64,000 nt of DNA from Candidatus Hydrogenedens sp. (lineage in GTDB: Bacteria; Hydrogenedentota; Hydrogenedentia; Hydrogenedentales; Hydrogenedentaceae), in NCBI GenBank assembly GCA_049968235.1, contig JBMFRC010000001.1:128001-192000 (forward strand). The letters are read 5' to 3'. This document shows, one piece after another, positions 1-64,000 of this stretch. A program made the translations under genes and the position numbers. Within the stretch, counting starts at the first letter, position 1. Every line of letters begins with the position of its first letter. The notes under the pieces were generated by a model. That model was not told the DNA's origin. It did not search any database and worked only from the letters and a program-made list of their open reading frames with translations.

Positions 1-684
1 CGGTCCAAAAATATGGGCATACCATGAAAATTTAGCACCGGAGTTTAAATATGTTATAGGGGCTTGTGCCGTTTGTTCTAAGTCTAAAAATGGAACTTTC
101 ACTATGGATAATCCGAGCAAACTCATGGAATTTCCCTCGTCAATAGAACGCAAAATAGGAACTGTCACTGTAAGAGAATTGGGGACAATAACATTTTCTC
201 GAAACTCTACATTACAAAGAATTACACCCTCTTCAAATCGTTTATTCATACCGTATTCTGATTTAGCCTCAATAGGGACATAAATACTATCCCAATCACT
301 GGGAAATCCCAATCTATCACGAATATCATCAAAACCTTCATTATTCTTCTTACTAATTTCATACATTACCGCCGCAGAGACCAATGCATGTATATGTCTC
401 TCCCCTGGAATAACTCCTTGATTTGTTTCTACATTCGTTGTAGGAACGGGCACGAATACATCTCCATATACAACGGCGGTATTCACACGATAGGTCGTAG
501 CATAGATTTTTGCCACCTGCATAATTTGAGCCAGTTCTCTTGCTGTGCGTTTTACCGGGTCTGTTGCGTCTTTATAAAAGCGGAAAATAGAAGGAATGGA
601 AATGAGAGTTAACATTCCCACAATTCCCATTACAACCAGTAGTTCCGTTAATGTGTAACCTTGTTTTCTTTTTCTGGCAAACAT
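1..684 (-). CDS. prepilin-type N-terminal cleavage/methylation domain protein (pilin/pseudopilin-like); 3' end cut by window edge
   Basis: Manual minus-strand translation from ATG at 684-682 gives MFARKRKQGYTLTELLVVMGIVGMLTLISIP..., a class III signal with G|YTLTEL and Glu at +5. The frame stays open to position 1. It is absent from the ORF track because it has no in-window stop. Confidence 0.55.
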   Translation of the reverse strand, partial: MFARKRKQGYTLTELLVVMGIVGMLTLISIPSIFRFYKDATDPVKRTARELAQIMQVAKIYATTYRVNTAVVYGDVFVPVPTTNVETNQGVIPGERHIHALVSAAVMYEISKKNNEGFDDIRDRLGFPSDWDSIYVPIEAKSEYGMNKRFEEGVILCNVEFRENVIVPNSLTVTVPILRSIDEGNSMSLLGLSIVKVPFLDLEQTAQAPITYLNSGAKFSWYAHIFGP

Positions 685-766
685 TTTATAACAAGTCTTT
701 CATATTTAGAAGGGCAATGTATGTTCTACCTTCCCATACATTGCCCTTATATTAGTCAAATATTCA

Positions 767-1639
767 TTAACTATAGAAACGCATCCAACTCTGACCGGGG
801 TCCCAATTATTAATATCATCTCCACCCCCTTTATATTCTTCTTCTTGGTCTGCGTAGTTTGCAGAACCTTGATAATTTCCACCGGGGAGTGGATTTGCCA
901 AATTAGGATCGTAAACAGCCTGACCTGAAATCATATTAGCACCATTAGACCAGATAAAAGCCAATTTCCCTTTATCTGCGGGGAAACCTACTTCTATTGG
1001 TAAATTGGTTTCCGGGTCTGTTGTTGAAAATGTTAAAGTATCACTTCTTCTCCCACCTGACACACCTGGTAAAGTTTTTTCTTTTTCTCCTAACATATAA
1101 ATACGGAAGGGAATGGGTCCATTTCTTGGAGTCCAGGGACCCGGATAAATATTATACAAATTTCCCCATGGGTCAAAAGCAATATCTTCAAGATAACCAA
1201 CACCAAGTCTCATTACAACATCCTTATCTAAAATATCTGCATATATGATATTTAAATCATTGTCCGTTCTGCCATCCAGTACCCTACGACCTTCTCTTAA
1301 TAATGCGTACAGGGTATTTGTATATAATTTAATAACGGATTGAAATTGCTGGGAGGTCATAATATAAGGTGTATTATCTGCAAAATTAAAAATACTTCTG
1401 CGAATATAATCTGCATCAAACAGATAATTTAAGTTCTGCACATTGGCATCGGTAACCATTTTTGTTAGTGCAAGTTCAATACTTTTAATGTCCCCTAAAG
1501 CCCGTGTAGCTCTCCCTCGAGCAATATACCGGGCAACATTGGGAACTATGATAGCAGCAAGAATTGAGATAATTGCCATCACGACCAATAGTTCTACGAG
1601 TGTAAATCCTTTGTTTCTTTTCATACTGTCTTCCTCCAC
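767..1639 (-). CDS. type IV pilin-like / pseudopilin protein (prepilin-type N-terminal domain)
   Basis: N-terminus ...MKRNKGFTLVELLVVMAIISILAAIIVPNVA shows the prepilin motif G|FTLVEL with Glu+5 and a hydrophobic helix. The likely true start is the internal Met (MKRNKG, about 1624). Confidence 0.75.
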   Translation of the reverse strand: MEEDSMKRNKGFTLVELLVVMAIISILAAIIVPNVARYIARGRATRALGDIKSIELALTKMVTDANVQNLNYLFDADYIRRSIFNFADNTPYIMTSQQFQSVIKLYTNTLYALLREGRRVLDGRTDNDLNIIYADILDKDVVMRLGVGYLEDIAFDPWGNLYNIYPGPWTPRNGPIPFRIYMLGEKEKTLPGVSGGRRSDTLTFSTTDPETNLPIEVGFPADKGKLAFIWSNGANMISGQAVYDPNLANPLPGGNYQGSANYADQEEEYKGGGDDINNWDPGQSWMRFYS

Positions 1640-1763
1640 TCAGGTTTGTAGACGAACTTGTTTTTAATCTCGTCCTTTCTGTTATGAGTTCTTGTAAATA
1701 ATTTAACTGTTACTATATTTATACCACAAATACAGCTTTTGTTGCCGTATTTTTGTCTTATTT

Positions 1764-3005
1764 TTATTGTGTACCATTGATGGTATCTCCGAGTGTAAAT
1801 ATCGGTAAGTATAAGGATACTACAATAAAACCGATAATACCACCTAAAACGATAATAATTGCGGGTTCCATTAATGACAACATAGCCTCGACAGCCGCTT
1901 CTACCTCTGCATCGTAGATGTCTGCTACCTTATGGAGCATAGCATCAAGGCTACCCGTTTCTTCACCTACATCAATCATATTAACGACCATTGCTGGAAA
2001 TACTTTGGTCTGGTCCAGCGGTGCAGCAATTGTATCTCCTTCTTTTACACTATCATGGACTTTATCAACGGCGTCCTGAATAATTTCGTTTCCGATGGTT
2101 TCCTTTGTAATTTTTAATGCCTGTAAAATAGGTACACCGGAAGTAATTAGCGTTCCTAATGTTCGGGCAAATCGTGCCACAGCTACTTTAGTAACCAAAT
2201 CCCCAATTAAAGGCAATTTTAGAACAACCCGGTCCCGAAATCGTCGAACTGCATGAAATTTAAAAAGAATTTTTATAAAAATAATCGTCCACGATACAAT
2301 GGCAATAAGCATCCACCAGTTATATATCATAAAGTCCCCGGCTTTCATAAGAAATTGTGTTGGCCAGGGTAATTGTCCTCCGAATTCTTTGAAAATGTCT
2401 GCAAAAACAGGGACGACTTTTATTAACAGAAACATCACAATGGCCGAAGCGATAATAAGAACGGCAATAGGATAAATCATGGCGGATTTTACACGTCGTT
2501 TTAATGCTTCTCTTCGTTCCATAAATTGTGCTATTCGTTGAAGCACAATTTCTAACATACCACCAACTTCACCCGCTTTAACCATATTTACAAAAAGGCG
2601 GTCAAATTGCTTGGGATGTTTTGCCAATGCTTCGGAAAATGTGCTACCTGACTGAATATCCGTTGATATTTCTCGTAAAATATCCTTTAATTTACTGGGT
2701 TTCATTTGCGCAATCAGCACATTCAGGCTTCGTAGTAACGGCAAACCTGCATCAATCAGGGTAGATAATTGGCGTGTCATAACCACAAGTTGTTTGGTCT
2801 TTACGCCACCGAAATAGAGTTCGCTTAATCCTTTCTTCTCACCTCTTGCCCTTCGCTCATCACTCCGACGGGCTTCACGGACGTGTGTGGGAAACAGTCC
2901 TAAACTTCTTACATCATTAATCGCAAGGGCAACACTATCCGCTTGGATAATACCAAAGATTTCTTTTCCTTCACGATTAATTGCTCGATAAGCATATTTA
3001 GGCAT
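1764..3005 (-). CDS. GspF/PilC-family inner-membrane platform protein (second copy in window)
   Basis: 413 aa with a cytoplasmic helical domain plus three TM segments. Colinear similarity to the GspF copy at 14042..15280 (same length, conserved GVPLL..L and C-terminal TM). Sits downstream of PilB/PilT-type ATPases. Confidence 0.85.
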   Translation of the reverse strand: MPKYAYRAINREGKEIFGIIQADSVALAINDVRSLGLFPTHVREARRSDERRARGEKKGLSELYFGGVKTKQLVVMTRQLSTLIDAGLPLLRSLNVLIAQMKPSKLKDILREISTDIQSGSTFSEALAKHPKQFDRLFVNMVKAGEVGGMLEIVLQRIAQFMERREALKRRVKSAMIYPIAVLIIASAIVMFLLIKVVPVFADIFKEFGGQLPWPTQFLMKAGDFMIYNWWMLIAIVSWTIIFIKILFKFHAVRRFRDRVVLKLPLIGDLVTKVAVARFARTLGTLITSGVPILQALKITKETIGNEIIQDAVDKVHDSVKEGDTIAAPLDQTKVFPAMVVNMIDVGEETGSLDAMLHKVADIYDAEVEAAVEAMLSLMEPAIIIVLGGIIGFIVVSLYLPIFTLGDTINGTQ

Positions 3006-3022
3006 GGTTCCAATTCCTTTTT

Positions 3023-4801
3023 TTAATCTTCATAATAGTCTGTATGGGCTATCACTTCTTTTGCAGAAGTAACACCCTGAACACATTTTATTATACCTTC
3101 CTCGCGTAATGTTCGCATACCTAATTTCTTTCTCGCATATCTACGAATATCATACGCCATTGCACGGTCTAAAATCATTTCACAAACAGTTTCATCTACC
3201 TGTAAAATTTCAAATAAACCTGTTCTGCCCATATAACCAATATAATCACATGCGGGGCATCCTTTGGGTCGGAACAATTGAAGTTTCGGGTCATCCTGCC
3301 AATTTTTCGGTAAGCCTAATTCTTGCATCTCTTCTTTTGATGGACGATACCGTTCTCTGCAATGCCTGCAAAGACAACGCACCAACCGTTGTGCCAATAC
3401 CGCCTCTAAGGAAGCGGTTATCAGGTAGGGTTCAACATCCATATCCAGTAGACGGGTAATTGTTTCAGGAGCACTATTGGTATGCAAGGTACTTAACACA
3501 AGGTGCCCTGTTAATGATGCCTCTACTGCAATTTGTGCCGTTTCAAGGTCACGGATTTCACCGACCATTACAATATCCGGGTCCTGACGCAAGATAGAAC
3601 GCAAACCTGCTGCGAAGGTTAGTCCTACTTCTTCATTTACCTGACATTGCATTACCCTATCTATTTGCAATTCTACGGGGTCTTCCATCGTAATAATTTT
3701 TACTTCTTCGCTATTTAATTTTGCAATACACCCATATAAGGTAGTTGTCTTTCCTGAACCCGTAGGACCTGTAACTAACAAGATACCATTAGGACGGGCT
3801 AAAACATCATCCAACTTTGCTTTTACATTTTCACTTAACCCTAAACGGTCTAAATCGATACGGACCGCAGTTCGGTCCAAAATACGCATTACCACTCCTT
3901 CACCATACAATGTAGGAAGTGTCGCAACACGGATATCTATAATACTATCCCCAACTTTCAATTCAATACGCGAGTCTTGTGGTAATCGTCGTTCACCAAT
4001 ATCCATATTACACATAATTTTTACACGGGATACTAATGCAATTGCTAAAGTCTTGGGAGGATTGACAATTTCATGCAGAACGCCATCTACACGGATACGA
4101 ATACGAAAACGGTCTTCATATACTTCAAAATGAATGTCGGACGCCCTTTTCTTTACCGCTTCTAAAAATACCAGATTAACGATTTTAATAACTTCGGGCA
4201 ATTGTGCCAATTCCACCAAATTTTCAGTATCTTTGACAATTTCCTGTGTTCCCAATTCTTCAAGAGATAAATCTGAAGAACCTACTTTATCCTGCAATTC
4301 GGAAATCATCTCATGGATAGAATCGGTTTCGAAGGAATAATTATTTTTCCATGCGATGGCAATATCCTGCGGATTGCTAATAGCCCCCCGAACAGGCTGA
4401 CCGGTAATATGTCGTAAATCATCTAAAATTTGTAAATTTAAGGGGTCTGCCATTGCCACTACAAGGACACCATCTACCTCTTTGATAGGAATAACATTGT
4501 AAAAGCGAGCCACATCAGACGAAATTTTTCGTATAATATTTTCGGGGATTTTCAGTCGGGTAACATCAATCTTTTCCATCCCCAGTTGTGTTCCCAGCGC
4601 CTCGACAATTGCTTGCTCATCGCAATAGCCCATAGATACCAGCACACGACCTAAGAAATCGCCTGTTAATCGCTGTCGCTGGAGTGCTTCGTCCAATTGA
4701 AGTGGAATAATTATTCCCTGTTCTACCAGAATATCACCTAATCGACGCTGGTTAATTTGTGTGGTCTTTGTTTGACTGTGTTTCGCTAATGCACTTGACA
4801 T
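3023..4801 (-). CDS. GspE/PilB-family secretion/pilus-assembly ATPase with N-terminal MshEN (GSPII_E_N) domain
   Basis: Walker [15 protein letters not shown]; Asp box and His box (LSTLHTNSA); C-terminal tetracysteine CRHC...CPAC. N-terminus has tandem c-di-GMP-type motifs RRLGDILVEQGIIIPLQLDEALQRQ and DFLGRVLVSMGYCDEQAIVEALGTQ. Confidence 0.85.
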   Translation of the reverse strand: MSSALAKHSQTKTTQINQRRLGDILVEQGIIIPLQLDEALQRQRLTGDFLGRVLVSMGYCDEQAIVEALGTQLGMEKIDVTRLKIPENIIRKISSDVARFYNVIPIKEVDGVLVVAMADPLNLQILDDLRHITGQPVRGAISNPQDIAIAWKNNYSFETDSIHEMISELQDKVGSSDLSLEELGTQEIVKDTENLVELAQLPEVIKIVNLVFLEAVKKRASDIHFEVYEDRFRIRIRVDGVLHEIVNPPKTLAIALVSRVKIMCNMDIGERRLPQDSRIELKVGDSIIDIRVATLPTLYGEGVVMRILDRTAVRIDLDRLGLSENVKAKLDDVLARPNGILLVTGPTGSGKTTTLYGCIAKLNSEEVKIITMEDPVELQIDRVMQCQVNEEVGLTFAAGLRSILRQDPDIVMVGEIRDLETAQIAVEASLTGHLVLSTLHTNSAPETITRLLDMDVEPYLITASLEAVLAQRLVRCLCRHCRERYRPSKEEMQELGLPKNWQDDPKLQLFRPKGCPACDYIGYMGRTGLFEILQVDETVCEMILDRAMAYDIRRYARKKLGMRTLREEGIIKCVQGVTSAKEVIAHTDYYED

Positions 4802-4831
4802 ATTACAAACTTTCTTTTATGTCTTCTTAAA

Positions 4832-5941
4832 CTATGCAACTTCTCCTTCTTTCTTGGGAGCAGGTCCACCTTCAATACCCAAAGCACGCGCAGCCGCTTC
4901 AAATTCATCCGGCATCTGTGCTTTGGCAAGGCAGTCTTCATATTTGCAAATACCCTTACGATACAGGGCAAGTAGATGTTCATCCAGCAAATTCATACCA
5001 TACTTATGTCCCGTCTGAATAGCGGATGTAATACGATAGGTTTTATTTTCACGAATTAAGTTTTGAATAGCAGGGGTACAATACATAATTTCATACGCAG
5101 CCACACGACCAAAACCACTTTTCCGGGGGACAAGAGTCTGGGAAATCACTGCTTTTAAGTTACCTGCTAACTGGGTCCGAATTTGTTCCTGCTGGTTTGA
5201 TGGGAAAGCGTCCACGACACGGTCTACCGTTCTCACCGCACCTGTGGTGTGAAGGGTTGCGAATACAAGGTGCCCCGTTTCGGCTGCGGTAATTGCCGCT
5301 TCGATAGTTTCGAGGTCACGCATTTCCCCGACGAGAATTACATCCGGGTCCATACGCAATGCTCTTCTCAAAGCCTCTGCGAAAGTCGGTACATCTACAC
5401 CTACTTCACGCTGGGTAATAATTCCTTTTTTATGGGTGTGATAGTATTCTATTGGGTCTTCAATAGTAATAATATGAGAATCTAAATTAGTATTAATCCA
5501 ATCAAGCATGGTAGCCAATGTTGTTGTTTTTCCGGAACCCGTGGGTCCTGTAATCAGAACCAATCCACGCGGTTGTCGGAGTAAGTTTTCTATATGTCGG
5601 GGCAAACCTAATTCTTCAAAAGTTAGTATTTTGCGAGGGATTAGTCGCAATACGATACCTACATACCCCTTTTGTTTAAAAATAGCCACACGGAAACGTG
5701 CAATATCCTCAAATGCGAAACCGAAGTCAGAACCACCTACTTCTTGCAATTCTTGTTGATTATCTACAGAAGCAATACTTTTCATTAATCGTTCGGTATC
5801 TTCGGGCGTTAATGGGTCTTCACCAAAGAAAACCAATCGACCGTGAACTCTTCCCACAGGAGGATTATCCACCGCAAGATGTAAGTCAGAGCCTTCACGG
5901 TCTATCAACATCCGCAATAAACTTACCATTTCATAAGCCAT
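4832..5941 (-). CDS. pilT: PilT-type retraction (twitching motility) ATPase
   Basis: 369 aa. N-terminus [28 protein letters not shown]; Walker [17 protein letters not shown]; [19 protein letters not shown]. PilT length, no MshEN domain, no tetracysteine motif. Confidence 0.85.
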
Positions 5942-5963
5942 ATATGTATCTCCTTATATTCAA

Positions 5964-7805
5964 TTATACTGCAACAGCAGGTTTGCGAAGAGGTTCATCA
6001 ATTCGTGTCCGTTTATTAACTTCTTCGACTGTAGTAATACCCATAGTCGCTTTACGCCATGCATCTTCACGCATGGTGGACATTCCCGATAAGCGGGCTT
6101 CTCTTCGAATTGCCGTCGCGGACTCTCCTCGCATGACCATTTCACGAATACGGTCTGTCGTTTGTAACAATTCATAAACGCCCAATCGTCCTTGATAACC
6201 CGTCTGATTACAATTGTCACAGCCCGCACCATGATATAACTCAATTGTAGAGAGGTCTACAGGAAAACCCAATCGGCGAATTTCAAATTCCGGAGGAACG
6301 CAGGGTTCTTTACAAACAGTGCAAATTGTTCTCACCAATCGTTGAGCAAGTATTGCGCGAATACCGGATGCCACAAGGAACGGTTTCACGCCGATATCCA
6401 CCAATCGGGTAAATGCGGTAGCGGTATCATTGGTGTGTAATGTTGAGAAAACCAGATGCCCTGTTAATGCGGCTTTAATAGCAATTTCAGCAGTCTCTAA
6501 GTCACGGATTTCACCGACCATTACAATATCGGGGTCCTGGCGGAATATAGCACGCAAAGCCCGGGCAAAATCCCAGCCAATTTCATGGTTGATTTGCACC
6601 TGATTAATCCCTGTAATTTGATACTCCACAGGGTCTTCTAAAGTAATAATTTTTACATCGGGCTGATTTAGATTATGGAGAGAAGCATAAAGGGTGGTGG
6701 TCTTCCCTGAACCTGTAGGTCCCGTAACCAGAACAACACCTGTAGCATGCTGAATTATTCGCTCCCAATTGTTTTGGACCTCTGGACTAAAGCCTAACTG
6801 CCCCAAACCTAACATAAGCCCGCTTTTGTCAAGAATACGCATAACGACACTTTCACCGAACACAGCTGGCAGAGAACTCACACGAAGGTCTATCACTTTA
6901 TTCCCTAATGTCATTTTGATTCGTCCATCCTGTGGAACCCGCCTTTCGGAAATATCCATCCCTGCCATAATTTTAAGTCGGGATATAATAGCTGCCTGTG
7001 CCCGTTTGGGGGGTAACGGCATTAAATGCATTACACCGTCTATACGATACCTTACTTTTACATCGGTTTTTCCAGGTTCGATATGTATATCACTTGCTCG
7101 TAAACGAAATGCTTCTAATATCATCTGATGAACATACTTTACCACAGGATTATCTGCATCCCCTTCTTCCATACCTTCTGTTGTTATGGATGTAGAAGGA
7201 AGATTCGCATCATCCATACTAACACTGCTTAAAGAAATATCGCTGGCACTAAAACTTGATGAAGAAGCCAAGGAACTATCAAACGAACTTACATTGGACA
7301 TCGAAGATAAGGAACTTACACTGCTGGCACTACTCGCAGAACTTAACAAGCTCTCTACTGTGGCTTCATGAACTCCATAATATTTCCCTAAAGCCATCGT
7401 TATTTCCTCAGGAGAAGCAAGAACTGGCTCTATGGGACGGTCAAGAAGTCGGGAAATATTATCCAGATTATTGACATTGGTCGGGTCCGATGTCGCAATA
7501 ATAACTTTATCCCCTCGCACTTCCACAGGCACTACTTTATAAAGTGTCGCTATGCTTCCATCCATAATATTACGAACACGCTCCGGCACATCCCTCTCAC
7601 TTAATTTTATTATAGGAATACCTAATTGTTCCGATAATGTCTCGATAATATGACTTTTGCTGATATACCCTAAACGAACAAGGATTTCTCCTATTTTTCG
7701 ATGCGACATCGTTGTTTGCTGGCGATGTATTGCTTCTCGAAGTTGCTCTTCGGATATTATTTTCTTCTCAACAAGTATCTGACCGAATAACTTATAAGTA
7801 CTCAT
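5964..7805 (-). CDS. PilB/GspE-family extension ATPase with MshEN domain and Ser-rich low-complexity linker
   Basis: Walker [15 protein letters not shown]; tetracysteine CTVCKEPC...CDNC. N-terminal motifs KLFGQILVEKKIISEEQLREAIHRQ and RKIGEILVRLGYISKSHIIETLSEQ. A roughly 65-aa Ser-rich insert lies between the N1 and N2 domains. Confidence 0.85.
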   Translation of the reverse strand: MSTYKLFGQILVEKKIISEEQLREAIHRQQTTMSHRKIGEILVRLGYISKSHIIETLSEQLGIPIIKLSERDVPERVRNIMDGSIATLYKVVPVEVRGDKVIIATSDPTNVNNLDNISRLLDRPIEPVLASPEEITMALGKYYGVHEATVESLLSSASSASSVSSLSSMSNVSSFDSSLASSSSFSASDISLSSVSMDDANLPSTSITTEGMEEGDADNPVVKYVHQMILEAFRLRASDIHIEPGKTDVKVRYRIDGVMHLMPLPPKRAQAAIISRLKIMAGMDISERRVPQDGRIKMTLGNKVIDLRVSSLPAVFGESVVMRILDKSGLMLGLGQLGFSPEVQNNWERIIQHATGVVLVTGPTGSGKTTTLYASLHNLNQPDVKIITLEDPVEYQITGINQVQINHEIGWDFARALRAIFRQDPDIVMVGEIRDLETAEIAIKAALTGHLVFSTLHTNDTATAFTRLVDIGVKPFLVASGIRAILAQRLVRTICTVCKEPCVPPEFEIRRLGFPVDLSTIELYHGAGCDNCNQTGYQGRLGVYELLQTTDRIREMVMRGESATAIRREARLSGMSTMREDAWRKATMGITTVEEVNKRTRIDEPLRKPAVAV

Positions 7806-8018
7806 ATTCTATATCCATGTTTTCTCTATATACTTTAACATAATTTTAAACAAAAATCAATGTTAAAAATGCGGATTTAGTTATAATTACATAAAAAATA
7901 TATTTTGATGTCAATAATTTATTACAAATCTTTGTGACCCCTATTTATTTTTATATCTTCTATTATATATTATAAAAGTCAGGCGAACCTTTTTTACAAT
8001 ACGAAAATATGGTTTTTC
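7806..8018 (-). promoter_or_regulatory. AT-rich 213-bp intergenic spacer between gspM and the downstream pilB-like ATPase gene (possible internal promoter/attenuation region)
   Basis: The only gap longer than 130 bp inside the 35 kb co-directional array. Very AT-rich. No ORF. Confidence 0.25.
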
Positions 8019-8531
8019 TTATTTTAATGTTACAAGGGTTAATTCGCAATCAATGCCTTTCCCGCTTTGATTGGGTTTTAATTTATCCATTTTATACACA
8101 GCTAATAAATAGGAATCGTCATAAATACGCTTTAAGAATTCGGAAAACCGTTTTAAGGACACCCCTTCTAGTTTAATTTGCACCATCGGTTGGCGGGAAC
8201 TACTTGCTCGTGCACGATAATTATCAAGTTTGGCTCTATCGGTTAATTGAGTTTCTTTGAGTAATTGGTTCACATAGGAAAAGAAGTCAAAATTTGGAGG
8301 TCTCTTTTCTATTATACGAAGTAACATTTCCTGAGTTTTTAAACTTTCTTCTTGTTCTTTCTTTAGTTTCTCTACCATTTGCAATTGATTATATGATTGA
8401 GTTAGTTCATTTCTGGATTGCAAAAATTTTCGATAAGGTCCTCTATGGAGATATATTGCCATGCTTATAACAGCGATAAAACTCACAATCATTGTAATTA
8501 AATAAATTCGATCAAGAAGAGTTTGGTTCAT
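8019..8531 (-). CDS. GspM-like bitopic inner-membrane protein (assignment by position and topology)
   Basis: 170 aa with one N-terminal TM (IYLITMIVSFIAVISMAIYL) followed by a coiled-coil periplasmic region. It is the last gene of the gspC-M array. Confidence 0.45.
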   Translation of the reverse strand: MNQTLLDRIYLITMIVSFIAVISMAIYLHRGPYRKFLQSRNELTQSYNQLQMVEKLKKEQEESLKTQEMLLRIIEKRPPNFDFFSYVNQLLKETQLTDRAKLDNYRARASSSRQPMVQIKLEGVSLKRFSEFLKRIYDDSYLLAVYKMDKLKPNQSGKGIDCELTLVTLK

Positions 8532-8548
8532 TTTCTCTACCTCATTTG

Positions 8549-10108
8549 TTATTTTTTCTCTGCACTGGTTTGAGGTGAAGCATTATTTTTTTGTGGGAGC
8601 GAAGACTTTTGTACTTTTTGTATTCGTATTGCAAAACTGGTTTGATTTCCTTGAGCACTTAATTCTGGCTCATCCACAATATTAAAATAACTTACCTTCT
8701 TTAATTCAGAAATCGCCTGATTTATAAAAGCGGAATCGCCGGTTGTTCCCTGTATTCGAATCCACCAACTTTGCACATCAGGCGAACTTAATTTAATTTC
8801 TGTAATATTCACTTTATCCGAGGGCAGTTTTTCGGCAATGGTATTTAGTATATCCAGAAGAGGGGGGTCAAAGAAGGGAGATAAATCTATATTCTCATCC
8901 AGCCCTTTCTCCTGATTAACTCGATCTATTTCCTGGGTTAATTCATTTGCCTTTGCTTTATATAGATTACTATAAACAAGATTATTTAGTGTTAATTGTT
9001 GAAGGAAAAAGGCACCGCATACAAGCCCGGTCAGGATAAGACAATTGGTAAATATCAAATGACGGGATAAAGAGGATAAATAGGAATATAAGGATTGGTT
9101 TTCTTTTAGCAAATTAAATGAAAAGTAGGGGTCTAATGTTATTCCTGCTATACCCATGAGAGGATACCAGCGGGAAAGTGATTCCTCGGATTCTGCTTTC
9201 ATAGTATTTGGGAAAAGTAAAGATTGAGATAAAGAAACAGGCTCCACTTCCATCTTTACCAATCGTGAAAAAACACCTATCTCTTCATCGGATAAAGATA
9301 ATCCACTAATTTCTAATTTTTCTATTCCTTCTTTACTTTTCCATCGGGCAAGAAATGCTCTTAGGCTATTTTGTACTTCCCGGGCAAAAATTTCAGGATT
9401 CTCATAATAATTCTGAACACCTAATACCAGATGCCGTATAAAAACGAGTTTTCCTTCGTAAAGAACAGCAAGCGTAGAGAAATCTTTATGAACCACCAAA
9501 GCAGATTTTAATTTTTTTGTTTCTTTGCTTGCCTTTTCCCAGAGATATACTAAACCGAGTGAATTAATAACTGCAGTTTCGGGTTCTACAGAAAATTCCC
9601 GTAGGTATTGGATATAGTTTTGTATATGCTGTTTGCGGACACCCATCGTCAATACTTCTGTCTCTTTTTTTGTTTCATTCACCACAGTAAAATCAAGCAT
9701 TAACTCTTCAATGGGGAAAGGAATATGGGGTTCTAATTCAAAGCGAAGAGCAGACACTACTTTCTTCATTCCCCGAAATGGAACTGTTAATGACCGCACG
9801 ATACTTACAGAACACGGAACGGAAAGGGCAAAACATGTTGGTTTATGTTTTAATTGTTTAAAGGCTTCCTCTAATGCATTCAATACAGGTTCATCTTTAT
9901 TGGGCGTTTCTTCTGCTGAAATTACAGGCACTTCAATATCTTGAAGTAATTCAAGATTTTTACCTTTTTTTCGAACGGTTGCTAATCGAACCACATTTTC
10001 GCAAATCTCAATTGTTGTTACCAAATTTCCCATGTGTCTTTCTTTCGTTTTTATGGCTTTTATGGCTATATATTTTTTATTTTTCCCTATTATTTTATAA
10101 CTTTCCAA
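8549..10108 (-). CDS. GspL-like protein (cytoplasmic actin-like domain, single TM, periplasmic domain)
   Basis: The N-terminal roughly 330 aa resembles the PilM/GspL cytoplasmic domain, followed by a TM (FTNCLILTGLVCGAFFL) and a roughly 150-aa periplasmic domain. Probable start is the internal Met (MGNLV, about 10033), which gives a 57-nt spacer with a GAAAGAAAG ribosome-binding site. Confidence 0.55.
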   Translation of the reverse strand: MESYKIIGKNKKYIAIKAIKTKERHMGNLVTTIEICENVVRLATVRKKGKNLELLQDIEVPVISAEETPNKDEPVLNALEEAFKQLKHKPTCFALSVPCSVSIVRSLTVPFRGMKKVVSALRFELEPHIPFPIEELMLDFTVVNETKKETEVLTMGVRKQHIQNYIQYLREFSVEPETAVINSLGLVYLWEKASKETKKLKSALVVHKDFSTLAVLYEGKLVFIRHLVLGVQNYYENPEIFAREVQNSLRAFLARWKSKEGIEKLEISGLSLSDEEIGVFSRLVKMEVEPVSLSQSLLFPNTMKAESEESLSRWYPLMGIAGITLDPYFSFNLLKENQSLYSYLSSLSRHLIFTNCLILTGLVCGAFFLQQLTLNNLVYSNLYKAKANELTQEIDRVNQEKGLDENIDLSPFFDPPLLDILNTIAEKLPSDKVNITEIKLSSPDVQSWWIRIQGTTGDSAFINQAISELKKVSYFNIVDEPELSAQGNQTSFAIRIQKVQKSSLPQKNNASPQTSAEKK

Positions 10109-11364
10109 TCCAAAATACGGAATGGCTCTGGAGGTAGCCCTCCTTGATTTTGGACTGTTGTGGAATTATTGTTTGTTCGTTGCATATTTCGAGTTAAATT
10201 TTGTTGATTTGTTTTGTTGGTAGCAGGGTTTATGTTGGGGTTCAGTCCTGAGTTACTGACATCACCTAACTCCATAGGATTACGGAAGACATACGTTTCA
10301 ATTCGCACCATTCTTTTTTGATAAAGCCCATCACCATATATTCGAAAAGCATTGCTCTGGAGAGTAAAAATTTGTCCTGACATAACATAGCGTTGAGTGC
10401 GATTATCCGGTCTTTCGGCAGGTGTAATAACTGGTTTCCCTGCTTGTTGGGGAGTATTTCTTCTCTGTGTTGTCGGTGGTTTGGGTAAAATACCATAGGC
10501 ATCTAGTTGGCTTAAATCTGTAAACGGTTGTGTATGTGCATCATCAAAAATTCGCTGTCCTAAACCTAAATCTGCGGGATTTCCTGTATAACCACTGACA
10601 ATTGCTGCTATTACTTCAGGTTGGGCAGAATTAATGTTTACCCTACCCAGCCAATCTCCATGAACAGTAAAATATTCCGATAGAGGTAACTGATTCTTCT
10701 CCGGGTCACCAAAATATATTTCCGGTGTAATTCCTTTAATCAACAGCAATTCCTCGATTGAATCCATAGGACCATTCTTACATGAGTATGGATTTTCCAA
10801 TCCCATATAATAATCGTTCTCTGCTCCTTGAGGTCTTTCAGAATCGCCCTCATTGTAATCTAACCAGTCGAGAATAGAATCAACAATAATATCCGGACTG
10901 GCACCTTTTCCTGTATCACGTAAGGCAAAAAATTCTTTTAAAGCATTAACTAGAGGTGTCCGTTCTTGAGGTTCTCCTCCAGATTGTGGAACCAGTAAAG
11001 CATTCAAATTTATTTTCCCATATTCATCTGATATTGAAGCATGCATAAGAGCATTATTTAATGGCTCTGTTCCTGCACTCATATTAAAAGAAAGAAGGTC
11101 AAAATCGCTATCTATGGGTGGAGCACCACTCATCATGGTATTTAAATTATCCTCTGCAAGATATGCAATTGCTTTAGCCACTGCAGATTTCGCAGCCAGA
11201 TACGCTTCCAGGTCTCCCTGTTGACTATATGCTAAAGAAGCCTCAACTTCTGCCTCATATAAAAATTCAACTACAATAATGGACAGTAAAGCGATAAATA
11301 CTAATGCAAGAATAATGGCTACTCCTGTCCTTTTGCAAAGTTGAATTTTCGATTTTAATTTCAT
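10090..11364 (-). CDS. GspK-like minor pseudopilin
   Basis: 424 aa. N-terminus RTGVAIILALVFIALLSIIVVEF is a prepilin-like hydrophobic helix without Glu at +5, as in GspK. It is the largest pseudopilin and sits in the canonical position after GspJ. Confidence 0.6.
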   Translation of the reverse strand: MKLKSKIQLCKRTGVAIILALVFIALLSIIVVEFLYEAEVEASLAYSQQGDLEAYLAAKSAVAKAIAYLAEDNLNTMMSGAPPIDSDFDLLSFNMSAGTEPLNNALMHASISDEYGKINLNALLVPQSGGEPQERTPLVNALKEFFALRDTGKGASPDIIVDSILDWLDYNEGDSERPQGAENDYYMGLENPYSCKNGPMDSIEELLLIKGITPEIYFGDPEKNQLPLSEYFTVHGDWLGRVNINSAQPEVIAAIVSGYTGNPADLGLGQRIFDDAHTQPFTDLSQLDAYGILPKPPTTQRRNTPQQAGKPVITPAERPDNRTQRYVMSGQIFTLQSNAFRIYGDGLYQKRMVRIETYVFRNPMELGDVSNSGLNPNINPATNKTNQQNLTRNMQRTNNNSTTVQNQGGLPPEPFRILDWKVIK

Positions 11365-11372
11365 GGTAATTT

Positions 11373-12260
11373 TTACCTTCTATTTCTGAACTTATCGCGT
11401 GCAGTAGTATTCGGAGTTGCACCTTTGGTTTTATTGCTATCCATCTTAAACAGGGAACCGACATCCCGGAAATGATTGGGGTCATCCATAGGTTGGACTG
11501 TTCCTACTGTTGTAGGTAGAACAATCACAAGGTCTATATCTCCTTCCCCATTTGCAGAGGCGTTGTTGACATCTCCATATTCATCAAATAGGTTCGCAAT
11601 AATATGTACCGCCCATGGCATCTGTTGAACTGATAGCGAATCCCATTCTTCTACCCAATCCTGTTTAATGGGGTCATAATAATAGATGTCTAACGAAGCA
11701 AGCGGAACTTTTATTACATTTACAGGCAGAGAATTAATATCGCTCGAAAAGCCACCGGATTCTTCATCCAGAATAAGTGGTGATTCTGTAATAGTCAAAA
11801 ATTGGGGAGCGTTATTTGAAATACCATATATATCTGTGGCAAAGCCCGACAGACCTTCAGGTGGAGATGTATCCTCAAAAGAATAGGTAACTACCCTACG
11901 AATACCCGGTAAGGCAGTGGGTCCTGGCATCGGTAATGAAGTGCAAAAACGGATGGAATCCGCAGGTCCATACTGTCCTGATTCGTTTTTTCCTATAAAT
12001 TGATAACCCGAAGAGGAATAGGAAGAGTCGATATACAGGGCATTAAAAGAATTGAAAAAATGATTTACTAAGAATCGTTGTATCCTCATTTTTTCCGCCG
12101 ATAACCGTGCTAAATCAGTCCCTTTTGATATAGAATCCAACCCTAAATAAACAATGATTACGATAATAGACATTATGGTAAAAGCAATGAGCAACTCCAG
12201 AAGTGTGAAACCATTGGCTTTTTTAGGGTAAGGATATTTATTTTCTTTTTTAATCCACAT
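11373..12260 (-). CDS. GspJ-like minor pseudopilin
   Basis: N-terminus KANGFTLLELLIAFTIMSIIVIIV has the prepilin motif with Glu+5. Position between the GspI-like and GspK-like genes. Confidence 0.55.
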   Translation of the reverse strand: MWIKKENKYPYPKKANGFTLLELLIAFTIMSIIVIIVYLGLDSISKGTDLARLSAEKMRIQRFLVNHFFNSFNALYIDSSYSSSGYQFIGKNESGQYGPADSIRFCTSLPMPGPTALPGIRRVVTYSFEDTSPPEGLSGFATDIYGISNNAPQFLTITESPLILDEESGGFSSDINSLPVNVIKVPLASLDIYYYDPIKQDWVEEWDSLSVQQMPWAVHIIANLFDEYGDVNNASANGEGDIDLVIVLPTTVGTVQPMDDPNHFRDVGSLFKMDSNKTKGATPNTTARDKFRNRR

Positions 12261-12263
12261 AAA

Positions 12264-12827
12264 TTAATTTCCCAACAGGGAATTCCTTCTTGCAGAGAAG
12301 CCACTGGCAGGGGCTTTCATAGGGTTTGTAGTTCCTCCTCGATTGGTTTTATTGGTATCACCGGTTAAATCATTTGTTTGATTTTCCATAGTCAGGTCAT
12401 AACACAAAAAGGTCAAGTTTTTGCTTTCATTCTCCGGAGTGTATAAGGTTACATTTACAGAATATAAGAGAATAGATGGGTCAGAACCTATTGCAGTGGC
12501 AGAATAACTCCATGAGTAGCCTTCATAACTTGTTCCGAAATCGCCATTTCCTTCCAGTGTCCCCGTCAGCACTCCTATTTCTGCACGGGAGCAAGCCGCA
12601 TAAACCAATTGATTTTCATCTGTCTGATTTATAGTAATCTGGTGAAGTTTCATTGCATTAAAGTAGACATTAAACAGAATAAAAGCGGAACCTCCTAAGA
12701 TGGCTAATGCCGTCAAAATCTCCATCAGCGTGAAACCAACTTTTGTTTTTTTATCTTTTATAGCGAATAAAAATATTTTCATTGGGCTCCTTCCAGCACA
12801 TAAGCACCTGCGGAAACAGGGTCCCAT
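12264..12827 (-). CDS. GspI-like minor pseudopilin
   Basis: KTKVGFTLMEILTALAILGGSAFILF prepilin motif. The ORF-track start overlaps the upstream gene; the probable real start is the internal MKIFLF Met (about 12782). Confidence 0.5.
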   Translation of the reverse strand: MGPCFRRCLCAGRSPMKIFLFAIKDKKTKVGFTLMEILTALAILGGSAFILFNVYFNAMKLHQITINQTDENQLVYAACSRAEIGVLTGTLEGNGDFGTSYEGYSWSYSATAIGSDPSILLYSVNVTLYTPENESKNLTFLCYDLTMENQTNDLTGDTNKTNRGGTTNPMKAPASGFSARRNSLLGN

Positions 12828-13597
12828 ACAACGGTATAATAATCATTATTTGCGTTTCTTACATAAAAACCAATTGATTCTGTTAACCCGAGAGGTGTTA
12901 CAGGTATTTCTACAAGACCTCTGGAAAACTTATTTCCACCGATAAAAACGCTTTCAATCGTTATATTTTCGGACAAACGAACCGGAGATAGACCCGGTTC
13001 ATTGACTTCTTCTATTACTGGCTCTATATTAAATATATCCACATTATTCTTTTTATCAAAAAGAGGTCCTATCTCATCCATTAGGCTATCTTCATGTTTC
13101 ACATTTTTTGCTTGTTCTATTAATTTCCTTTTTGCCAATTTTTCAAATCGGTCATTAATCTGTCGGTTCATGGCTTCTGTATCAAAACCTCCTGGAGCAG
13201 GAGTGTTTCTCGTGTTTTTTGTAGTGCCTGTTCCCGTAGCAGAATTCATAAAAAGTTCTGCCATTTGTTCCGGGGACATGCCCTGCTCTTTCATACTTTC
13301 AAACAGCCCTAATTGGTCTTGTTCTCCCTCATTTGCCTCAGGATAAGTAACTTTTAAACAATAATATTTCTGTTGGTCTAAATCAATTTCTACATAGAAT
13401 TCATCTCCCAATAAAGCGGATGTTGACATTACTGCTCTACCGAAATATGCTAATCGCCTGGCTTCGCTTTCCAACTCCGAAGATAATGCAAGGGGAAGCA
13501 AATAAGGAACAGTAATAGTTGCCATTAAGGCAATAATAAAAATAACAATCCCCAATTCAAGCAATGTAAAGCCATCTTTTCCCCGTAAAGCAACCAT
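12779..13597 (-). CDS. GspH-like minor pseudopilin
   Basis: N-terminus MVALRGKDGFTLLELGIVIFIIALMATITVPYLL has the prepilin motif with Glu+5. It directly follows gspG. Confidence 0.5.
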   Translation of the reverse strand: MVALRGKDGFTLLELGIVIFIIALMATITVPYLLPLALSSELESEARRLAYFGRAVMSTSALLGDEFYVEIDLDQQKYYCLKVTYPEANEGEQDQLGLFESMKEQGMSPEQMAELFMNSATGTGTTKNTRNTPAPGGFDTEAMNRQINDRFEKLAKRKLIEQAKNVKHEDSLMDEIGPLFDKKNNVDIFNIEPVIEEVNEPGLSPVRLSENITIESVFIGGNKFSRGLVEIPVTPLGLTESIGFYVRNANNDYYTVVWDPVSAGAYVLEGAQ

Positions 13598-13642
13598 AAT
13601 TTTAATATTTATACCTCATGCAAAAAATAATATCCTGCGGAA

Positions 13643-14038
13643 TTAATCTTCGCTGGAAATGTCCGCATTGACTCCACTCCCCCCGGGACTTCCATCTCCA
13701 CCATAGGACATAATCTTATAAGAAGAGTTTCCTTCTTTTTGATAGACATATGCGTTACCCCACGGATCTAACGGAACTTTGGGTGGGTCAAGAAATGGAG
13801 CAATTTCTTCTAAAGTGTTCGGCAAACGTTTGTTTTTTATCCGATACATCTGGATGGCAGTCTTCATATTACTGATTTCTGCTTTTGCTTTTGCCTGGTC
13901 CGCATCATCCAACGCACCAAATACATAAATACCGACGGTCGTGGCAAGAATTGCAATAATGGCTATAACTACCATTAGTTCTACCAGTGTAAAGCCCAAT
14001 AAATTCTTTATTTTTTTCTTCGTTTTTTCTTGTGTCAT
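13643..14038 (-). CDS. gspG: type II secretion major pseudopilin GspG
   Basis: 131 aa. Prepilin motif LLGFTLVELMVVIAIIAILA with Glu+5. The GspG-signature C-terminal region includes DPWGNAYVY. Confidence 0.85.
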   Translation of the reverse strand: MTQEKTKKKIKNLLGFTLVELMVVIAIIAILATTVGIYVFGALDDADQAKAKAEISNMKTAIQMYRIKNKRLPNTLEEIAPFLDPPKVPLDPWGNAYVYQKEGNSSYKIMSYGGDGSPGGSGVNADISSED

Positions 14039-14041
14039 GTT

Positions 14042-15280
14042 TCATCCTCCAACATGTGTACTCATTTTTAGTATAGGCAATAAAATCGCCAGAACCAGAA
14101 ATCCGACGAAAATACCCATTACTACTATTATAACGGGTTCTATCAGTCCAACGATAGCATCAACGGTCAAACGAACATCTTCATCATAGGTATCTGCTAT
14201 CTGAATTAACATATTTTCCAGTTCACCACTTCGTTGCCCTAATTCAACCATATGAATCATCATAGATGGAAATATTCCGGAATCTTTCATAGGCTGAGCC
14301 AGGTCTCTACCTCTACGGACACCTGCTTTTATATCATCCAGATGCATTTGAATGAACCGATTATCCATAATACTATAAACAACATCCAGAGCAGGAAGCA
14401 TGGTTAAACCGCTTTGAAGCATTGTCCCCAATGTCCGTGAGAATCTTGCACAAAGTAATTTTTGAAGTAAAGTACCATAGAGCGGAATTTTAAATTTCCA
14501 TCGGTCCCATTTTTTTTTGCCTTCTTCGCGACTAACCCATATCCGCCATATTATTATCAGAAAAAATAAAAAGCCTATGAAGAATATGCCGTATTTCCCT
14601 AAAAAGGAGCTTACCCCTATAAGCACATCGGTAATGAAAGGTAGTTCTGATTGTTGTTTCTTAAAAATAGTCGTGATTCGAGGGACAATAACAGTCATCA
14701 TAAAAGTAATAACCGTAATAGCAAAAACGGTCATAAAAGCAGGGTAGGCAATGGATGATAGTATCTGTGCTTTTATCTTTGCCTGTCGGTCTAAAACATC
14801 TGCCAGACGATTTAATACCTGCTCTAATGTTCCACTGGCTTCTCCAGCACGAACCATATTTACATAAAGAGAACTAAAAATACGGGGATGCTCTGCCAGT
14901 GCGTCTGCGAGATTTTTCCCGGCATTTACTTTATCACGGACATCCAGTATTGCGGTTTTTAATCGTTGACGGGATGTTTGATTTATTAATGCATTCAGGG
15001 CTTCTACCAGAGGCATACCGGCACGGAGTAGCACTGCAAACTGTCGTGTCATTAAGGCTACGTCTCTTGTTGAAACACCGCCACCAAACAGGAAAAACTG
15101 CGATTTTCCTTTCCCTCCTTCTTTTAAACTAACACCATCTGTAACTTCTTTTAGTTCGGTGGGATAAAGGTCTAACTCCCGTAATTTCATTCGTGCTAAT
15201 GCAGGTGAATCCGCGTCAATTACGCCACGCGTTGTTTTTCCACTATCTTTTATTAGTGCTTTATATTGATAAACAGGCAT
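14042..15280 (-). CDS. gspF: type II secretion platform protein GspF
   Basis: 412 aa polytopic protein of the GspF/PilC family. Lies between gspE and gspG with a 4-nt spacing to gspG. Confidence 0.85.
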   Translation of the reverse strand: MPVYQYKALIKDSGKTTRGVIDADSPALARMKLRELDLYPTELKEVTDGVSLKEGGKGKSQFFLFGGGVSTRDVALMTRQFAVLLRAGMPLVEALNALINQTSRQRLKTAILDVRDKVNAGKNLADALAEHPRIFSSLYVNMVRAGEASGTLEQVLNRLADVLDRQAKIKAQILSSIAYPAFMTVFAITVITFMMTVIVPRITTIFKKQQSELPFITDVLIGVSSFLGKYGIFFIGFLFFLIIIWRIWVSREEGKKKWDRWKFKIPLYGTLLQKLLCARFSRTLGTMLQSGLTMLPALDVVYSIMDNRFIQMHLDDIKAGVRRGRDLAQPMKDSGIFPSMMIHMVELGQRSGELENMLIQIADTYDEDVRLTVDAIVGLIEPVIIVVMGIFVGFLVLAILLPILKMSTHVGG

Positions 15281-15327
15281 ATTTTCTCAAAATATTATAA
15301 AGGGGTGTTTTTTTTCTTGCTTTCTTT

Positions 15328-17067
15328 TTAATAGGTTTCTTCAAATACATCGTCTCTGGTTACCCGAAGGACTTCTTCCAATGTTGTTAATCCTTTCAAC
15401 ATTTTTTCTGCTCCGTCTTCACGGAGGGTACGCATTCCTTCTTTATGTGCTTCTCGTTTAATTACATTTGAGTCCGCTCCTTCAAGAACTAATTCTTGTA
15501 TCCTCGGACTCATCATTAATAGTTCAAATATTCCCGTTCTGCCATAATAACCCCGTTCCATACACTTTTGACATCCTTTACCTCGCCATAAAGTTTCTGC
15601 TCGTGGGTCGGGCTTTTTTATACCTAATTCTTCTAATGGATTTCGGTCAGGTTTATATGGTTCCTTACATTGGGTACAAATTTTACGCACCAATCGCTGG
15701 GCTTGAATTGCAATACAGGAAGAGGTAACAAGAAAAGGTTCAATTCCCATATTCGTAAGTCGGGTGATAGCACCTGCACTATCATTTGTATGTAATGTTG
15801 CAAAAACGAGATGTCCTGTTAAAGATGCTTGAACTGCCATTTCGGCTGTTTCTAAATCACGAATTTCACCTACAAGAATAATATCCGGGTCCTGTCTCAA
15901 AATACTTCTTAAACCTGCTGCAAAGGTCAATCCTATTTTGGGACGAACCTGTATCTGTCCAATCCCCGCAATTAAATATTCTATAGGGTCTTCTAAGGTA
16001 ATAATATTTTTGTCGGGAGAATTAACCCTCTGCAAGGAAGCATATAAAGTTGTAGATTTTCCAGAACCAGTAGGTCCTGTAACTAAAATAATTCCGTGGG
16101 AGACTGTAATAATGCGGTCAAACATCTTGTGGTCGCGTTCATCCATTCCCAAATCTTCCAGGCTGAACAGGAAATTCCCTTTTTCAAGGATACGTAAAAC
16201 CACGCGTTCACCAAAAGCGGTTGGGAGTATGGACACACGAATATCAATTTCTTTGCCACTTAACTTAATTTTTATACGTCCATCCTGTGGTAAACGATGC
16301 TCTGCAATATTGAGATTGGACATGATTTTAATACGCGAAATCACCGCTGCCTGCTGAGATTTGGGTATTGTAAATTTCTCATACAGAACGCCGTCAATAC
16401 GATAGCGGACACGGACTTCGCGTTCAAATGGCTCAATATGAATATCCGACGCCCTTTCTTTAACCGCTCCTGTAATAAGTAAGTTGATAAGTTTAATAAT
16501 CGGTGCTTCATTAGCAAGGTCCAGCAGGTCCTTTTCGGTCTCTGTTCCATCTAAGGTATGGATGGTTGTCGCACCGTCTTCTTCTGCCATTGCTATTGTA
16601 TCTATCATCTCAGCGGTATTTTGCGTTTGACTGTCAAAATAAGAATCTACAATTTTTTGTATATCTGATTTACGGCATAAAACGGGCTGAACTGAACCAC
16701 CGAGAAGTACCCGTAGGTCATCCAGAGGCAGGAGATTTATAGGGTCATTTAAGGCAACCAGATAACCGTTCCCGTTTTGTTTAAACGGAACCATAAAATA
16801 TTCGCGAATAAAATTTATTGGAACTTTCGTAATCAGGTTCATATCCACCTGTTGTGAAAGATTTAATTCCATTGGGATTCCAAACTGTTCGCTTAATGCT
16901 TCCAGAACATGTTCTTCTTCTACAAAACCGAGGTCCAGCAAAATCTCTCCTAACCGGCGCGGTTTAATCTTCTGGAGTTCTAAAGCCTCCGTTATTTGCT
17001 CCGGATGAACATATCCTTTTTGGAGTAAAATTTCTCCAAACTGCATTTCAGCGAGTAACTTATCCAT
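15328..17067 (-). CDS. gspE: type II secretion ATPase GspE with N-terminal MshEN domain
   Basis: Walker [15 protein letters not shown]; LHTNDSAGAITRL; tetracysteine CTQCKEPY...CQKC. N-terminal motifs MQFGEILLQKGYVHPEQITEALELQ and RRLGEILLDLGFVEEEHVLEALSEQ. The start codon overlaps the gspD stop (TAATG). Confidence 0.9.
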   Translation of the reverse strand: MDKLLAEMQFGEILLQKGYVHPEQITEALELQKIKPRRLGEILLDLGFVEEEHVLEALSEQFGIPMELNLSQQVDMNLITKVPINFIREYFMVPFKQNGNGYLVALNDPINLLPLDDLRVLLGGSVQPVLCRKSDIQKIVDSYFDSQTQNTAEMIDTIAMAEEDGATTIHTLDGTETEKDLLDLANEAPIIKLINLLITGAVKERASDIHIEPFEREVRVRYRIDGVLYEKFTIPKSQQAAVISRIKIMSNLNIAEHRLPQDGRIKIKLSGKEIDIRVSILPTAFGERVVLRILEKGNFLFSLEDLGMDERDHKMFDRIITVSHGIILVTGPTGSGKSTTLYASLQRVNSPDKNIITLEDPIEYLIAGIGQIQVRPKIGLTFAAGLRSILRQDPDIILVGEIRDLETAEMAVQASLTGHLVFATLHTNDSAGAITRLTNMGIEPFLVTSSCIAIQAQRLVRKICTQCKEPYKPDRNPLEELGIKKPDPRAETLWRGKGCQKCMERGYYGRTGIFELLMMSPRIQELVLEGADSNVIKREAHKEGMRTLREDGAEKMLKGLTTLEEVLRVTRDDVFEETY

Positions 17068-19724
17068 TATTTTCTATAAATTGTCCCACGGTTAAATTCT
17101 TCTTGTTCTACCTGTCCGGTTAACGCTTCTGTCCTATCTAAAGTAGGACGATAATTTTTTCGCATATCTGCCTTTGCCTTAACTTTTTTGAAAAACCCGC
17201 CCTTGAATAACTCTTGTATATTTACATCTTGATATTCTGTAACCTTATACTGTGTAACCCGCTCCATATCACTGGATTCTTTTACAATATGTGGTGTAAC
17301 CAGAACTACCATATTACGTTTTTCTCGCGATACGGATTTATTACGAAATAGGAAACCTAATAAAGGAATATCTCCCATAATTGGAACTTGTGTCCTATTC
17401 CGGTCTGCGGTATCTCTTATTAAACCGGCTAAAACTGCTGTTGAACCATCTTTTACAAGCACTTGATTTTTAAATAGAGATTTATTTGTTGTCGGACCTA
17501 AAATATTTACATCCCCTACAGATTGAGTACCTCCAGCCACTGCAGATACTTCTATCTCAATTTTCATCAAAACATTATCGCCCTCACTGATTTGAGGGGT
17601 TACCGTGAGTTTGATACCTACCTCATGTCGTTCTACACGAGTATAACCGCCCCATGTGCTTCCTATAACCTCTCCCGTCGTTGTGCGTTGAGGACTTGCT
17701 GTGCTTGTAATGAATGGGACTTCCTGACCTACGACTATGGATGCCTCTTCATTATCTACCGTAACCAAACTGGGTTGAGAAAGCACTTCTAAATCGGAAA
17801 CAGTCTCTATTGCTTGTAACAGGAGTGGGACAAAAGGAACCCGTAACCGCTGGGTCTTGCTGATTGGAATAACAATGTCGTCATATATCCCTGTTGTGAG
17901 ACCTCCTCCGGAACCTAAACTTAACGCTCCTAACATACGATTCAGTCGGCTCGGGCTGGTAATTTTATTCGCCGCATCTGCTGCAGGTTTTAAGGAATCT
18001 ACAATTTTTTGTATATTTTGTGTTCCTGTAACAGCAAATCCGGAATTTCCACTAATACTTGCGGAATCTACTTTGACCCCATAATCATTGTTCAATCGCA
18101 CGTCCATGACTACTGCATCAACAAGCACCTGTCTTTGGGGTACATCCAGACGGGCAATAAATGCTTCTAACACTTTATAATCCTGTGGGGAAGCAACAAC
18201 AAGCAGTGAATTGGTCTGGTCATATCTTGTAATTTGAACTCGCTGTTCAAACGGTTGCACATCTCCCGGAGCAGAAGACATGGTTGAAGGGGCTATTGTT
18301 CCACCAGCACCTGGCACCGCACCCCCTGGAGTTGTTCCGGCACCTGTAGGTCGTCTTGTTGAACCAGAACCACCAATGAGTGGTTGTAATGCCTGCTCTA
18401 CTTTCTCTGCATCGGCATTTAGTAGTTCATAAATATGCAAATTATTGGCTTCATAAGGAGTAGGACAGTCTAACCGTTTTATCAGGTCACGAACTTTTTC
18501 CATCATACCTTCAGTTGCAACAACGATTAACGCATTCAATCTCGTATCGGGAACCATACGAAGGACTTCCTGTCGCGAACCAATAATTTGCATGGACGGC
18601 GCACCTGGTACAGAACGTGTCGGAGGTCTTACCACAGGTTGTGGGGTCATAGGAGTTCCCGGAACTCTACCACCCGCAGTTGTGGTTTTCGTTTCGGATA
18701 AAACTTGTTCAATCTGTTGGGCTAAGGCTTCTGCACGGGTATATTCGAGCATAAATATTTCCATTTCCGTTTCATTTCCGGAAACATCTATTTCTTGTAG
18801 AAATGAAAATATGCGTTTTAGCCCATCTGCAGTGTCTGTAATAATCAATGTATTTGTAGGTGCGTAGGCAGAAATACGACATGATTTGGAACCCAATACC
18901 TGTAAAGCGGTAGATACTTCGGAGGCATCTGCATACTTTAAGGTAATAATATGAGTAGCAAATTTGTCATACCCTTCTGGAAGTTTTTCGGTTCCTCTGA
19001 TTAAGGGTGTTTTTTCAGAGGCAACAGCGTCGGGAGTTGCAATTATCTTGATTAATTTTCCATCTAGCGTCTCAACCATAGAGAAGCCTCGAGATGCCAG
19101 TATAGATTCAAGAACCTGATATGCCATTTCAGGGGGAATTTTATCATGAGTTATAACAGTAACAGTTGTCGCTCCAATGTTCGGGTCAACATCAAAGTTT
19201 CTGCCCGTTAAACGAGCAATTGCTGCTATAACATCATATAAAGGGGCATCGTGAAAATCGAAGGAAATCGGTTCGGAAGGAGTTTCACCTGTTTTGGGTC
19301 CTGTTTCTGCGGCAATACCGATAGGGGTCTTTCCCGATGTATCACCTCCCGGAGGAGTTTTCCTTGGTCCAGGAGGGAGGGGGGGGTGATTTCCTCTTCT
19401 CATTGTGGGGAAAGAAGGTATAGGTGGTCTTGAGGAACCTGGAGGGGAGACAGGTTCCGGCATTGTAATAGGAGGGCGAACTGCTTCTGGTGCGGTTTGA
19501 GGAGGCATTTCTGGAGGATTTTCTGGAACCGAAGGTGCATCCACAATCTGCGGTATTTCGATATTTGTCGGAGGAGCATCCTGCGGAACCTGCTCTACAT
19601 CCTGACCATAGCCAGAATATACAAACATATTAACAAACAGTAATAAAAAAATAATTATTCTTTTCCCAGAGAAAAAGAAACAGCGATTCTTATAGTTTGA
19701 TATAAACTCAATTGGATTTCGCAA
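17067..19724 (-). CDS. gspD: type II secretion outer-membrane secretin GspD with Pro-rich N-terminal extension
   Basis: Secretin C-domain motifs: VLVKDGSTAVLAGLIRDT, IPLLGFLFRNKS and VVLVTPHIV. Upstream N0 and N-domain repeats. Signal peptide followed by about 100 aa rich in Pro. Confidence 0.85.
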   Translation of the reverse strand: MRNPIEFISNYKNRCFFFSGKRIIIFLLLFVNMFVYSGYGQDVEQVPQDAPPTNIEIPQIVDAPSVPENPPEMPPQTAPEAVRPPITMPEPVSPPGSSRPPIPSFPTMRRGNHPPLPPGPRKTPPGGDTSGKTPIGIAAETGPKTGETPSEPISFDFHDAPLYDVIAAIARLTGRNFDVDPNIGATTVTVITHDKIPPEMAYQVLESILASRGFSMVETLDGKLIKIIATPDAVASEKTPLIRGTEKLPEGYDKFATHIITLKYADASEVSTALQVLGSKSCRISAYAPTNTLIITDTADGLKRIFSFLQEIDVSGNETEMEIFMLEYTRAEALAQQIEQVLSETKTTTAGGRVPGTPMTPQPVVRPPTRSVPGAPSMQIIGSRQEVLRMVPDTRLNALIVVATEGMMEKVRDLIKRLDCPTPYEANNLHIYELLNADAEKVEQALQPLIGGSGSTRRPTGAGTTPGGAVPGAGGTIAPSTMSSAPGDVQPFEQRVQITRYDQTNSLLVVASPQDYKVLEAFIARLDVPQRQVLVDAVVMDVRLNNDYGVKVDSASISGNSGFAVTGTQNIQKIVDSLKPAADAANKITSPSRLNRMLGALSLGSGGGLTTGIYDDIVIPISKTQRLRVPFVPLLLQAIETVSDLEVLSQPSLVTVDNEEASIVVGQEVPFITSTASPQRTTTGEVIGSTWGGYTRVERHEVGIKLTVTPQISEGDNVLMKIEIEVSAVAGGTQSVGDVNILGPTTNKSLFKNQVLVKDGSTAVLAGLIRDTADRNRTQVPIMGDIPLLGFLFRNKSVSREKRNMVVLVTPHIVKESSDMERVTQYKVTEYQDVNIQELFKGGFFKKVKAKADMRKNYRPTLDRTEALTGQVEQEEFNRGTIYRK

Positions 19725-19768
19725 GTTTCAACTCCTAATATATAAATATTTGTTGTTCATATCTATAA

Positions 19769-20731
19769 CTAATCTTGTATTCTATAGATTATTTCCATCG
19801 GGTTTCCATTTCTAAGGATGGATACTTTAACAGAGGGAAGTGTAACATCACTGTATTTTTTTATCAAGTCTATTACCTTTTCATCACTATCAATAATATC
19901 GTCGTTTACTGCGGTAAGGACATCTCCTTCCTTAAACCCTAATTTTACTGCAATCGGAATTTCACTAATATTTTTTGCAGTAATGCCGAGTACTTTGCCT
20001 TCCGCATCTTTATACAATTCCGGCTTAACACGCGTAACCAAATCTGCATAACTTGCAAAAAAGTCCTGTACGATTTCATCTCGATTTAAATCTACTTGCT
20101 TTTTCTCAGGCTCATTCGTTTTTGCAGGTTTCGAATCAGTTTTACTGGGTGGTTTTTCCTCTTTTGCTTTTAATAATTCTAAAGATTTATCTTCTAATTT
20201 CAATCGTTCTCTTTTAGGGGGATGGGTTTTTTTATTTAACAATATCACTTCTTTAGGATATACCTCTTCTAAAACTACCTGCTCAACGACTTCCTGTCCA
20301 ATAGCAAAAGCAGCGGTAATTCTTTTGTCGGAATTTTCAATGAAAGCGGATGCAAATCGGTCTTTAGGAGACAGGGCAATGGTCCCTATTAATTTTAAGT
20401 TTAATTGAGTATCTTCAAGAGTATCCTGAGGAGACAGTTGTTCTGTTTTTTCTTCTTTTTTAGGAACTGTATCCTCTGTCCATCTACCTGCATTTCCAAA
20501 TAAACCTGATTGTGTTATTTTGTTGAAAAGACTTTTAGCATCAATATTTATTAACTCATTCTGCACAGTTCCTTCTTCCTCACCGGCTATACCTGTTTTT
20601 TTGGCTATTTTCTGGGCAGGATTGTAGGTATAAATAATAAAAAAGAAAACTCCAAGTGCAATAAGTATTGAAAAAATCAGTATGATATGAATAAGAAAAA
20701 ATAGTCTTTTAATTTCTAACGAATGAACCAT
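19769..20731 (-). CDS. GspC-like protein (N-terminal TM, charged linker, C-terminal PDZ domain)
   Basis: TM helix LFFLIHIILIFSILIALGVFFFII. C-terminal PDZ-like segment GITAKNISEIPIAVKLGFKEGDVLTAVNDDII. It is the first gene of the gsp array. Confidence 0.5.
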   Translation of the reverse strand: MVHSLEIKRLFFLIHIILIFSILIALGVFFFIIYTYNPAQKIAKKTGIAGEEEGTVQNELINIDAKSLFNKITQSGLFGNAGRWTEDTVPKKEEKTEQLSPQDTLEDTQLNLKLIGTIALSPKDRFASAFIENSDKRITAAFAIGQEVVEQVVLEEVYPKEVILLNKKTHPPKRERLKLEDKSLELLKAKEEKPPSKTDSKPAKTNEPEKKQVDLNRDEIVQDFFASYADLVTRVKPELYKDAEGKVLGITAKNISEIPIAVKLGFKEGDVLTAVNDDIIDSDEKVIDLIKKYSDVTLPSVKVSILRNGNPMEIIYRIQD

Positions 20732-20914
20732 ACTGCCCTTTCATAGGAAAAATAACTCCTTGCAGTAAATCATGAATTGAACGGAATTTAGCCATTATTA
20801 GTTGACTAAATTCTCATGATAAGTTTAAACGAAATATCCTCCCTTTCGCAAAGTCTATTTACTATTGTAAGAAGTTTTTATAGTAATGGCTAACAGGTTA
20901 ATAAATTGAGAATC

Positions 20915-23332
20915 TTATTGTTTCTTTCTCACAAGGCTTTTGAGATATAACAAATAGTCTTCAAGCGATATATTCGTATTGGTTTCATCCATTTTCTGAA
21001 CAGAAGACATGGATTGAATTGCCTTTTTATCTGTATTATAGAAAATGCTGTCATACTCACTATAGGGTTTTACAAATTGTTTGCCCGTTTGAGGATTTTC
21101 TGTAACTACAGTTACACTTCTTGTTCCTGCATATAAAGTCCATTTACTGCTTTTAGGCAAATAACGCAAATAAATAATGGCTTTGTCTCCGACTTTAAAT
21201 TCGGGCATCTCCGAGCAAACCATAGCATAGCCATTCACTCTACCCCCGGGGATGGTAAAGATTACAGAACTATTCTCGTTAACAGGTCCTTTTATTGTTT
21301 CTATCACTTTAACTTCAACATCTGTGTATATTCTCATATTTTCTGTCATATAACTGTTTAGCGAAAGGACTTCTGCATTGACTACTGCATCGGATTGGTT
21401 CGTAAGTTCGTCTGTATTAAGAAAGGCGATTCTCGCAGAAGCATTAGAAAGAAATCCAAAAATAGACACTGCAATAATAATGAAAAGTATTGTGGTTTTT
21501 GCTTTTGTTTTAACAGATTGCATTTTCTTTATCTTCCTCCATATAACAAGCAGAATCATAATTGCTATGAGGGAACTCCAGATATTATTTTTAACTAACC
21601 ATGCAAGACTATATACGGTGCCGGCAAATATATATCGCATCATTTCTGATCTTAATATTACCTTAGAAATCATCGGAGCCATTGTATAATATATATCAAC
21701 AAAGGCAATTCCCATACCTGAATTCATCAAATAATTATCTCTAAAAATTCTCAAATCGTTAGACAAAGAAATCGAACCTAATGTGCCAGTAGTCGTTGTC
21801 GTTGTAGTAGTTCCTGTTGGGACTTCAATAATATTCATAGGACAGACATCATTGGGGTCTCCAAACATAGGTTTTCGATTTGTCCTCATTTGAGGGAGTG
21901 TTTTACCTGTAGTACTACTTACAACCACATTTTTTGTAAAACTCCATACCAATCCGGTACCTGCATCTTTACTGCTTACATCCAGTACATTTTCAACTTC
22001 GTGAAACACCTCTGACATAAAGTTCGTTTGATAATCTGTATCAGCACGAGTTGTTACAGAATAACTATTGGGTCCCTGAATACTATCTACATCAGAGGGG
22101 GGTATTCCTTCTGGAGCCTGACGGTCTAATCCCGTTCCGTTCAAAGCATTTAAGGTTAATGTGTAGGAAGGGGTAAACAATTCGCCATCTTTACCGGGAA
22201 CTTCCATGGTTTTCCATAAACCGATGAGATTAAATTTACCTTGAAGTTGCTTATTAATGAGTGGCTCGTATAAACCTACCATTGTACTGAATAAAGGCAC
22301 ACGCGAGGTATTGGGATTATTATCTACATCTGCCCAGGCGACAACATGTCCACCGGGGAGTGGAATAGAAGGAATTCCAGACCCTCTTCGTGTTCTGCTT
22401 CTTGCTTCATGTTTTATATCAAAGAAATTTTCCTGAGCACCCCTTGGATAAAGCCATGAAATACCTGAAATATCATCCGGAGCAAGGTCTTTCCCGCCAT
22501 CTTCTCGTTGACCATTCGGTAGTTCTACTTCAAAATAAATAGGGAACATAGTCGGTGTTGCTCCGATATACTGATGCAGACCATCGGGCATTGTCCTCCA
22601 CACGACAGGATTTTCTATAAGGTAAGAAGGTAATTCATCCCCTTCATTTAAATAAATAGCTCTTAAATTGTTCAAGGGGGTATGGTCTAATCCTAAAAAA
22701 TGCCCCAATTCATGAACAAGTGTTCCTTTTAAATCTGCTAATGGTTCATCACCGGATTCTGAATTATATCGGTGTGCCGTTGCAGATATAACAATATCAC
22801 GGTCAACAACTGTCCCCGCAGAAATAGGGTATATCTGCCCGTTATGTTCGTATACTGTATCGGTAACTGTAAAAAGTGTGAGTGTTACTCCCAATATTCC
22901 TCCACCCACATCCACTGTTTCCGGGTCCGGTTCAACATTCTCACCGGTATCATCTGCTTCGGTAACATACATGGATATCGTGGGCAGGGAATCGGGCACT
23001 GTCAGGGAAATAGGGTCTTCGTAATAACCTATAATCCGAAAGCAGGCGTAGGAAGTTGTAACTTCCTCCCAGACCTTTAATGCTTCTTTAACTTTTTCTA
23101 TTTCATCATCGGTAAAGCCTCTTTTCCCTCTTTCTATATAAATACCGATACCTTCTCCTGTGGTTATTTTACCATCGTTGTTCGTATCAAATTCGTAGAA
23201 GGGCCATCGTGCCAATCGTAATACATTAAATGCATCAAATCCACCGGAGGGGAAAAATGCATAACTATTCCATTGGCAAATAGAAATAATTAATAATGTT
23301 AATGAATATACAAATAATAGTTGTTTTTTCAC
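20915..23332 (-). CDS. membrane-anchored matrixin-like (M10-type metzincin) zinc metalloprotease
   Basis: Signal peptide. Zinc-binding HELGHFLGLDH (HExxHxxGxxH). Met-turn candidate TPTMFPIY. Matrixin-like PDDISGISWLYP. Ca-loop-like DTNNDGKITTGEG. Thr8 linker, two predicted TM helices (SSLIAIMILLVIW and TTILFIIIAVSIFGFL), then a roughly 190-aa C-terminal domain. Confidence 0.7.
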   Translation of the reverse strand: MKKQLLFVYSLTLLIISICQWNSYAFFPSGGFDAFNVLRLARWPFYEFDTNNDGKITTGEGIGIYIERGKRGFTDDEIEKVKEALKVWEEVTTSYACFRIIGYYEDPISLTVPDSLPTISMYVTEADDTGENVEPDPETVDVGGGILGVTLTLFTVTDTVYEHNGQIYPISAGTVVDRDIVISATAHRYNSESGDEPLADLKGTLVHELGHFLGLDHTPLNNLRAIYLNEGDELPSYLIENPVVWRTMPDGLHQYIGATPTMFPIYFEVELPNGQREDGGKDLAPDDISGISWLYPRGAQENFFDIKHEARSRTRRGSGIPSIPLPGGHVVAWADVDNNPNTSRVPLFSTMVGLYEPLINKQLQGKFNLIGLWKTMEVPGKDGELFTPSYTLTLNALNGTGLDRQAPEGIPPSDVDSIQGPNSYSVTTRADTDYQTNFMSEVFHEVENVLDVSSKDAGTGLVWSFTKNVVVSSTTGKTLPQMRTNRKPMFGDPNDVCPMNIIEVPTGTTTTTTTTGTLGSISLSNDLRIFRDNYLMNSGMGIAFVDIYYTMAPMISKVILRSEMMRYIFAGTVYSLAWLVKNNIWSSLIAIMILLVIWRKIKKMQSVKTKAKTTILFIIIAVSIFGFLSNASARIAFLNTDELTNQSDAVVNAEVLSLNSYMTENMRIYTDVEVKVIETIKGPVNENSSVIFTIPGGRVNGYAMVCSEMPEFKVGDKAIIYLRYLPKSSKWTLYAGTRSVTVVTENPQTGKQFVKPYSEYDSIFYNTDKKAIQSMSSVQKMDETNTNISLEDYLLYLKSLVRKKQ

Positions 23333-23398
23333 GGTCCGAACTCCTTTCTTTCGTCCGGAATTATCAATCTTTGTTTTTTCATTTATAATTTCATCTCC

Positions 23399-26300
23399 TT
23401 ATGTTGTCTGTTTTTTCTTTGCAGACAGGAGAAACAGCAAAACTGCAATTACCAGACCTATATCAAAGGCATAAGCACTGAAACTTGATTGTTGAGTATC
23501 TTGTCTTTCAGCACAACCAAACATATAAAAACGTTTTTTAGGTGTCTGGGCATCATTTGCATATTCGAAACCTCCTACGAGCGTTTTTTCTGTCCCCTGG
23601 TCTATATTTTTCACAGTAACATCCAGAGATCCTACTGTTGGAATACCGCCCAATGGGAAAGTTATCAGGATGGATGTCCCGTCTGCTGATACAGATTGGA
23701 CAGGCATTAATGTATTTCCGAAATATACCTGTATATTTTCAATCGTTGAGAAATTGGATCCTTGTATGGTTACCGGAAATTCTTTTGATGTACCTTTGTT
23801 CGGATTTATGGAATTGATAATAGGTATCCGTCCCACAGGCTTCGATGTAAGTGTAAATAAATCGGTCCGTGAGGCTTCATCTCCGTTAGAAGTGTTCCGT
23901 ACCAATAAAACTATAGGCTCCATAGGAACAACTCCGGGCATTGTACTAACGGCTATAGTTATGCTGGTATCCGTTGCCTGAATAACACGAACTTGATAAC
24001 CGGATAAACGCACTACAGGGTTGTTTCCAAAATTCCTTCCATATATAACCAATGTAATTTCCTGCCCTTCAAGGGTCTGTATGGGTAATTCAGAGATAGA
24101 TGTGGATTCTATTACCAGTGAAGATGGGGCTATGATTCTATTTATAGAATTAATTACACCGGTTCTCCGTTTCTTGGTGCAATGGGAACGAACCCAGTTT
24201 ACACCCGAATTATCGGCTTTTGCTCCTGCTTTTTTCCCATCCATATAATATCGAACAGGAGGCTCTTTGAAATAGGTAATGAATCCCAGTCCTCTAACGC
24301 CCCATGGAAATTCTCTAAATTTACGGAAATCATTTCTTTGCTCACCTGACAGACGAGCCCAGGTATCGGGGTCAGGTTCTGTTGGTGTATTAGGTCCCCA
24401 GTTAACCACTCCAATTCTGAAATTCACACCGGTTCTCATTTTATCTGAGGCACGTAATATAACAAAGAAATCGGGACCATAAAAAGGATTCTTGTTATTT
24501 GAACCAAACGATGTAGGTATCCATTGACGATTACGAGATTGTTGCACACGAGGAATAGGCACATCATCTGTACCCGGACTGGAAAACACAAATTTAACCT
24601 GGGTGGCTTCACCTGTTTGACCGATATAATAAGGTGTTGCATCTAAGGGTATTGGAATATCTATGTCTGCATCAAAGATGCCATTCCTGTTTCTTGGGTC
24701 AGCGTCATTATCTCGATATAAAGCAATACCACTAATCTGTGGGTCAATATGAAGAGGTAACAAATCATTCAATGGATTAAAGTTCGCATTTGTACCTTCA
24801 TCATAAAATTCCAATGTAACTTCTTCTAAGAAACTGGGATTGCGTTCAATCCGCCAGGAACCATTGCGTGGAGTCCCGCTCAGTAAATACACCTGATTCG
24901 TTGTATTCCCCACAATTTCATAAGATTCAAAAGCAGAATCTATCAAGAAATCTCCAATAAGTGAGTTCGGTTCAAAAGTCACACCGGATACTGTAAATGT
25001 TTTTTCAGAACCTACACCATTTGTTCCTTGATAAAGACTATCTTCGGGTCTGTTCGTTGAAATATCAAATCCCATTACACAAAAGGAGGGACCTCCGGGA
25101 ACAATTGCTTGTTGTTGACTTGTAAAGTCATATATTTGCACGGGTATATTTGTCTCAAGCATATCGTTCCCGTAGAAGTCCTGGACAGGGTCTTCTTCCG
25201 GACTTGATTTAATATATGCAGTGGAACTAGTATTAACCTGTGGGAAGAATTGAATACCTGCTTTTTTCTCCGAATCGCTTCTTCCGGGTAGTGTTGCTGG
25301 TATTACCGCTCTGAAGGATTGGAATCGTTTCCCTTTATCATTCAGTCGAACAGTAATGAAGAGGTCATCTCCGGGATTATTTCCGGTTTCATTCGTTATT
25401 TGTTTCTCTAAGGATTGATTTGTGGTATTTGTCTCTTCGCTCGATTTCTCTTTTATATTCTTTTCAAATATGACATCGCTGAAATCTATATTTCCACATT
25501 CTATTGGAACAGTACCAAAAAGGAAATTCATAAAATCATCCGTAGGTAATCGCCACTTTTCTTTTGGATACATGGTAAGAACCCATGCATAATCTCGCTG
25601 GTCGATTAGACCATTACCATCCATATCATCCGGAGAACCATCTCCATCAATATCAATAGGTTCAGGCCAAGAACTCCATTGTAAATTATTCAATGGGACA
25701 GGCTTATCTCCTATATTTGGCATTGGCAAATCCCAGTAGGTTGCCAATAGTTTGGGTTCAAAGAAAATTCCATTCTGGTCGGTATCTTCCCAAAGCAAGA
25801 CACCCGAGTCGTAACTCTTACCATCCGGGTCCAGTGGCATAAGTAAATCCGGAGAGAAATCAGGTCCCCAGAACGCAACAACAATTTTTGCTACAGATGG
25901 GGCTTCCTGCCCTTCATTGTTTACGACATAATCACCCGAACCTACCAAATTAATACCTAACATAGCGGTATGTTCCGAGTTAATATCTGTTTTTTGTGTA
26001 AGTAATCTTGCTCGATTAAACTCCGAAGCCCACTGACTTGCCCGCGGATATTCATTAGGACCTATATTGCGAGACCATGTAGTATAATCCGGTAAGGCAG
26101 GTTGGTCTAAGGGATTTACATACGCAGAGGAACGCGTGTCCGGACCCAAAATATTCACATGGTCAAACGGAACTGTCTCATAAGCATATTGCCCTCTACT
26201 ATGAGTATAGTCAAAACTAACGGTAAATGTGTTATTATCTGTAATAGAATAAGTAAATCCACCAAATTCACGCCATCTTGTTACACCTACCGAATGTAAA

Positions 26301-29300
26301 TTCAAGAATTGTGTCCTTATCTTTCCTTCGGGGTCCATCCACTTATCAAAATCTTTTGGATAATCGTATAATCCGACGGAATAGCCAAGACAATTTCCTA
26401 AATTAATAGAACCGGAACCATAGAATATATCTGATTCAAATTTATAAGGGGAATCGGATGTATAAGTTAACACTAAGTCATGGACATCCAACCCTACTTT
26501 CATAGGTTTTGTAGATTTTTCATTTACTGTTCGTTGATTCCACCACGGTTCTTGTTGTCCCCATCTCAAATCTGATTGCCAGGGAGGACCTCCCCCATCC
26601 AAAAGTCCGCCTAATGGAGGAATCTGGGAATCTACATAAATACCTCCTGTAGGTTTACCATTATTATCAACCCGTCTTGGCTCTATAAAGACGCGGAAAT
26701 CTGCACCCATCATAACACCATTACCATCAGGTACGGTCTGAGAAACATCCTTAAATCCACTGTCTGTTCTTATTACAACGAAGTAATCACTCGCATATTC
26801 ACTTCCTGTAGCCACACCAACATAATTATCCGGTATCGGCTCAACAAAACCGGAGACATCGTTATCACTGGGAGTAACATATCTCCTTCGTCCATAGAAG
26901 AAACGAAGATTTATCTTCCACCATGGGTCTCCTCCTCCCGGTGGGAATGGTATGTATTCCCAATTGAGTAGTTGACCTGTAGGCAAAATAAAACCTTCAG
27001 ACAGATTAATTCCGATTACCGTCTCGGGTAATAATGGATAGTCACCGTTTAACTGGACTCCTTGTCCATCAGGAAGTGGTGTCGGTGGGTCAAATTTACC
27101 GTTATTATTTGTATCATGCCACACCCAAACACCATTAAAAACAATATCCTGGAATAACACCTTGTCACTATTTATCAAAAGTCCATTTATTTGAGTAGAA
27201 ACTTTATCCAAAGATTCACGAGGGTCAAAACCTCCATTGCCGGGAGGACCGTATGGGTCTGCTCCAATATCTGTAAAAATAACATTTACCTCTCGAAGTT
27301 GTGACCATATCCTCTTCTCTGCGGTATAACGCGGTCCTACTAACGTGTCATATCCATCTGCATGCACAGATTTTGTAGAATGGACATTTATTCCTATCAC
27401 AGGTTTCCATGTATCCATAGCAACCAGGCGACGGAACGACAATAGTTCTCCGGCATACATATATAACAGTTGGTTAAACTTTGACCACTTGGGGCGTGTA
27501 TGTTCTGCAAGAGGTGTATATAACCGCGTCGGATAATTCCATGCATCAAAACCACTATACTCCCATTGCTCAGGATTGATAATACCGTTCAAATCCCAAA
27601 CAGTAAAACTGGCAGAATAGCCTGTGTCGGATATCATTTTTTCTGGTTTTTTCGCATCATAGAAGTTTGGGTCATACTCATCTATTGCATCTCCATCTGT
27701 ATTTCTTGGAAAGATACCATTAAGTTTTATCATCTCCGCACGAAGAACATCACAAGCCATAGTAATCTGGCTTCGCCATGTGGCAGATGTTCGAACGGCG
27801 ACAATATAGGAATTTCCATCAAATCCTTCATCTTGATTGGGAGCCGTTACAACAGGATAATCCGGTTTATCTGGTGTTCCACTCCCAATAAAGTTCAGCC
27901 TATAAGTAATACCCTCCGGAGAATATGGATTTTGCGTCAGAATTTGTGCTAATGGCGTTCCATCCGAATTCCACTTAAATAACAATTCATCATAATAGGG
28001 GTCTAATTGATTATTATATTCTTCTTTCTTTGAATAGTTTTCCCTGAATAAGGCAAATTCTAATAAATCAGAAATATTGGGACCTCCCTGATTCCCATAA
28101 TTTAACTCACCTTGACTTCTTTTATCCGCTCGAATTCGATATACTAACGATTTCAAAACTCGTGGAGCCGGATTTTCCGGGTCATAGCCCATTGTAAAAT
28201 TAAATAATGGAACCCAGTCTGTCAAGGGCAAAAGTGCTTCTTTATCTTTGATTATAGATTGGACAGAGAATTTGGCACTTGGCTCCTCTTGATTTTCACC
28301 TTCTGTTGTTCCTTCTGTTTGCCCTTCTCCTTCTGTCGTTGATGGACAACCAATACATGGACCTACAGTTATATAATTAGGTATCAGATAACATAGTTTC
28401 ATGGTCTCATTAGTATTTACATTTTTAAATGTTACTTCAAGAGTGACAGAATAGAATCCTTCTTTAGTGTATCTATGTATCGGGTTCTGTTGTGTGGATT
28501 CTATAGCAGGGACATTATCTCCAAAACTCCAGGACCATGCAGTAACTTTCCAGATATCTGTTCCGACGGACATATCCCTAAACTGCACATCCAGGCCCGG
28601 TTCTTTTTCACCCATAGCATCCGGCGTTATGTATCCTGAATTGGGTTGGGCAGTGAAGCTAACATAGGGAGCACTTAATATTTCTATATAATCTCTTTTA
28701 ATTTTAGATGCACTTAATCCATTCTTATCTTTTATAACGACGCTGACGGTATATGTTCCTGCCTGGGAATATGTATGTGTTGGATTTCTATCTGTGGATT
28801 GTGTACCATCTCCGAAATCCCACTGAACGGAAGCCAGCGTTATTCCACTACCCGGAACTAATGTAAATTTAATTTGTCCTCCGGGTATCTGTCTCTGTCT
28901 ATCCGCCGTAAAATCAACGGTTGGTACCTGCAAAGCCACTATTGTCTTGGTACGACCGGAAGCAACCGGATTTGTGCGAATCCAGTTTAATCCCAATCTG
29001 TCCGATTGAGCCTGGCTCATGTCCACTTCCGCTCGTGCTGTCCATTTGCGGAGTCTATCATTATATGCCCAATAACGATAAATAAGTGGGTCCTTAAAGA
29101 AACTAATAAACCCTAATGCACGATTTCCCCATGGGAATTCGGAATATAGGTAGAACAATCCATCGTTAATATCACCGGCACCCGGATATATACGAACAAA
29201 ATTATCCGGGTCGGGTTCCGTAGGGGTATCTCCACCAAACGAGACTATTGCTGCCTGGAATGCATCTCCTGCACTTATTGCAGATGATGTTCGGATTACC

Positions 29301-32300
29301 ACAAAGAAGTCGGGACCGTATCCATTTTCACTGGGACAATCTCCAAAGCATACCGGAATAGGTTGCCGGAGCCGAGGCTGAGAAATATACGGTGTTCCTC
29401 CTTGTGTTGGGTCTCGTCCAACACTATTATCGGTACCGGGTGAAGAGAACACAAAGCGAACCTGATAACGTGGGTCTCCCGGACGGGAATACCACACTGG
29501 TGAATTATCCAATCGTAATGGCAAATCAATATAATCAACAGTTCCATCATTATTAATAATCGGTGGGTCAAATACTCCATTTGTATTTCTCGGGTCCCAA
29601 TCATTGTCCCGCCAGATTGAAACACCACTTTCTTTCCCATTTGCAGGGTCTTCTTCATTTAACGGTAATAAATCGTTATATGGGTCAAATCCACGAACTG
29701 TTGTTTGCGTATTCGCATTATAAAATTCAACAATTACCTGCTCTAAGAAGGTAGGGTCTTTAACCACATACCAGGGACTACCATTCTTCGGAGTTCCTGC
29801 TCTTAGCCGTAAAGTCCTTCCCTGAGCACCTGTAATTTCAAAGGCTTCCACCCGTTTATTTACTTCCTGGTCCGCCTGACCATAAGCGATCAGCCACATA
29901 CCCACTATATTCTGTGTCCATGCACCATTAGAATAGAAATCTTTAAGGCTCGTTTCAGGAATAATAATATCTCGAGCATCAGGACTGAATGCCTTATCTC
30001 CAGCAGATGCACCGGTACCATTTCCGTAAGCAATTAAATTTTCAACACGGTTCATTGATGCGTCAATACCTAAAATAGCAATAGGCTGTCCACCGGGAAT
30101 TATAACCGGTGTTGTAATACCACTGGTTGAAGGAGGAAGTAATGCATCCGTCATATCTACAATTCGTGACGGTACACTCACCTGCAACATATCATGTCCA
30201 TAGAAATCCTGCAAACCACCTTCTTCCGGATTTGTCTTAACAACAGCTCCTCGCGATGTTAAACCACCCTGAGAAAACACAACCCCTGCGAATTGTGCTG
30301 TTGTAGGAGTTCTATCCGGTAACCGTGCAGGAACTAAACAACGAAACTCCTCAAAAGCACTTACTGTATCGGATGTTCGGATTACCACAAATAAATCATC
30401 TCCCCTATGTCCTCCTGCTGTAAGTGCCTTTGCATCCTTTTCCATCGGGACAACATTTGCAACACCTTCATCATCATATTCTGGAGATACTATATCCAAA
30501 AGCAAAGATTTCTTTGCCGAAGATGTTATCTTTTCTGTATCTTTAACATCTTTTATTATTTCCGGAGATAACGGAAGTGATAAATTGCTATTTGCTTCTA
30601 AACTCTTTGCAGTTATAGGTGGATTGGCTCCTCCGGAGCGTATATCGGATTGAGGCACTGTCCATGGCTGTGCAGGTGTTAATTTTAATACCCATGCAAG
30701 GTCTTTTAATCCATCCCATGCTTTCTTCTGGGCAGAAGTAAGTTGCGGTCTTTCCAGGTCAGATAAATCAACATTTCCATCTGTTACAATACCGTCACCA
30801 CTCAAATCATCTGGAATATTATCTCCATCTAAATCTACAGGTTCCGGTTTAATACCCCATTCTAAGGAGCCCGGAACCAGAGGGACGATTCTATCCGTAA
30901 AGACAGGAACAGATACAGTATCTAAAAACACAGGACCTGTAAACACCCCATCCGCATTTGTATCCTCATAAAGCAAGACACCTGAAGATGGGAGTGTTCC
31001 ACCTGTGCTATCCAATGGAGTTAAGTCAGATGGGTCAAATTCCGGTCCCCAGAACGCAACATATATGCTATTTAAAGCTACGGGACCTGAACGATTTACT
31101 ACGGGGTCATCTGCACCGGATAAGTTAAATCCTAACACTGCTACGGGTTGCGATTTATATTCTACCTTCTGTCTCAAAATTCGAGCGGAACGGGACTCAC
31201 CATTGGGTCCTGAACTTACTGTGTTATTGCCCCATCCTGCTGGCCAATCTGCCATTTGCGGATAACGATTGCGAACCATTGTGTTTTGTGTAACTAACCA
31301 GGGACCCCGTTCTACCGCATTGGCTCGTCCTCCTCTAACACCATAAGGATACTGAGAGACCGATAATTTGTTCCCATTCATCATATAAGGAGATATATAG
31401 GCTGAATGTCCATTCTCAAGTTCTAATATATTCCCACTGTTACTCTTTATATAGTATCTACCTCCATTATTATCTATAAACCACCAGCCCGATAAATCTA
31501 CTCCTGCGAAATTACCATCTAATAATTCTGCATAATAGACATCATCCTTGTATCCTGCCCAGACACCTTGCCATGTTTCTATAACATTAGGGTCTTCGCT
31601 TGGGTCGAAATGATAGTATTCAAGGTTATCCCCAAGTGTCCCTTCATCTGCATATACAATACAACGCGAACCAAAGTTTACAAGACCTAATCTCATGGGC
31701 CATGTATAATAATCCGGTAAAGTTGGTTGAATAAATGGTTTAGGATATGCTGTACTTCGTGGAGTTAAAGAACGAGGTAATAATGGGTCATCAAAGGTAG
31801 GTTCAAAAGGTACGGTTTCAAAAGCATACTGAAACGATGTTAACTCATCTAAATTAGGAACAGGCTGACCTGTCCAGAAAATCGCCTCTGAATAGTCCGG
31901 TAAGATACCCGGATTATATAAATATCCTAGCGCAGAACTGGAATTTAATAAAGGATTCGTATTGGGGTCAAGAATCAGGTCAGAAGGAGGTGCTAATCCC
32001 AATAAAAACCGTTGATTGAAGATACCGAAAACATCAAAACCTAAACCTAATTGTATTGGTGGGTCTGACCACAAACTTAAATTGGTTACTCCATTCAACC
32101 CTCTCCAATCATAAAAGGCAATATTAACAATATCAACCGCGTGATTCGATATATGGATAGGTTGTGTCGGATGAATATAAGTTTCCCTACCGAAGGTATT
32201 ATCAGTACTATATGTTAATACAAGGTCATGTACTTCAAAACCTACTCTTTGTGGCTTTACATTATCCTGAGTGTGAGAGCGTTCCGTCCACCAGGGACTA

Positions 32301-34876
32301 TTTATTCTACGACTTATCTCAGATGTAGAACCTGAAGGATATACTTCATCAATCCATTCCGTATCTTGAACATATTTTTTCTTCCAATCAAGATACATGT
32401 TAGAAAACCATATTCCTCCATCCCAGTGTCCACCATCCCTCGGATTCCACCGTCTCGGCTCTATAAATGCACGGAAATCACCACCAAATAGTCCTCCCGG
32501 GCCAGAGGTTCTTCCGGACAAATCTTTTCTCCCACTATTAGTTCTTAATACTATAAAATAATCCGGTTTCTCAATAGCAGTAGTAGAATAACCGAAATAA
32601 TCTATTTTAGATTCAAAATATCCTGTAGGTGTCTCATTGGGACGACATCTCCTCCTACCCCCTGCAAATCTCAATCGCACCTTCCACCATGGGTCTCCTC
32701 CTCCCGGTGGAAATGGTTCATACTCCCATGAAATTACTGTATCAACCATTCCTCCCTGGTCTTTAGAAGCAGGAATCATAGGATAATCAAGAAATGAAAT
32801 CCCATAACTATTTCCAGAACTATCTAAAGGAACTGGTGGGTTAAATATCCCATTTCCTTCTTCTGTATCATAAGTATCATGATACAACCATGCCCCATTA
32901 AAAGAATAATCATTTTGAACAGCAACAGAACAATCACCAGCATATGAAGTTGTTATGGGATCTAAGGCATAATTAGGATTAAACCCGCCATTACCCGGAG
33001 GTCCAAATGGGTCACCCCCAATATCTGTCAGGATAAGGTTTACTTCCCAAATCTGTGCATTTGGACTTCCATGAGCATTAATTCCTATTACAGGAATCCA
33101 TGAATCTACTGGCAAGACCTGTCGCAGGTCCATTATTTCTCCAGTAACTGCTTCAATAAAGGTATTAGAAATATCCCATCTCGGTCTTGTGTGCTCTGCT
33201 ACAGGGGTATACATAAAAAAGGGCCATCCCGAAAGATTGCAATTCTCTCCAGGACTATAATCCCCTGTTAAATCATATACATTAAAATGTGATTCATAGA
33301 ACTTTCCTTCATCCAAAAAATCTCCTTCATAAAAATTAGGACTATATGAATCTACAGGTTGCCCATTATTCTGCGTAAGGAAGGAACCAACTCCATAATT
33401 CCAGAATGGGAAAGGAACATTGCTTACTATTGATGAAAGAGTGGGACCTGTATAAGGTTGCATGCGGGCAGCGTTAACACGAACCCCGATTCTATTAAAA
33501 TTTTTCCATCTGTATGTCAAGCGAACCGCAACTATATAACCTGCCCCCGGGTCAGCACTTGCTGTTACCCATTGTTTTAAGATTCCCTCACTGGTATCTA
33601 CCCCATCATTGGTATTTGTAGCGACATCTAAATTTTTTACTTTTACAAACGGAAACAATTCTGTGGGAGGGGTATTTCTTGCTCTTACAGCGTTAAAAGG
33701 GTCCGTAGGGTCATAGTGTGGGCTTTGAGGATTCATTGTAAAATTAAGATTATAATTTAAATCCCTTGAGAAATTACCTTGAGCATTTGGCATTTCGTAA
33801 GGGAAACCATACCTATCCCATGTTAACATCGGTTTTCCAGGTTCGATACGGAAAGCATTGGGACTTCCTTGCAGATACACTAATCTACCATCATAATTGA
33901 AATCCAATACTTCATCTGGTTTGCCTTCAGGACCCGAGTCACAAAACAATCCGAATTCCAAAATATCCTCAGGCTCTATTGAAGGGGGCACTGTTTGAGG
34001 GTCATCATTCCTCAATGCTGCATACAAATGGTAACTCAATTGGACTAAAGTTCTTGGGGCAGGTTGGTCTGGGTTATATTTCATATTAAAATAAAAAAGA
34101 GGGACCCAATCGTTAAGAGGGACGAGACCCTGACCATCTTCTATTAAATCTTTTACTTCCATTGAAGCAGAATTGACTTGCGTGTCCTGGCGAACAATTA
34201 CATAGTCCTCTTTATAAGTAGGTTGTTCATTAAGAGGGGGGCAATATCTGTATTCCCCAGGATTATCCGGGTTTTCAAGTCGAATCCGCATCCCTATTGT
34301 ATATCTTCCTCCTGTCTGGAAATATTGGGAATTTTGTCCTCCAATGACAAAGACTTGTTGGTCGGGTGCAACACGAGGGTCATACTGCTGTTCTACCTGG
34401 AATTCCCATGCAAAGCCTGTAGTTCCAGGTATTCCACCTGTGTTACGACTGATATACCATGTGATATTTGTTATGTTTGGCATATCATTTGCATCAAATC
34501 CAGATAGTTCATATATCAGTCTAAATCCTACAGATAGAGGCGCTGCACCATCCGTCGGGTTTGCTATGAATCTTGCTGATAATTGGTCACATGTCGGATA
34601 AACAAGATTTGCAATTTGTCCTGGAACCAAAGAAGGTAGAATACCTAACAGAGCATCTGTCGGAGCAGAAGATGCAACTTGTATCCTCTTTTCCTGTTTC
34701 GGAATATCCGTATTCGTCATCTTATCATTAGAAGTATGTGGAAAAATAGATGGTTTTTCTGAATAAGTATTTTTACTCTCTTCCCCTGAAAAATAAAAAT
34801 TTACACCTAAAAGAAATGCACAACCTATTATCACGATAAATTGAAACGCCAAATAAAATTTATTCATTCGTTTCAC
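23399..34876 (-). CDS. giant (3825 aa) surface protein: N-terminal signal/anchor, two diverged super-repeats, two PKD domains, C-terminal IPT/TIG-like domains and C-terminal TM anchor
   Basis: Single uninterrupted ORF. Colinear internal homology between repeat 1 (about 34170-29000) and repeat 2 (about 28270-24400), for example PFPPGGGDPWWK, FRVFIEPRR, VAFWGP[DE]F, FVFSSPGTD, TPTEPDPD and FPWG.RGLGFI. PKD signatures WDFGDGTQ and WSWSFGDN. Terminal ...DIGLVIAVLLFLLSAKKKQTT. Confidence 0.8.
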   Translation of the reverse strand: MKRMNKFYLAFQFIVIIGCAFLLGVNFYFSGEESKNTYSEKPSIFPHTSNDKMTNTDIPKQEKRIQVASSAPTDALLGILPSLVPGQIANLVYPTCDQLSARFIANPTDGAAPLSVGFRLIYELSGFDANDMPNITNITWYISRNTGGIPGTTGFAWEFQVEQQYDPRVAPDQQVFVIGGQNSQYFQTGGRYTIGMRIRLENPDNPGEYRYCPPLNEQPTYKEDYVIVRQDTQVNSASMEVKDLIEDGQGLVPLNDWVPLFYFNMKYNPDQPAPRTLVQLSYHLYAALRNDDPQTVPPSIEPEDILEFGLFCDSGPEGKPDEVLDFNYDGRLVYLQGSPNAFRIEPGKPMLTWDRYGFPYEMPNAQGNFSRDLNYNLNFTMNPQSPHYDPTDPFNAVRARNTPPTELFPFVKVKNLDVATNTNDGVDTSEGILKQWVTASADPGAGYIVAVRLTYRWKNFNRIGVRVNAARMQPYTGPTLSSIVSNVPFPFWNYGVGSFLTQNNGQPVDSYSPNFYEGDFLDEGKFYESHFNVYDLTGDYSPGENCNLSGWPFFMYTPVAEHTRPRWDISNTFIEAVTGEIMDLRQVLPVDSWIPVIGINAHGSPNAQIWEVNLILTDIGGDPFGPPGNGGFNPNYALDPITTSYAGDCSVAVQNDYSFNGAWLYHDTYDTEEGNGIFNPPVPLDSSGNSYGISFLDYPMIPASKDQGGMVDTVISWEYEPFPPGGGDPWWKVRLRFAGGRRRCRPNETPTGYFESKIDYFGYSTTAIEKPDYFIVLRTNSGRKDLSGRTSGPGGLFGGDFRAFIEPRRWNPRDGGHWDGGIWFSNMYLDWKKKYVQDTEWIDEVYPSGSTSEISRRINSPWWTERSHTQDNVKPQRVGFEVHDLVLTYSTDNTFGRETYIHPTQPIHISNHAVDIVNIAFYDWRGLNGVTNLSLWSDPPIQLGLGFDVFGIFNQRFLLGLAPPSDLILDPNTNPLLNSSSALGYLYNPGILPDYSEAIFWTGQPVPNLDELTSFQYAFETVPFEPTFDDPLLPRSLTPRSTAYPKPFIQPTLPDYYTWPMRLGLVNFGSRCIVYADEGTLGDNLEYYHFDPSEDPNVIETWQGVWAGYKDDVYYAELLDGNFAGVDLSGWWFIDNNGGRYYIKSNSGNILELENGHSAYISPYMMNGNKLSVSQYPYGVRGGRANAVERGPWLVTQNTMVRNRYPQMADWPAGWGNNTVSSGPNGESRSARILRQKVEYKSQPVAVLGFNLSGADDPVVNRSGPVALNSIYVAFWGPEFDPSDLTPLDSTGGTLPSSGVLLYEDTNADGVFTGPVFLDTVSVPVFTDRIVPLVPGSLEWGIKPEPVDLDGDNIPDDLSGDGIVTDGNVDLSDLERPQLTSAQKKAWDGLKDLAWVLKLTPAQPWTVPQSDIRSGGANPPITAKSLEANSNLSLPLSPEIIKDVKDTEKITSSAKKSLLLDIVSPEYDDEGVANVVPMEKDAKALTAGGHRGDDLFVVIRTSDTVSAFEEFRCLVPARLPDRTPTTAQFAGVVFSQGGLTSRGAVVKTNPEEGGLQDFYGHDMLQVSVPSRIVDMTDALLPPSTSGITTPVIIPGGQPIAILGIDASMNRVENLIAYGNGTGASAGDKAFSPDARDIIIPETSLKDFYSNGAWTQNIVGMWLIAYGQADQEVNKRVEAFEITGAQGRTLRLRAGTPKNGSPWYVVKDPTFLEQVIVEFYNANTQTTVRGFDPYNDLLPLNEEDPANGKESGVSIWRDNDWDPRNTNGVFDPPIINNDGTVDYIDLPLRLDNSPVWYSRPGDPRYQVRFVFSSPGTDNSVGRDPTQGGTPYISQPRLRQPIPVCFGDCPSENGYGPDFFVVIRTSSAISAGDAFQAAIVSFGGDTPTEPDPDNFVRIYPGAGDINDGLFYLYSEFPWGNRALGFISFFKDPLIYRYWAYNDRLRKWTARAEVDMSQAQSDRLGLNWIRTNPVASGRTKTIVALQVPTVDFTADRQRQIPGGQIKFTLVPGSGITLASVQWDFGDGTQSTDRNPTHTYSQAGTYTVSVVIKDKNGLSASKIKRDYIEILSAPYVSFTAQPNSGYITPDAMGEKEPGLDVQFRDMSVGTDIWKVTAWSWSFGDNVPAIESTQQNPIHRYTKEGFYSVTLEVTFKNVNTNETMKLCYLIPNYITVGPCIGCPSTTEGEGQTEGTTEGENQEEPSAKFSVQSIIKDKEALLPLTDWVPLFNFTMGYDPENPAPRVLKSLVYRIRADKRSQGELNYGNQGGPNISDLLEFALFRENYSKKEEYNNQLDPYYDELLFKWNSDGTPLAQILTQNPYSPEGITYRLNFIGSGTPDKPDYPVVTAPNQDEGFDGNSYIVAVRTSATWRSQITMACDVLRAEMIKLNGIFPRNTDGDAIDEYDPNFYDAKKPEKMISDTGYSASFTVWDLNGIINPEQWEYSGFDAWNYPTRLYTPLAEHTRPKWSKFNQLLYMYAGELLSFRRLVAMDTWKPVIGINVHSTKSVHADGYDTLVGPRYTAEKRIWSQLREVNVIFTDIGADPYGPPGNGGFDPRESLDKVSTQINGLLINSDKVLFQDIVFNGVWVWHDTNNNGKFDPPTPLPDGQGVQLNGDYPLLPETVIGINLSEGFILPTGQLLNWEYIPFPPGGGDPWWKINLRFFYGRRRYVTPSDNDVSGFVEPIPDNYVGVATGSEYASDYFVVIRTDSGFKDVSQTVPDGNGVMMGADFRVFIEPRRVDNNGKPTGGIYVDSQIPPLGGLLDGGGPPWQSDLRWGQQEPWWNQRTVNEKSTKPMKVGLDVHDLVLTYTSDSPYKFESDIFYGSGSINLGNCLGYSVGLYDYPKDFDKWMDPEGKIRTQFLNLHSVGVTRWREFGGFTYSITDNNTFTVSFDYTHSRGQYAYETVPFDHVNILGPDTRSSAYVNPLDQPALPDYTTWSRNIGPNEYPRASQWASEFNRARLLTQKTDINSEHTAMLGINLVGSGDYVVNNEGQEAPSVAKIVVAFWGPDFSPDLLMPLDPDGKSYDSGVLLWEDTDQNGIFFEPKLLATYWDLPMPNIGDKPVPLNNLQWSSWPEPIDIDGDGSPDDMDGNGLIDQRDYAWVLTMYPKEKWRLPTDDFMNFLFGTVPIECGNIDFSDVIFEKNIKEKSSEETNTTNQSLEKQITNETGNNPGDDLFITVRLNDKGKRFQSFRAVIPATLPGRSDSEKKAGIQFFPQVNTSSTAYIKSSPEEDPVQDFYGNDMLETNIPVQIYDFTSQQQAIVPGGPSFCVMGFDISTNRPEDSLYQGTNGVGSEKTFTVSGVTFEPNSLIGDFLIDSAFESYEIVGNTTNQVYLLSGTPRNGSWRIERNPSFLEEVTLEFYDEGTNANFNPLNDLLPLHIDPQISGIALYRDNDADPRNRNGIFDADIDIPIPLDATPYYIGQTGEATQVKFVFSSPGTDDVPIPRVQQSRNRQWIPTSFGSNNKNPFYGPDFFVILRASDKMRTGVNFRIGVVNWGPNTPTEPDPDTWARLSGEQRNDFRKFREFPWGVRGLGFITYFKEPPVRYYMDGKKAGAKADNSGVNWVRSHCTKKRRTGVINSINRIIAPSSLVIESTSISELPIQTLEGQEITLVIYGRNFGNNPVVRLSGYQVRVIQATDTSITIAVSTMPGVVPMEPIVLLVRNTSNGDEASRTDLFTLTSKPVGRIPIINSINPNKGTSKEFPVTIQGSNFSTIENIQVYFGNTLMPVQSVSADGTSILITFPLGGIPTVGSLDVTVKNIDQGTEKTLVGGFEYANDAQTPKKRFYMFGCAERQDTQQSSFSAYAFDIGLVIAVLLFLLSAKKKQTT
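26915..26944 (-). repeat. exact 30-nt direct repeat copy B (encodes the PFPPGGGDPWWK motif of super-repeat 2)
   Basis: Identical 30-mer to 32681-32710. The 1922-aa offset matches the super-repeat period. Confidence 0.8.
32681..32710 (-). repeat. exact 30-nt direct repeat copy A (encodes the PFPPGGGDPWWK motif of super-repeat 1)
   Basis: cttccaccatgggtctcctcctcccggtgg is identical to 26915-26944, 5766 nt away. Confidence 0.8.
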
Positions 34877-35298
34877 GGCAACTTGCTCCTTATATTTTAT
34901 TCATATCCTTTTGCAATTCTTTAAATTTTATATGTATATCTTTAACTCTTTGCAGATGGAATATCTATCCTCCTACAAATATGTTGTATTAAAAGTATTT
35001 TACTACATACATAATATATATCTGAAACTTTTATCCTTTCTTAAAACCATTTTTTCGATAATAGTTTAACATTTATTAATAACCAATATACAATTTTTTA
35101 TTACATAAATTATAATATAATCTTATAATTATGTCAACAATTTATTTCATTTTCAAATTATTTTTGTCTTTTTATTCTACTTTTTTTAATAAATTAATTT
35201 TACAGCATATTTAACACACATTTGTCAAGAGAAATCTTTACTGAAAACTTTAATAAAAGGAACAAAATCGGATGTCAGATAAGAAAATCCTTTTAATT
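34877..35298 (-). promoter_or_regulatory. AT-rich 420-bp region upstream of the giant gene (probable promoter region)
   Basis: Long noncoding, extremely AT-rich tract immediately 5' of the giant ORF start codon. Confidence 0.3.
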
Positions 35299-37197
35299 TT
35301 ATCGGGAATTATCCACATCACTCACAGACTTTAACATATCACGAACAAGGTCTACCAATTCTTGCCTCACCTGATAAACACCCTGTTTTCCCTCTTTCTT
35401 TGCCCAGCGATAACGCGAGTCCATATCGTTTATTGCACCTATATTTAATGTACCTGCCAGGATACTGGGAGTTTGTTTTTTCTCTGCAAGTTTAATAGAA
35501 ATGGTAAGTGTAATCTCTCCTATTTTTGTTTCATCCTCTTTTTGATTGCTCACATAACCTGCTGTTAAAGTTGACATATAACGAAGTAACCGAAGTAAAT
35601 CGCCCTGATTTGTTAATACTTTATTTTCAGGTTTTTTTATGGTCCATTGCCCATCAATCTGTGAAAACATAAATGATTGAGAATCTATGATAATTCCAAT
35701 TTCTTGAACTTCTGCCGGAGAAAATCGATATAAAAGTAAGCTGCGGAAACTCTCCGGGCGAACCCAGATTTGAGAAATAATTTCTTTTGAAATAATTCCA
35801 ACTTCTCCGGTGTCGTTATTAATGTAAGAGTGCAATTCATCATCAGGAACAGGGACATATCGGATTTCAAAGGTTTTTCCATCTTCCATAGTAAACCGTA
35901 ATATATCTTTTGATTTATTTAATCCTCGTTCTTCCCATGTTCCTCCGGGAAAACTTTGCACCTCTATGTTCTTTAATTTACCCAGATAATCATTTATAGT
36001 TAATACATCAATATCTTCTAACGGGGGGTCAGACATCACCCATCCTTTTTCTTTTGTTTTTTCAAGTATAAATACAGTTTGTTCACCTTCCATTCTTTCT
36101 ATTTTATTTACATTTGTTAGTTCATTTGTAAAAATTTTACGATTTCTAAAACTTTCGGGAGAACGAGGTAATAATTGCAAGAATTGAGGGTCTAATAAAA
36201 AGACAGAGTTCTGTCCTGATAATTTTGCGAAGACACCCGTACATTCCGATAATTTCAATCGTTTTCGTTTTTCTTTATCTTTCTCCTGAGTACTTTGTCC
36301 TGCGGTTTGCACTCCTCCTAAAAATAATGTTTGAGGTTTTTTGTATTTTGCATCCAGATAGGTTAATCGGCATCGAGGAGGGTCTAACCCATAATCAGAC
36401 AAACTTTCAGGATTATCTATAAAGTCTCTTGCAACACCGTATTGTATCTCTGATGCAAGAGCATTTACGGCTTCCTGGTCTGCAAGTCCTTGACTCGGTG
36501 CTATAATTTTCCATGGAGATTTTTCATTTTCCCGTTCCATTATAACCGCAGTGGATTCTTCACCAATTTTGGGCGTGTAATTTGCGTCCTGGATGTTATC
36601 ATCTTCGGTCCATATCCGCGTATATTCGATACGAATCAAAGGAGTTTCTCGCTCTGTAACTAAAAATCGGAATCGCAAATCTTCTAATGAACGATTTAAT
36701 TCAAAAAATTGTTTGTCATCCACTAAAAATACCGACTGTCCATCCATTGTTGTATAACGGTAAGTACTGGTAGGGTCAAGAAGTCCAAAATTTAGTTCTA
36801 TCGGTTCTTTCATTCCATCAATTACCGCTTTAACAGTCAAACTCGGTTTGTCCAGACCGTATGCAGTTTTATCATCCATTTTTGCAACCAGTGTTCTCTG
36901 ATTTTTTAGTTCGGCAAGATTTTTTGCAACCCGTTCCCACATCAATTGAAATGCTGGAATATCCGTAGAGGGTTTTATAAAACACCATTTCCCCTCCGTA
37001 TTTTTTTTAGCGATACATGCGAATTTTCCTGCCTGCTGTATATAAAGTTCGCGGACTGTCTGTGGCTCAAATGAAAAAACCTTCTTTACCTCTTCCCGAA
37101 TCGTTTGTTGCTCTTCCTTTTGCCAATCTAAGAACCAATAGAAAGAAAGGAGACATACCAGAATTATTATCAGAACTATGGTATTACGCCATTTCAC
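35299..37197 (-). CDS. DUF4340-like membrane-anchored protein (fourth gene of the ABC/GldG module)
   Basis: N-terminal TM IVLIIILVCLLSFYWFL followed by a large extracytoplasmic domain. The ORF-track ATG (37284) overlaps the upstream gene by 90 nt. A GTG at 37197 preceded by AAGGAGG, overlapping the upstream TGA (GTGA), is the more likely start. Confidence 0.5.
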   Translation of the reverse strand: MKWRNTIVLIIILVCLLSFYWFLDWQKEEQQTIREEVKKVFSFEPQTVRELYIQQAGKFACIAKKNTEGKWCFIKPSTDIPAFQLMWERVAKNLAELKNQRTLVAKMDDKTAYGLDKPSLTVKAVIDGMKEPIELNFGLLDPTSTYRYTTMDGQSVFLVDDKQFFELNRSLEDLRFRFLVTERETPLIRIEYTRIWTEDDNIQDANYTPKIGEESTAVIMERENEKSPWKIIAPSQGLADQEAVNALASEIQYGVARDFIDNPESLSDYGLDPPRCRLTYLDAKYKKPQTLFLGGVQTAGQSTQEKDKEKRKRLKLSECTGVFAKLSGQNSVFLLDPQFLQLLPRSPESFRNRKIFTNELTNVNKIERMEGEQTVFILEKTKEKGWVMSDPPLEDIDVLTINDYLGKLKNIEVQSFPGGTWEERGLNKSKDILRFTMEDGKTFEIRYVPVPDDELHSYINNDTGEVGIISKEIISQIWVRPESFRSLLLYRFSPAEVQEIGIIIDSQSFMFSQIDGQWTIKKPENKVLTNQGDLLRLLRYMSTLTAGYVSNQKEDETKIGEITLTISIKLAEKKQTPSILAGTLNIGAINDMDSRYRWAKKEGKQGVYQVRQELVDLVRDMLKSVSDVDNSR

Positions 37198-38858
37198 TTT
37201 AATTTCCTCCTTACAAAATAGACAAAAATTCCTGCGAACAAAACAATTTGAGGTGTCATCATCACAGCACACCAGAGCAACCATTGTTTTTGAGTGTTTG
37301 TAAGGACTATCGGTTTGTCTTCCTTTGTTGTCGGACGGATAGCAATAAGTTCATCGTGTTCCGTAAGCCATGCTAAACTATTTAATAGAAAATTAATATG
37401 TCCTCCGATACTAATCCGCTCATTGGTAATAAAATCTGCATCTCCCACGACAACAAAACGGCTTCGTTTTTTCGTTCCATCTGCCTGGTCTTTCGTTCGT
37501 ACTCCTGCTACCGCCACATAAAGTGGTCCTTCTTTCTCACCGGCCTCATACTTCACAGTTCCACCTTCTGCTAACCGAGAGAGGTCTGTTTCTGCCCAAT
37601 AATCGGGTGGTGTCCTGAGTAAAGGGAAAACCTGCAAATTCTCCGGCATTTTTTCAATAGGGTTAACAGTTCGCACTGCTCGCCATAGTAAAGGCTGGTC
37701 CATTCGTTGTGTAATGGGATGGTCAATACGCATGGAACCCCGAAAATCCATAAAGTCTTTTTCTACATTTTCAAAAGGCTGTGGGTCCGAACGGAATTCT
37801 ATTTCCCATGGATTTTTTCGCTGAATTGTAAAAGCAATATCCGAGCCGACATTGATACCCAATTGTTCCTTCAACCATGGACGCAAATTTTCTGCCCCAC
37901 TTTTGCCCAAACGAACACTTATCCATGGTTCAAATAAGATAAAAAGACGGCCCCCTGCATTTAGGAAATTTAAAATGGCATTCAATTCTTCACGGTTCAA
38001 ATCTCCTTTGGGATTATGAATAATAACTGCTTCATAACTTTTGGGAACTTCGGGCAATTCAATACTTATCTGGAAAGGCTCAATTTTATATGTCTCGCCT
38101 TCTATAATCTTTTTCGCTGTAGAAAGCCCGCCCGGACTGGTATCATCAATCGGTGTCTCATCATGTCCTGTTAAATATCCAATTTTTGTTTCGGTCTCTT
38201 TTAATACATTAATTAAAGATTGAGTGAAATCTCGTTCCTCCATGCGCGGATTAGCACCACTCAACATAATAACCCTCTGGCGAGTGCCACATTTTAATAC
38301 AATAGTTCCCTGAGTTGATGCGTGGGTTATTTCCAGTGCTTCCAGACGGGCACGGTCTATTTGCGGGTCCAAAATTTCTATATTTAAAAAGGGTGTATGT
38401 TTTTTACACTGCTCTAAAAAACGAAGGGTTTTATCTCGGGCAATTACCACAGATTCTTCGTCAATATTGATAAAGAAACACAATACTTTTACTTCTTTGT
38501 TGATTGACTGCAAAACTTTAATGGTTTGTGGGGATAATGTTCGACGACCTTCTTCTGTCAGGTCAACGGAAATATCCCATCGCAAGACGAAAGCATATAG
38601 AACTATGCAAATCCCTAAAAAAGTAAGTGTCGAAAGGACTGCATTTAAACCCGAAACAGCACGACCTGACCAACCTGATTCCATCACAATATTCCAGAAA
38701 ACTGTCCCTAACCAGATAATACCTGAAACAACAAAAACTCCTCCCAATAATAAAACCCACAGATTAAAAGCATCCTGCTTCCAAACAACATAATTTAAAA
38801 CAATCAGTAAACTGATGGCAGAAATAATACCGCTATAAGTCTTTAAATACCTTTTCAT
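37194..38858 (-). CDS. GldG-like ABC-transporter auxiliary component
   Basis: 554 aa with an N-terminal TM, a large periplasmic domain and a C-terminal TM (PQIVLFAGIFVYFVRRKLK). Gene order ATPase, ABC-2 permease, GldG-like, DUF4340 is the conserved four-gene module. Confidence 0.6.
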   Translation of the reverse strand: MKRYLKTYSGIISAISLLIVLNYVVWKQDAFNLWVLLLGGVFVVSGIIWLGTVFWNIVMESGWSGRAVSGLNAVLSTLTFLGICIVLYAFVLRWDISVDLTEEGRRTLSPQTIKVLQSINKEVKVLCFFINIDEESVVIARDKTLRFLEQCKKHTPFLNIEILDPQIDRARLEALEITHASTQGTIVLKCGTRQRVIMLSGANPRMEERDFTQSLINVLKETETKIGYLTGHDETPIDDTSPGGLSTAKKIIEGETYKIEPFQISIELPEVPKSYEAVIIHNPKGDLNREELNAILNFLNAGGRLFILFEPWISVRLGKSGAENLRPWLKEQLGINVGSDIAFTIQRKNPWEIEFRSDPQPFENVEKDFMDFRGSMRIDHPITQRMDQPLLWRAVRTVNPIEKMPENLQVFPLLRTPPDYWAETDLSRLAEGGTVKYEAGEKEGPLYVAVAGVRTKDQADGTKKRSRFVVVGDADFITNERISIGGHINFLLNSLAWLTEHDELIAIRPTTKEDKPIVLTNTQKQWLLWCAVMMTPQIVLFAGIFVYFVRRKLK

Positions 38859-38873
38859 CGGCTAATAATACTC

Positions 38874-39704
38874 CTACTTTCGCCAGTTTCTCGACTCTAA
38901 GGAACGGAATGTCAAAAATATAAAGAAGGCTGTGCAAAGAAAGTAATAGGCTATGTCCTTCGGTTCGACTATTCCCAATGCCATATTCTTCGCATGATTA
39001 TCTAATGGTAGTTCTAATAATAAAGAACGAAATAGAACATATAACTTTTCAACAATATTTTTTAACATTAACGGGAAAGAATTGGGCAATGGGGCAGATG
39101 CAGGTAATTTCTCTGCAACATTTCCAATAATAAACATCATTAAATAAATTCCAAAACTTACTAAACCTGCCGTTATTGGATAGGTTATCAAGGAGGAAAT
39201 AAATAAGCCGACACTTAAGACAGCCATTCCCATTAAAAAGACAGAACATAGTCCAAATAATAAAACACTCCATTCAACATCAGTAAACGGGAGCAGTAAA
39301 CAAACATTTAAGCTAATAAGAACTGTTGCCAGTAATAACACCGCTAATGCGGAGCTGAATTTCCCAAAAATAATGTCCCTATCTCGTAACGGATAAGTCA
39401 ACATTAGTTCCATTGTTCCTCGATGATATTCCTCAGAAAGTAACCGCATGGTAATTATCGGCGATAAAAACATAATCATAATTCCACAAAATACAAAATA
39501 CGGACTTAAAAAAGTCTCCTCAAAATCAGGCACAGAGGAATAGCCAAACTGAAACGGTGACTGAGAAATTTGCACATATGTCAAAAATGACATCACGAAG
39601 GCTGTACCTGTCAATAACGCAATTAAACCTAAAATCACATACCCCGAAGGTGTTACAAAAAAACTCATGAATTCTCTTTTCCCGATGTTCCACACAGATT
39701 TCAT
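38874..39704 (-). CDS. ABC-2 type transporter permease
   Basis: 276 aa with six predicted TM helices, immediately downstream of the ABC ATPase with a 4-nt gap. Confidence 0.7.
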   Translation of the reverse strand: MKSVWNIGKREFMSFFVTPSGYVILGLIALLTGTAFVMSFLTYVQISQSPFQFGYSSVPDFEETFLSPYFVFCGIMIMFLSPIITMRLLSEEYHRGTMELMLTYPLRDRDIIFGKFSSALAVLLLATVLISLNVCLLLPFTDVEWSVLLFGLCSVFLMGMAVLSVGLFISSLITYPITAGLVSFGIYLMMFIIGNVAEKLPASAPLPNSFPLMLKNIVEKLYVLFRSLLLELPLDNHAKNMALGIVEPKDIAYYFLCTAFFIFLTFRSLESRNWRK

Positions 39705-39708
39705 CGTT

Positions 39709-40425
39709 CTATCCTATCTCTTCTTTTGATATAGCCTTCAAAAATGCTTGTTCAATTTCTGCGGATGGCTGAAGAGGGTCAATTGGAATTCCTGCCACAA
39801 TCTCGCCTCTATTTAAAATTAAAGCACGGGAACACAACAATGATACTTCAGAAAGAATATGCGTACTTAATAGAACCGTATGTTTCTCACCTAAATTTTT
39901 TATCAACTCTCGAATCTCAACTACCTGTTGTGGGTCTAAACCAACCGTTGGCTCATCTAAAATAATTACAGGCGGAGAACCCAGTAATGCCTGTGCCAAA
40001 CCTAATCGTTGCCGATACCCTTTTGATAGAACACCCACCACACGGTTAAAAACCTGTTCTAAACCACAAGTGTGAACTACTTCATCCACCGCTGACCTCC
40101 ACTCTCCCCCTGAAATTCCTTTTACCTTTGCTACAAATTTCAGAAAAGATTTAACCGTCATTTCATCATACAAGGGGACTCGTTCCGGCAAATAACCAAT
40201 TAACCGCTTTGCCTCCAGAGGATATTCATGAATTTCATACTGTCCAATTTTCGCTATTCCATAACTTGCAGGCATAAAACCTGTAAGAATACGCATCATC
40301 GTGCTTTTCCCTGCACCATTCGGTCCTAACAATCCCACACGCTCCCCTTCTTGAATGGAAAAAGAGACATCCTTCAACGCACAAAATAAACCATAATATT
40401 TCGTTAACTTCTGCACATCAATCAT
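39709..40425 (-). CDS. ABC transporter ATP-binding protein
   Basis: Walker A GLLGPNGAGKST; ABC signature LSKGYRQRLGLAQAL; Walker B IILDEPTVGLD; H-loop LLSTH. Confidence 0.9.
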   Translation of the reverse strand: MIDVQKLTKYYGLFCALKDVSFSIQEGERVGLLGPNGAGKSTMMRILTGFMPASYGIAKIGQYEIHEYPLEAKRLIGYLPERVPLYDEMTVKSFLKFVAKVKGISGGEWRSAVDEVVHTCGLEQVFNRVVGVLSKGYRQRLGLAQALLGSPPVIILDEPTVGLDPQQVVEIRELIKNLGEKHTVLLSTHILSEVSLLCSRALILNRGEIVAGIPIDPLQPSAEIEQAFLKAISKEEIG

Positions 40426-40562
40426 AATTAAAATCTCTGATTAATTTTATTTTATCTCTCATTTTTACTTACCTGTTTTACATCTGTTCTTTCATAAATT
40501 TCTTTAACAATATAATAATAGAGTATCGATTTGACAAAAACATATCTCAAACTGGTAATTTG

Positions 40563-40591
40563 TTGACATTATTATATAGATTTTCATATAT
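40563..40591 (+). promoter_or_regulatory. sigma70-like promoter candidate (TTGACA-N17-ATATAT) upstream of small ORF 40768..40968
   Basis: TTGACA at 40563-40568, then a 17-nt spacer, then ATATAT at 40586-40591. A second TTGACA-N17-GGTAAT lies 32 bp upstream (40531-40559). Sequence pattern only. Confidence 0.25.
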
Positions 40592-40767
40592 CAATCGGCA
40601 TTTTTTTCTTACAGACAGGAACAGTTTTCCGATAAAAACGCCTCGCTTTTCAAATTATATGACCATACTCTATTGATTTTCAGTGTCTTAAATCAAATTT
40701 TTAGCTCAAAAAAAATATGGCACAAAATATGCTAACAATTGTATAGTAAATAAAGAAAGGATGTAGT

Positions 40768-40968
40768 ATGATAGTTCAATGTTGCGTATGCAGAAAAATC
40801 AGACACGATGCAGAATGGATAATACCTACCCGGTATCAACTAATGAATCAACAAATCAGCCATACTTATTGCCCTGCCTGTGCTCATAAAACTATTACCG
40901 AATACCGCAAAACCCATGCAACCCTTCTCCCCAACCTCACTCCTAAAACAACTCACCAATCCGCATAA
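40768..40968 (+). CDS. small Cys-rich hypothetical protein (possible zinc-ribbon, CCVC...CPAC)
   Basis: 66-aa ORF preceded by AAAGGA 7 nt upstream. Two Cys pairs spaced about 27 residues apart. Isolated in an 890-bp divergent intergenic region. Confidence 0.25.
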   Translation: MIVQCCVCRKIRHDAEWIIPTRYQLMNQQISHTYCPACAHKTITEYRKTHATLLPNLTPKTTHQSA

Positions 40969-41312
40969 AATCCCTCAAACCAGCACAAGTAGTTTGAAAG
41001 CAAAAGTATAGATAAGTTGCTTATTTGAAATAAATTCCTTAATTTTCTGATTATCCCGTTCCGATAAGATATACTCTGATAAACTGCAAAAGTGCTTAAA
41101 AAAGATTTTATCCTTTTAATACAAGTTCACAATTACCAGAATAAAACTTTTTTCCTTTGCCCTTCCTGTAAATAATCTTTCATATACTATTTATTGTATT
41201 TGTTACATTCAGAGGACTCAAACATTTTGCCAGTTATTTTAATAATTAGGGTTTCTGTATAATTATCATAAATAATTTAAACAAATTAATTTTTCTTTAC
41301 AAGGAAACAGAT

Positions 41313-44279
41313 ATGGAACAACGGATTGGTTTTTGTTTTTTTGTATTTTTTATTTTTTTTGTTGGTTTGTTTGTATGGAGTAGTGCAGAGGTATCGGAAC
41401 TGGATTATGCAACTTCGCTGATTCGGTTTCCCGGACCGTGGCAATTTCAATTGCCTAAGGCAGGCATTATATTAGTGCGGGATGACGAACTGGATGCGTT
41501 ATGCAATCCTGACGCTGAGATTAATATAAGCGTTACTCGTGAGCCAAACATTACTACATTGCGAAAAATTTGTGAGAATGCTCAGGCAAGAGGTGTACGC
41601 ACTTTAACCATTGCATTTGACCATTTTTTTGCTCAGTACCGTCCCGGACAAAACAAACCCCGTGAATGGACACCGGATAAATCGGAGTATATTGAACGAA
41701 TAGCGAAGATAAGCCAATTCGCTCAGTCGTATGGGTTAGGTCTGGATTTAAGTTTTCTCACGCCTCTGGAATTAGGCACTGAATATCGTAAAGAAACGGG
41801 GGAATGTGGGGTATGGATGCATTTTGGGAAAGGGTTGCGGGACCCTGAAACGGGGAAATACAGTGTAGAATTGTGGAGACAGGAACGGTGGGCAAATAAT
41901 AAAGGTCCTATTGATGTTGAGTTTGCCGGAGTTCGAGTATTTGCGTTCAATGAAAATTCTTATGGGAGGCAATATAAGGTTGTTGCTCCCAACCAAATGG
42001 TAGAAATCAGCGAAACTGCACAAATTGAGGAATATCCATCGTTAAAGACAAACCATGGTGATTTCACTGCTACACGAATTCGAATTTATGGTAGTGGTGC
42101 AGTGGACAAGACGAAAGGGAACCGAATACTGGTCGTTGTTCATTATAAAACACCGGAAATGGATTATTTTAGCGACCATGCCTTAACCTACTTACAATCT
42201 TTGTGTGATAAATATATTAGTGCTGGTGTCAAAATTAATGCTCTCTATTCCGATGAGATGCATATACAGCAGGATTGGGCTTATTTTAATCATCATGATT
42301 TAGGTTCTTTTGCATTGCGTTATGTTAGTCCGGGGTTTCAAAAAGCCTTTGCTCAAAAATATGGTGAACAATATGCTGACCTTGCCCCTTATATGATTTA
42401 TTTTGTGCAGGGACAGGATGTATTTTCCAATGACCTTTTCGCTCATGAACCTATACAGCATATAATGTTACCGGGGACTGAGGGTATAATGAAAACGGTT
42501 TTGTTCCGGGCTCAATACTATCACTTCTTACAGAATGGTGTCGTTGACCTGTTTACTCAAGCCAAAAAATATCTTGAACAAAAAGTAGGATACAAGTTAG
42601 AAGCACGGGCTCATGCAACATGGGCAGAAAGTCCCACCTGTGATTTATGGCGGACAGAACGATGTCTGTATCGATTAAATTATGTTTATGAATATACATC
42701 TAATTTTATGTGGTCTAACACGGTTCATCAAGCGAGTTCCGCCTGTTATGATTATTTCAAGTGGGGTGATTTTTTAACAGGCAATGGGAATGATACCGCA
42801 GAAGGAGGTTTTCTCGACCGTAATTATTATGGTCTAGCTTTAGGGGCTTCTACCGGTGTAATTAATGATGTCCCGAACTCTTACTCTGCTCATTGGGGTA
42901 TGCCTCATGAAATTGCAGACCGACGGCAGGCAGTTTGCGATGTATATGGGAATGCCCCCTGGTTACCTTTTGCACTGGTAGAAGATTATGAACATCGCGA
43001 TACCGATGTTTTATTCTTATATCCCATTGACCTTGTCGCTTTTGATGAACGCTTCGGTAGTTTAACCATTCAATACGGCTATGGGAATTATATCACTGCG
43101 GAAAAACTTCTCGAATTAGGCTCTTTTGATAATGGTATTTGTCGTATTAAAAACCGTTCTTATAAAACATTAGTAGCATTATTTGAACCTACTCCGCCAG
43201 AAGGGCTTGTAGAAAAATTATCCTCTTTTGTAGAACATGGTGGGAACTTAATCTGGATAGGACCACCTCCTTACTTTGACTTTGCTGGAAATCCCATCCT
43301 TGATAAGTGGCAAAACTTGATGGGACTTAACTATCATCCTTCGCGGTTTTGCGGTTATTCTGCGGTTGGAATGGATATAGAATTTACAGGACCTCTTGCC
43401 CAATTATCACCTATGACTATATTAACCGATTTTCCCATAGATTCTATCTATCCTGTACAACCTCTTGAAAATACAACAACAATTGCAACATGCAAAGGAA
43501 ATATTGTTGGAACATATAAAGAGATACAAAAAGGCAAAGCAGTATTTTTAGGCTTCCGTCCACGGGACAATCAAAGTGCCAGTCTGGGAAAAGAAACTCG
43601 CTGGTTATTTGATATTTTATCTGCAATGAACGCATATCCACCTTCCGGTGTTTTTAACGGATATAATGATAATCCAGACTATTTATCGCGAAATAATCCT
43701 TATATGTTTTCCCGTTTCCCCAATGGAACTATCGCCGTGGCACCTCATTATAAGGATATTGAAGAGGGATGGGAAGGAGGTTTTGCTCGAAATCGTGGAA
43801 AAGATGAACAAATAGTCAAGGAACTAAACTTAAAACCTAATGTGATAGAATTGCAAGACTTTAAAGTTTGGGGGCATACCGTTACCTATCAAGGGAATAG
43901 AGCCATGGCATTCCGAATTGTGGATGGAAATCTACTTGCTTTTACAGGAGCCGGCTCAAAAGAGATATATATTGATGGACAAACTTTTACTTTTGCGGAC
44001 AATCCTGTGCACCACATTGCATGGGCTCCCGTTCCTCAAAACCGTTATGTTGAAAACGGAGCCGTTGCTATAGTTTTCGCAAATGGGAACGGTAATATTT
44101 ATATTCCATTCAAAGCACCTCAAAGTAAACCTTTTGAGATTATCGCAGAAGGGGCAACACCGGGAAGTACCGGTGAGAAAATACCTTTTGAATATTTAGA
44201 AACAGAAGGAATACTTACAATAGCCCTAACTCCTAATTCGCTCAACAGACTTCTGTATATAGTTCCATTGTCCCAATAA
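41313..44279 (+). CDS. large exported/anchored hypothetical protein (988 aa), function not recognised
   Basis: N-terminal hydrophobic signal or anchor FCFFVFFIFFVGLFVWSSAEV. Long uninterrupted ORF, good ribosome-binding-site spacing, no motif I recognise. Confidence 0.55.
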   Translation: MEQRIGFCFFVFFIFFVGLFVWSSAEVSELDYATSLIRFPGPWQFQLPKAGIILVRDDELDALCNPDAEINISVTREPNITTLRKICENAQARGVRTLTIAFDHFFAQYRPGQNKPREWTPDKSEYIERIAKISQFAQSYGLGLDLSFLTPLELGTEYRKETGECGVWMHFGKGLRDPETGKYSVELWRQERWANNKGPIDVEFAGVRVFAFNENSYGRQYKVVAPNQMVEISETAQIEEYPSLKTNHGDFTATRIRIYGSGAVDKTKGNRILVVVHYKTPEMDYFSDHALTYLQSLCDKYISAGVKINALYSDEMHIQQDWAYFNHHDLGSFALRYVSPGFQKAFAQKYGEQYADLAPYMIYFVQGQDVFSNDLFAHEPIQHIMLPGTEGIMKTVLFRAQYYHFLQNGVVDLFTQAKKYLEQKVGYKLEARAHATWAESPTCDLWRTERCLYRLNYVYEYTSNFMWSNTVHQASSACYDYFKWGDFLTGNGNDTAEGGFLDRNYYGLALGASTGVINDVPNSYSAHWGMPHEIADRRQAVCDVYGNAPWLPFALVEDYEHRDTDVLFLYPIDLVAFDERFGSLTIQYGYGNYITAEKLLELGSFDNGICRIKNRSYKTLVALFEPTPPEGLVEKLSSFVEHGGNLIWIGPPPYFDFAGNPILDKWQNLMGLNYHPSRFCGYSAVGMDIEFTGPLAQLSPMTILTDFPIDSIYPVQPLENTTTIATCKGNIVGTYKEIQKGKAVFLGFRPRDNQSASLGKETRWLFDILSAMNAYPPSGVFNGYNDNPDYLSRNNPYMFSRFPNGTIAVAPHYKDIEEGWEGGFARNRGKDEQIVKELNLKPNVIELQDFKVWGHTVTYQGNRAMAFRIVDGNLLAFTGAGSKEIYIDGQTFTFADNPVHHIAWAPVPQNRYVENGAVAIVFANGNGNIYIPFKAPQSKPFEIIAEGATPGSTGEKIPFEYLETEGILTIALTPNSLNRLLYIVPLSQ

Positions 44280-44280
44280 T

Positions 44281-45102
44281 ATGCTTATACAAAAGTTAAA
44301 AGATTCTATTCCTAAAATATTTTTAGACCCCGACTGGCTCCTTGCATGGAAAAATATACTGCTACCTACCTATTGTATTCATTGCGATAGTCGTTTAATA
44401 ACAGAAGAAAATCCTTTTTATTGTCCAACATGCTGGGCAAGTCTGCCCCGTATTGAAAGACCCTTCTGTTCTATTTGTGGAATTCCCCATCCCATTGCAA
44501 TAGGTTTCGGAACACGCTCCAATTTTCCTTGCGAAAGTTGTAGATTTCATCCGAATCCCTATATAGACAGGATACAAAGCCCTCTCCAGTATAAAGGGAT
44601 TGCCCGTGATGCATTAATCACATTTAAGTTCAAAAAAGAACAACTTATGGCAGACCCGCTGGGAGCATTGCTTCGCGAATGGGTCGAAACAGAAATGGCA
44701 GAGGAACATTTTGATTTAATCATTCCCGTACCTTTACACCCATTTCGGCTCCATCGTAGAGGCTTTAACCAATCGCTCCTGCTTGCAGAACAAATTGTTA
44801 ACTTATTCGATGGTGCTATTTTATCCGAAGCACTCATCCGTGTTCGTCCTACATTAACTCAGACCTTACTTACCGTTGAGGAACGGAAGAAAAATATTCG
44901 TAATGCTTTTCAGGTGCGTAACCCTAATGAGGTAAAAGGGAAAAAGATATTGCTTGTTGACGATATTGTAACAACATCTGCTACAGTTACGGAATGTGCT
45001 CGTGTGTTAAAAAAGAACGGTGCCGTATCTATTTATGTTTTATCTGTGGCAAGGGCTTCACATTTACCTGATATAGATGATGTACTGGAACCTGTAATGT
45101 AA
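44281..45102 (+). CDS. ComF-family protein (N-terminal zinc-finger, C-terminal phosphoribosyltransferase domain)
   Basis: CIHCDSRL...CPTCW...CSICG...CESCR Cys clusters. PRTase motif KKILLVDDIVTTSATVTECARVL. Confidence 0.75.
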   Translation: MLIQKLKDSIPKIFLDPDWLLAWKNILLPTYCIHCDSRLITEENPFYCPTCWASLPRIERPFCSICGIPHPIAIGFGTRSNFPCESCRFHPNPYIDRIQSPLQYKGIARDALITFKFKKEQLMADPLGALLREWVETEMAEEHFDLIIPVPLHPFRLHRRGFNQSLLLAEQIVNLFDGAILSEALIRVRPTLTQTLLTVEERKKNIRNAFQVRNPNEVKGKKILLVDDIVTTSATVTECARVLKKNGAVSIYVLSVARASHLPDIDDVLEPVM

Positions 45103-45181
45103 ATCTATTCCCTGCGAACCTATAATGCACTACTACTATCCAATCCATTAAAATTAAATAAAATATAATTTAGATACTAAA

Positions 45182-46222
45182 ATGGAAATACATCAAAAGG
45201 ACATATCAAAAATTCTTATTATTCGTTTAAGTGCCATCGGAGATGTAATTCGAGTTATCCCTGTAATGGAAGCCATTCGAATTGCCTATCCCGATGCACA
45301 AATCGATTGGGTTGTTGAAAAAAAAGCCAGTGATGTAATTAACGGGCATCCTGCTTTAAATAACTGTATCGTTTTTGAACGCAGTGATAATATCTTCTCG
45401 TCATTAAAAAAATTTTTAACATTATGCAAAGAAATAAAAGAGAACCATTATGACCTCACTATTGATTTTCATGGTATCCTGAAGAGTGGAATTATTTCTT
45501 TTTTTTCCAGGGCGCCCTATCGGTTCTCTTTTGCACCTCCTCGGGCTCAGGAATTCAGTCATTTATTTGCCAACTATCAGGTAGCATTGCCTCCGGATAA
45601 AATCCTAACACGGGTAGAAGAAAATTTTATGCTTGCGCATGTTGTAGGAGTTGAAAAAATAGACGATTGGATAGGTATGTTTATTCCAATTGAAATTGAG
45701 GAAGAAATTCAGAACCTCATGCAGAAGATTTGTGAAACAAACAAAAAACTAATTGTAATTCATCCCCCTGTGGAACGACCTGAAAAGCAGTGGCCCCTTG
45801 GACATTTTGCACGACTTGCAGACCTGCTTATTGCAGACGGTAGGTTTGAAGTCTTATTTACATGGGGTCCCGGGCAACTTAATACCATCAAACAAATAAC
45901 AAAACAGATGCAATACCCCGTTCTTGTATCCCCGCAATTACCCACATTAAAACATTTAGCAAGTATAATTAATTATTCATCTGTTTTTATCTCCGGAGAC
46001 ACGGGACCCATGCATTTAGCGTGGTTATTACAACAGCCTGCAATTTGCCTTTTTGGAGGAACAAATCCTCAACAACACGCACCTCAGGGTCCACACTTTC
46101 GCGTACTTTATAAAGGACCGATCCCATTCCCACCCAAAATGTCAATATCTCAGGCACAGGAATACTTAAAAGAAATCACACCCGACGAAGTCTTTAAAAG
46201 TGTATTAGAATTAATAAGATAA
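45182..46222 (+). CDS. glycosyltransferase family 9 (LPS heptosyltransferase-like)
   Basis: N-terminal KILIIRLSAIGDVIRVIPVMEAIRIAYPDAQIDWVVEKK is typical of the heptosyltransferase N-domain. C-terminal GDTGPMHLA. Confidence 0.75.
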   Translation: MEIHQKDISKILIIRLSAIGDVIRVIPVMEAIRIAYPDAQIDWVVEKKASDVINGHPALNNCIVFERSDNIFSSLKKFLTLCKEIKENHYDLTIDFHGILKSGIISFFSRAPYRFSFAPPRAQEFSHLFANYQVALPPDKILTRVEENFMLAHVVGVEKIDDWIGMFIPIEIEEEIQNLMQKICETNKKLIVIHPPVERPEKQWPLGHFARLADLLIADGRFEVLFTWGPGQLNTIKQITKQMQYPVLVSPQLPTLKHLASIINYSSVFISGDTGPMHLAWLLQQPAICLFGGTNPQQHAPQGPHFRVLYKGPIPFPPKMSISQAQEYLKEITPDEVFKSVLELIR

Positions 46223-46324
46223 AGTGTCTTTTTACTCTAAGAAAAAAATGTTTTAACATAATTTATATTTAGAATTACTGTTTGTTATTTAAAAAATAAC
46301 GAGAAAAACAAAAAGGAGCCTCCT

Positions 46325-47545
46325 ATGAAAATCGCTATTACTTCAGATATTCATTTGGGAGATAATAATTCGAAACTCAACATGAATTCATCGGGGAATG
46401 ACATATTTTACAAATTCATGGAATTACTTTATGAGCACCCTCACCGGGGTCCAATTGATTATTTAATACTCAATGGAGATATTTTGGATTTTTCTATAAA
46501 TTCTTTTGAGAACTCATGCAACACTGCCAAAAAATTCTTCCGGGAAATTAAAAATACCCAAAAAGAAGGGCGAGATATTGTAAAGGAAATTATATACATT
46601 CCCGGTAATCATGATAAACATATATGGGATGCCGTTGAATGGGAAGTAAGTGTCATCAGGAGATTAAAAAAACATAAAGATGTCAAACCATTTAAAAGGA
46701 CACAACCGGGTATTATAGATTTATCAACAAATTCAGGGGACAAAAGATTAATATTACCCGGAGTAAGATACGTTGAAAGAAAAAGTAGATACGGAGACCT
46801 TTTTTTAGAAGGACTTTTCCAAGATGTAAATAACAAATTGCCCATAAATATAGTATATCCAAATCTCTATATCAAGGTAAATAACAGCATATATATAGTT
46901 ACTCATGGTCATATGTTTGACACGCCCTGGGTTTTATTATCTGAACTTTTAGAGGGTTGGGAAAATATTAAATGCACTGAGATTCAACATTTTGAGGAGT
47001 ACAATTATCCTCTTACATCTATGATTTGCACAGGTGTTGGGCAAGGAGGAGATGTTTTTGAATTACTTTACAGAATACTAATTGATATAAGAGAAAATAA
47101 AAAAACAACAAGGCTTGAACATACACTTGCTTATATGTTATCCCGATTATCAAAAAATTTAGGGGAAAATAAGTTCTTAGCCTTACTTAAATCCCAAAAA
47201 GTAGATACTTTTATCACTAAGATAATAATTGGATATTTTCTTAGAGGAAAGGGTATAGAAAATCCAAGAAACAATAAACAATATTTTGATATACAAAAGA
47301 ATTCAAATAAGAAAGAACGGTTGAAAAAATTTTACGAGGCAAGTTTTAATCAATTAAAACATATATCCGAGAATAATGAACAAGATAATTTTAAAAAAAT
47401 CAGTATTATCTTCGGACATACGCATATTGCTAATAAAGCTATTAAAAAAGATACCCTTTCATTGGATGGCATTAATTTAGATATATACAACACAGGGGGG
47501 GTGGTTAAAAGATACGGAAACAGGTGCAGAGATTTTCTTTTTTAA
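46325..47545 (+). CDS. calcineurin-like metallophosphoesterase
   Basis: Motifs SDIHLGD, LNGDILD, PGNHD, VTHGHMFD and GHTHI (D-X-H / GDXXD / GNH[DE] / GH.H series). Confidence 0.6.
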   Translation: MKIAITSDIHLGDNNSKLNMNSSGNDIFYKFMELLYEHPHRGPIDYLILNGDILDFSINSFENSCNTAKKFFREIKNTQKEGRDIVKEIIYIPGNHDKHIWDAVEWEVSVIRRLKKHKDVKPFKRTQPGIIDLSTNSGDKRLILPGVRYVERKSRYGDLFLEGLFQDVNNKLPINIVYPNLYIKVNNSIYIVTHGHMFDTPWVLLSELLEGWENIKCTEIQHFEEYNYPLTSMICTGVGQGGDVFELLYRILIDIRENKKTTRLEHTLAYMLSRLSKNLGENKFLALLKSQKVDTFITKIIIGYFLRGKGIENPRNNKQYFDIQKNSNKKERLKKFYEASFNQLKHISENNEQDNFKKISIIFGHTHIANKAIKKDTLSLDGINLDIYNTGGVVKRYGNRCRDFLF

Positions 47546-47589
47546 TGACAACGGCGAATTAACAAGTGAAAATATTAATGAGTATATGA

Positions 47590-48573
47590 TTAAATAAAAT
47601 GTTCATAACCTTTAATGGTAGGTTCAGCCCCATCGATACGGACACCTTTCCATTCATCCGTTACATAACCAATTGCAGTTAGCGAACATAAAAATTTTCG
47701 ATTAAATTTAGAACATGTTTGTTCCCAACTTTCCTTCGGAATAGTAACAAGTAATTGATATTCCTCTCCCCCACCAAGAGTAAAATTATCCATTTCAAGA
47801 TTGTATGTTCTGCAAAATTCCGTCAGTTCTTTTGAAACAGGTATATCCGATTTGCAGATATTTATTCCTACATGTGACATTTCTGCAATATGTTCTGCAT
47901 CTGAAATCAATCCGTCACTTATATCAATCATAGCGTTTACTTTGCCCTTTGCACACAACCATTTTCCTTCCTGCACACGCGGTATGGGGTACCAATGGGA
48001 ACGCCACAAAGCAGGAACGGGTAATTTTCGTAACAACGCTAATAATCCCGCCGACGAATTGCCCAATGTACCTGTAACAGCAAGAATATCTCCCGGTTTA
48101 GCACCGGAACGGGTAACAAATTTTTTTCGTTCAACCTCACCCACAACAGTTACATCAATAACAATACTATTGTTAGAGGAAGTAGTCGTATCTCCGCCAA
48201 TAATTGCACCATTTACAAATTTCGTTGCTTCTAACATCCCTCTATATATACTTTCTACCCTTTGCACAGAAATACTTTCTGGAAGAGCCAGAGAAACCAC
48301 TGCCCATCGAGGTTGTCCTCCCATTCCAGCAATATCGCTCCATGCAGATGCCATCGCTTTCCAGCCTATTGCAAATGGAGGAAAACCTTCTGTTAAAAAA
48401 TGTATATTTTCCACAGACATATCGGATGAAATTAGAAGGGAAGAAGAACCTATTTTCACCACAGCACAATCATCACCAATTGCTACCACAACATTTTTTC
48501 CGCCCGTTCTGGGAATGAGAGATTCTACTCTCTTTATGAATGATAATTCGCCTATATCTTTTAATCTAATCAT
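47590..48573 (-). CDS. thiL: thiamine-monophosphate kinase ThiL
   Basis: AIR-synthase-related fold; motifs AIGDDCAVVK and SSDMSVENIHF. The ORF-track start (48618) overlaps the upstream gene. The internal Met (MIRLKD) at about 48573 gives a short overlap typical of coupled genes. Confidence 0.7.
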   Translation of the reverse strand: MIRLKDIGELSFIKRVESLIPRTGGKNVVVAIGDDCAVVKIGSSSLLISSDMSVENIHFLTEGFPPFAIGWKAMASAWSDIAGMGGQPRWAVVSLALPESISVQRVESIYRGMLEATKFVNGAIIGGDTTTSSNNSIVIDVTVVGEVERKKFVTRSGAKPGDILAVTGTLGNSSAGLLALLRKLPVPALWRSHWYPIPRVQEGKWLCAKGKVNAMIDISDGLISDAEHIAEMSHVGINICKSDIPVSKELTEFCRTYNLEMDNFTLGGGEEYQLLVTIPKESWEQTCSKFNRKFLCSLTAIGYVTDEWKGVRIDGAEPTIKGYEHFI

Positions 48574-49480
48574 AAGGTTGTGGATCCAACTCCCTCCACA
48601 CCTGATGTAAAAAATCAAACAAATCGCCTGCTGTCATGCTCCGTGGATGTAATGCCTGTTCAGCAAGGTCTCCTGCTCTTCCGTGGAGCCACACACCTAA
48701 TTGGCTGGCATGATACGGAGACATACCCTGGGCTACAAGTCCCGCAATAAGCCCTGCAAGAACATCGCCTGTGCCACCTTTGGATAAACCATGCCCTCCC
48801 GTCGTATTTATAGCATACGCTCCATCAGGATTTGCAATCACCGTATGGTATCCTTTCAAAACAACAACCACACCCATTTGCCTTGCAAAATCAATAGCAC
48901 ATTGTTCCCTATCCTGCTGTATTTCCTTTATGGATTTTTTAATCAATCGCGACATCTCCCCGGGGTGTGGAGTAAGAACAGGTGTTCCTTCACACATCCG
49001 CAAAATACCGGGATTATCACTTATGGCATTCAATCCGTCTGCATCAATTATAAGAGGGGCTTTTATTTGGGGTAATACCTTTTTAACAAAATTTATAGTA
49101 GATGGATGCTGACTTAATCCGGGTCCTAATAATACAGCATTTTTATCTTTTGAAAATTCAATTATTCTATCTGCTCCCTCTTCGGCAAATGTTCCTTCCT
49201 TCGTTGATGGTAATGGGTAAAAAATAATTTCCATTAAACTACTTGCGATAACATCTATAACAGTAGCGGGAACAGCCAATGTAACTAATCCTACCCCGGA
49301 ATGCATTCCCGCATAGGCAGAAAGTTTCCCTGCACCGGTATAATACCGTGAACCTGCAATAACAAGAAGATGCCCAAACCTGCCCTTATGGTCATGATTT
49401 GACCGTACTGGCAAAATCTTCTTTAAATCATCTATATTTATTAAATTATTCATAACTATATTTCCTGTCTTTATACCCAA
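48566..49480 (-). CDS. ADP-dependent NAD(P)H-hydrate dehydratase (YjeF C-terminal domain family)
   Basis: HKGRFGHLLVIAGSRYYTGAGKLSAYAG, VLLGPGL, IIDADGL and GGTGDVLAG motifs. Confidence 0.8.
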   Translation of the reverse strand: MGIKTGNIVMNNLINIDDLKKILPVRSNHDHKGRFGHLLVIAGSRYYTGAGKLSAYAGMHSGVGLVTLAVPATVIDVIASSLMEIIFYPLPSTKEGTFAEEGADRIIEFSKDKNAVLLGPGLSQHPSTINFVKKVLPQIKAPLIIDADGLNAISDNPGILRMCEGTPVLTPHPGEMSRLIKKSIKEIQQDREQCAIDFARQMGVVVVLKGYHTVIANPDGAYAINTTGGHGLSKGGTGDVLAGLIAGLVAQGMSPYHASQLGVWLHGRAGDLAEQALHPRSMTAGDLFDFLHQVWRELDPQPYD

Positions 49481-49685
49481 TTATAAAACATATATTATTA
49501 CCCAGATAAACTCCAACAATAATCGTTATACTATTACAAATATTTTTTTATCCTGCTCAATTTTATGATTATTCCTTATTCATTGTCCATTATTTTCCTA
49601 TGCGAATTTTTTGAGGTTATCTGCTTCCCTTGCCGTTAATAAATTGTACTTTTATTTATGAGAATAATCGAAGGGGAAATGAGTT

Positions 49686-52600
49686 TTACTGCATGTATCC
49701 GGTGGCTTTTAACTGTTCAATTAGTTCCTGAGGTAAGGTTGTCTGTTCAGGTACTTTTTTATCAGTCTGTTCTTCTTTGTTTCTTTTCACCATATCCATT
49801 AACTGCAATAAATCCTGTTTTATAATTAAATAATCATTATTGGTGGACAGGTTATTTTTTTCTTTGGGGTCTTTTGATAAAACATACAGTTCTTCGGGTT
49901 TTAAGCCACGAGGATTGTCCGGATTGGCAAGGATAAGTTTTTGGTCTTTTCTTCGTATTGATTGCATAATTTGCCCTTCAGTCTCATTTTCCGCCCATGA
50001 AATAACTTCTTCGTGCTTTATGATTTTCCCATCCTTTGATAGTAAAGGTTTACCTGTAAATGTTTTGGGTTGCGTTATCCCGGCTATTTCTGTCAAAGTT
50101 GCGGATAAATCAATATGACGCACCAATCCCTCTACTTTTTGATTGGTATTAATCTCTTCAGCATAGACATCCGGAACTTTTATTATTAATGGGACATGTA
50201 GCATTTCTTGATATAGGGTAAAACCGTGCCACCAACCTTGATGGTCTTCAAATTCTTCTCCATGGTCAGCGGTAAAAATGACATAAGAATTACTTAAAAG
50301 ACCACGCTTCTCAAGTTCATTTAAAAACTTCCCAAAATATTTATCGAGATATTCAATTTCTGCAATATAGGCATCTCGCATAAGGGGAGTTAAATGACTT
50401 TTAGGAGTATTTCCTAATAAAGCACGAGGATAAAAAGTTTTTTTCTCCGGATGAAAATATGGGTCATGGGTATCCATATAATGAAGAACTAAATAGAAAG
50501 GATGCTCTTTAAACGAACGATTATCTATCCATTGCAAGGCTTCCGATGTTACAATCTCTGCGGGTTGATAATACTCTCGCACATCTGGTGGTTTGTTTAA
50601 TATTTTTAAAATAATTGATGAAATTTTTCCATAAACACGTCGCAGTATTTCGTAAATTGTTAACCTGGCACTGGAATCCCCGGCAAAAAATACCCGCTTC
50701 GGTTGTAATTCTGTATATTCAATAAAACCTTTATTAAAACCAAACAAGGAATGCACATTGGGATTATTTGCAAACCCTTTGGTAAGGTAACCATTTTGGG
50801 ACAGGACATCTGCCACAGTAGGCAAATTTGAATTAATAATGGCATTTTTGGTCGTTGCATAATGTTGTGATGGGATGACACCTGTATAAATCGAAGCAAA
50901 GGCTGGTTTTGTCCATGAAGAGTGAGAATTGCAATCTTTAAATAAAATAGATTTTTCTATAAATTTATCTAATTCAGGGGTCTTTGTCTCTATATCCGGG
51001 TTATATGCGGGTAAATAATCAGCCCGGAGTGCATCCGCAATAATGAGGATTATATTGGGTGAATTGGGATGAGCATCTGCAAGTGAAACCCGATTTTCTT
51101 TTTTCCCTCCTGATGGAACAATAGATATATAGCATGCACCCAGAAAAAAAGGTAAGAAAAGACATAGAATAATTACGACATAAAAAAACTTTTTTGACCT
51201 GCGAGATAGGTAAAATAAAACGATATAAAATACTGCTGAAAAAATAAGCATAATCCCTAAGTAATAACAACTTAATGGTAGGAATACCTGATATGAAACA
51301 GGTTTCTGGAGTAAAATATCCCGCCAATATCGCCATAGAACCAGAACAAATCCGGTGGATAACAATGTTGCAGATACAGAAACTACATAGATAAAAAGTG
51401 AAGAGGGAAATTTTTTTATCAAGAGAGGGAACCATCCTCCTATAAAAATCCCTATACCTAACCCGATACCTGCGCAGGTTATACCATACATTAAAGGTCC
51501 CCACCACAGCATTTGATATTCATGAAGGTTTGTAAATTTGTATATTATCCATAAAGATTCTACAAACCCACAGAACGCTCCTGCAGAAAAACCACCGATT
51601 ATCCCATATAAAAGATTCCTAAAAATCTGATTCCGCATTGCAAGTAATTCCTGAGGGTTGAATTGTTGTGGCAAGCCCGTTGTAAAAGTAGCCTGCGATT
51701 GGATATTAGACATCTGTTTCTGTATTTCTTCTTTTTGGGGTCGCTTCCGCAAGACAAGGAAAGGAAGACCTATCAGAAAAGGAATCACATCTCCAATCCA
51801 CCAGCCTAAATGAGCAAAAGCAACTACCTTCAATGTGTTTTCTTTTCCCCCTAATAATGTGGCAAATACAATTTCACGAATCCCTTCTCCACCGACCGAA
51901 GGTCCCAAAACAGTTCCATAAATCATCAACGGACTTGCAAATAACACATCCCACAAACTTGTATTTTCAGAACGCAATGCCATCATTGTCCCGAAATACA
52001 TAAGACAAGCACTTAGATGAACAAATAAACCACATAATATCGCCAGTAATAAATATTTGCGGTGTCCAGCATAAGCAGTAGCGGAACTCCCTAATCGATT
52101 TAAGATATTCTTAATTTTTTTAGGTATTGGAACCGCATATAAAATAATCTGAATAATATAAGGCTGGAGTAACAGAGATAAGAAAAAAAGCACAGCAAAC
52201 CCCAAAATCATCAGAATAATTATAAGAAATAGCGTGTTAAACCGCAGTAAACGAAATCCGAGTGGAAAGGTCAAAAACACAAGTGTTGTCAGTGATATAA
52301 ATCCAATAATTTTTTCAATAAATATAACCGTAGCACAACGGATAACATCGCCTGTATATCTTACAGAATCATACAAGCGATAACCATCTAGACCAATTGT
52401 ACTGGGAAGGAAAATGCCAATGGTTCTGCCAATAAACCAACTTTGAGTCATATAAGTGAACGGCATGTATAAATTCTGACCGTTTAACAGGATTTTCCAT
52501 CGGACAACTCCACTCATAATCCCAGCCAGGCGTATAAGTAATGCAAATAAAACCCATGGAAGAGCATGGGATAAATTTAATGAACGGATTTCATTGATTA

Positions 52601-52748
52601 GGGCACCAGGTTTTACCCCTCCGAATGTATCCTCAGATAAGCCAAAAGTTTCTGGCCAGAAAAGTAACACAAAAAGACCTATCGTAACACTTGCCTTTAA
52701 GAGGATAGATATCATTCGCTTCATGAAGCATGAATTTCCTTGTATCAA
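49686..52748 (-). CDS. polytopic membrane protein fused to a C-terminal sulfatase-like (alkaline-phosphatase superfamily) domain
   Basis: The N-terminal roughly 550 aa has many TM helices (flippase / LPG-synthase-TM-like). The C-terminal domain has NIILIIADALRADYL, SHSSWTKPAFASIYTG and TADHGEEFEDHQGWWHG, which are sulfatase / LtaS-like metal-binding motifs. Confidence 0.6.
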   Translation of the reverse strand: MIQGNSCFMKRMISILLKASVTIGLFVLLFWPETFGLSEDTFGGVKPGALINEIRSLNLSHALPWVLFALLIRLAGIMSGVVRWKILLNGQNLYMPFTYMTQSWFIGRTIGIFLPSTIGLDGYRLYDSVRYTGDVIRCATVIFIEKIIGFISLTTLVFLTFPLGFRLLRFNTLFLIIILMILGFAVLFFLSLLLQPYIIQIILYAVPIPKKIKNILNRLGSSATAYAGHRKYLLLAILCGLFVHLSACLMYFGTMMALRSENTSLWDVLFASPLMIYGTVLGPSVGGEGIREIVFATLLGGKENTLKVVAFAHLGWWIGDVIPFLIGLPFLVLRKRPQKEEIQKQMSNIQSQATFTTGLPQQFNPQELLAMRNQIFRNLLYGIIGGFSAGAFCGFVESLWIIYKFTNLHEYQMLWWGPLMYGITCAGIGLGIGIFIGGWFPLLIKKFPSSLFIYVVSVSATLLSTGFVLVLWRYWRDILLQKPVSYQVFLPLSCYYLGIMLIFSAVFYIVLFYLSRRSKKFFYVVIILCLFLPFFLGACYISIVPSGGKKENRVSLADAHPNSPNIILIIADALRADYLPAYNPDIETKTPELDKFIEKSILFKDCNSHSSWTKPAFASIYTGVIPSQHYATTKNAIINSNLPTVADVLSQNGYLTKGFANNPNVHSLFGFNKGFIEYTELQPKRVFFAGDSSARLTIYEILRRVYGKISSIILKILNKPPDVREYYQPAEIVTSEALQWIDNRSFKEHPFYLVLHYMDTHDPYFHPEKKTFYPRALLGNTPKSHLTPLMRDAYIAEIEYLDKYFGKFLNELEKRGLLSNSYVIFTADHGEEFEDHQGWWHGFTLYQEMLHVPLIIKVPDVYAEEINTNQKVEGLVRHIDLSATLTEIAGITQPKTFTGKPLLSKDGKIIKHEEVISWAENETEGQIMQSIRRKDQKLILANPDNPRGLKPEELYVLSKDPKEKNNLSTNNDYLIIKQDLLQLMDMVKRNKEEQTDKKVPEQTTLPQELIEQLKATGYMQ

Positions 52749-52947
52749 TATTAAACAAAATATAAATAATATGTTAAAGGATACTAAATCATAAACATTT
52801 TACTCAATTTTATGAAATTTACAATTACTTTATAATAACGACTGAAATTCGGATAGGTTGCGAAGTTTCAATATCTTTGAATACAATCTAACATACTTTT
52901 CCTTAAACTATATTGAACAAATTCAAACAAAAATTTAAGAGTTTTCA

Positions 52948-54387
52948 GTGTCTTCTCATTTACAAACATCTCAAATAAAGTGGAAAATATCTTGCTCCCT
53001 TCTGAAAAAGGTTCTGGAAACAATTCGTTCTCGTCGCATTCCGGAAGGGAAAATTGGATATGTTTATGTTCCTGTTGATACTCCTTATAATCTTCTGGAA
53101 GAATTGTCCTCAATTCAAGGGGTGGGTAGATATTATTGGGCATCAAAAGATGAACCTTGGGAAATGGCTGGCTGGGGTGAAGCAGATGTCATCGTTGCGG
53201 ATGAAGAAATCTACGATTTTTCATACACTTCAGTTATTCAGAAAATTGCAAATCGTTTATCATACAACTATCCGACAGTCCGATATTATGGAGGATTTAA
53301 GTTTCTACCTTTAGATAATCGTGGAAACCGTTGGAAATCATTTCGTGCATATCGTTTTGTGGTCCCACGAATTGAGTTATTGCGAACAAACACAGAAATG
53401 TATCTCATAATCAATATTATGGGAGGAGATATTGAGTATGAGTTAGAACAAATCAACTCTATTCTGGGTGCTCTCGATTTATGGATTCGGGGAGATACTC
53501 CTGAACAAACTGAACAGGAACCTATTTCTTTTCATCACCGCTTGGATTGCCCCTCAAAAACAGAATGGATAGAACTTATACGACGCACACTATCCCAAAT
53601 TGAGGCAGGTGTGTTTGATAAAGTAGTTTTAGCAAGAGAAACCACATTTGAAGCCAATCGTAGAATTGACCCTGTTCTTCTCTTAAAAGCAATGGTTGAA
53701 AATTACAGCCAGTGCTATCGTTTTTGTTTTAATCCTATACCGGAAAGAGGTTTTATTGGACTATCCCCTGAACGACTCTATAAAAGATTAAGCACTTATA
53801 TTGAAACAGAAGCATTAGCAGGAACTATTGCACGTGGTAAGGAAATAAATGAAGACGAATATCTAAAATCTTTGTTAATGAATAGCCTCAAGGAACGCAA
53901 AGAACATGAGATTGTCGTGAATATGCTGAGGACAAATATGGAGCGATTGTGTTCCACTTATGAATATGATGAGCATCCTAAAATAGTCTCTTTGCCCATA
54001 GTGCATCATCTCTATACCCATTTTAAGGGGATATTGCAACCTTTAGTAGGAGATGAAGAAATTTTAGAACAACTACATCCAACACCGGCTATAGGTGGTT
54101 ACCCACGAGGTTCGGCATTAGAGTGGATTAAGCAGGAAGAGCCTTTAGACCGTGGCATTTATTCCGGACCGGTCGGTTGGATTTCATATAGTTCTGCAGA
54201 ATTTTGTGTGGGAATTCGTTCTGCACTATTGCAAGGAGATAAAATATCTTTATATTCCGGAGCAGGAATTGTTAAGGGTTCTCAACCTGAAGCGGAATGG
54301 AATGAATTGGAATATAAAATTATGGGTTATCTAAATGTACTAACAAAAAGGAATCCTTACGAGAAGTGTATTGGAGAAAAACAATGA
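52948..54387 (+). CDS. menF: isochorismate synthase (menaquinone pathway)
   Basis: Chorismate-binding C-terminal domain with PTPAIGGYPRGSALEWI, GIYSGPVGWIS and SGAGIV motifs. Its TGA overlaps the menD ATG (ATGA). Confidence 0.8.
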   Translation: MSSHLQTSQIKWKISCSLLKKVLETIRSRRIPEGKIGYVYVPVDTPYNLLEELSSIQGVGRYYWASKDEPWEMAGWGEADVIVADEEIYDFSYTSVIQKIANRLSYNYPTVRYYGGFKFLPLDNRGNRWKSFRAYRFVVPRIELLRTNTEMYLIINIMGGDIEYELEQINSILGALDLWIRGDTPEQTEQEPISFHHRLDCPSKTEWIELIRRTLSQIEAGVFDKVVLARETTFEANRRIDPVLLLKAMVENYSQCYRFCFNPIPERGFIGLSPERLYKRLSTYIETEALAGTIARGKEINEDEYLKSLLMNSLKERKEHEIVVNMLRTNMERLCSTYEYDEHPKIVSLPIVHHLYTHFKGILQPLVGDEEILEQLHPTPAIGGYPRGSALEWIKQEEPLDRGIYSGPVGWISYSSAEFCVGIRSALLQGDKISLYSGAGIVKGSQPEAEWNELEYKIMGYLNVLTKRNPYEKCIGEKQ

Positions 54388-56168
54388 CTTCTATCATCCC
54401 ATCACCCAATATGAATCATCTATGGGCAAGATTATTAGTTGAGGAACTTTATCGAAATGGAGTAAATGGTTTTTGCATTTCCCCCGGGTCTCGTTCTACC
54501 CCTCTGGCTCTGGCGGTATCACGACAAAAAGAGACTGTTCATCACATTCATGTGGACGAGCGTGGTATGGGCTTTTATGCATTAAACTGGGCAAAAACAC
54601 TGGGGAAACCTATTGCTTTAATCTGCACTTCCGGTACCGCTGTTGCAAATTATTTTCCATCTGTAGTTGAGGCATCTCTATCACGGGTACCCCTGATTAT
54701 TCTTACCGCAGACCGTCCACCGGAACTTTTACAATGTGGAGCCAATCAGGCTATTGAACAGTCCGATATTTTTGGGAATTATGTCCGCTGGTCATTCACT
54801 CTGCCCTGTCCGGATTCCGCCATTACTCCTACCGTTGTATTAACTACCGCAGGACATGCAGTATATCAATCCTGTCGACCTCCTGCGGGACCTGTTCATA
54901 TCAATTGTATGTTTCGCGAACCCTTAGAACCTATCGAAATAGATGGGGATATTCCTGAAAATTACACACAACCTTTTGATAACTGGTTAGCGAATAAAAA
55001 ACCTTTTACTCGCTGGAATTTGCCCGAACCCAGACTTACAACAGAACAGGAAATCTTTGTTCTGGACAAAATAGAAACTGTTCGGGAAGGGCTTCTTATA
55101 ATAGGAGAATTACGCAAAGAACAGGAAATCAAGTCCGCCTATAATCTGGCTCAATCACTGCACTGGCCTGTATTCCCGGATGTTACTTCGGGTTTGCGGT
55201 TGGGCAACAAAACAAATTTTTCTGTCCCTTATTATGACCAGATGCTCCTTCTTCCCGAATTTTCAGAAAAATTCAATCCTAAATTCATATTACATATAGG
55301 TGGAACTATTACTTCAAAACGGCTCCTTGAATTTTTAGAAAAGAAACGACCTGAATATATGCTTGTAACTGACCACCCATTACGCACAGACCCTATCCAT
55401 CGTGTTACCTATCGCTTTGAAACGGATTTGAGTTCTTTCTGCTCATGGTTAGCACCTGCTATGCGACGACGAGATGTTTATCCATGGGGGTCGGAAATTG
55501 TTGAATGGTCTCAAAGGATAGAACAGGTTATAGACACATGGACAGAGAAACAGGGGAACCTGAATGAAATTACTGTTGCTCGATACATATCTCAATGGAA
55601 ACCTGTCGAATCAGATTTATTTTTGGGTAATAGTATGCCTATTCGTGATGCGGATATGTACGGTTCTATCAACGGGACAGGAGGATTGGTTTTTGCAAAT
55701 CGTGGAGCCAGTGGAATTGATGGTACCATTGCAAGTTCTGCAGGCTTTTCTTTTGCCCGCAAACGAATTGTTACTGCCGTTATTGGAGACCTGTCTGCTC
55801 TTCATGACCTTAATTCCATACCTTTGTTATCCTGCGACGGCGTAAAAGTAATACTAATTATCATTAACAATGATGGAGGTGGAATATTTTCGTTCCTTCC
55901 TATTTCTGCATATCCCGAAACATTCGAAAGATACTTTGGTGTTCCTCACGGTTACCATTTCGGGAATGTTGCCAAGATGTTTGGGATTGACTATTCCATC
56001 GTTCAAACACTTAATGAATTGAAAAAAACCTATCAAAACGCCCTAAAAAAAGATGTATCAAAAATTATTGAAGTTTCGACTAATCGTCCTGAGAATCTAA
56101 AACTTCACAAAGAATTACAATATCAAATAAAAAAAGAACTCATAAAACTCATTCAAAAAAATAACTAA
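54384..56168 (+). CDS. menD: 2-succinyl-5-enolpyruvyl-6-hydroxy-3-cyclohexene-1-carboxylate synthase (ThDP-dependent)
   Basis: N-terminus NHLWARLLVEELYRNGVNGFCISPGSRSTPLA. The ThDP-binding GDLSALHDLNS...NNDGGGIF region is present. Start taken at the Met overlapping the menF stop; the ORF track gives 54366. Confidence 0.85.
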   Translation: MTSIIPSPNMNHLWARLLVEELYRNGVNGFCISPGSRSTPLALAVSRQKETVHHIHVDERGMGFYALNWAKTLGKPIALICTSGTAVANYFPSVVEASLSRVPLIILTADRPPELLQCGANQAIEQSDIFGNYVRWSFTLPCPDSAITPTVVLTTAGHAVYQSCRPPAGPVHINCMFREPLEPIEIDGDIPENYTQPFDNWLANKKPFTRWNLPEPRLTTEQEIFVLDKIETVREGLLIIGELRKEQEIKSAYNLAQSLHWPVFPDVTSGLRLGNKTNFSVPYYDQMLLLPEFSEKFNPKFILHIGGTITSKRLLEFLEKKRPEYMLVTDHPLRTDPIHRVTYRFETDLSSFCSWLAPAMRRRDVYPWGSEIVEWSQRIEQVIDTWTEKQGNLNEITVARYISQWKPVESDLFLGNSMPIRDADMYGSINGTGGLVFANRGASGIDGTIASSAGFSFARKRIVTAVIGDLSALHDLNSIPLLSCDGVKVILIIINNDGGGIFSFLPISAYPETFERYFGVPHGYHFGNVAKMFGIDYSIVQTLNELKKTYQNALKKDVSKIIEVSTNRPENLKLHKELQYQIKKELIKLIQKNN

Positions 56169-56375
56169 ATATATAAACAATACTATTTCCCTTTGTAGAC
56201 ATACTGAATAATAGATGCTATCTTCATATTTATTTGTCCCGTCCATTCCATCTGCATCATCTATTATATTTACCTTATTATTTAGCCTTATCTACACCAT
56301 TTTACCTATATTCATTTTGTAACTTTAAAACAAATCATTTAAAATCTATAAAACTACAATCAATCAAATACAAAC

Positions 56376-57302
56376 TTGCGAAAGGAAACTAAAATGATAA
56401 CAAGCGACGATTTATCTCGTAGACGATTCTTATATGCCAGTGGTTCTTTTGTTTTAGGTTCAACCTTACTCCAAAAAAACCTTCTAGCACAATCGGGAAA
56501 CAACACTTATCCCCGCCTAAAAAAAGCCGTTCAGTGGAATAATCTTCCCAAAAATTTATCCGAATCTGACCGTTGTAAATTAGCTAAAGATTGTGGCTTT
56601 GATGGTATCGAGATACCTCCCTTTACTGACAATAATGAAGCAAACAAAGTTCTAGAATCTGCACAAAAAAATCAATTAGAAATTCATTCCATTATTTACG
56701 GTGGCTGGGATAAGCCTTTATCACACCCCAATCCTTCCGTAGTAGAGGAAGGAAAACAACGCATTAGCAACGCATTGGAATTGGCGAAACATGTTAGTGC
56801 CAGCACCGTGCTATTAGTCCCTGCGGTTGTTAATGAACAGGTTCGCTACCAGGAGGCGTGGGAACGTTCCCAACAGCATATTCGCGAATTGATTCCTGTA
56901 GCAGAAAAAAATCAAGTTATTATCGCGGTGGAAAATGTTTGGAACAAATTCCTTTTAAGTCCTTTAGAATTCCGTCAATATATTGATGAAATAAACAGTC
57001 CTTTTGTTCGTGCTTACTTCGACATGGCAAATGTAGTGATATTCGGCTACCCCCAGGATTGGATACGAACCTTAGGCAATCGCATTGTAAAACTACACAT
57101 AAAAGACTTTAAACGCAATGGTTATCAATGGTGTAATTTGCCTTACGAAGGGGATATAGATTTTGCAGAGGTTCGATTAGCCTTGAATGAAGTAGGTTAT
57201 ACCGGTTGGGTTACAGAAGAATTTCCTGCTGGAGATGAGAATTACTTAAAAGAACTTTCTCGACGGATAGATTTGTTCATCCAGGGAGCGAAAAAACCGT
57301 AA
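56376..57302 (+). CDS. Tat-exported sugar-phosphate isomerase/epimerase (xylose-isomerase-like TIM barrel)
   Basis: Twin-arginine signal SRRRFLYASGSFVLG. TIM-barrel (AP endonuclease 2 / xylose isomerase-like) motifs, including VENVWNKF and HIKDF. Confidence 0.6.
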   Translation: MRKETKMITSDDLSRRRFLYASGSFVLGSTLLQKNLLAQSGNNTYPRLKKAVQWNNLPKNLSESDRCKLAKDCGFDGIEIPPFTDNNEANKVLESAQKNQLEIHSIIYGGWDKPLSHPNPSVVEEGKQRISNALELAKHVSASTVLLVPAVVNEQVRYQEAWERSQQHIRELIPVAEKNQVIIAVENVWNKFLLSPLEFRQYIDEINSPFVRAYFDMANVVIFGYPQDWIRTLGNRIVKLHIKDFKRNGYQWCNLPYEGDIDFAEVRLALNEVGYTGWVTEEFPAGDENYLKELSRRIDLFIQGAKKP

Positions 57303-57778
57303 CTTACTATCAGTTTTTATGTGTAAATTATAGAAACATCCACCTATATTATTTCCATACCAGAAATTACCCTGGCTAGTAACAATTTTTTTGAGATAAA
57401 TCTTTTTTAACCTCTTAACGCTCCCGTTACAGAAAACTTTTTTCTGCAAAAACAGAGACACTCTCATCACTTGTTGCATTACAGAAATGGGCATTTTATC
57501 CTCGATTATTTTTAGTCATTCACAGGAATAATTTATAGAAACAACAACTCACTCCTAAGACTGGAATGAAGCCCCTCCGGTTTTAATGACAAACAACTTA
57601 AAGGCTAAATATGCAGACTTGCTATTCCGTCAGTATGGTTATATATATAATTTGGATAATATTGGGAAGGAATTTTAATATTCTGTATTCTTAAATGATT
57701 TTAATATTCTTTTTACTGTAAAATAATACCCTTGTAGTTCCATTAAAAAAAAACAAAAAACAGAGAAGGATATGTTTT

Positions 57779-58645
57779 ATGCAAACTGCAATGGTTTTTG
57801 CTCCACATGCGGATGATGCGTCTGCATTTTGTGGAGGAACACTGGCAAAATGGAGTGCAAATGGCTGGAATATTATATTAATACGGGTAACAGATGATGC
57901 GCGGGACTCTGTAGGATTAACGATGGAGGAAACGAAACGATGTAATCGGGCTGAATTGGAAAAGTCATGTAGCATTTTAGGAATTAAGGAGATTGTAGAT
58001 CTGGATTTTCCAACTGATACTCTGGCTGATATACCTTTGACAAAGTTACGTGAACGATTTGTATATTTAATTCGTAAGTATAAACCGTATGCCATTTTCT
58101 CATTTGACCCCTATGCTCATTTTGAACCAAATATGGACCATGTTCGTGTAGCAAGGGCTGTGGAAGAAGCCCTCTGGGTATCCTGTTTCGAGCTTCATCA
58201 TCCGGAACATTTTCAGGAAGGGCTGGAACCTTTTTCGGTGTGTGAACGGTGGTATTTTGCTCGATATTTAGAAAAGATTACCTGTGCAGAAGACATAACA
58301 GAATTTTTCCCTCAAAGGGTTCAGGCTCTTTCTGCACATAAAACAATGTTGCGGAATATATTAAATCAGTTTCGTCTTCAATTGAAGACATGGGGGTATC
58401 GTGTACCTATCATTGAAGAGGCTTATACAGGTGATTATAGTGCTCTTCTGGAACAGGTGGTTTATATGCAATGTTCACAAATTGCAGAAGAATGTGGTAT
58501 GCCGGAAGGGACATTGGCGGAAGGTTTTCGTGTAGACCGTTTTGGCGATATGGAAGCATTTTTTCAGCAGTTTGCAGAACCCCTCAAAGATATTCCTCAG
58601 GGACCCAAAAGGGCTTTTTTAGATAAATATTGGCCTGATAATTAA
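57779..58645 (+). CDS. PIG-L/LmbE-family N-acetylglucosaminyl deacetylase
   Basis: N-terminal MVFAPHADDASAFCGGTLAKW (AHPDDE-type motif) and downstream HxDH region (HFEPNMDHV). Confidence 0.75.
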   Translation: MQTAMVFAPHADDASAFCGGTLAKWSANGWNIILIRVTDDARDSVGLTMEETKRCNRAELEKSCSILGIKEIVDLDFPTDTLADIPLTKLRERFVYLIRKYKPYAIFSFDPYAHFEPNMDHVRVARAVEEALWVSCFELHHPEHFQEGLEPFSVCERWYFARYLEKITCAEDITEFFPQRVQALSAHKTMLRNILNQFRLQLKTWGYRVPIIEEAYTGDYSALLEQVVYMQCSQIAEECGMPEGTLAEGFRVDRFGDMEAFFQQFAEPLKDIPQGPKRAFLDKYWPDN

Positions 58646-58791
58646 TTCTCAATACATTCTGGGAAATAAAACGAAAATATTTTATAAGGGCTTCGTCGTC
58701 AGAAAATTGATTCTAATCGTTTTGATAGTGGCTTTTGTTTGTATTTTTTAGTATGTATAACGGTGTTTGATAGAATGTATAACAACAAGAA

Positions 58792-60417
58792 ATGTTCGGC
58801 AAAGGTTTATTGCAAATGTCAAAACTACATATAATAAATTTGTTATTCCTCTTGGGTATATTGTTTCCTTCTTTTGTTCTTAATTCCCAGCAAACATCAC
58901 CCGTTGTTCATGATGCTAATTCCAATCCTTTAGGAATACATTTATCCCGTAAGGTACCAAGGGAATATAATCCGGGAAATCCATTAGAAATTGTTGTTAA
59001 CATATATTGTGATGCTCCAGACCCAAATTATCCTGTTACTGCAATAGGTTTATATGAAATGTTACCTGCGGACTGGACTTTTATAGGTATGCGTGGGATA
59101 ACAACAGAACCCCCTCCAATAGCACCCGCACAAGGCACAGCAGGCACTTTACAATTTGCATGGATTACACCTCCAGCATTTCCCTGCACTTTCGCTTACA
59201 CGGTTCAGGTCCCGGAAGGGGCTGTTGGTGTTAAAACATTCTCCGGACAGGTTGAATATCGAACGAATGGACCCCGGCTGGTATCACCACCGGAAATAAC
59301 TGAAATTAATGGAATAGACCGTGTTCCACCTGAAATCTCGCTTCTGGGTGATAATCCATATACAGTATACCAGGGTACCGAATATCGTGAACCCGGTTAC
59401 AAAGCCACGGACAATGCAGATGGAGACATCACTTCCCGTGTTCAGGTAAGCGGAAATGTGGATACAACTCAACCCGGAGAATATACCCTCACATATACTG
59501 TGCGGGACAATGCGGGCAATAATTCATCAGCGAATAGAATTGTTCGTGTATTAGAACGGGAAACACAAACACCGACTTCCGGGGGAACTGTAACAACACC
59601 TGTCAGCGGAGGCTCTGTTATCGCACCTACACCGGTCCCAACAACACGCATCAATCGACCTACTCAGACAACGACAAATCAACAACAGGCTCCACCTACA
59701 GCAACCGTTCCCACATCAACAAGTAAAACACAAACACAAAAACCCGAAGAGGTTACTTTCCCAAGACCTGATTTACTGGCAGGTAACTTTGTAAAACCCA
59801 ATTATCAGGGAAGTAATACATCAAAAACGACCCTGCCTGGGGGAAATCTCACAAAACCAAACCTCCCCAAAGAACTCCGTAAGCCTCAAGGAATAGCCAG
59901 TGGACAACCACTAAAACCGTTTGAAATACCTAAAGAAATTAGAGGGGGGGCCAGACCTCCTTCAACTTTTGAAAAAAATAAAATCCCTACAACTGTTGGA
60001 GCAAAAACAGCGGAGAAAAAGCCATCGGAAATTACAGGGAATACGATTCCTATTGCGACAAAACCTCCTACAGACCATATCGAGCAAACACCGAAACAAG
60101 ATTTTGTAATAACTACCGGAACTGAAACATCTGCATCATTAGCAAGTAAAGAAAATACAAGCCCTCTCGAAATGGCACCAATAAAAATGAATAGTGGTGG
60201 CACAGGAAGTTTACCATCATTTTTAGGTGGATTTACAGATTGGTGGACAAACAAAACACAAACAGAACGACGGAATTTGATTGGAATGTTGGTTTTGCTG
60301 GGACTGTTAACTTTGCTCTGCTTTATAACGGGGAGAACTGCTTATCAGGGAATAACTCCGCAACCTCGTAAAAAGAAGGAAGAAATAGTAAAAACAGAAA
60401 CCGGTGTGGAAAATTAG
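58792..60417 (+). CDS. cell-surface protein with Ig-like (DUF5011-like) domain, Pro/Thr-rich stalk and C-terminal TM anchor
   Basis: Signal peptide. Ig-like segment PPEISLLGDNPYTVYQGTEYREPGYKATDNADGDITSRVQVSGNVDTTQPGEYTLTYTVRDNAGN. Long PT-rich low-complexity region. C-terminal TM LIGMLVLLGLLTLLCFITG. Confidence 0.5.
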   Translation: MFGKGLLQMSKLHIINLLFLLGILFPSFVLNSQQTSPVVHDANSNPLGIHLSRKVPREYNPGNPLEIVVNIYCDAPDPNYPVTAIGLYEMLPADWTFIGMRGITTEPPPIAPAQGTAGTLQFAWITPPAFPCTFAYTVQVPEGAVGVKTFSGQVEYRTNGPRLVSPPEITEINGIDRVPPEISLLGDNPYTVYQGTEYREPGYKATDNADGDITSRVQVSGNVDTTQPGEYTLTYTVRDNAGNNSSANRIVRVLERETQTPTSGGTVTTPVSGGSVIAPTPVPTTRINRPTQTTTNQQQAPPTATVPTSTSKTQTQKPEEVTFPRPDLLAGNFVKPNYQGSNTSKTTLPGGNLTKPNLPKELRKPQGIASGQPLKPFEIPKEIRGGARPPSTFEKNKIPTTVGAKTAEKKPSEITGNTIPIATKPPTDHIEQTPKQDFVITTGTETSASLASKENTSPLEMAPIKMNSGGTGSLPSFLGGFTDWWTNKTQTERRNLIGMLVLLGLLTLLCFITGRTAYQGITPQPRKKKEEIVKTETGVEN

Positions 60418-60431
60418 TAGATACGAAAGCA

Positions 60432-61667
60432 ATGACTAAAAACGTTGGAATTTTTCATCCAAGAAAGAAAACATATTCGGTCCGTGTTCGGAATTGTTTT
60501 ATAGGTGGGGAAGCACCCATTGTTGTTCAAGCAATGACAAATACAAACACGGAAGATGCAGAGGCAACAGCCAGACAGGTAGCAGACTTATTCCAGGCAG
60601 GTGCAGAAATTGTTCGAATTACTGTTAACACACCCTTGTCGGCAAAGAGTGTTCCGGAGATAAGAAAACGACTGGAAGATATGGGGTTAGATGTTCCGTT
60701 AGTAGGAGATTTTCATTATAACGGACATACTTTATTATCTAAATATCCCGAATGTGCTCAGGTTCTCGATAAGTTTCGTATCAATCCGGGAAATGTAGGT
60801 CTCAAAGAAAAAAAAACAACTCATTTCCTTCAAATATGCAAAATTGCAAGGGACTTAAATAAACCCATTCGGATAGGGGTTAACATTGGTTCTCTCGATG
60901 CTGACCTTGTTATCAAGCAAATGGAAATCAATGCAAAATCTACTCATCCTAAAACCAGCAGTGAGATATATGATGAATGTATGGTCCTATCTGCCCTGCA
61001 ATCTGTGGATATGGCACAAAAAGCAGGTTTGAAACCTGAACAAATTGTAATATCCTGCAAAAGTAGTTCACCGATACAATTAATCCGTGTATATCGAAAA
61101 TTATCTGAACGGACACAACAACCACTTCATTTAGGACTAACAGAAGCAGGTTCAGGTATGCGTGGAATTGTCTGGTCATCAACCGCAATGGGAATACTTT
61201 TATCGGAAGGGATAGGTGATACAATTCGTGTGAGTTTAACACCTTCATCAGTAAATGACCGTAGAGAAGAGGTTTATTCCGCACAGGAAATTTTGCAATC
61301 GTTAGGTATTCGTCAATTTGCACCTCAGGTTATATCCTGTCCCGGATGTGGTCGTACTTCCAATCATACCTTTCAGAAAATAGCGGAACAGGTTCAAAAA
61401 TATATACGGGAACATTTACACTACTGGCGTAAAAAGTATAATGGGGTTGAACAAATGAATATTGCTGTTATGGGATGCATCGTCAACGGACCCGGTGAAT
61501 CGCGTTTCGCCAATATAGGGATTAGTTTGCCAGGGAACGGTGAACATCCCCAATGCCCTGTTTACATTGATGGTGAAAAAAGAACTATATTGAGTGGGGA
61601 TGCAGATGAATTAGCAAGCCAATTCATCAAGTTAATCGAAGAATACATTCATACACATTACTTATAG
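60432..61667 (+). CDS. ispG: 4-hydroxy-3-methylbut-2-en-1-yl diphosphate synthase (MEP pathway)
   Basis: VQAMTNTNTEDAEATARQ...AGAEIVRITVNT; C-terminal CPGCGRT [4Fe-4S] cysteine motif; typical 411-aa length. Confidence 0.9.
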   Translation: MTKNVGIFHPRKKTYSVRVRNCFIGGEAPIVVQAMTNTNTEDAEATARQVADLFQAGAEIVRITVNTPLSAKSVPEIRKRLEDMGLDVPLVGDFHYNGHTLLSKYPECAQVLDKFRINPGNVGLKEKKTTHFLQICKIARDLNKPIRIGVNIGSLDADLVIKQMEINAKSTHPKTSSEIYDECMVLSALQSVDMAQKAGLKPEQIVISCKSSSPIQLIRVYRKLSERTQQPLHLGLTEAGSGMRGIVWSSTAMGILLSEGIGDTIRVSLTPSSVNDRREEVYSAQEILQSLGIRQFAPQVISCPGCGRTSNHTFQKIAEQVQKYIREHLHYWRKKYNGVEQMNIAVMGCIVNGPGESRFANIGISLPGNGEHPQCPVYIDGEKRTILSGDADELASQFIKLIEEYIHTHYL

Positions 61668-62151
61668 GATTCTGTAACCATTAGGAAATAAGAGTATTTC
61701 TTAGGCACAAATTTGTTCCTTCATCTTTATAAATTTATCTTTATATAAATAATCAAAAGAAATATCTACATCTACCAGTCCATTTTTGATAAGGTGAGCA
61801 TTTAAAATGTTTTTTTTAGATACAAACACACAAGAAGAATCCCTTCAAAATTATATTTTCTCGTATCATATTTCAGAAATACTTTTTGATTTTTGAGTTT
61901 TTGAGTTAAGAACTTTATTGCATCTTGTTCCTTTTCCCTGTTTGTTTTAACTCCTAATAATCTCACTTTTAAGCCATTATTTAGAATTAATTCTTCCGGA
62001 CTGATAACCTCTTTAACGCTGATGTACTCTTCTCTTGTATATTCATTGTCTATGTCAATTTTAGAGCTGAATTTAAGTAATTTAGGATTGATTTTTTTTC
62101 AAAATGAACAGGGTCTTTAAATATATATGGTAATTTTTCAATTTCATTATC

Positions 62152-62927
62152 CTAATTTCCATCTAATACATTTCGATAAAAGATTTCAAAATCGGCTTCT
62201 GAAAATAACAAGTTTTTCTCAATGCCGAGTTTGTCTTTGATAATAGGGAAAATTTCCTTATTTATTTCATATCTAACTGAATTGCAGAATAAGTGTTTTG
62301 CAGATAAAATAGTTGTTCCACTCCCTAAAAAAGGGTCTAATACAGTGTCCCCGATAAAACTGAACATTTTTATTAATCGTTTTGGTAATTCTTCGGGAAA
62401 CATTGCCAAATGTTCCGTCTGTTTTTCCCCGTTAAAATTCCAGTGTCCAGAAAAGTATTTGTTCCATTCTTCTTTACTTAATTTTATTTCTTTAGGCACA
62501 GACGGAGGATTGCCCGGTTTTTTGAACACCAGTATAAATTCATAGTCTATTTTGATAATCCCATTCCTTGGATAGGGATAACTTCCCATCACAGAAGTAC
62601 TGCCAGTAGTATTCATCGTTGTGGGTTTCTGCCATATAATTGCCCCCATATAATCAAAACCAATAGTTTCGCAAAATTTTATAATTTCAGTTCGTATTGG
62701 GATAATCTTATACCTGCCATAATATATTGGTCATCCACATTTATACACAATCGACAGCCATCTTGTAATACTCTATAACATTCATTCCATACCAGATTAA
62801 GATAATTGATGTATTTTTCGTAAGAGTCATTAAAACCAATCTGTTGTTCTACTCCATAATCTTTCAATTGCCAATAGGGAGGAGAAGTTATGATAAGATG
62901 AATGCTTTTATCCTGGATTTCATTCAT
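62152..62927 (-). pseudogene. frameshifted beta-class N4/N6 DNA methyltransferase (SPPY ... FxGxG)
   Basis: Upstream fragment has motif IV IITSPPYW. Downstream fragment, in the -1 frame, has IIWQKP and motif I DPFLGSGTT. The two frames overlap as open reading frames between about 62680 and 62740, so a single-base indel splits one gene. Confidence 0.6.
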
Positions 62928-63038
62928 CTTCGTAAATCACCGATAATGATTTTTGAAATGTTTTCATAGGAATTATTTTTTGTTCAACGGAATTGTTGTA
63001 TCAGATATATTATAAGACACCTGTAAAACAAATGACAT

Positions 63039-64000
63039 TTATCTTGTTGGACTATTAACAATCTCTTTCCATGCGGAGGTTGGTTGTTCTTTGAATTGAG
63101 TTTCGTTTATAGGGTAGATAAAAAGGGCAGGGATGTGTTTTTCTTCGGCGAAGCGAAATGCTTTTTCTTTTCCCATGACCATGAAAGCAGTGGCGTAGGC
63201 ATCTGCATAGGCACAAGTGGGATGAATAACACTAACAGAAGCGATAGTATTCGGTACAGGATAACCTGTATGCGGGTCTATTTCATGGGAATATTTCTTC
63301 CCTTCCCAGAAGTAAAAATTTCGATAGTTTCCGGAGGTTGCCATTGCCAGGTCTTTGAGTTTTATTGCAAGAAAGGTAGAATGCTCCATAGAAACCGGCC
63401 TCTCAATTCCGATGTTCCACAAATTCCCGGGGATTTTCTCTCCTTTCACACGCACTTCCCCACCAACTTCTATCATATAACTATTGAAAGAGTTTTGGTC
63501 TAATAGTTCTGCTACCTTATCGACTGCATATCCTTTGGCAACTGCAGAAAAATCACACTGTATTTCGGGGTTATGTTTTTTTATTCCTTCGGGGAGAATT
63601 TCTATTTTTTGATAATCTACTTTCATTTTAGCATCTTCAATCTGTTCTCTTGTTGGGGGTTGGTCAACAAGTTTCGGTCCAAATCCCCAAATTTGAACAA
63701 GAGGAAAAACGGTAATGTCAAGTGCTCCACCTGTCTGCCGGGCTATTTCAAGAGAAATTTCAAACACCTCTCGTGTCTCTGGAGAAACAGGGAAAGGTAG
63801 ATCGTCTTTATACTGATTAAAACGACTTAACTCCGAATCGGAGTTATAGGTGGACATTAAATTATCTATTTTTGAGAGGCAGTTATGGATTTTTTCACCA
63901 ATACCTTCCGGGAGAATTTCCCCCCGGGGTAAAACAATTTTAACCTGATAAGTTGTCCCCATAGTATTGCCTGAAAAAGAAAAAATACTATACGGAGGGA
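63039..64000 (-). CDS. apbE: FAD:protein FMN transferase ApbE; 5' end beyond window
   Basis: MGTTYQVKI ... SGNYRNFYFWEGKKYSHEIDPHTGYP are ApbE signatures. The frame remains open upstream of the ORF-track Met to position 64000 (..SLRIVFFLFQAIMGTT, signal-peptide-like), so the true start lies outside the window. Confidence 0.75.
   Translation of the reverse strand, partial: PPYSIFSFSGNTMGTTYQVKIVLPRGEILPEGIGEKIHNCLSKIDNLMSTYNSDSELSRFNQYKDDLPFPVSPETREVFEISLEIARQTGGALDITVFPLVQIWGFGPKLVDQPPTREQIEDAKMKVDYQKIEILPEGIKKHNPEIQCDFSAVAKGYAVDKVAELLDQNSFNSYMIEVGGEVRVKGEKIPGNLWNIGIERPVSMEHSTFLAIKLKDLAMATSGNYRNFYFWEGKKYSHEIDPHTGYPVPNTIASVSVIHPTCAYADAYATAFMVMGKEKAFRFAEEKHIPALFIYPINETQFKEQPTSAWKEIVNSPTR

What the first reader, a model, noticed from the sequence alone, without database searches (positions are those of the whole stretch)
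23399..34876. 3825-aa giant protein built from two ~1300-1700-aa diverged super-repeats plus PKD and TIG domains
The two halves share colinear motif strings:
- DWVPLF.F.M.Y.P[DE].PAPR and AEHTRP[RK]W;
- VIGINAHGS / VIGINVHS;
- PFPPGGGDPWWK and DYF[IV]V[IL]RT[DN]SG;
- FR[AV]FIEPRR, VAFWGP[ED]F and GVLL[YW]EDT[ND]..G[VI]F;
- DDLF[VI][VT][IV]R..D, DFYG[HN]DML, RDND.DPRN.NG[VI]FD and VKFVFSSPGTD;
- GPDFFV[VI][IL]R[TA]S, TPTEPDPD and FPWG.R[AG]LGFI[ST][FY]FK[DE]P.

A short [DG][YF]F[VI]V[IL]R module recurs about four times per super-repeat. Calcium-loop-like DxDxDG strings (DIDGDGSPDDMDGNGLID, DLDGDNIPDDLSGDG) resemble thrombospondin-type-3 or dockerin loops.

Other features are an N-terminal hydrophobic signal or anchor, two PKD domains between the repeats, C-terminal IPT/TIG-like domains and a terminal TM plus KKK tail. 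The tail has no PEP, LPXTG or RTX signatures. I cannot assign the super-repeat to any named family.
Basis: seen in the sequence. Interest (0 to 1): 0.65.

Follow-up and report, generated by a model that had tools for sequence, protein, structure and literature searches.

The report
Giant two-module protein heading T2SS operon
A 3,825-residue envelope protein of an uncultured Hydrogenedens bacterium is made of two ancient copies of a 1,400-1,750-residue module that matches no described family. With a membrane-anchored metzincin-like partner, it sits directly upstream of the type II secretion genes across most of the phylum Hydrogenedentota.

Summary
The ORF at 23399-34876 (-) encodes 3,825 aa. 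Residues 236-1982 and 2200-3578 are colinear homologues (31-34% identity, E 2e-94 and 1.5e-108). Two PKD domains lie between them, and two TIG domains plus a Cys-TM-KKK tail lie at the end.

The family is essentially confined to Hydrogenedentota. Of 70 species-representative loci, 35 carry two modules, 32 of them in one frame. The duplication is old: A copies group with A, and B with B.

A roughly 800-aa partner follows in 53 of 57 loci. It has a metzincin-like domain, often catalytically dead, a CFI-box and a TM segment. gspC/D follows in 34 of 46 loci. Three species fuse giant and partner. Most homologues end in a full CFI-box-CTERM; the window's protein keeps only the conserved Cys, the TM helix and the basic tail.

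Best reading (0.42): a Sec-exported, C-terminally tagged envelope protein that the adjacent T2SS handles for surface display, by analogy with MYXO-CTERM and GlyGly-CTERM proteins. Main rival (0.27): an inner-membrane-anchored accessory of the T2SS. Function is untested.

The parts
34787..34876 (-). N-terminal signal peptide or membrane anchor of the giant (aa 1-30; MKRMNKFYLAFQFIVIIGCAFLLGVNFYFS)
   Evidence: Hydropathy window above 1.8 at aa 6-31. Homologues mostly have classical signal peptides ending AxA.
34172..34786 (-). Linker plus a region that looks PKD-like by eye (aa 31-235; ARFIANPTDGAAPLSVGF ... GRYTIGMRIRL ... DYVIVRQD)
   Evidence: Read from the sequence only. No Pfam hit even at E<=10, so the PKD assignment here is unconfirmed.
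28931..34171 (-). Module A (aa 236-1982): N-half 236-1064, A-specific insertion 1065-1202, C-half 1203-1982
   Evidence: BLASTP against module B, E 2.5e-94 and 1.5e-108. No Pfam, NCBIfam or PDB sequence hit.
30791..30835 (-). Asp-rich calcium-loop-like string of module A (DLDGDNIPDDLSGDG, aa 1348-1362)
   Evidence: Pattern located. No TSP3, dockerin or EF-hand HMM hit.
28373..28930 (-). Two PKD domains between the modules (about aa 1983-2168)
   Evidence: Pfam PKD_4 E 3e-25 and PKD E 1.4e-19, two stretches each. PDB sequence hits to ColH PKD domains, E 7e-18.
24143..28279 (-). Module B (aa 2200-3578)
25601..25654 (-). Two overlapping DxDxDGxxDxxD strings of module B (DIDGDGSPDDMDGNGLID, aa 3075-3092)
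   Evidence: Regex. The columns are nearly invariant in alignments A1 and A2. No HMM support.
24260..24847 (-). 'Unit Z' (about aa 3344-3539), the last repeated beta-sandwich unit of module B. It also occurs as a stand-alone repeated domain in other giant proteins.
   Evidence: hhalign internal repeats at 79-95% probability. Profile positions 910-1100 hit multi-copy proteins P0088, P0113, P0115 and others. No Pfam hit.
23552..24124 (-). Two IPT/TIG domains (about aa 3585-3775)
   Evidence: Pfam TIG E 2.5e-10, two stretches. NCBIfam CoaZ_rpt_PGGG at 31.7 bits.
23399..23551 (-). C-terminal tag and stop codon: conserved Cys3788 (nt 23513-23515), a spacer of about 10 residues, TM helix at about aa 3797-3821, then KKKQTT
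   Evidence: The Cys column is nearly invariant (>=90%) across 42 sequences and aligns with the first Cys of the CFI-box-CTERM of distant homologues.
20915..23332 (-). 805-aa partner protein. In order: signal peptide, metzincin-like domain (HELGHFLGLDH), middle domain, invariant Cys (CPMN), CFI-box-like helix region, TM+KKK, a second signal-like hydrophobic segment, and a C-terminal domain of about 170 aa.
   Evidence: Pfam Peptidase_M10 at 23 bits (cutoff 24). NCBIfam CFI_box_CTERM at 40.4 bits (cutoff 40). Present within 3 kb downstream in 53 of 57 loci. 61-sequence alignment. Split into two genes in L086. Fused to the giant in L077-L079.
8549..20731 (-). Type II secretion operon: gspC, gspD, gspE, gspF, gspG, three pseudopilin-like genes, gspK, and a PilM/PilN/GspL-like gene
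   Evidence: Pfam hits. gspC/gspD lie downstream of the module gene in 34 of 46 loci.
35109..35137 (-). Perfect sigma-70 consensus (TTGACA-17-TATAAT), about 230 nt upstream of the giant's start codon
   Evidence: 12 of 12 matches. This is a consensus match only. No minus-strand terminator-like site lies between the giant, the partner and gspC.
35299..40425 (-). Upstream ABC ATPase, ABC-2 permease, GldG-like ABC_transp_aux protein and DUF4340 protein
   Evidence: Pfam. DUF4340 and/or the ABC_transp_aux gene (the full set where enough upstream DNA is held) lies upstream of the module gene in at least 24 of the 76 species loci and in L005 and L008.

Best explanation
**What the protein is**
- The giant is a Sec-exported envelope protein of Candidatus Hydrogenedens.
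- Its extracytoplasmic part is two ancient tandem copies of a phylum-specific module of 1,400-1,750 aa.
- Each module is a compact array of about four related cohesin/CBM-like beta-sandwich units with Asp-rich loops that probably bind calcium.
- PKD and TIG domains act as spacers.

**Proposed route**
1. After export, the protein is held in the inner membrane by a C-terminal tripartite tag: a conserved Cys, a TM helix and a basic tail. This tag is a cut-down form of the CFI-box-CTERM domain that most family members carry.
2. By analogy with MYXO-CTERM/myxosortase and GlyGly-CTERM/rhombosortase proteins, the tag is processed near the Cys by an enzyme not yet identified.
3. The type II secretion system encoded directly downstream then takes the protein to the cell surface, where it stays attached as a large binding or coat protein, possibly glycan-binding.
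4. The co-conserved metzincin-like partner carries the same CFI-box and travels or acts with it.

**Shown here:** the architecture, the homology, the age of the duplication, the taxonomic range, the synteny, the gene fusions and the relationship of the tags.

**Inferred only:** tag processing, T2SS dependence, surface location and ligand.
For: **1. Synteny**
- The module gene is followed by the partner in 53 of 57 species-representative loci and by gspC/gspD in 34 of 46.
- The same order is seen in L001, L005, L006, L007 and L008.
- Distant relatives that share mainly 'unit Z' also sit directly upstream of gspC-D-E-F-G (L086, L087).

**2. One likely transcription unit**
- There is a 66-nt gap to the partner and a 183-nt gap to gspC.
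- No terminator-like site lies between them, and a 12/12 sigma-70 consensus lies upstream.

**3. The tag**
- P0042 and P0026 carry a full CFI_box_CTERM (81-84 bits, cutoff 40).
- The window's protein and its near relatives keep the aligned Cys, a TM helix and an Arg/Lys cluster.
- The partner carries the same box, with its Cys invariant in 61 of 61 sequences.
- In L086 the metzincin is a true C-terminal CFI-box protein. At least two different proteins therefore share the tag, as expected of a sorting signal.

**4. Precedent**
- MYXO-CTERM (invariant Cys, TM, Arg-rich tail) is cleaved by the CPBP protease MrtX; its surface localisation by the T2SS is described there as predicted (PMC11980579).
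- GlyGly-CTERM proteins need rhombosortase and then the T2SS (10.1101/2023.06.07.544157; PMC12889589).

**5. Surface-protein-like make-up**
- PKD and TIG domains are present.
- The models are beta-sandwiches whose nearest folds are cohesins, MSCRAMM adhesins and the N-terminal carbohydrate-binding domain of Bacteroides GH33 sialidases (Foldseek E 3e-7).
- Some homologues carry N-terminal Mep72-like metzincin, Kelch, BNR, Calx-beta or DUF11 domains ahead of the module, as if it were a display scaffold.
Against: - No sorting enzyme (CPBP, rhomboid or exosortase) is encoded in the 64-kb window or in the annotated flanks of six related loci.
- The window's tail matches no described sorting-signal HMM.
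- From my own knowledge, a folded protein of about 420 kDa, with two compact modules of 150-190 kDa, would be larger than any established T2SS substrate.
- The module is as conserved as GspC and GspD in the same loci (35-45% against 25-60%). That fits a core machine part better than a fast-evolving adhesin.
- In three species the giant's tail runs in frame into the partner's signal peptide, which fits permanent residence of both in the inner membrane equally well.
- 12 of 46 loci have no T2SS genes after the partner.
- There is no experimental or expression evidence of any kind.
Confidence: 0.42

Rival explanations
1. The giant and its partner are permanent inner-membrane-anchored periplasmic proteins. 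Together they form a phylum-specific accessory structure of the Hydrogenedentota T2SS, such as a periplasmic scaffold, cage or gate, rather than its cargo.
For: - The pair is near-universal and leads the gsp operon.
- The module is conserved at the level of GspC and GspD, with many invariant loop motifs such as PFPPGGGDPWWK and TPTEPDPD across sequences that are 35% identical overall.
- The partner's protease site is degenerate in 32 of 61 sequences while its Cys and CFI-box are invariant, which suggests a structural role.
- Giant and partner are fused through a TM hairpin in L077-L079, and the partner is itself a fusion of two genes that are separate in L086.
- pTM of 0.82 points to rigid compact bodies rather than beads on a string.
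- No sorting enzyme is nearby.
Against: - 12 of 46 loci keep the giant and partner but have no gsp genes downstream (L003/L004).
- From my own knowledge, no T2SS studied so far needs such a component.
- PKD and TIG spacers and variable N-terminal enzyme or lectin-like add-ons are typical of exposed surface proteins.
- A periplasm would have to house 420 kDa per copy.
- The CFI-box-CTERM domain was named as a C-terminal tag by its curators (name only; no description could be read).
Confidence: 0.27
2. It is a T2SS cargo released from the cell, or only loosely attached. It would serve as a large non-catalytic polymer-binding scaffold for polysaccharide or protein degradation, comparable to a cellulosomal scaffoldin, with the metzincin partner as a co-secreted enzyme.
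For: - The nearest folds are cohesins, CBM-like domains of sialidases and GH123 enzymes, and a phage depolymerase.
- Dockerin/TSP3-like Asp loops are present.
- Homologues are fused to metzincin, Kelch and BNR domains.
- From my own knowledge, cargo genes next to gsp operons are common (pulA, sslE/yghJ).
Against: - There are no cohesin or dockerin HMM hits.
- The C-terminal TM tag is universally kept, which argues against free release.
- The high sequence conservation and single-copy status are unlike scaffoldins.
Confidence: 0.12
3. It is the surface adhesin of a gliding or surface-motility apparatus that combines the upstream GldA/F/G-like ABC transporter and DUF4340 protein with the downstream T2SS and type IV pilus genes.
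For: - The ABC, ABC-2, GldG-like and DUF4340 genes lie directly upstream in the window, in L005 and L008, and (at least the DUF4340 or GldG-like gene) in at least 24 of 76 species loci.
- Type IV pilus ATPase, PilC and pilin genes follow the T2SS at 767-7805.
- T2SS-family secretins have been tied to slime secretion in gliding bacteria (PMC12475490, abstract).
Against: - The ABC set is absent upstream in the more distant single-module loci (for example L001, L006, L036, L040).
- There is no motor or track homologue, and nothing is known of Hydrogenedentota motility.
Confidence: 0.07

Closest known systems
MYXO-CTERM proteins (for example TraA) sorted by myxosortase MrtX and displayed via the T2SS in Myxococcus (PMC11980579; 10.1101/2023.06.07.544157)
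   Same: Both have a tripartite C-terminal tag with a conserved Cys, a TM helix and a basic cytoplasmic tail. Both are large multidomain surface-type proteins, and both have a link to a T2SS.
   Different: - The tail does not match the MYXO-CTERM, JDVT, Synerg or CGP HMMs.
- It derives from the much longer CFI-box-CTERM (about 69 positions).
- No CPBP protease was found nearby.
- The T2SS link here is genomic adjacency, not experiment.
- The cargo is phylum-wide, usually one or two copies per genome, rather than dozens of tagged proteins.
GlyGly-CTERM / rhombosortase / T2SS substrates (VesB of Vibrio cholerae; PMC12889589)
   Same: Sec export, transient inner-membrane anchoring by a C-terminal TM tag, then T2SS-dependent surface retention.
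   Different: There is no GlyGly motif and no rhombosortase gene. The protein is about ten times larger.
CFI-box-CTERM domain proteins (NCBIfam NF041770)
   Same: Most family members (for example P0042 and P0026 at 81-84 bits) and the partner carry this domain. The window's Cys aligns with its first residue.
   Different: The window's giant itself does not reach the model: there is no hit at E<=0.1. About 50 residues of the box are missing. Nothing about the domain's function could be found in the searchable literature.
T2SS cargo genes placed at the head of gsp operons (pulA of Klebsiella, sslE/yghJ of E. coli; from my own knowledge)
   Same: A large exported protein is encoded directly upstream of, and probably co-transcribed with, the gsp genes. 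SslE is likewise a big surface-associated metalloprotease, as the partner may be.
   Different: Those cargoes are enzymes of 110-170 kDa with N-terminal lipid anchors. This protein is about 420 kDa, has no recognisable catalytic domain, and has a C-terminal anchor.
Giant repetitive bacterial adhesins (SprB, LapA/RTX adhesins, Bap; from my own knowledge)
   Same: Size, beta-sandwich content, putative calcium loops, and PKD/TIG-type spacers.
   Different: - It is not built of many short tandem Ig repeats but of two modules of 1,400-1,750 aa with fixed internal order.
- It is much more conserved.
- It is linked to a different secretion route (T2SS rather than T1SS or T9SS).

Membership tests
PKD domain (PF18911 / PF00801) | HMM score above the gathering threshold | tested here: met
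   PKD_4 at 88.5 bits (cutoff 27) and PKD at 70.3 bits (cutoff 23.5), two stretches at about aa 1983-2168. The N-terminal region aa 60-240 that looks PKD-like by eye gave no hit.
IPT/TIG domain (PF01833) | HMM score above the gathering threshold | tested here: met
   40.6 bits (cutoff 20.9), two stretches, about aa 3585-3775.
CFI-box-CTERM (NCBIfam NF041770) | HMM score of at least 40 bits at the C-terminus | tested here: not met
   The giant has no hit at E<=0.1, and the tail alone has none at E<=10. Homologues P0042 and P0026 are met (81.3 and 84.2 bits). The partner scores 40.4 bits, but the hit is internal.
CFI-box-CTERM (NCBIfam NF041770) | Leading Cys followed, after the box, by a TM helix and a basic cluster | tested here: met
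   Cys3788, TM at about 3797-3821, then KKK. The Cys column is nearly invariant (>=90%) in alignments A1 and A2.
Cys-containing tripartite sorting signals processed by CPBP myxosortases (MYXO-CTERM, JDVT-CTERM, Synerg-CTERM, CGP-CTERM) | Match to one of the signal HMMs | tested here: not met
   No hit for the giant or for four related tails. The best is the MXAN_0125 family at E 0.14 for one relative.
Cys-containing tripartite sorting signals processed by CPBP myxosortases | Short signature with a conserved Cys, then a TM helix, then an Arg/Lys-rich end | tested here: met
   Tail alignment of 25 family members.
Cys-containing tripartite sorting signals processed by CPBP myxosortases | Cognate CPBP-family intramembrane protease in the genome | not testable with these tools
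   None lies in the 64-kb window or in the called genes of L001-L008. Whole genomes could not be scanned.
T2SS substrate | N-terminal Sec signal, and export dependent on the Gsp machinery | tested here: inconclusive
   A hydrophobic N-terminus is present, and gsp adjacency holds in 34 of 46 loci. Secretion itself is not testable here.
TSP type-3 / dockerin / EF-hand / RTX / FG-GAP / VCBS / cadherin repeats | HMM match | tested here: not met
   Nothing on the whole protein at E<=1. For the loop region alone, FG-GAP_3 gives E 1.3 (10.2 bits against 26.9) and EF-hand_1 gives E 8.3. Only the DxDxDGxxDxxD pattern is present.
Cohesin / CBM-like beta-sandwich folds | Significant structural superposition | tested here: inconclusive
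Metzincin / Peptidase_M10 (partner protein) | HExxHxxGxxH zinc site and an HMM match | tested here: inconclusive
   The window's partner has HELGHFLGLDH, but Pfam M10 scores 23.0 bits against a cutoff of 24. The motif is intact in only 29 of 61 orthologues.

The most novel reading that the evidence does not exclude
The giant module protein and its pseudo-metzincin partner are obligate structural subunits of a modified, phylum-specific type II secretion machine. They might form, for example, a periplasm-spanning or surface cap assembly tethered by CFI-box/TM segments. That would be a new T2SS architecture built around a previously undescribed family of beta-sandwich domains of about 190 aa.
Probability: 0.2. 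Interest if true: 0.8.

Novelty: new variant of a known kind. Interest (0 to 1): 0.6.

Why it matters
Hydrogenedentota is a widespread, uncultured phylum whose cell envelope is essentially unknown.

This locus gives three things:
- **A marker gene pair.** The giant module protein plus a CFI-box metzincin-like partner, tied to the phylum's T2SS.
- **An undescribed protein module.** It spans 1,400-1,750 aa and includes a reusable unit of about 190 aa that recurs in other giant proteins next to T2SS operons.
- **Genomic context for CFI-box-CTERM.** No publication on this tag was found in the searchable literature, and the context suggests it works with a T2SS.

If the surface-display reading is right, it extends the Cys-tag/T2SS sorting idea beyond Myxococcota and pushes the size limit of T2SS cargo. 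If the structural reading is right, it is a new kind of T2SS accessory.

Tried and rejected
**Searches that found nothing**
- **Named families for the super-repeat.** Pfam at E<=1 on the whole protein and at E<=10 on seven sub-pieces, NCBIfam, and PDB sequence search all gave nothing beyond PKD and TIG.
- **Known sorting-signal models on isolated tails.** No match.
- **A sorting enzyme in the window.** All ORFs of at least 120 aa were scanned, and none is a CPBP, rhomboid or exosortase protein.
- **Other CFI-box motifs in the window.** A six-frame scan found only the partner's.
- **Literature.** Nothing on CFI-box or CFIATAAYG. Two Hydrogenedentota genome papers do not mention secretion, pili or surface proteins.
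- **Homology search with a CFI-box tail alone.** The query was too short and gave only 2 hits.

**Readings rejected**
- **Lipoprotein signal.** 'IIGC' at aa 16-19 looks like a lipobox, but it is not conserved in homologues, which mostly have AxA signal peptides.
- **Assembly artefact or recent duplication.** The copies are only 31-34% identical overall. A and B copies are each orthologous across species. 32 species representatives have both copies in one frame.
- **Partner as the tag-cleaving protease.** Its zinc site is lost in 32 of 61 orthologues.
Full report
**1. The observation**

The ORF at 23399..34876 on the minus strand is open for 3,825 codons from a GTG start.

BLASTP of the first half against the second gives two colinear segments:
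- aa 236-1064 against 2200-2939: 31% identity, E 2.5e-94.
- aa 1203-1982 against 2941-3578: 34% identity, E 1.5e-108.

Copy A carries an extra insertion of about 140 residues at 1065-1202.

The FVVxR motif occurs four times per copy. The Asp-rich strings lie at 1348-1362 and 3075-3092.

Pfam finds only two PKD domains between the copies and two TIG domains after the second copy. Hydropathy shows one N-terminal hydrophobic segment and one C-terminal segment followed by KKKQTT.

**2. What the module is**

No library names it:
- Pfam at E<=1 on the whole protein and at E<=10 on isolated pieces finds nothing more.
- NCBIfam adds only TIG-like and PKD-like hits.
- PDB sequence search finds only PKD domains.

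AlphaFold2 was run with a 42-sequence alignment. It gives confident models for the N-half (pLDDT 77, pTM 0.82) and the C-half (pLDDT 83, pTM 0.82) of module B. Both are almost all beta. The high pTM implies fixed packing between domains rather than beads on a string.

Fold searches give only generic matches:
- Foldseek's best hits are Bacteroides GH33 sialidases, which I take to be a match to their N-terminal carbohydrate-binding domain (E 3e-7, but TM-score only 0.15-0.22).

Profile-profile comparison of sliding windows of the family alignment shows internal repeats:
- aa 2992-3062 resembles 3346-3411 (95% probability).
- aa 2523-2600 resembles 3346-3405 (89%).
- The FVVxR hairpin regions at 2681-2730, 3169-3192 and 3467-3490 resemble one another (80-88%).
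- The first domain matches more weakly (47%).

Each module is therefore about four diverged copies of one beta-sandwich unit plus inserts.

**3. Where else it occurs**

A word-indexed search with module B found 74 proteins. Every one that carries an organism name is Candidatus Hydrogenedentes/Hydrogenedentota, apart from one labelled Nitrospiraceae and one labelled only 'bacterium'. One partial entry is 100% identical and comes from Candidatus Hydrogenedens sp..

A profile search of 1.84 billion representatives found 217 hits, 115 of them below 1e-30. Eight further full double-module proteins of 2,900-4,340 aa were among them.

A scan of one genome per GTDB species returned 76 loci:
- Nearly all are titled Hydrogenedentota, Hydrogenedentes or Hydrogenedentales.
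- A set of MAGs is labelled 'uncultured Nitrospirales/Nitrospiraceae' and one is labelled Bathyarchaeia. I take these as labelling or binning issues, but this is not proven.

Of 70 loci that include a module C-end, 35 have two module C-ends about 5 kb apart. In 32 of those, both lie in one open frame of 2,100-5,160 codons, counted stop-to-stop; some of these frames are cut by contig ends.

On the most conserved 370 residues:
- The nearest neighbour of an A copy is another A in 29 of 36 cases.
- The nearest neighbour of a B copy is another B in 31 of 36 cases.
- Identity between A and B within one protein averages 47%, against 53% for A with A and 56% for B with B.

The duplication is therefore old, both copies are maintained, and the window's protein is a typical member of a large sub-clade.

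**4. Context**

On the minus strand the gene order is as follows:
- ABC ATPase, ABC-2 permease, GldG-like protein and DUF4340 protein.
- The giant.
- An 805-aa protein.
- gspC, gspD, gspE, gspF, gspG, three pseudopilin-like genes, gspK and a PilM/N/GspL-like gene.
- Type IV pilus ATPases, PilC and a pilin.

The gaps are 66 nt between the giant and the 805-aa protein, and 183 nt between that protein and gspC. No minus-strand terminator-like site lies between them. A perfect TTGACA-17-TATAAT lies about 230 nt upstream of the giant. These are consensus matches only.

Across the species-representative loci:
- The 805-aa partner lies within 3 kb downstream in 53 of 57 informative cases.
- gspC/gspD lies downstream in 34 of 46.

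The same order is seen in metagenome contigs L001, L005, L006, L007 and L008. L003/L004 keep the partner but not the gsp genes.

Two distant relatives match mainly the last unit of the module ('unit Z', aa 3344-3539). They are P0196, a 4,516-aa protein in the P0088 cluster (P0088 itself has three strong copies about 1,300 aa apart), and P0113. Both also sit directly upstream of gspC-D-E-F-G. The tie to the T2SS is therefore older than the family proper.

**5. The partner and the tags**

The partner has these parts, in order:
- a signal peptide;
- a metzincin-like domain (HELGHFLGLDH; Pfam M10 at 23 bits against a cutoff of 24);
- a middle domain;
- an invariant 'FGD...CPxN';
- a CFI-box-like segment (NCBIfam NF041770, 40.4 bits against a cutoff of 40);
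- a TM helix with a basic cluster;
- a second hydrophobic segment ending AxA;
- a C-terminal domain of about 170 aa.

In 61 orthologues the zinc motif is intact in only 29, while the Cys is invariant.

In L086 the partner is two genes: a 188-aa secreted protein and a 593-aa metzincin that ends in a true C-terminal CFI-box. The window's partner is therefore a head-to-tail fusion in which a tail TM helix is followed by the next protein's signal peptide.

The same kind of fusion joins the giant to the partner in L077, L078 and L079.

Most module proteins end in a full CFI-box-CTERM (P0042 at 81 bits, P0026 at 84 bits). The window's protein and its nearer relatives have instead '...F-x-Y-x-N, 8-12 residues, G-C-[GAS], 8-18 residues, [GS]D, TM, R/K-rich'. 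In the global alignments their Cys falls in the nearly invariant Cys column of the CFI-box. The tail matches no described sorting-signal model.

**6. Mechanism**

Shown:
- An exported giant protein built of beta-sandwiches.
- A conserved Cys-TM-basic C-terminal tag.
- A partner that shares the tag.
- Both genes lead the T2SS operon across a phylum.

Known elsewhere: tripartite tags with an invariant Cys (MYXO-CTERM) are cleaved by a CPBP intramembrane protease, and the proteins are then predicted to be placed on the surface by the T2SS (PMC11980579). GlyGly-CTERM proteins follow the same logic with rhombosortase (10.1101/2023.06.07.544157; PMC12889589).

Inference: the giant is anchored in the inner membrane by its tag, processed near Cys3788, and passed to the surface by the adjacent T2SS. 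There it acts as a large calcium-stabilised binding or coat protein. I put this at 0.42.

The main rival, at 0.27, is that the giant and partner stay in the inner membrane as an accessory of the T2SS. Five points favour it:
- The module is as conserved as GspC and GspD in the same loci.
- The partner is often a dead enzyme.
- The TM-hairpin fusions exist.
- No sorting enzyme is nearby.
- A 420-kDa folded cargo would exceed known T2SS substrates (my own knowledge).

Lesser rivals are a released polymer-binding scaffold (0.12) and a gliding adhesin tied to the GldG-like ABC set (0.07).

**7. Comparison and novelty**

The locus works most like MYXO-CTERM or GlyGly-CTERM surface proteins, and it is placed like pulA or sslE. 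It is not a member of any of the tag families I tested.

The module and its unit of about 190 aa are undescribed in Pfam and NCBIfam and have no close solved structure. I found no paper that mentions the family or the CFI-box.

I rate it a new variant of a known kind: a T2SS-linked, C-terminally tagged envelope protein built from a new domain family. Interest is 0.6. It is a clear and testable lead into the envelope of an uncultured phylum, but it has no functional evidence yet.

Noticed in passing
window 20915-23332 (-): The 805-aa partner is a fusion protein with two TM segments. It combines a metzincin-like CFI-box protein with a small secreted domain. In orthologues the zinc site is lost in 32 of 61, while the CFI-box Cys is invariant.
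   Followed up: yes
L077, L078, L079 (species-representative loci): The giant and the partner form one open frame of 2,174-5,163 codons (the L079 frame is N-terminally shorter). The giant's C-terminal TM and basic tail run straight into the partner's signal peptide.
   Followed up: partly
L086 10001-23551 and L087 10001-15211: Distant giant proteins (4,516 and 1,736 aa) share mainly the 'unit Z' domain of about 190 aa. Both also lie directly upstream of gspC-D-E-F-G. Their taxonomy was not determined.
   Followed up: partly
L009 10001-17881: A 2,626-aa protein with 'unit Z'-like repeats and nine TIG domains lies beside a secretin with STN and TPR domains, a Peptidase_M10 beta-propeller protein and a PilM-like gene. 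This is the same theme in a different secretin system.
   Followed up: no
window 35299-40425 (-): An ABC ATPase, ABC-2 permease, GldG-like ABC_transp_aux protein and DUF4340 protein lie directly upstream of the giant. DUF4340 and/or the GldG-like gene recurs upstream in at least 24 of 76 related loci. The 35299-37284 ORF overlaps the preceding ORF by 91 nt, so its true start is probably later.
   Followed up: partly
window 35109-35137 (-): A perfect 12/12 sigma-70 consensus (TTGACA-17-TATAAT) lies in the 422-nt gap upstream of the giant.
   Followed up: no
window 767-7805 (-): A type IV pilus-like set follows the T2SS operon on the same strand: two PilB-like ATPases, a PilT-like ATPase, a PilC-like protein and a pilin with an N-methylation motif.
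   Followed up: no
window 41313-44279 (+): A 988-aa protein with an N-terminal hydrophobic segment has no significant Pfam or NCBIfam hit (only a sub-threshold Pfam GLMA_2nd match, E 0.0057).
   Followed up: no
window 49686-52748 (-): A 1,020-aa protein fuses an LPG_synthase_TM membrane domain to a sulfatase/phosphodiesterase-type domain.
   Followed up: no
window 58792-60417 (+): A 541-aa protein with a bacterial surface Ig-like domain has a hydrophobic segment near its C-terminus followed by a KKK-containing stretch. It has no CFI-box or Cys tag.
   Followed up: no
P0022, P0016, P0019-P0021, P0023 (homologues): Some single-module family members carry an N-terminal Mep72-like metzincin and a Kelch beta-propeller ahead of the module. 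Others carry BNR, Calx-beta or DUF11 domains.
   Followed up: partly
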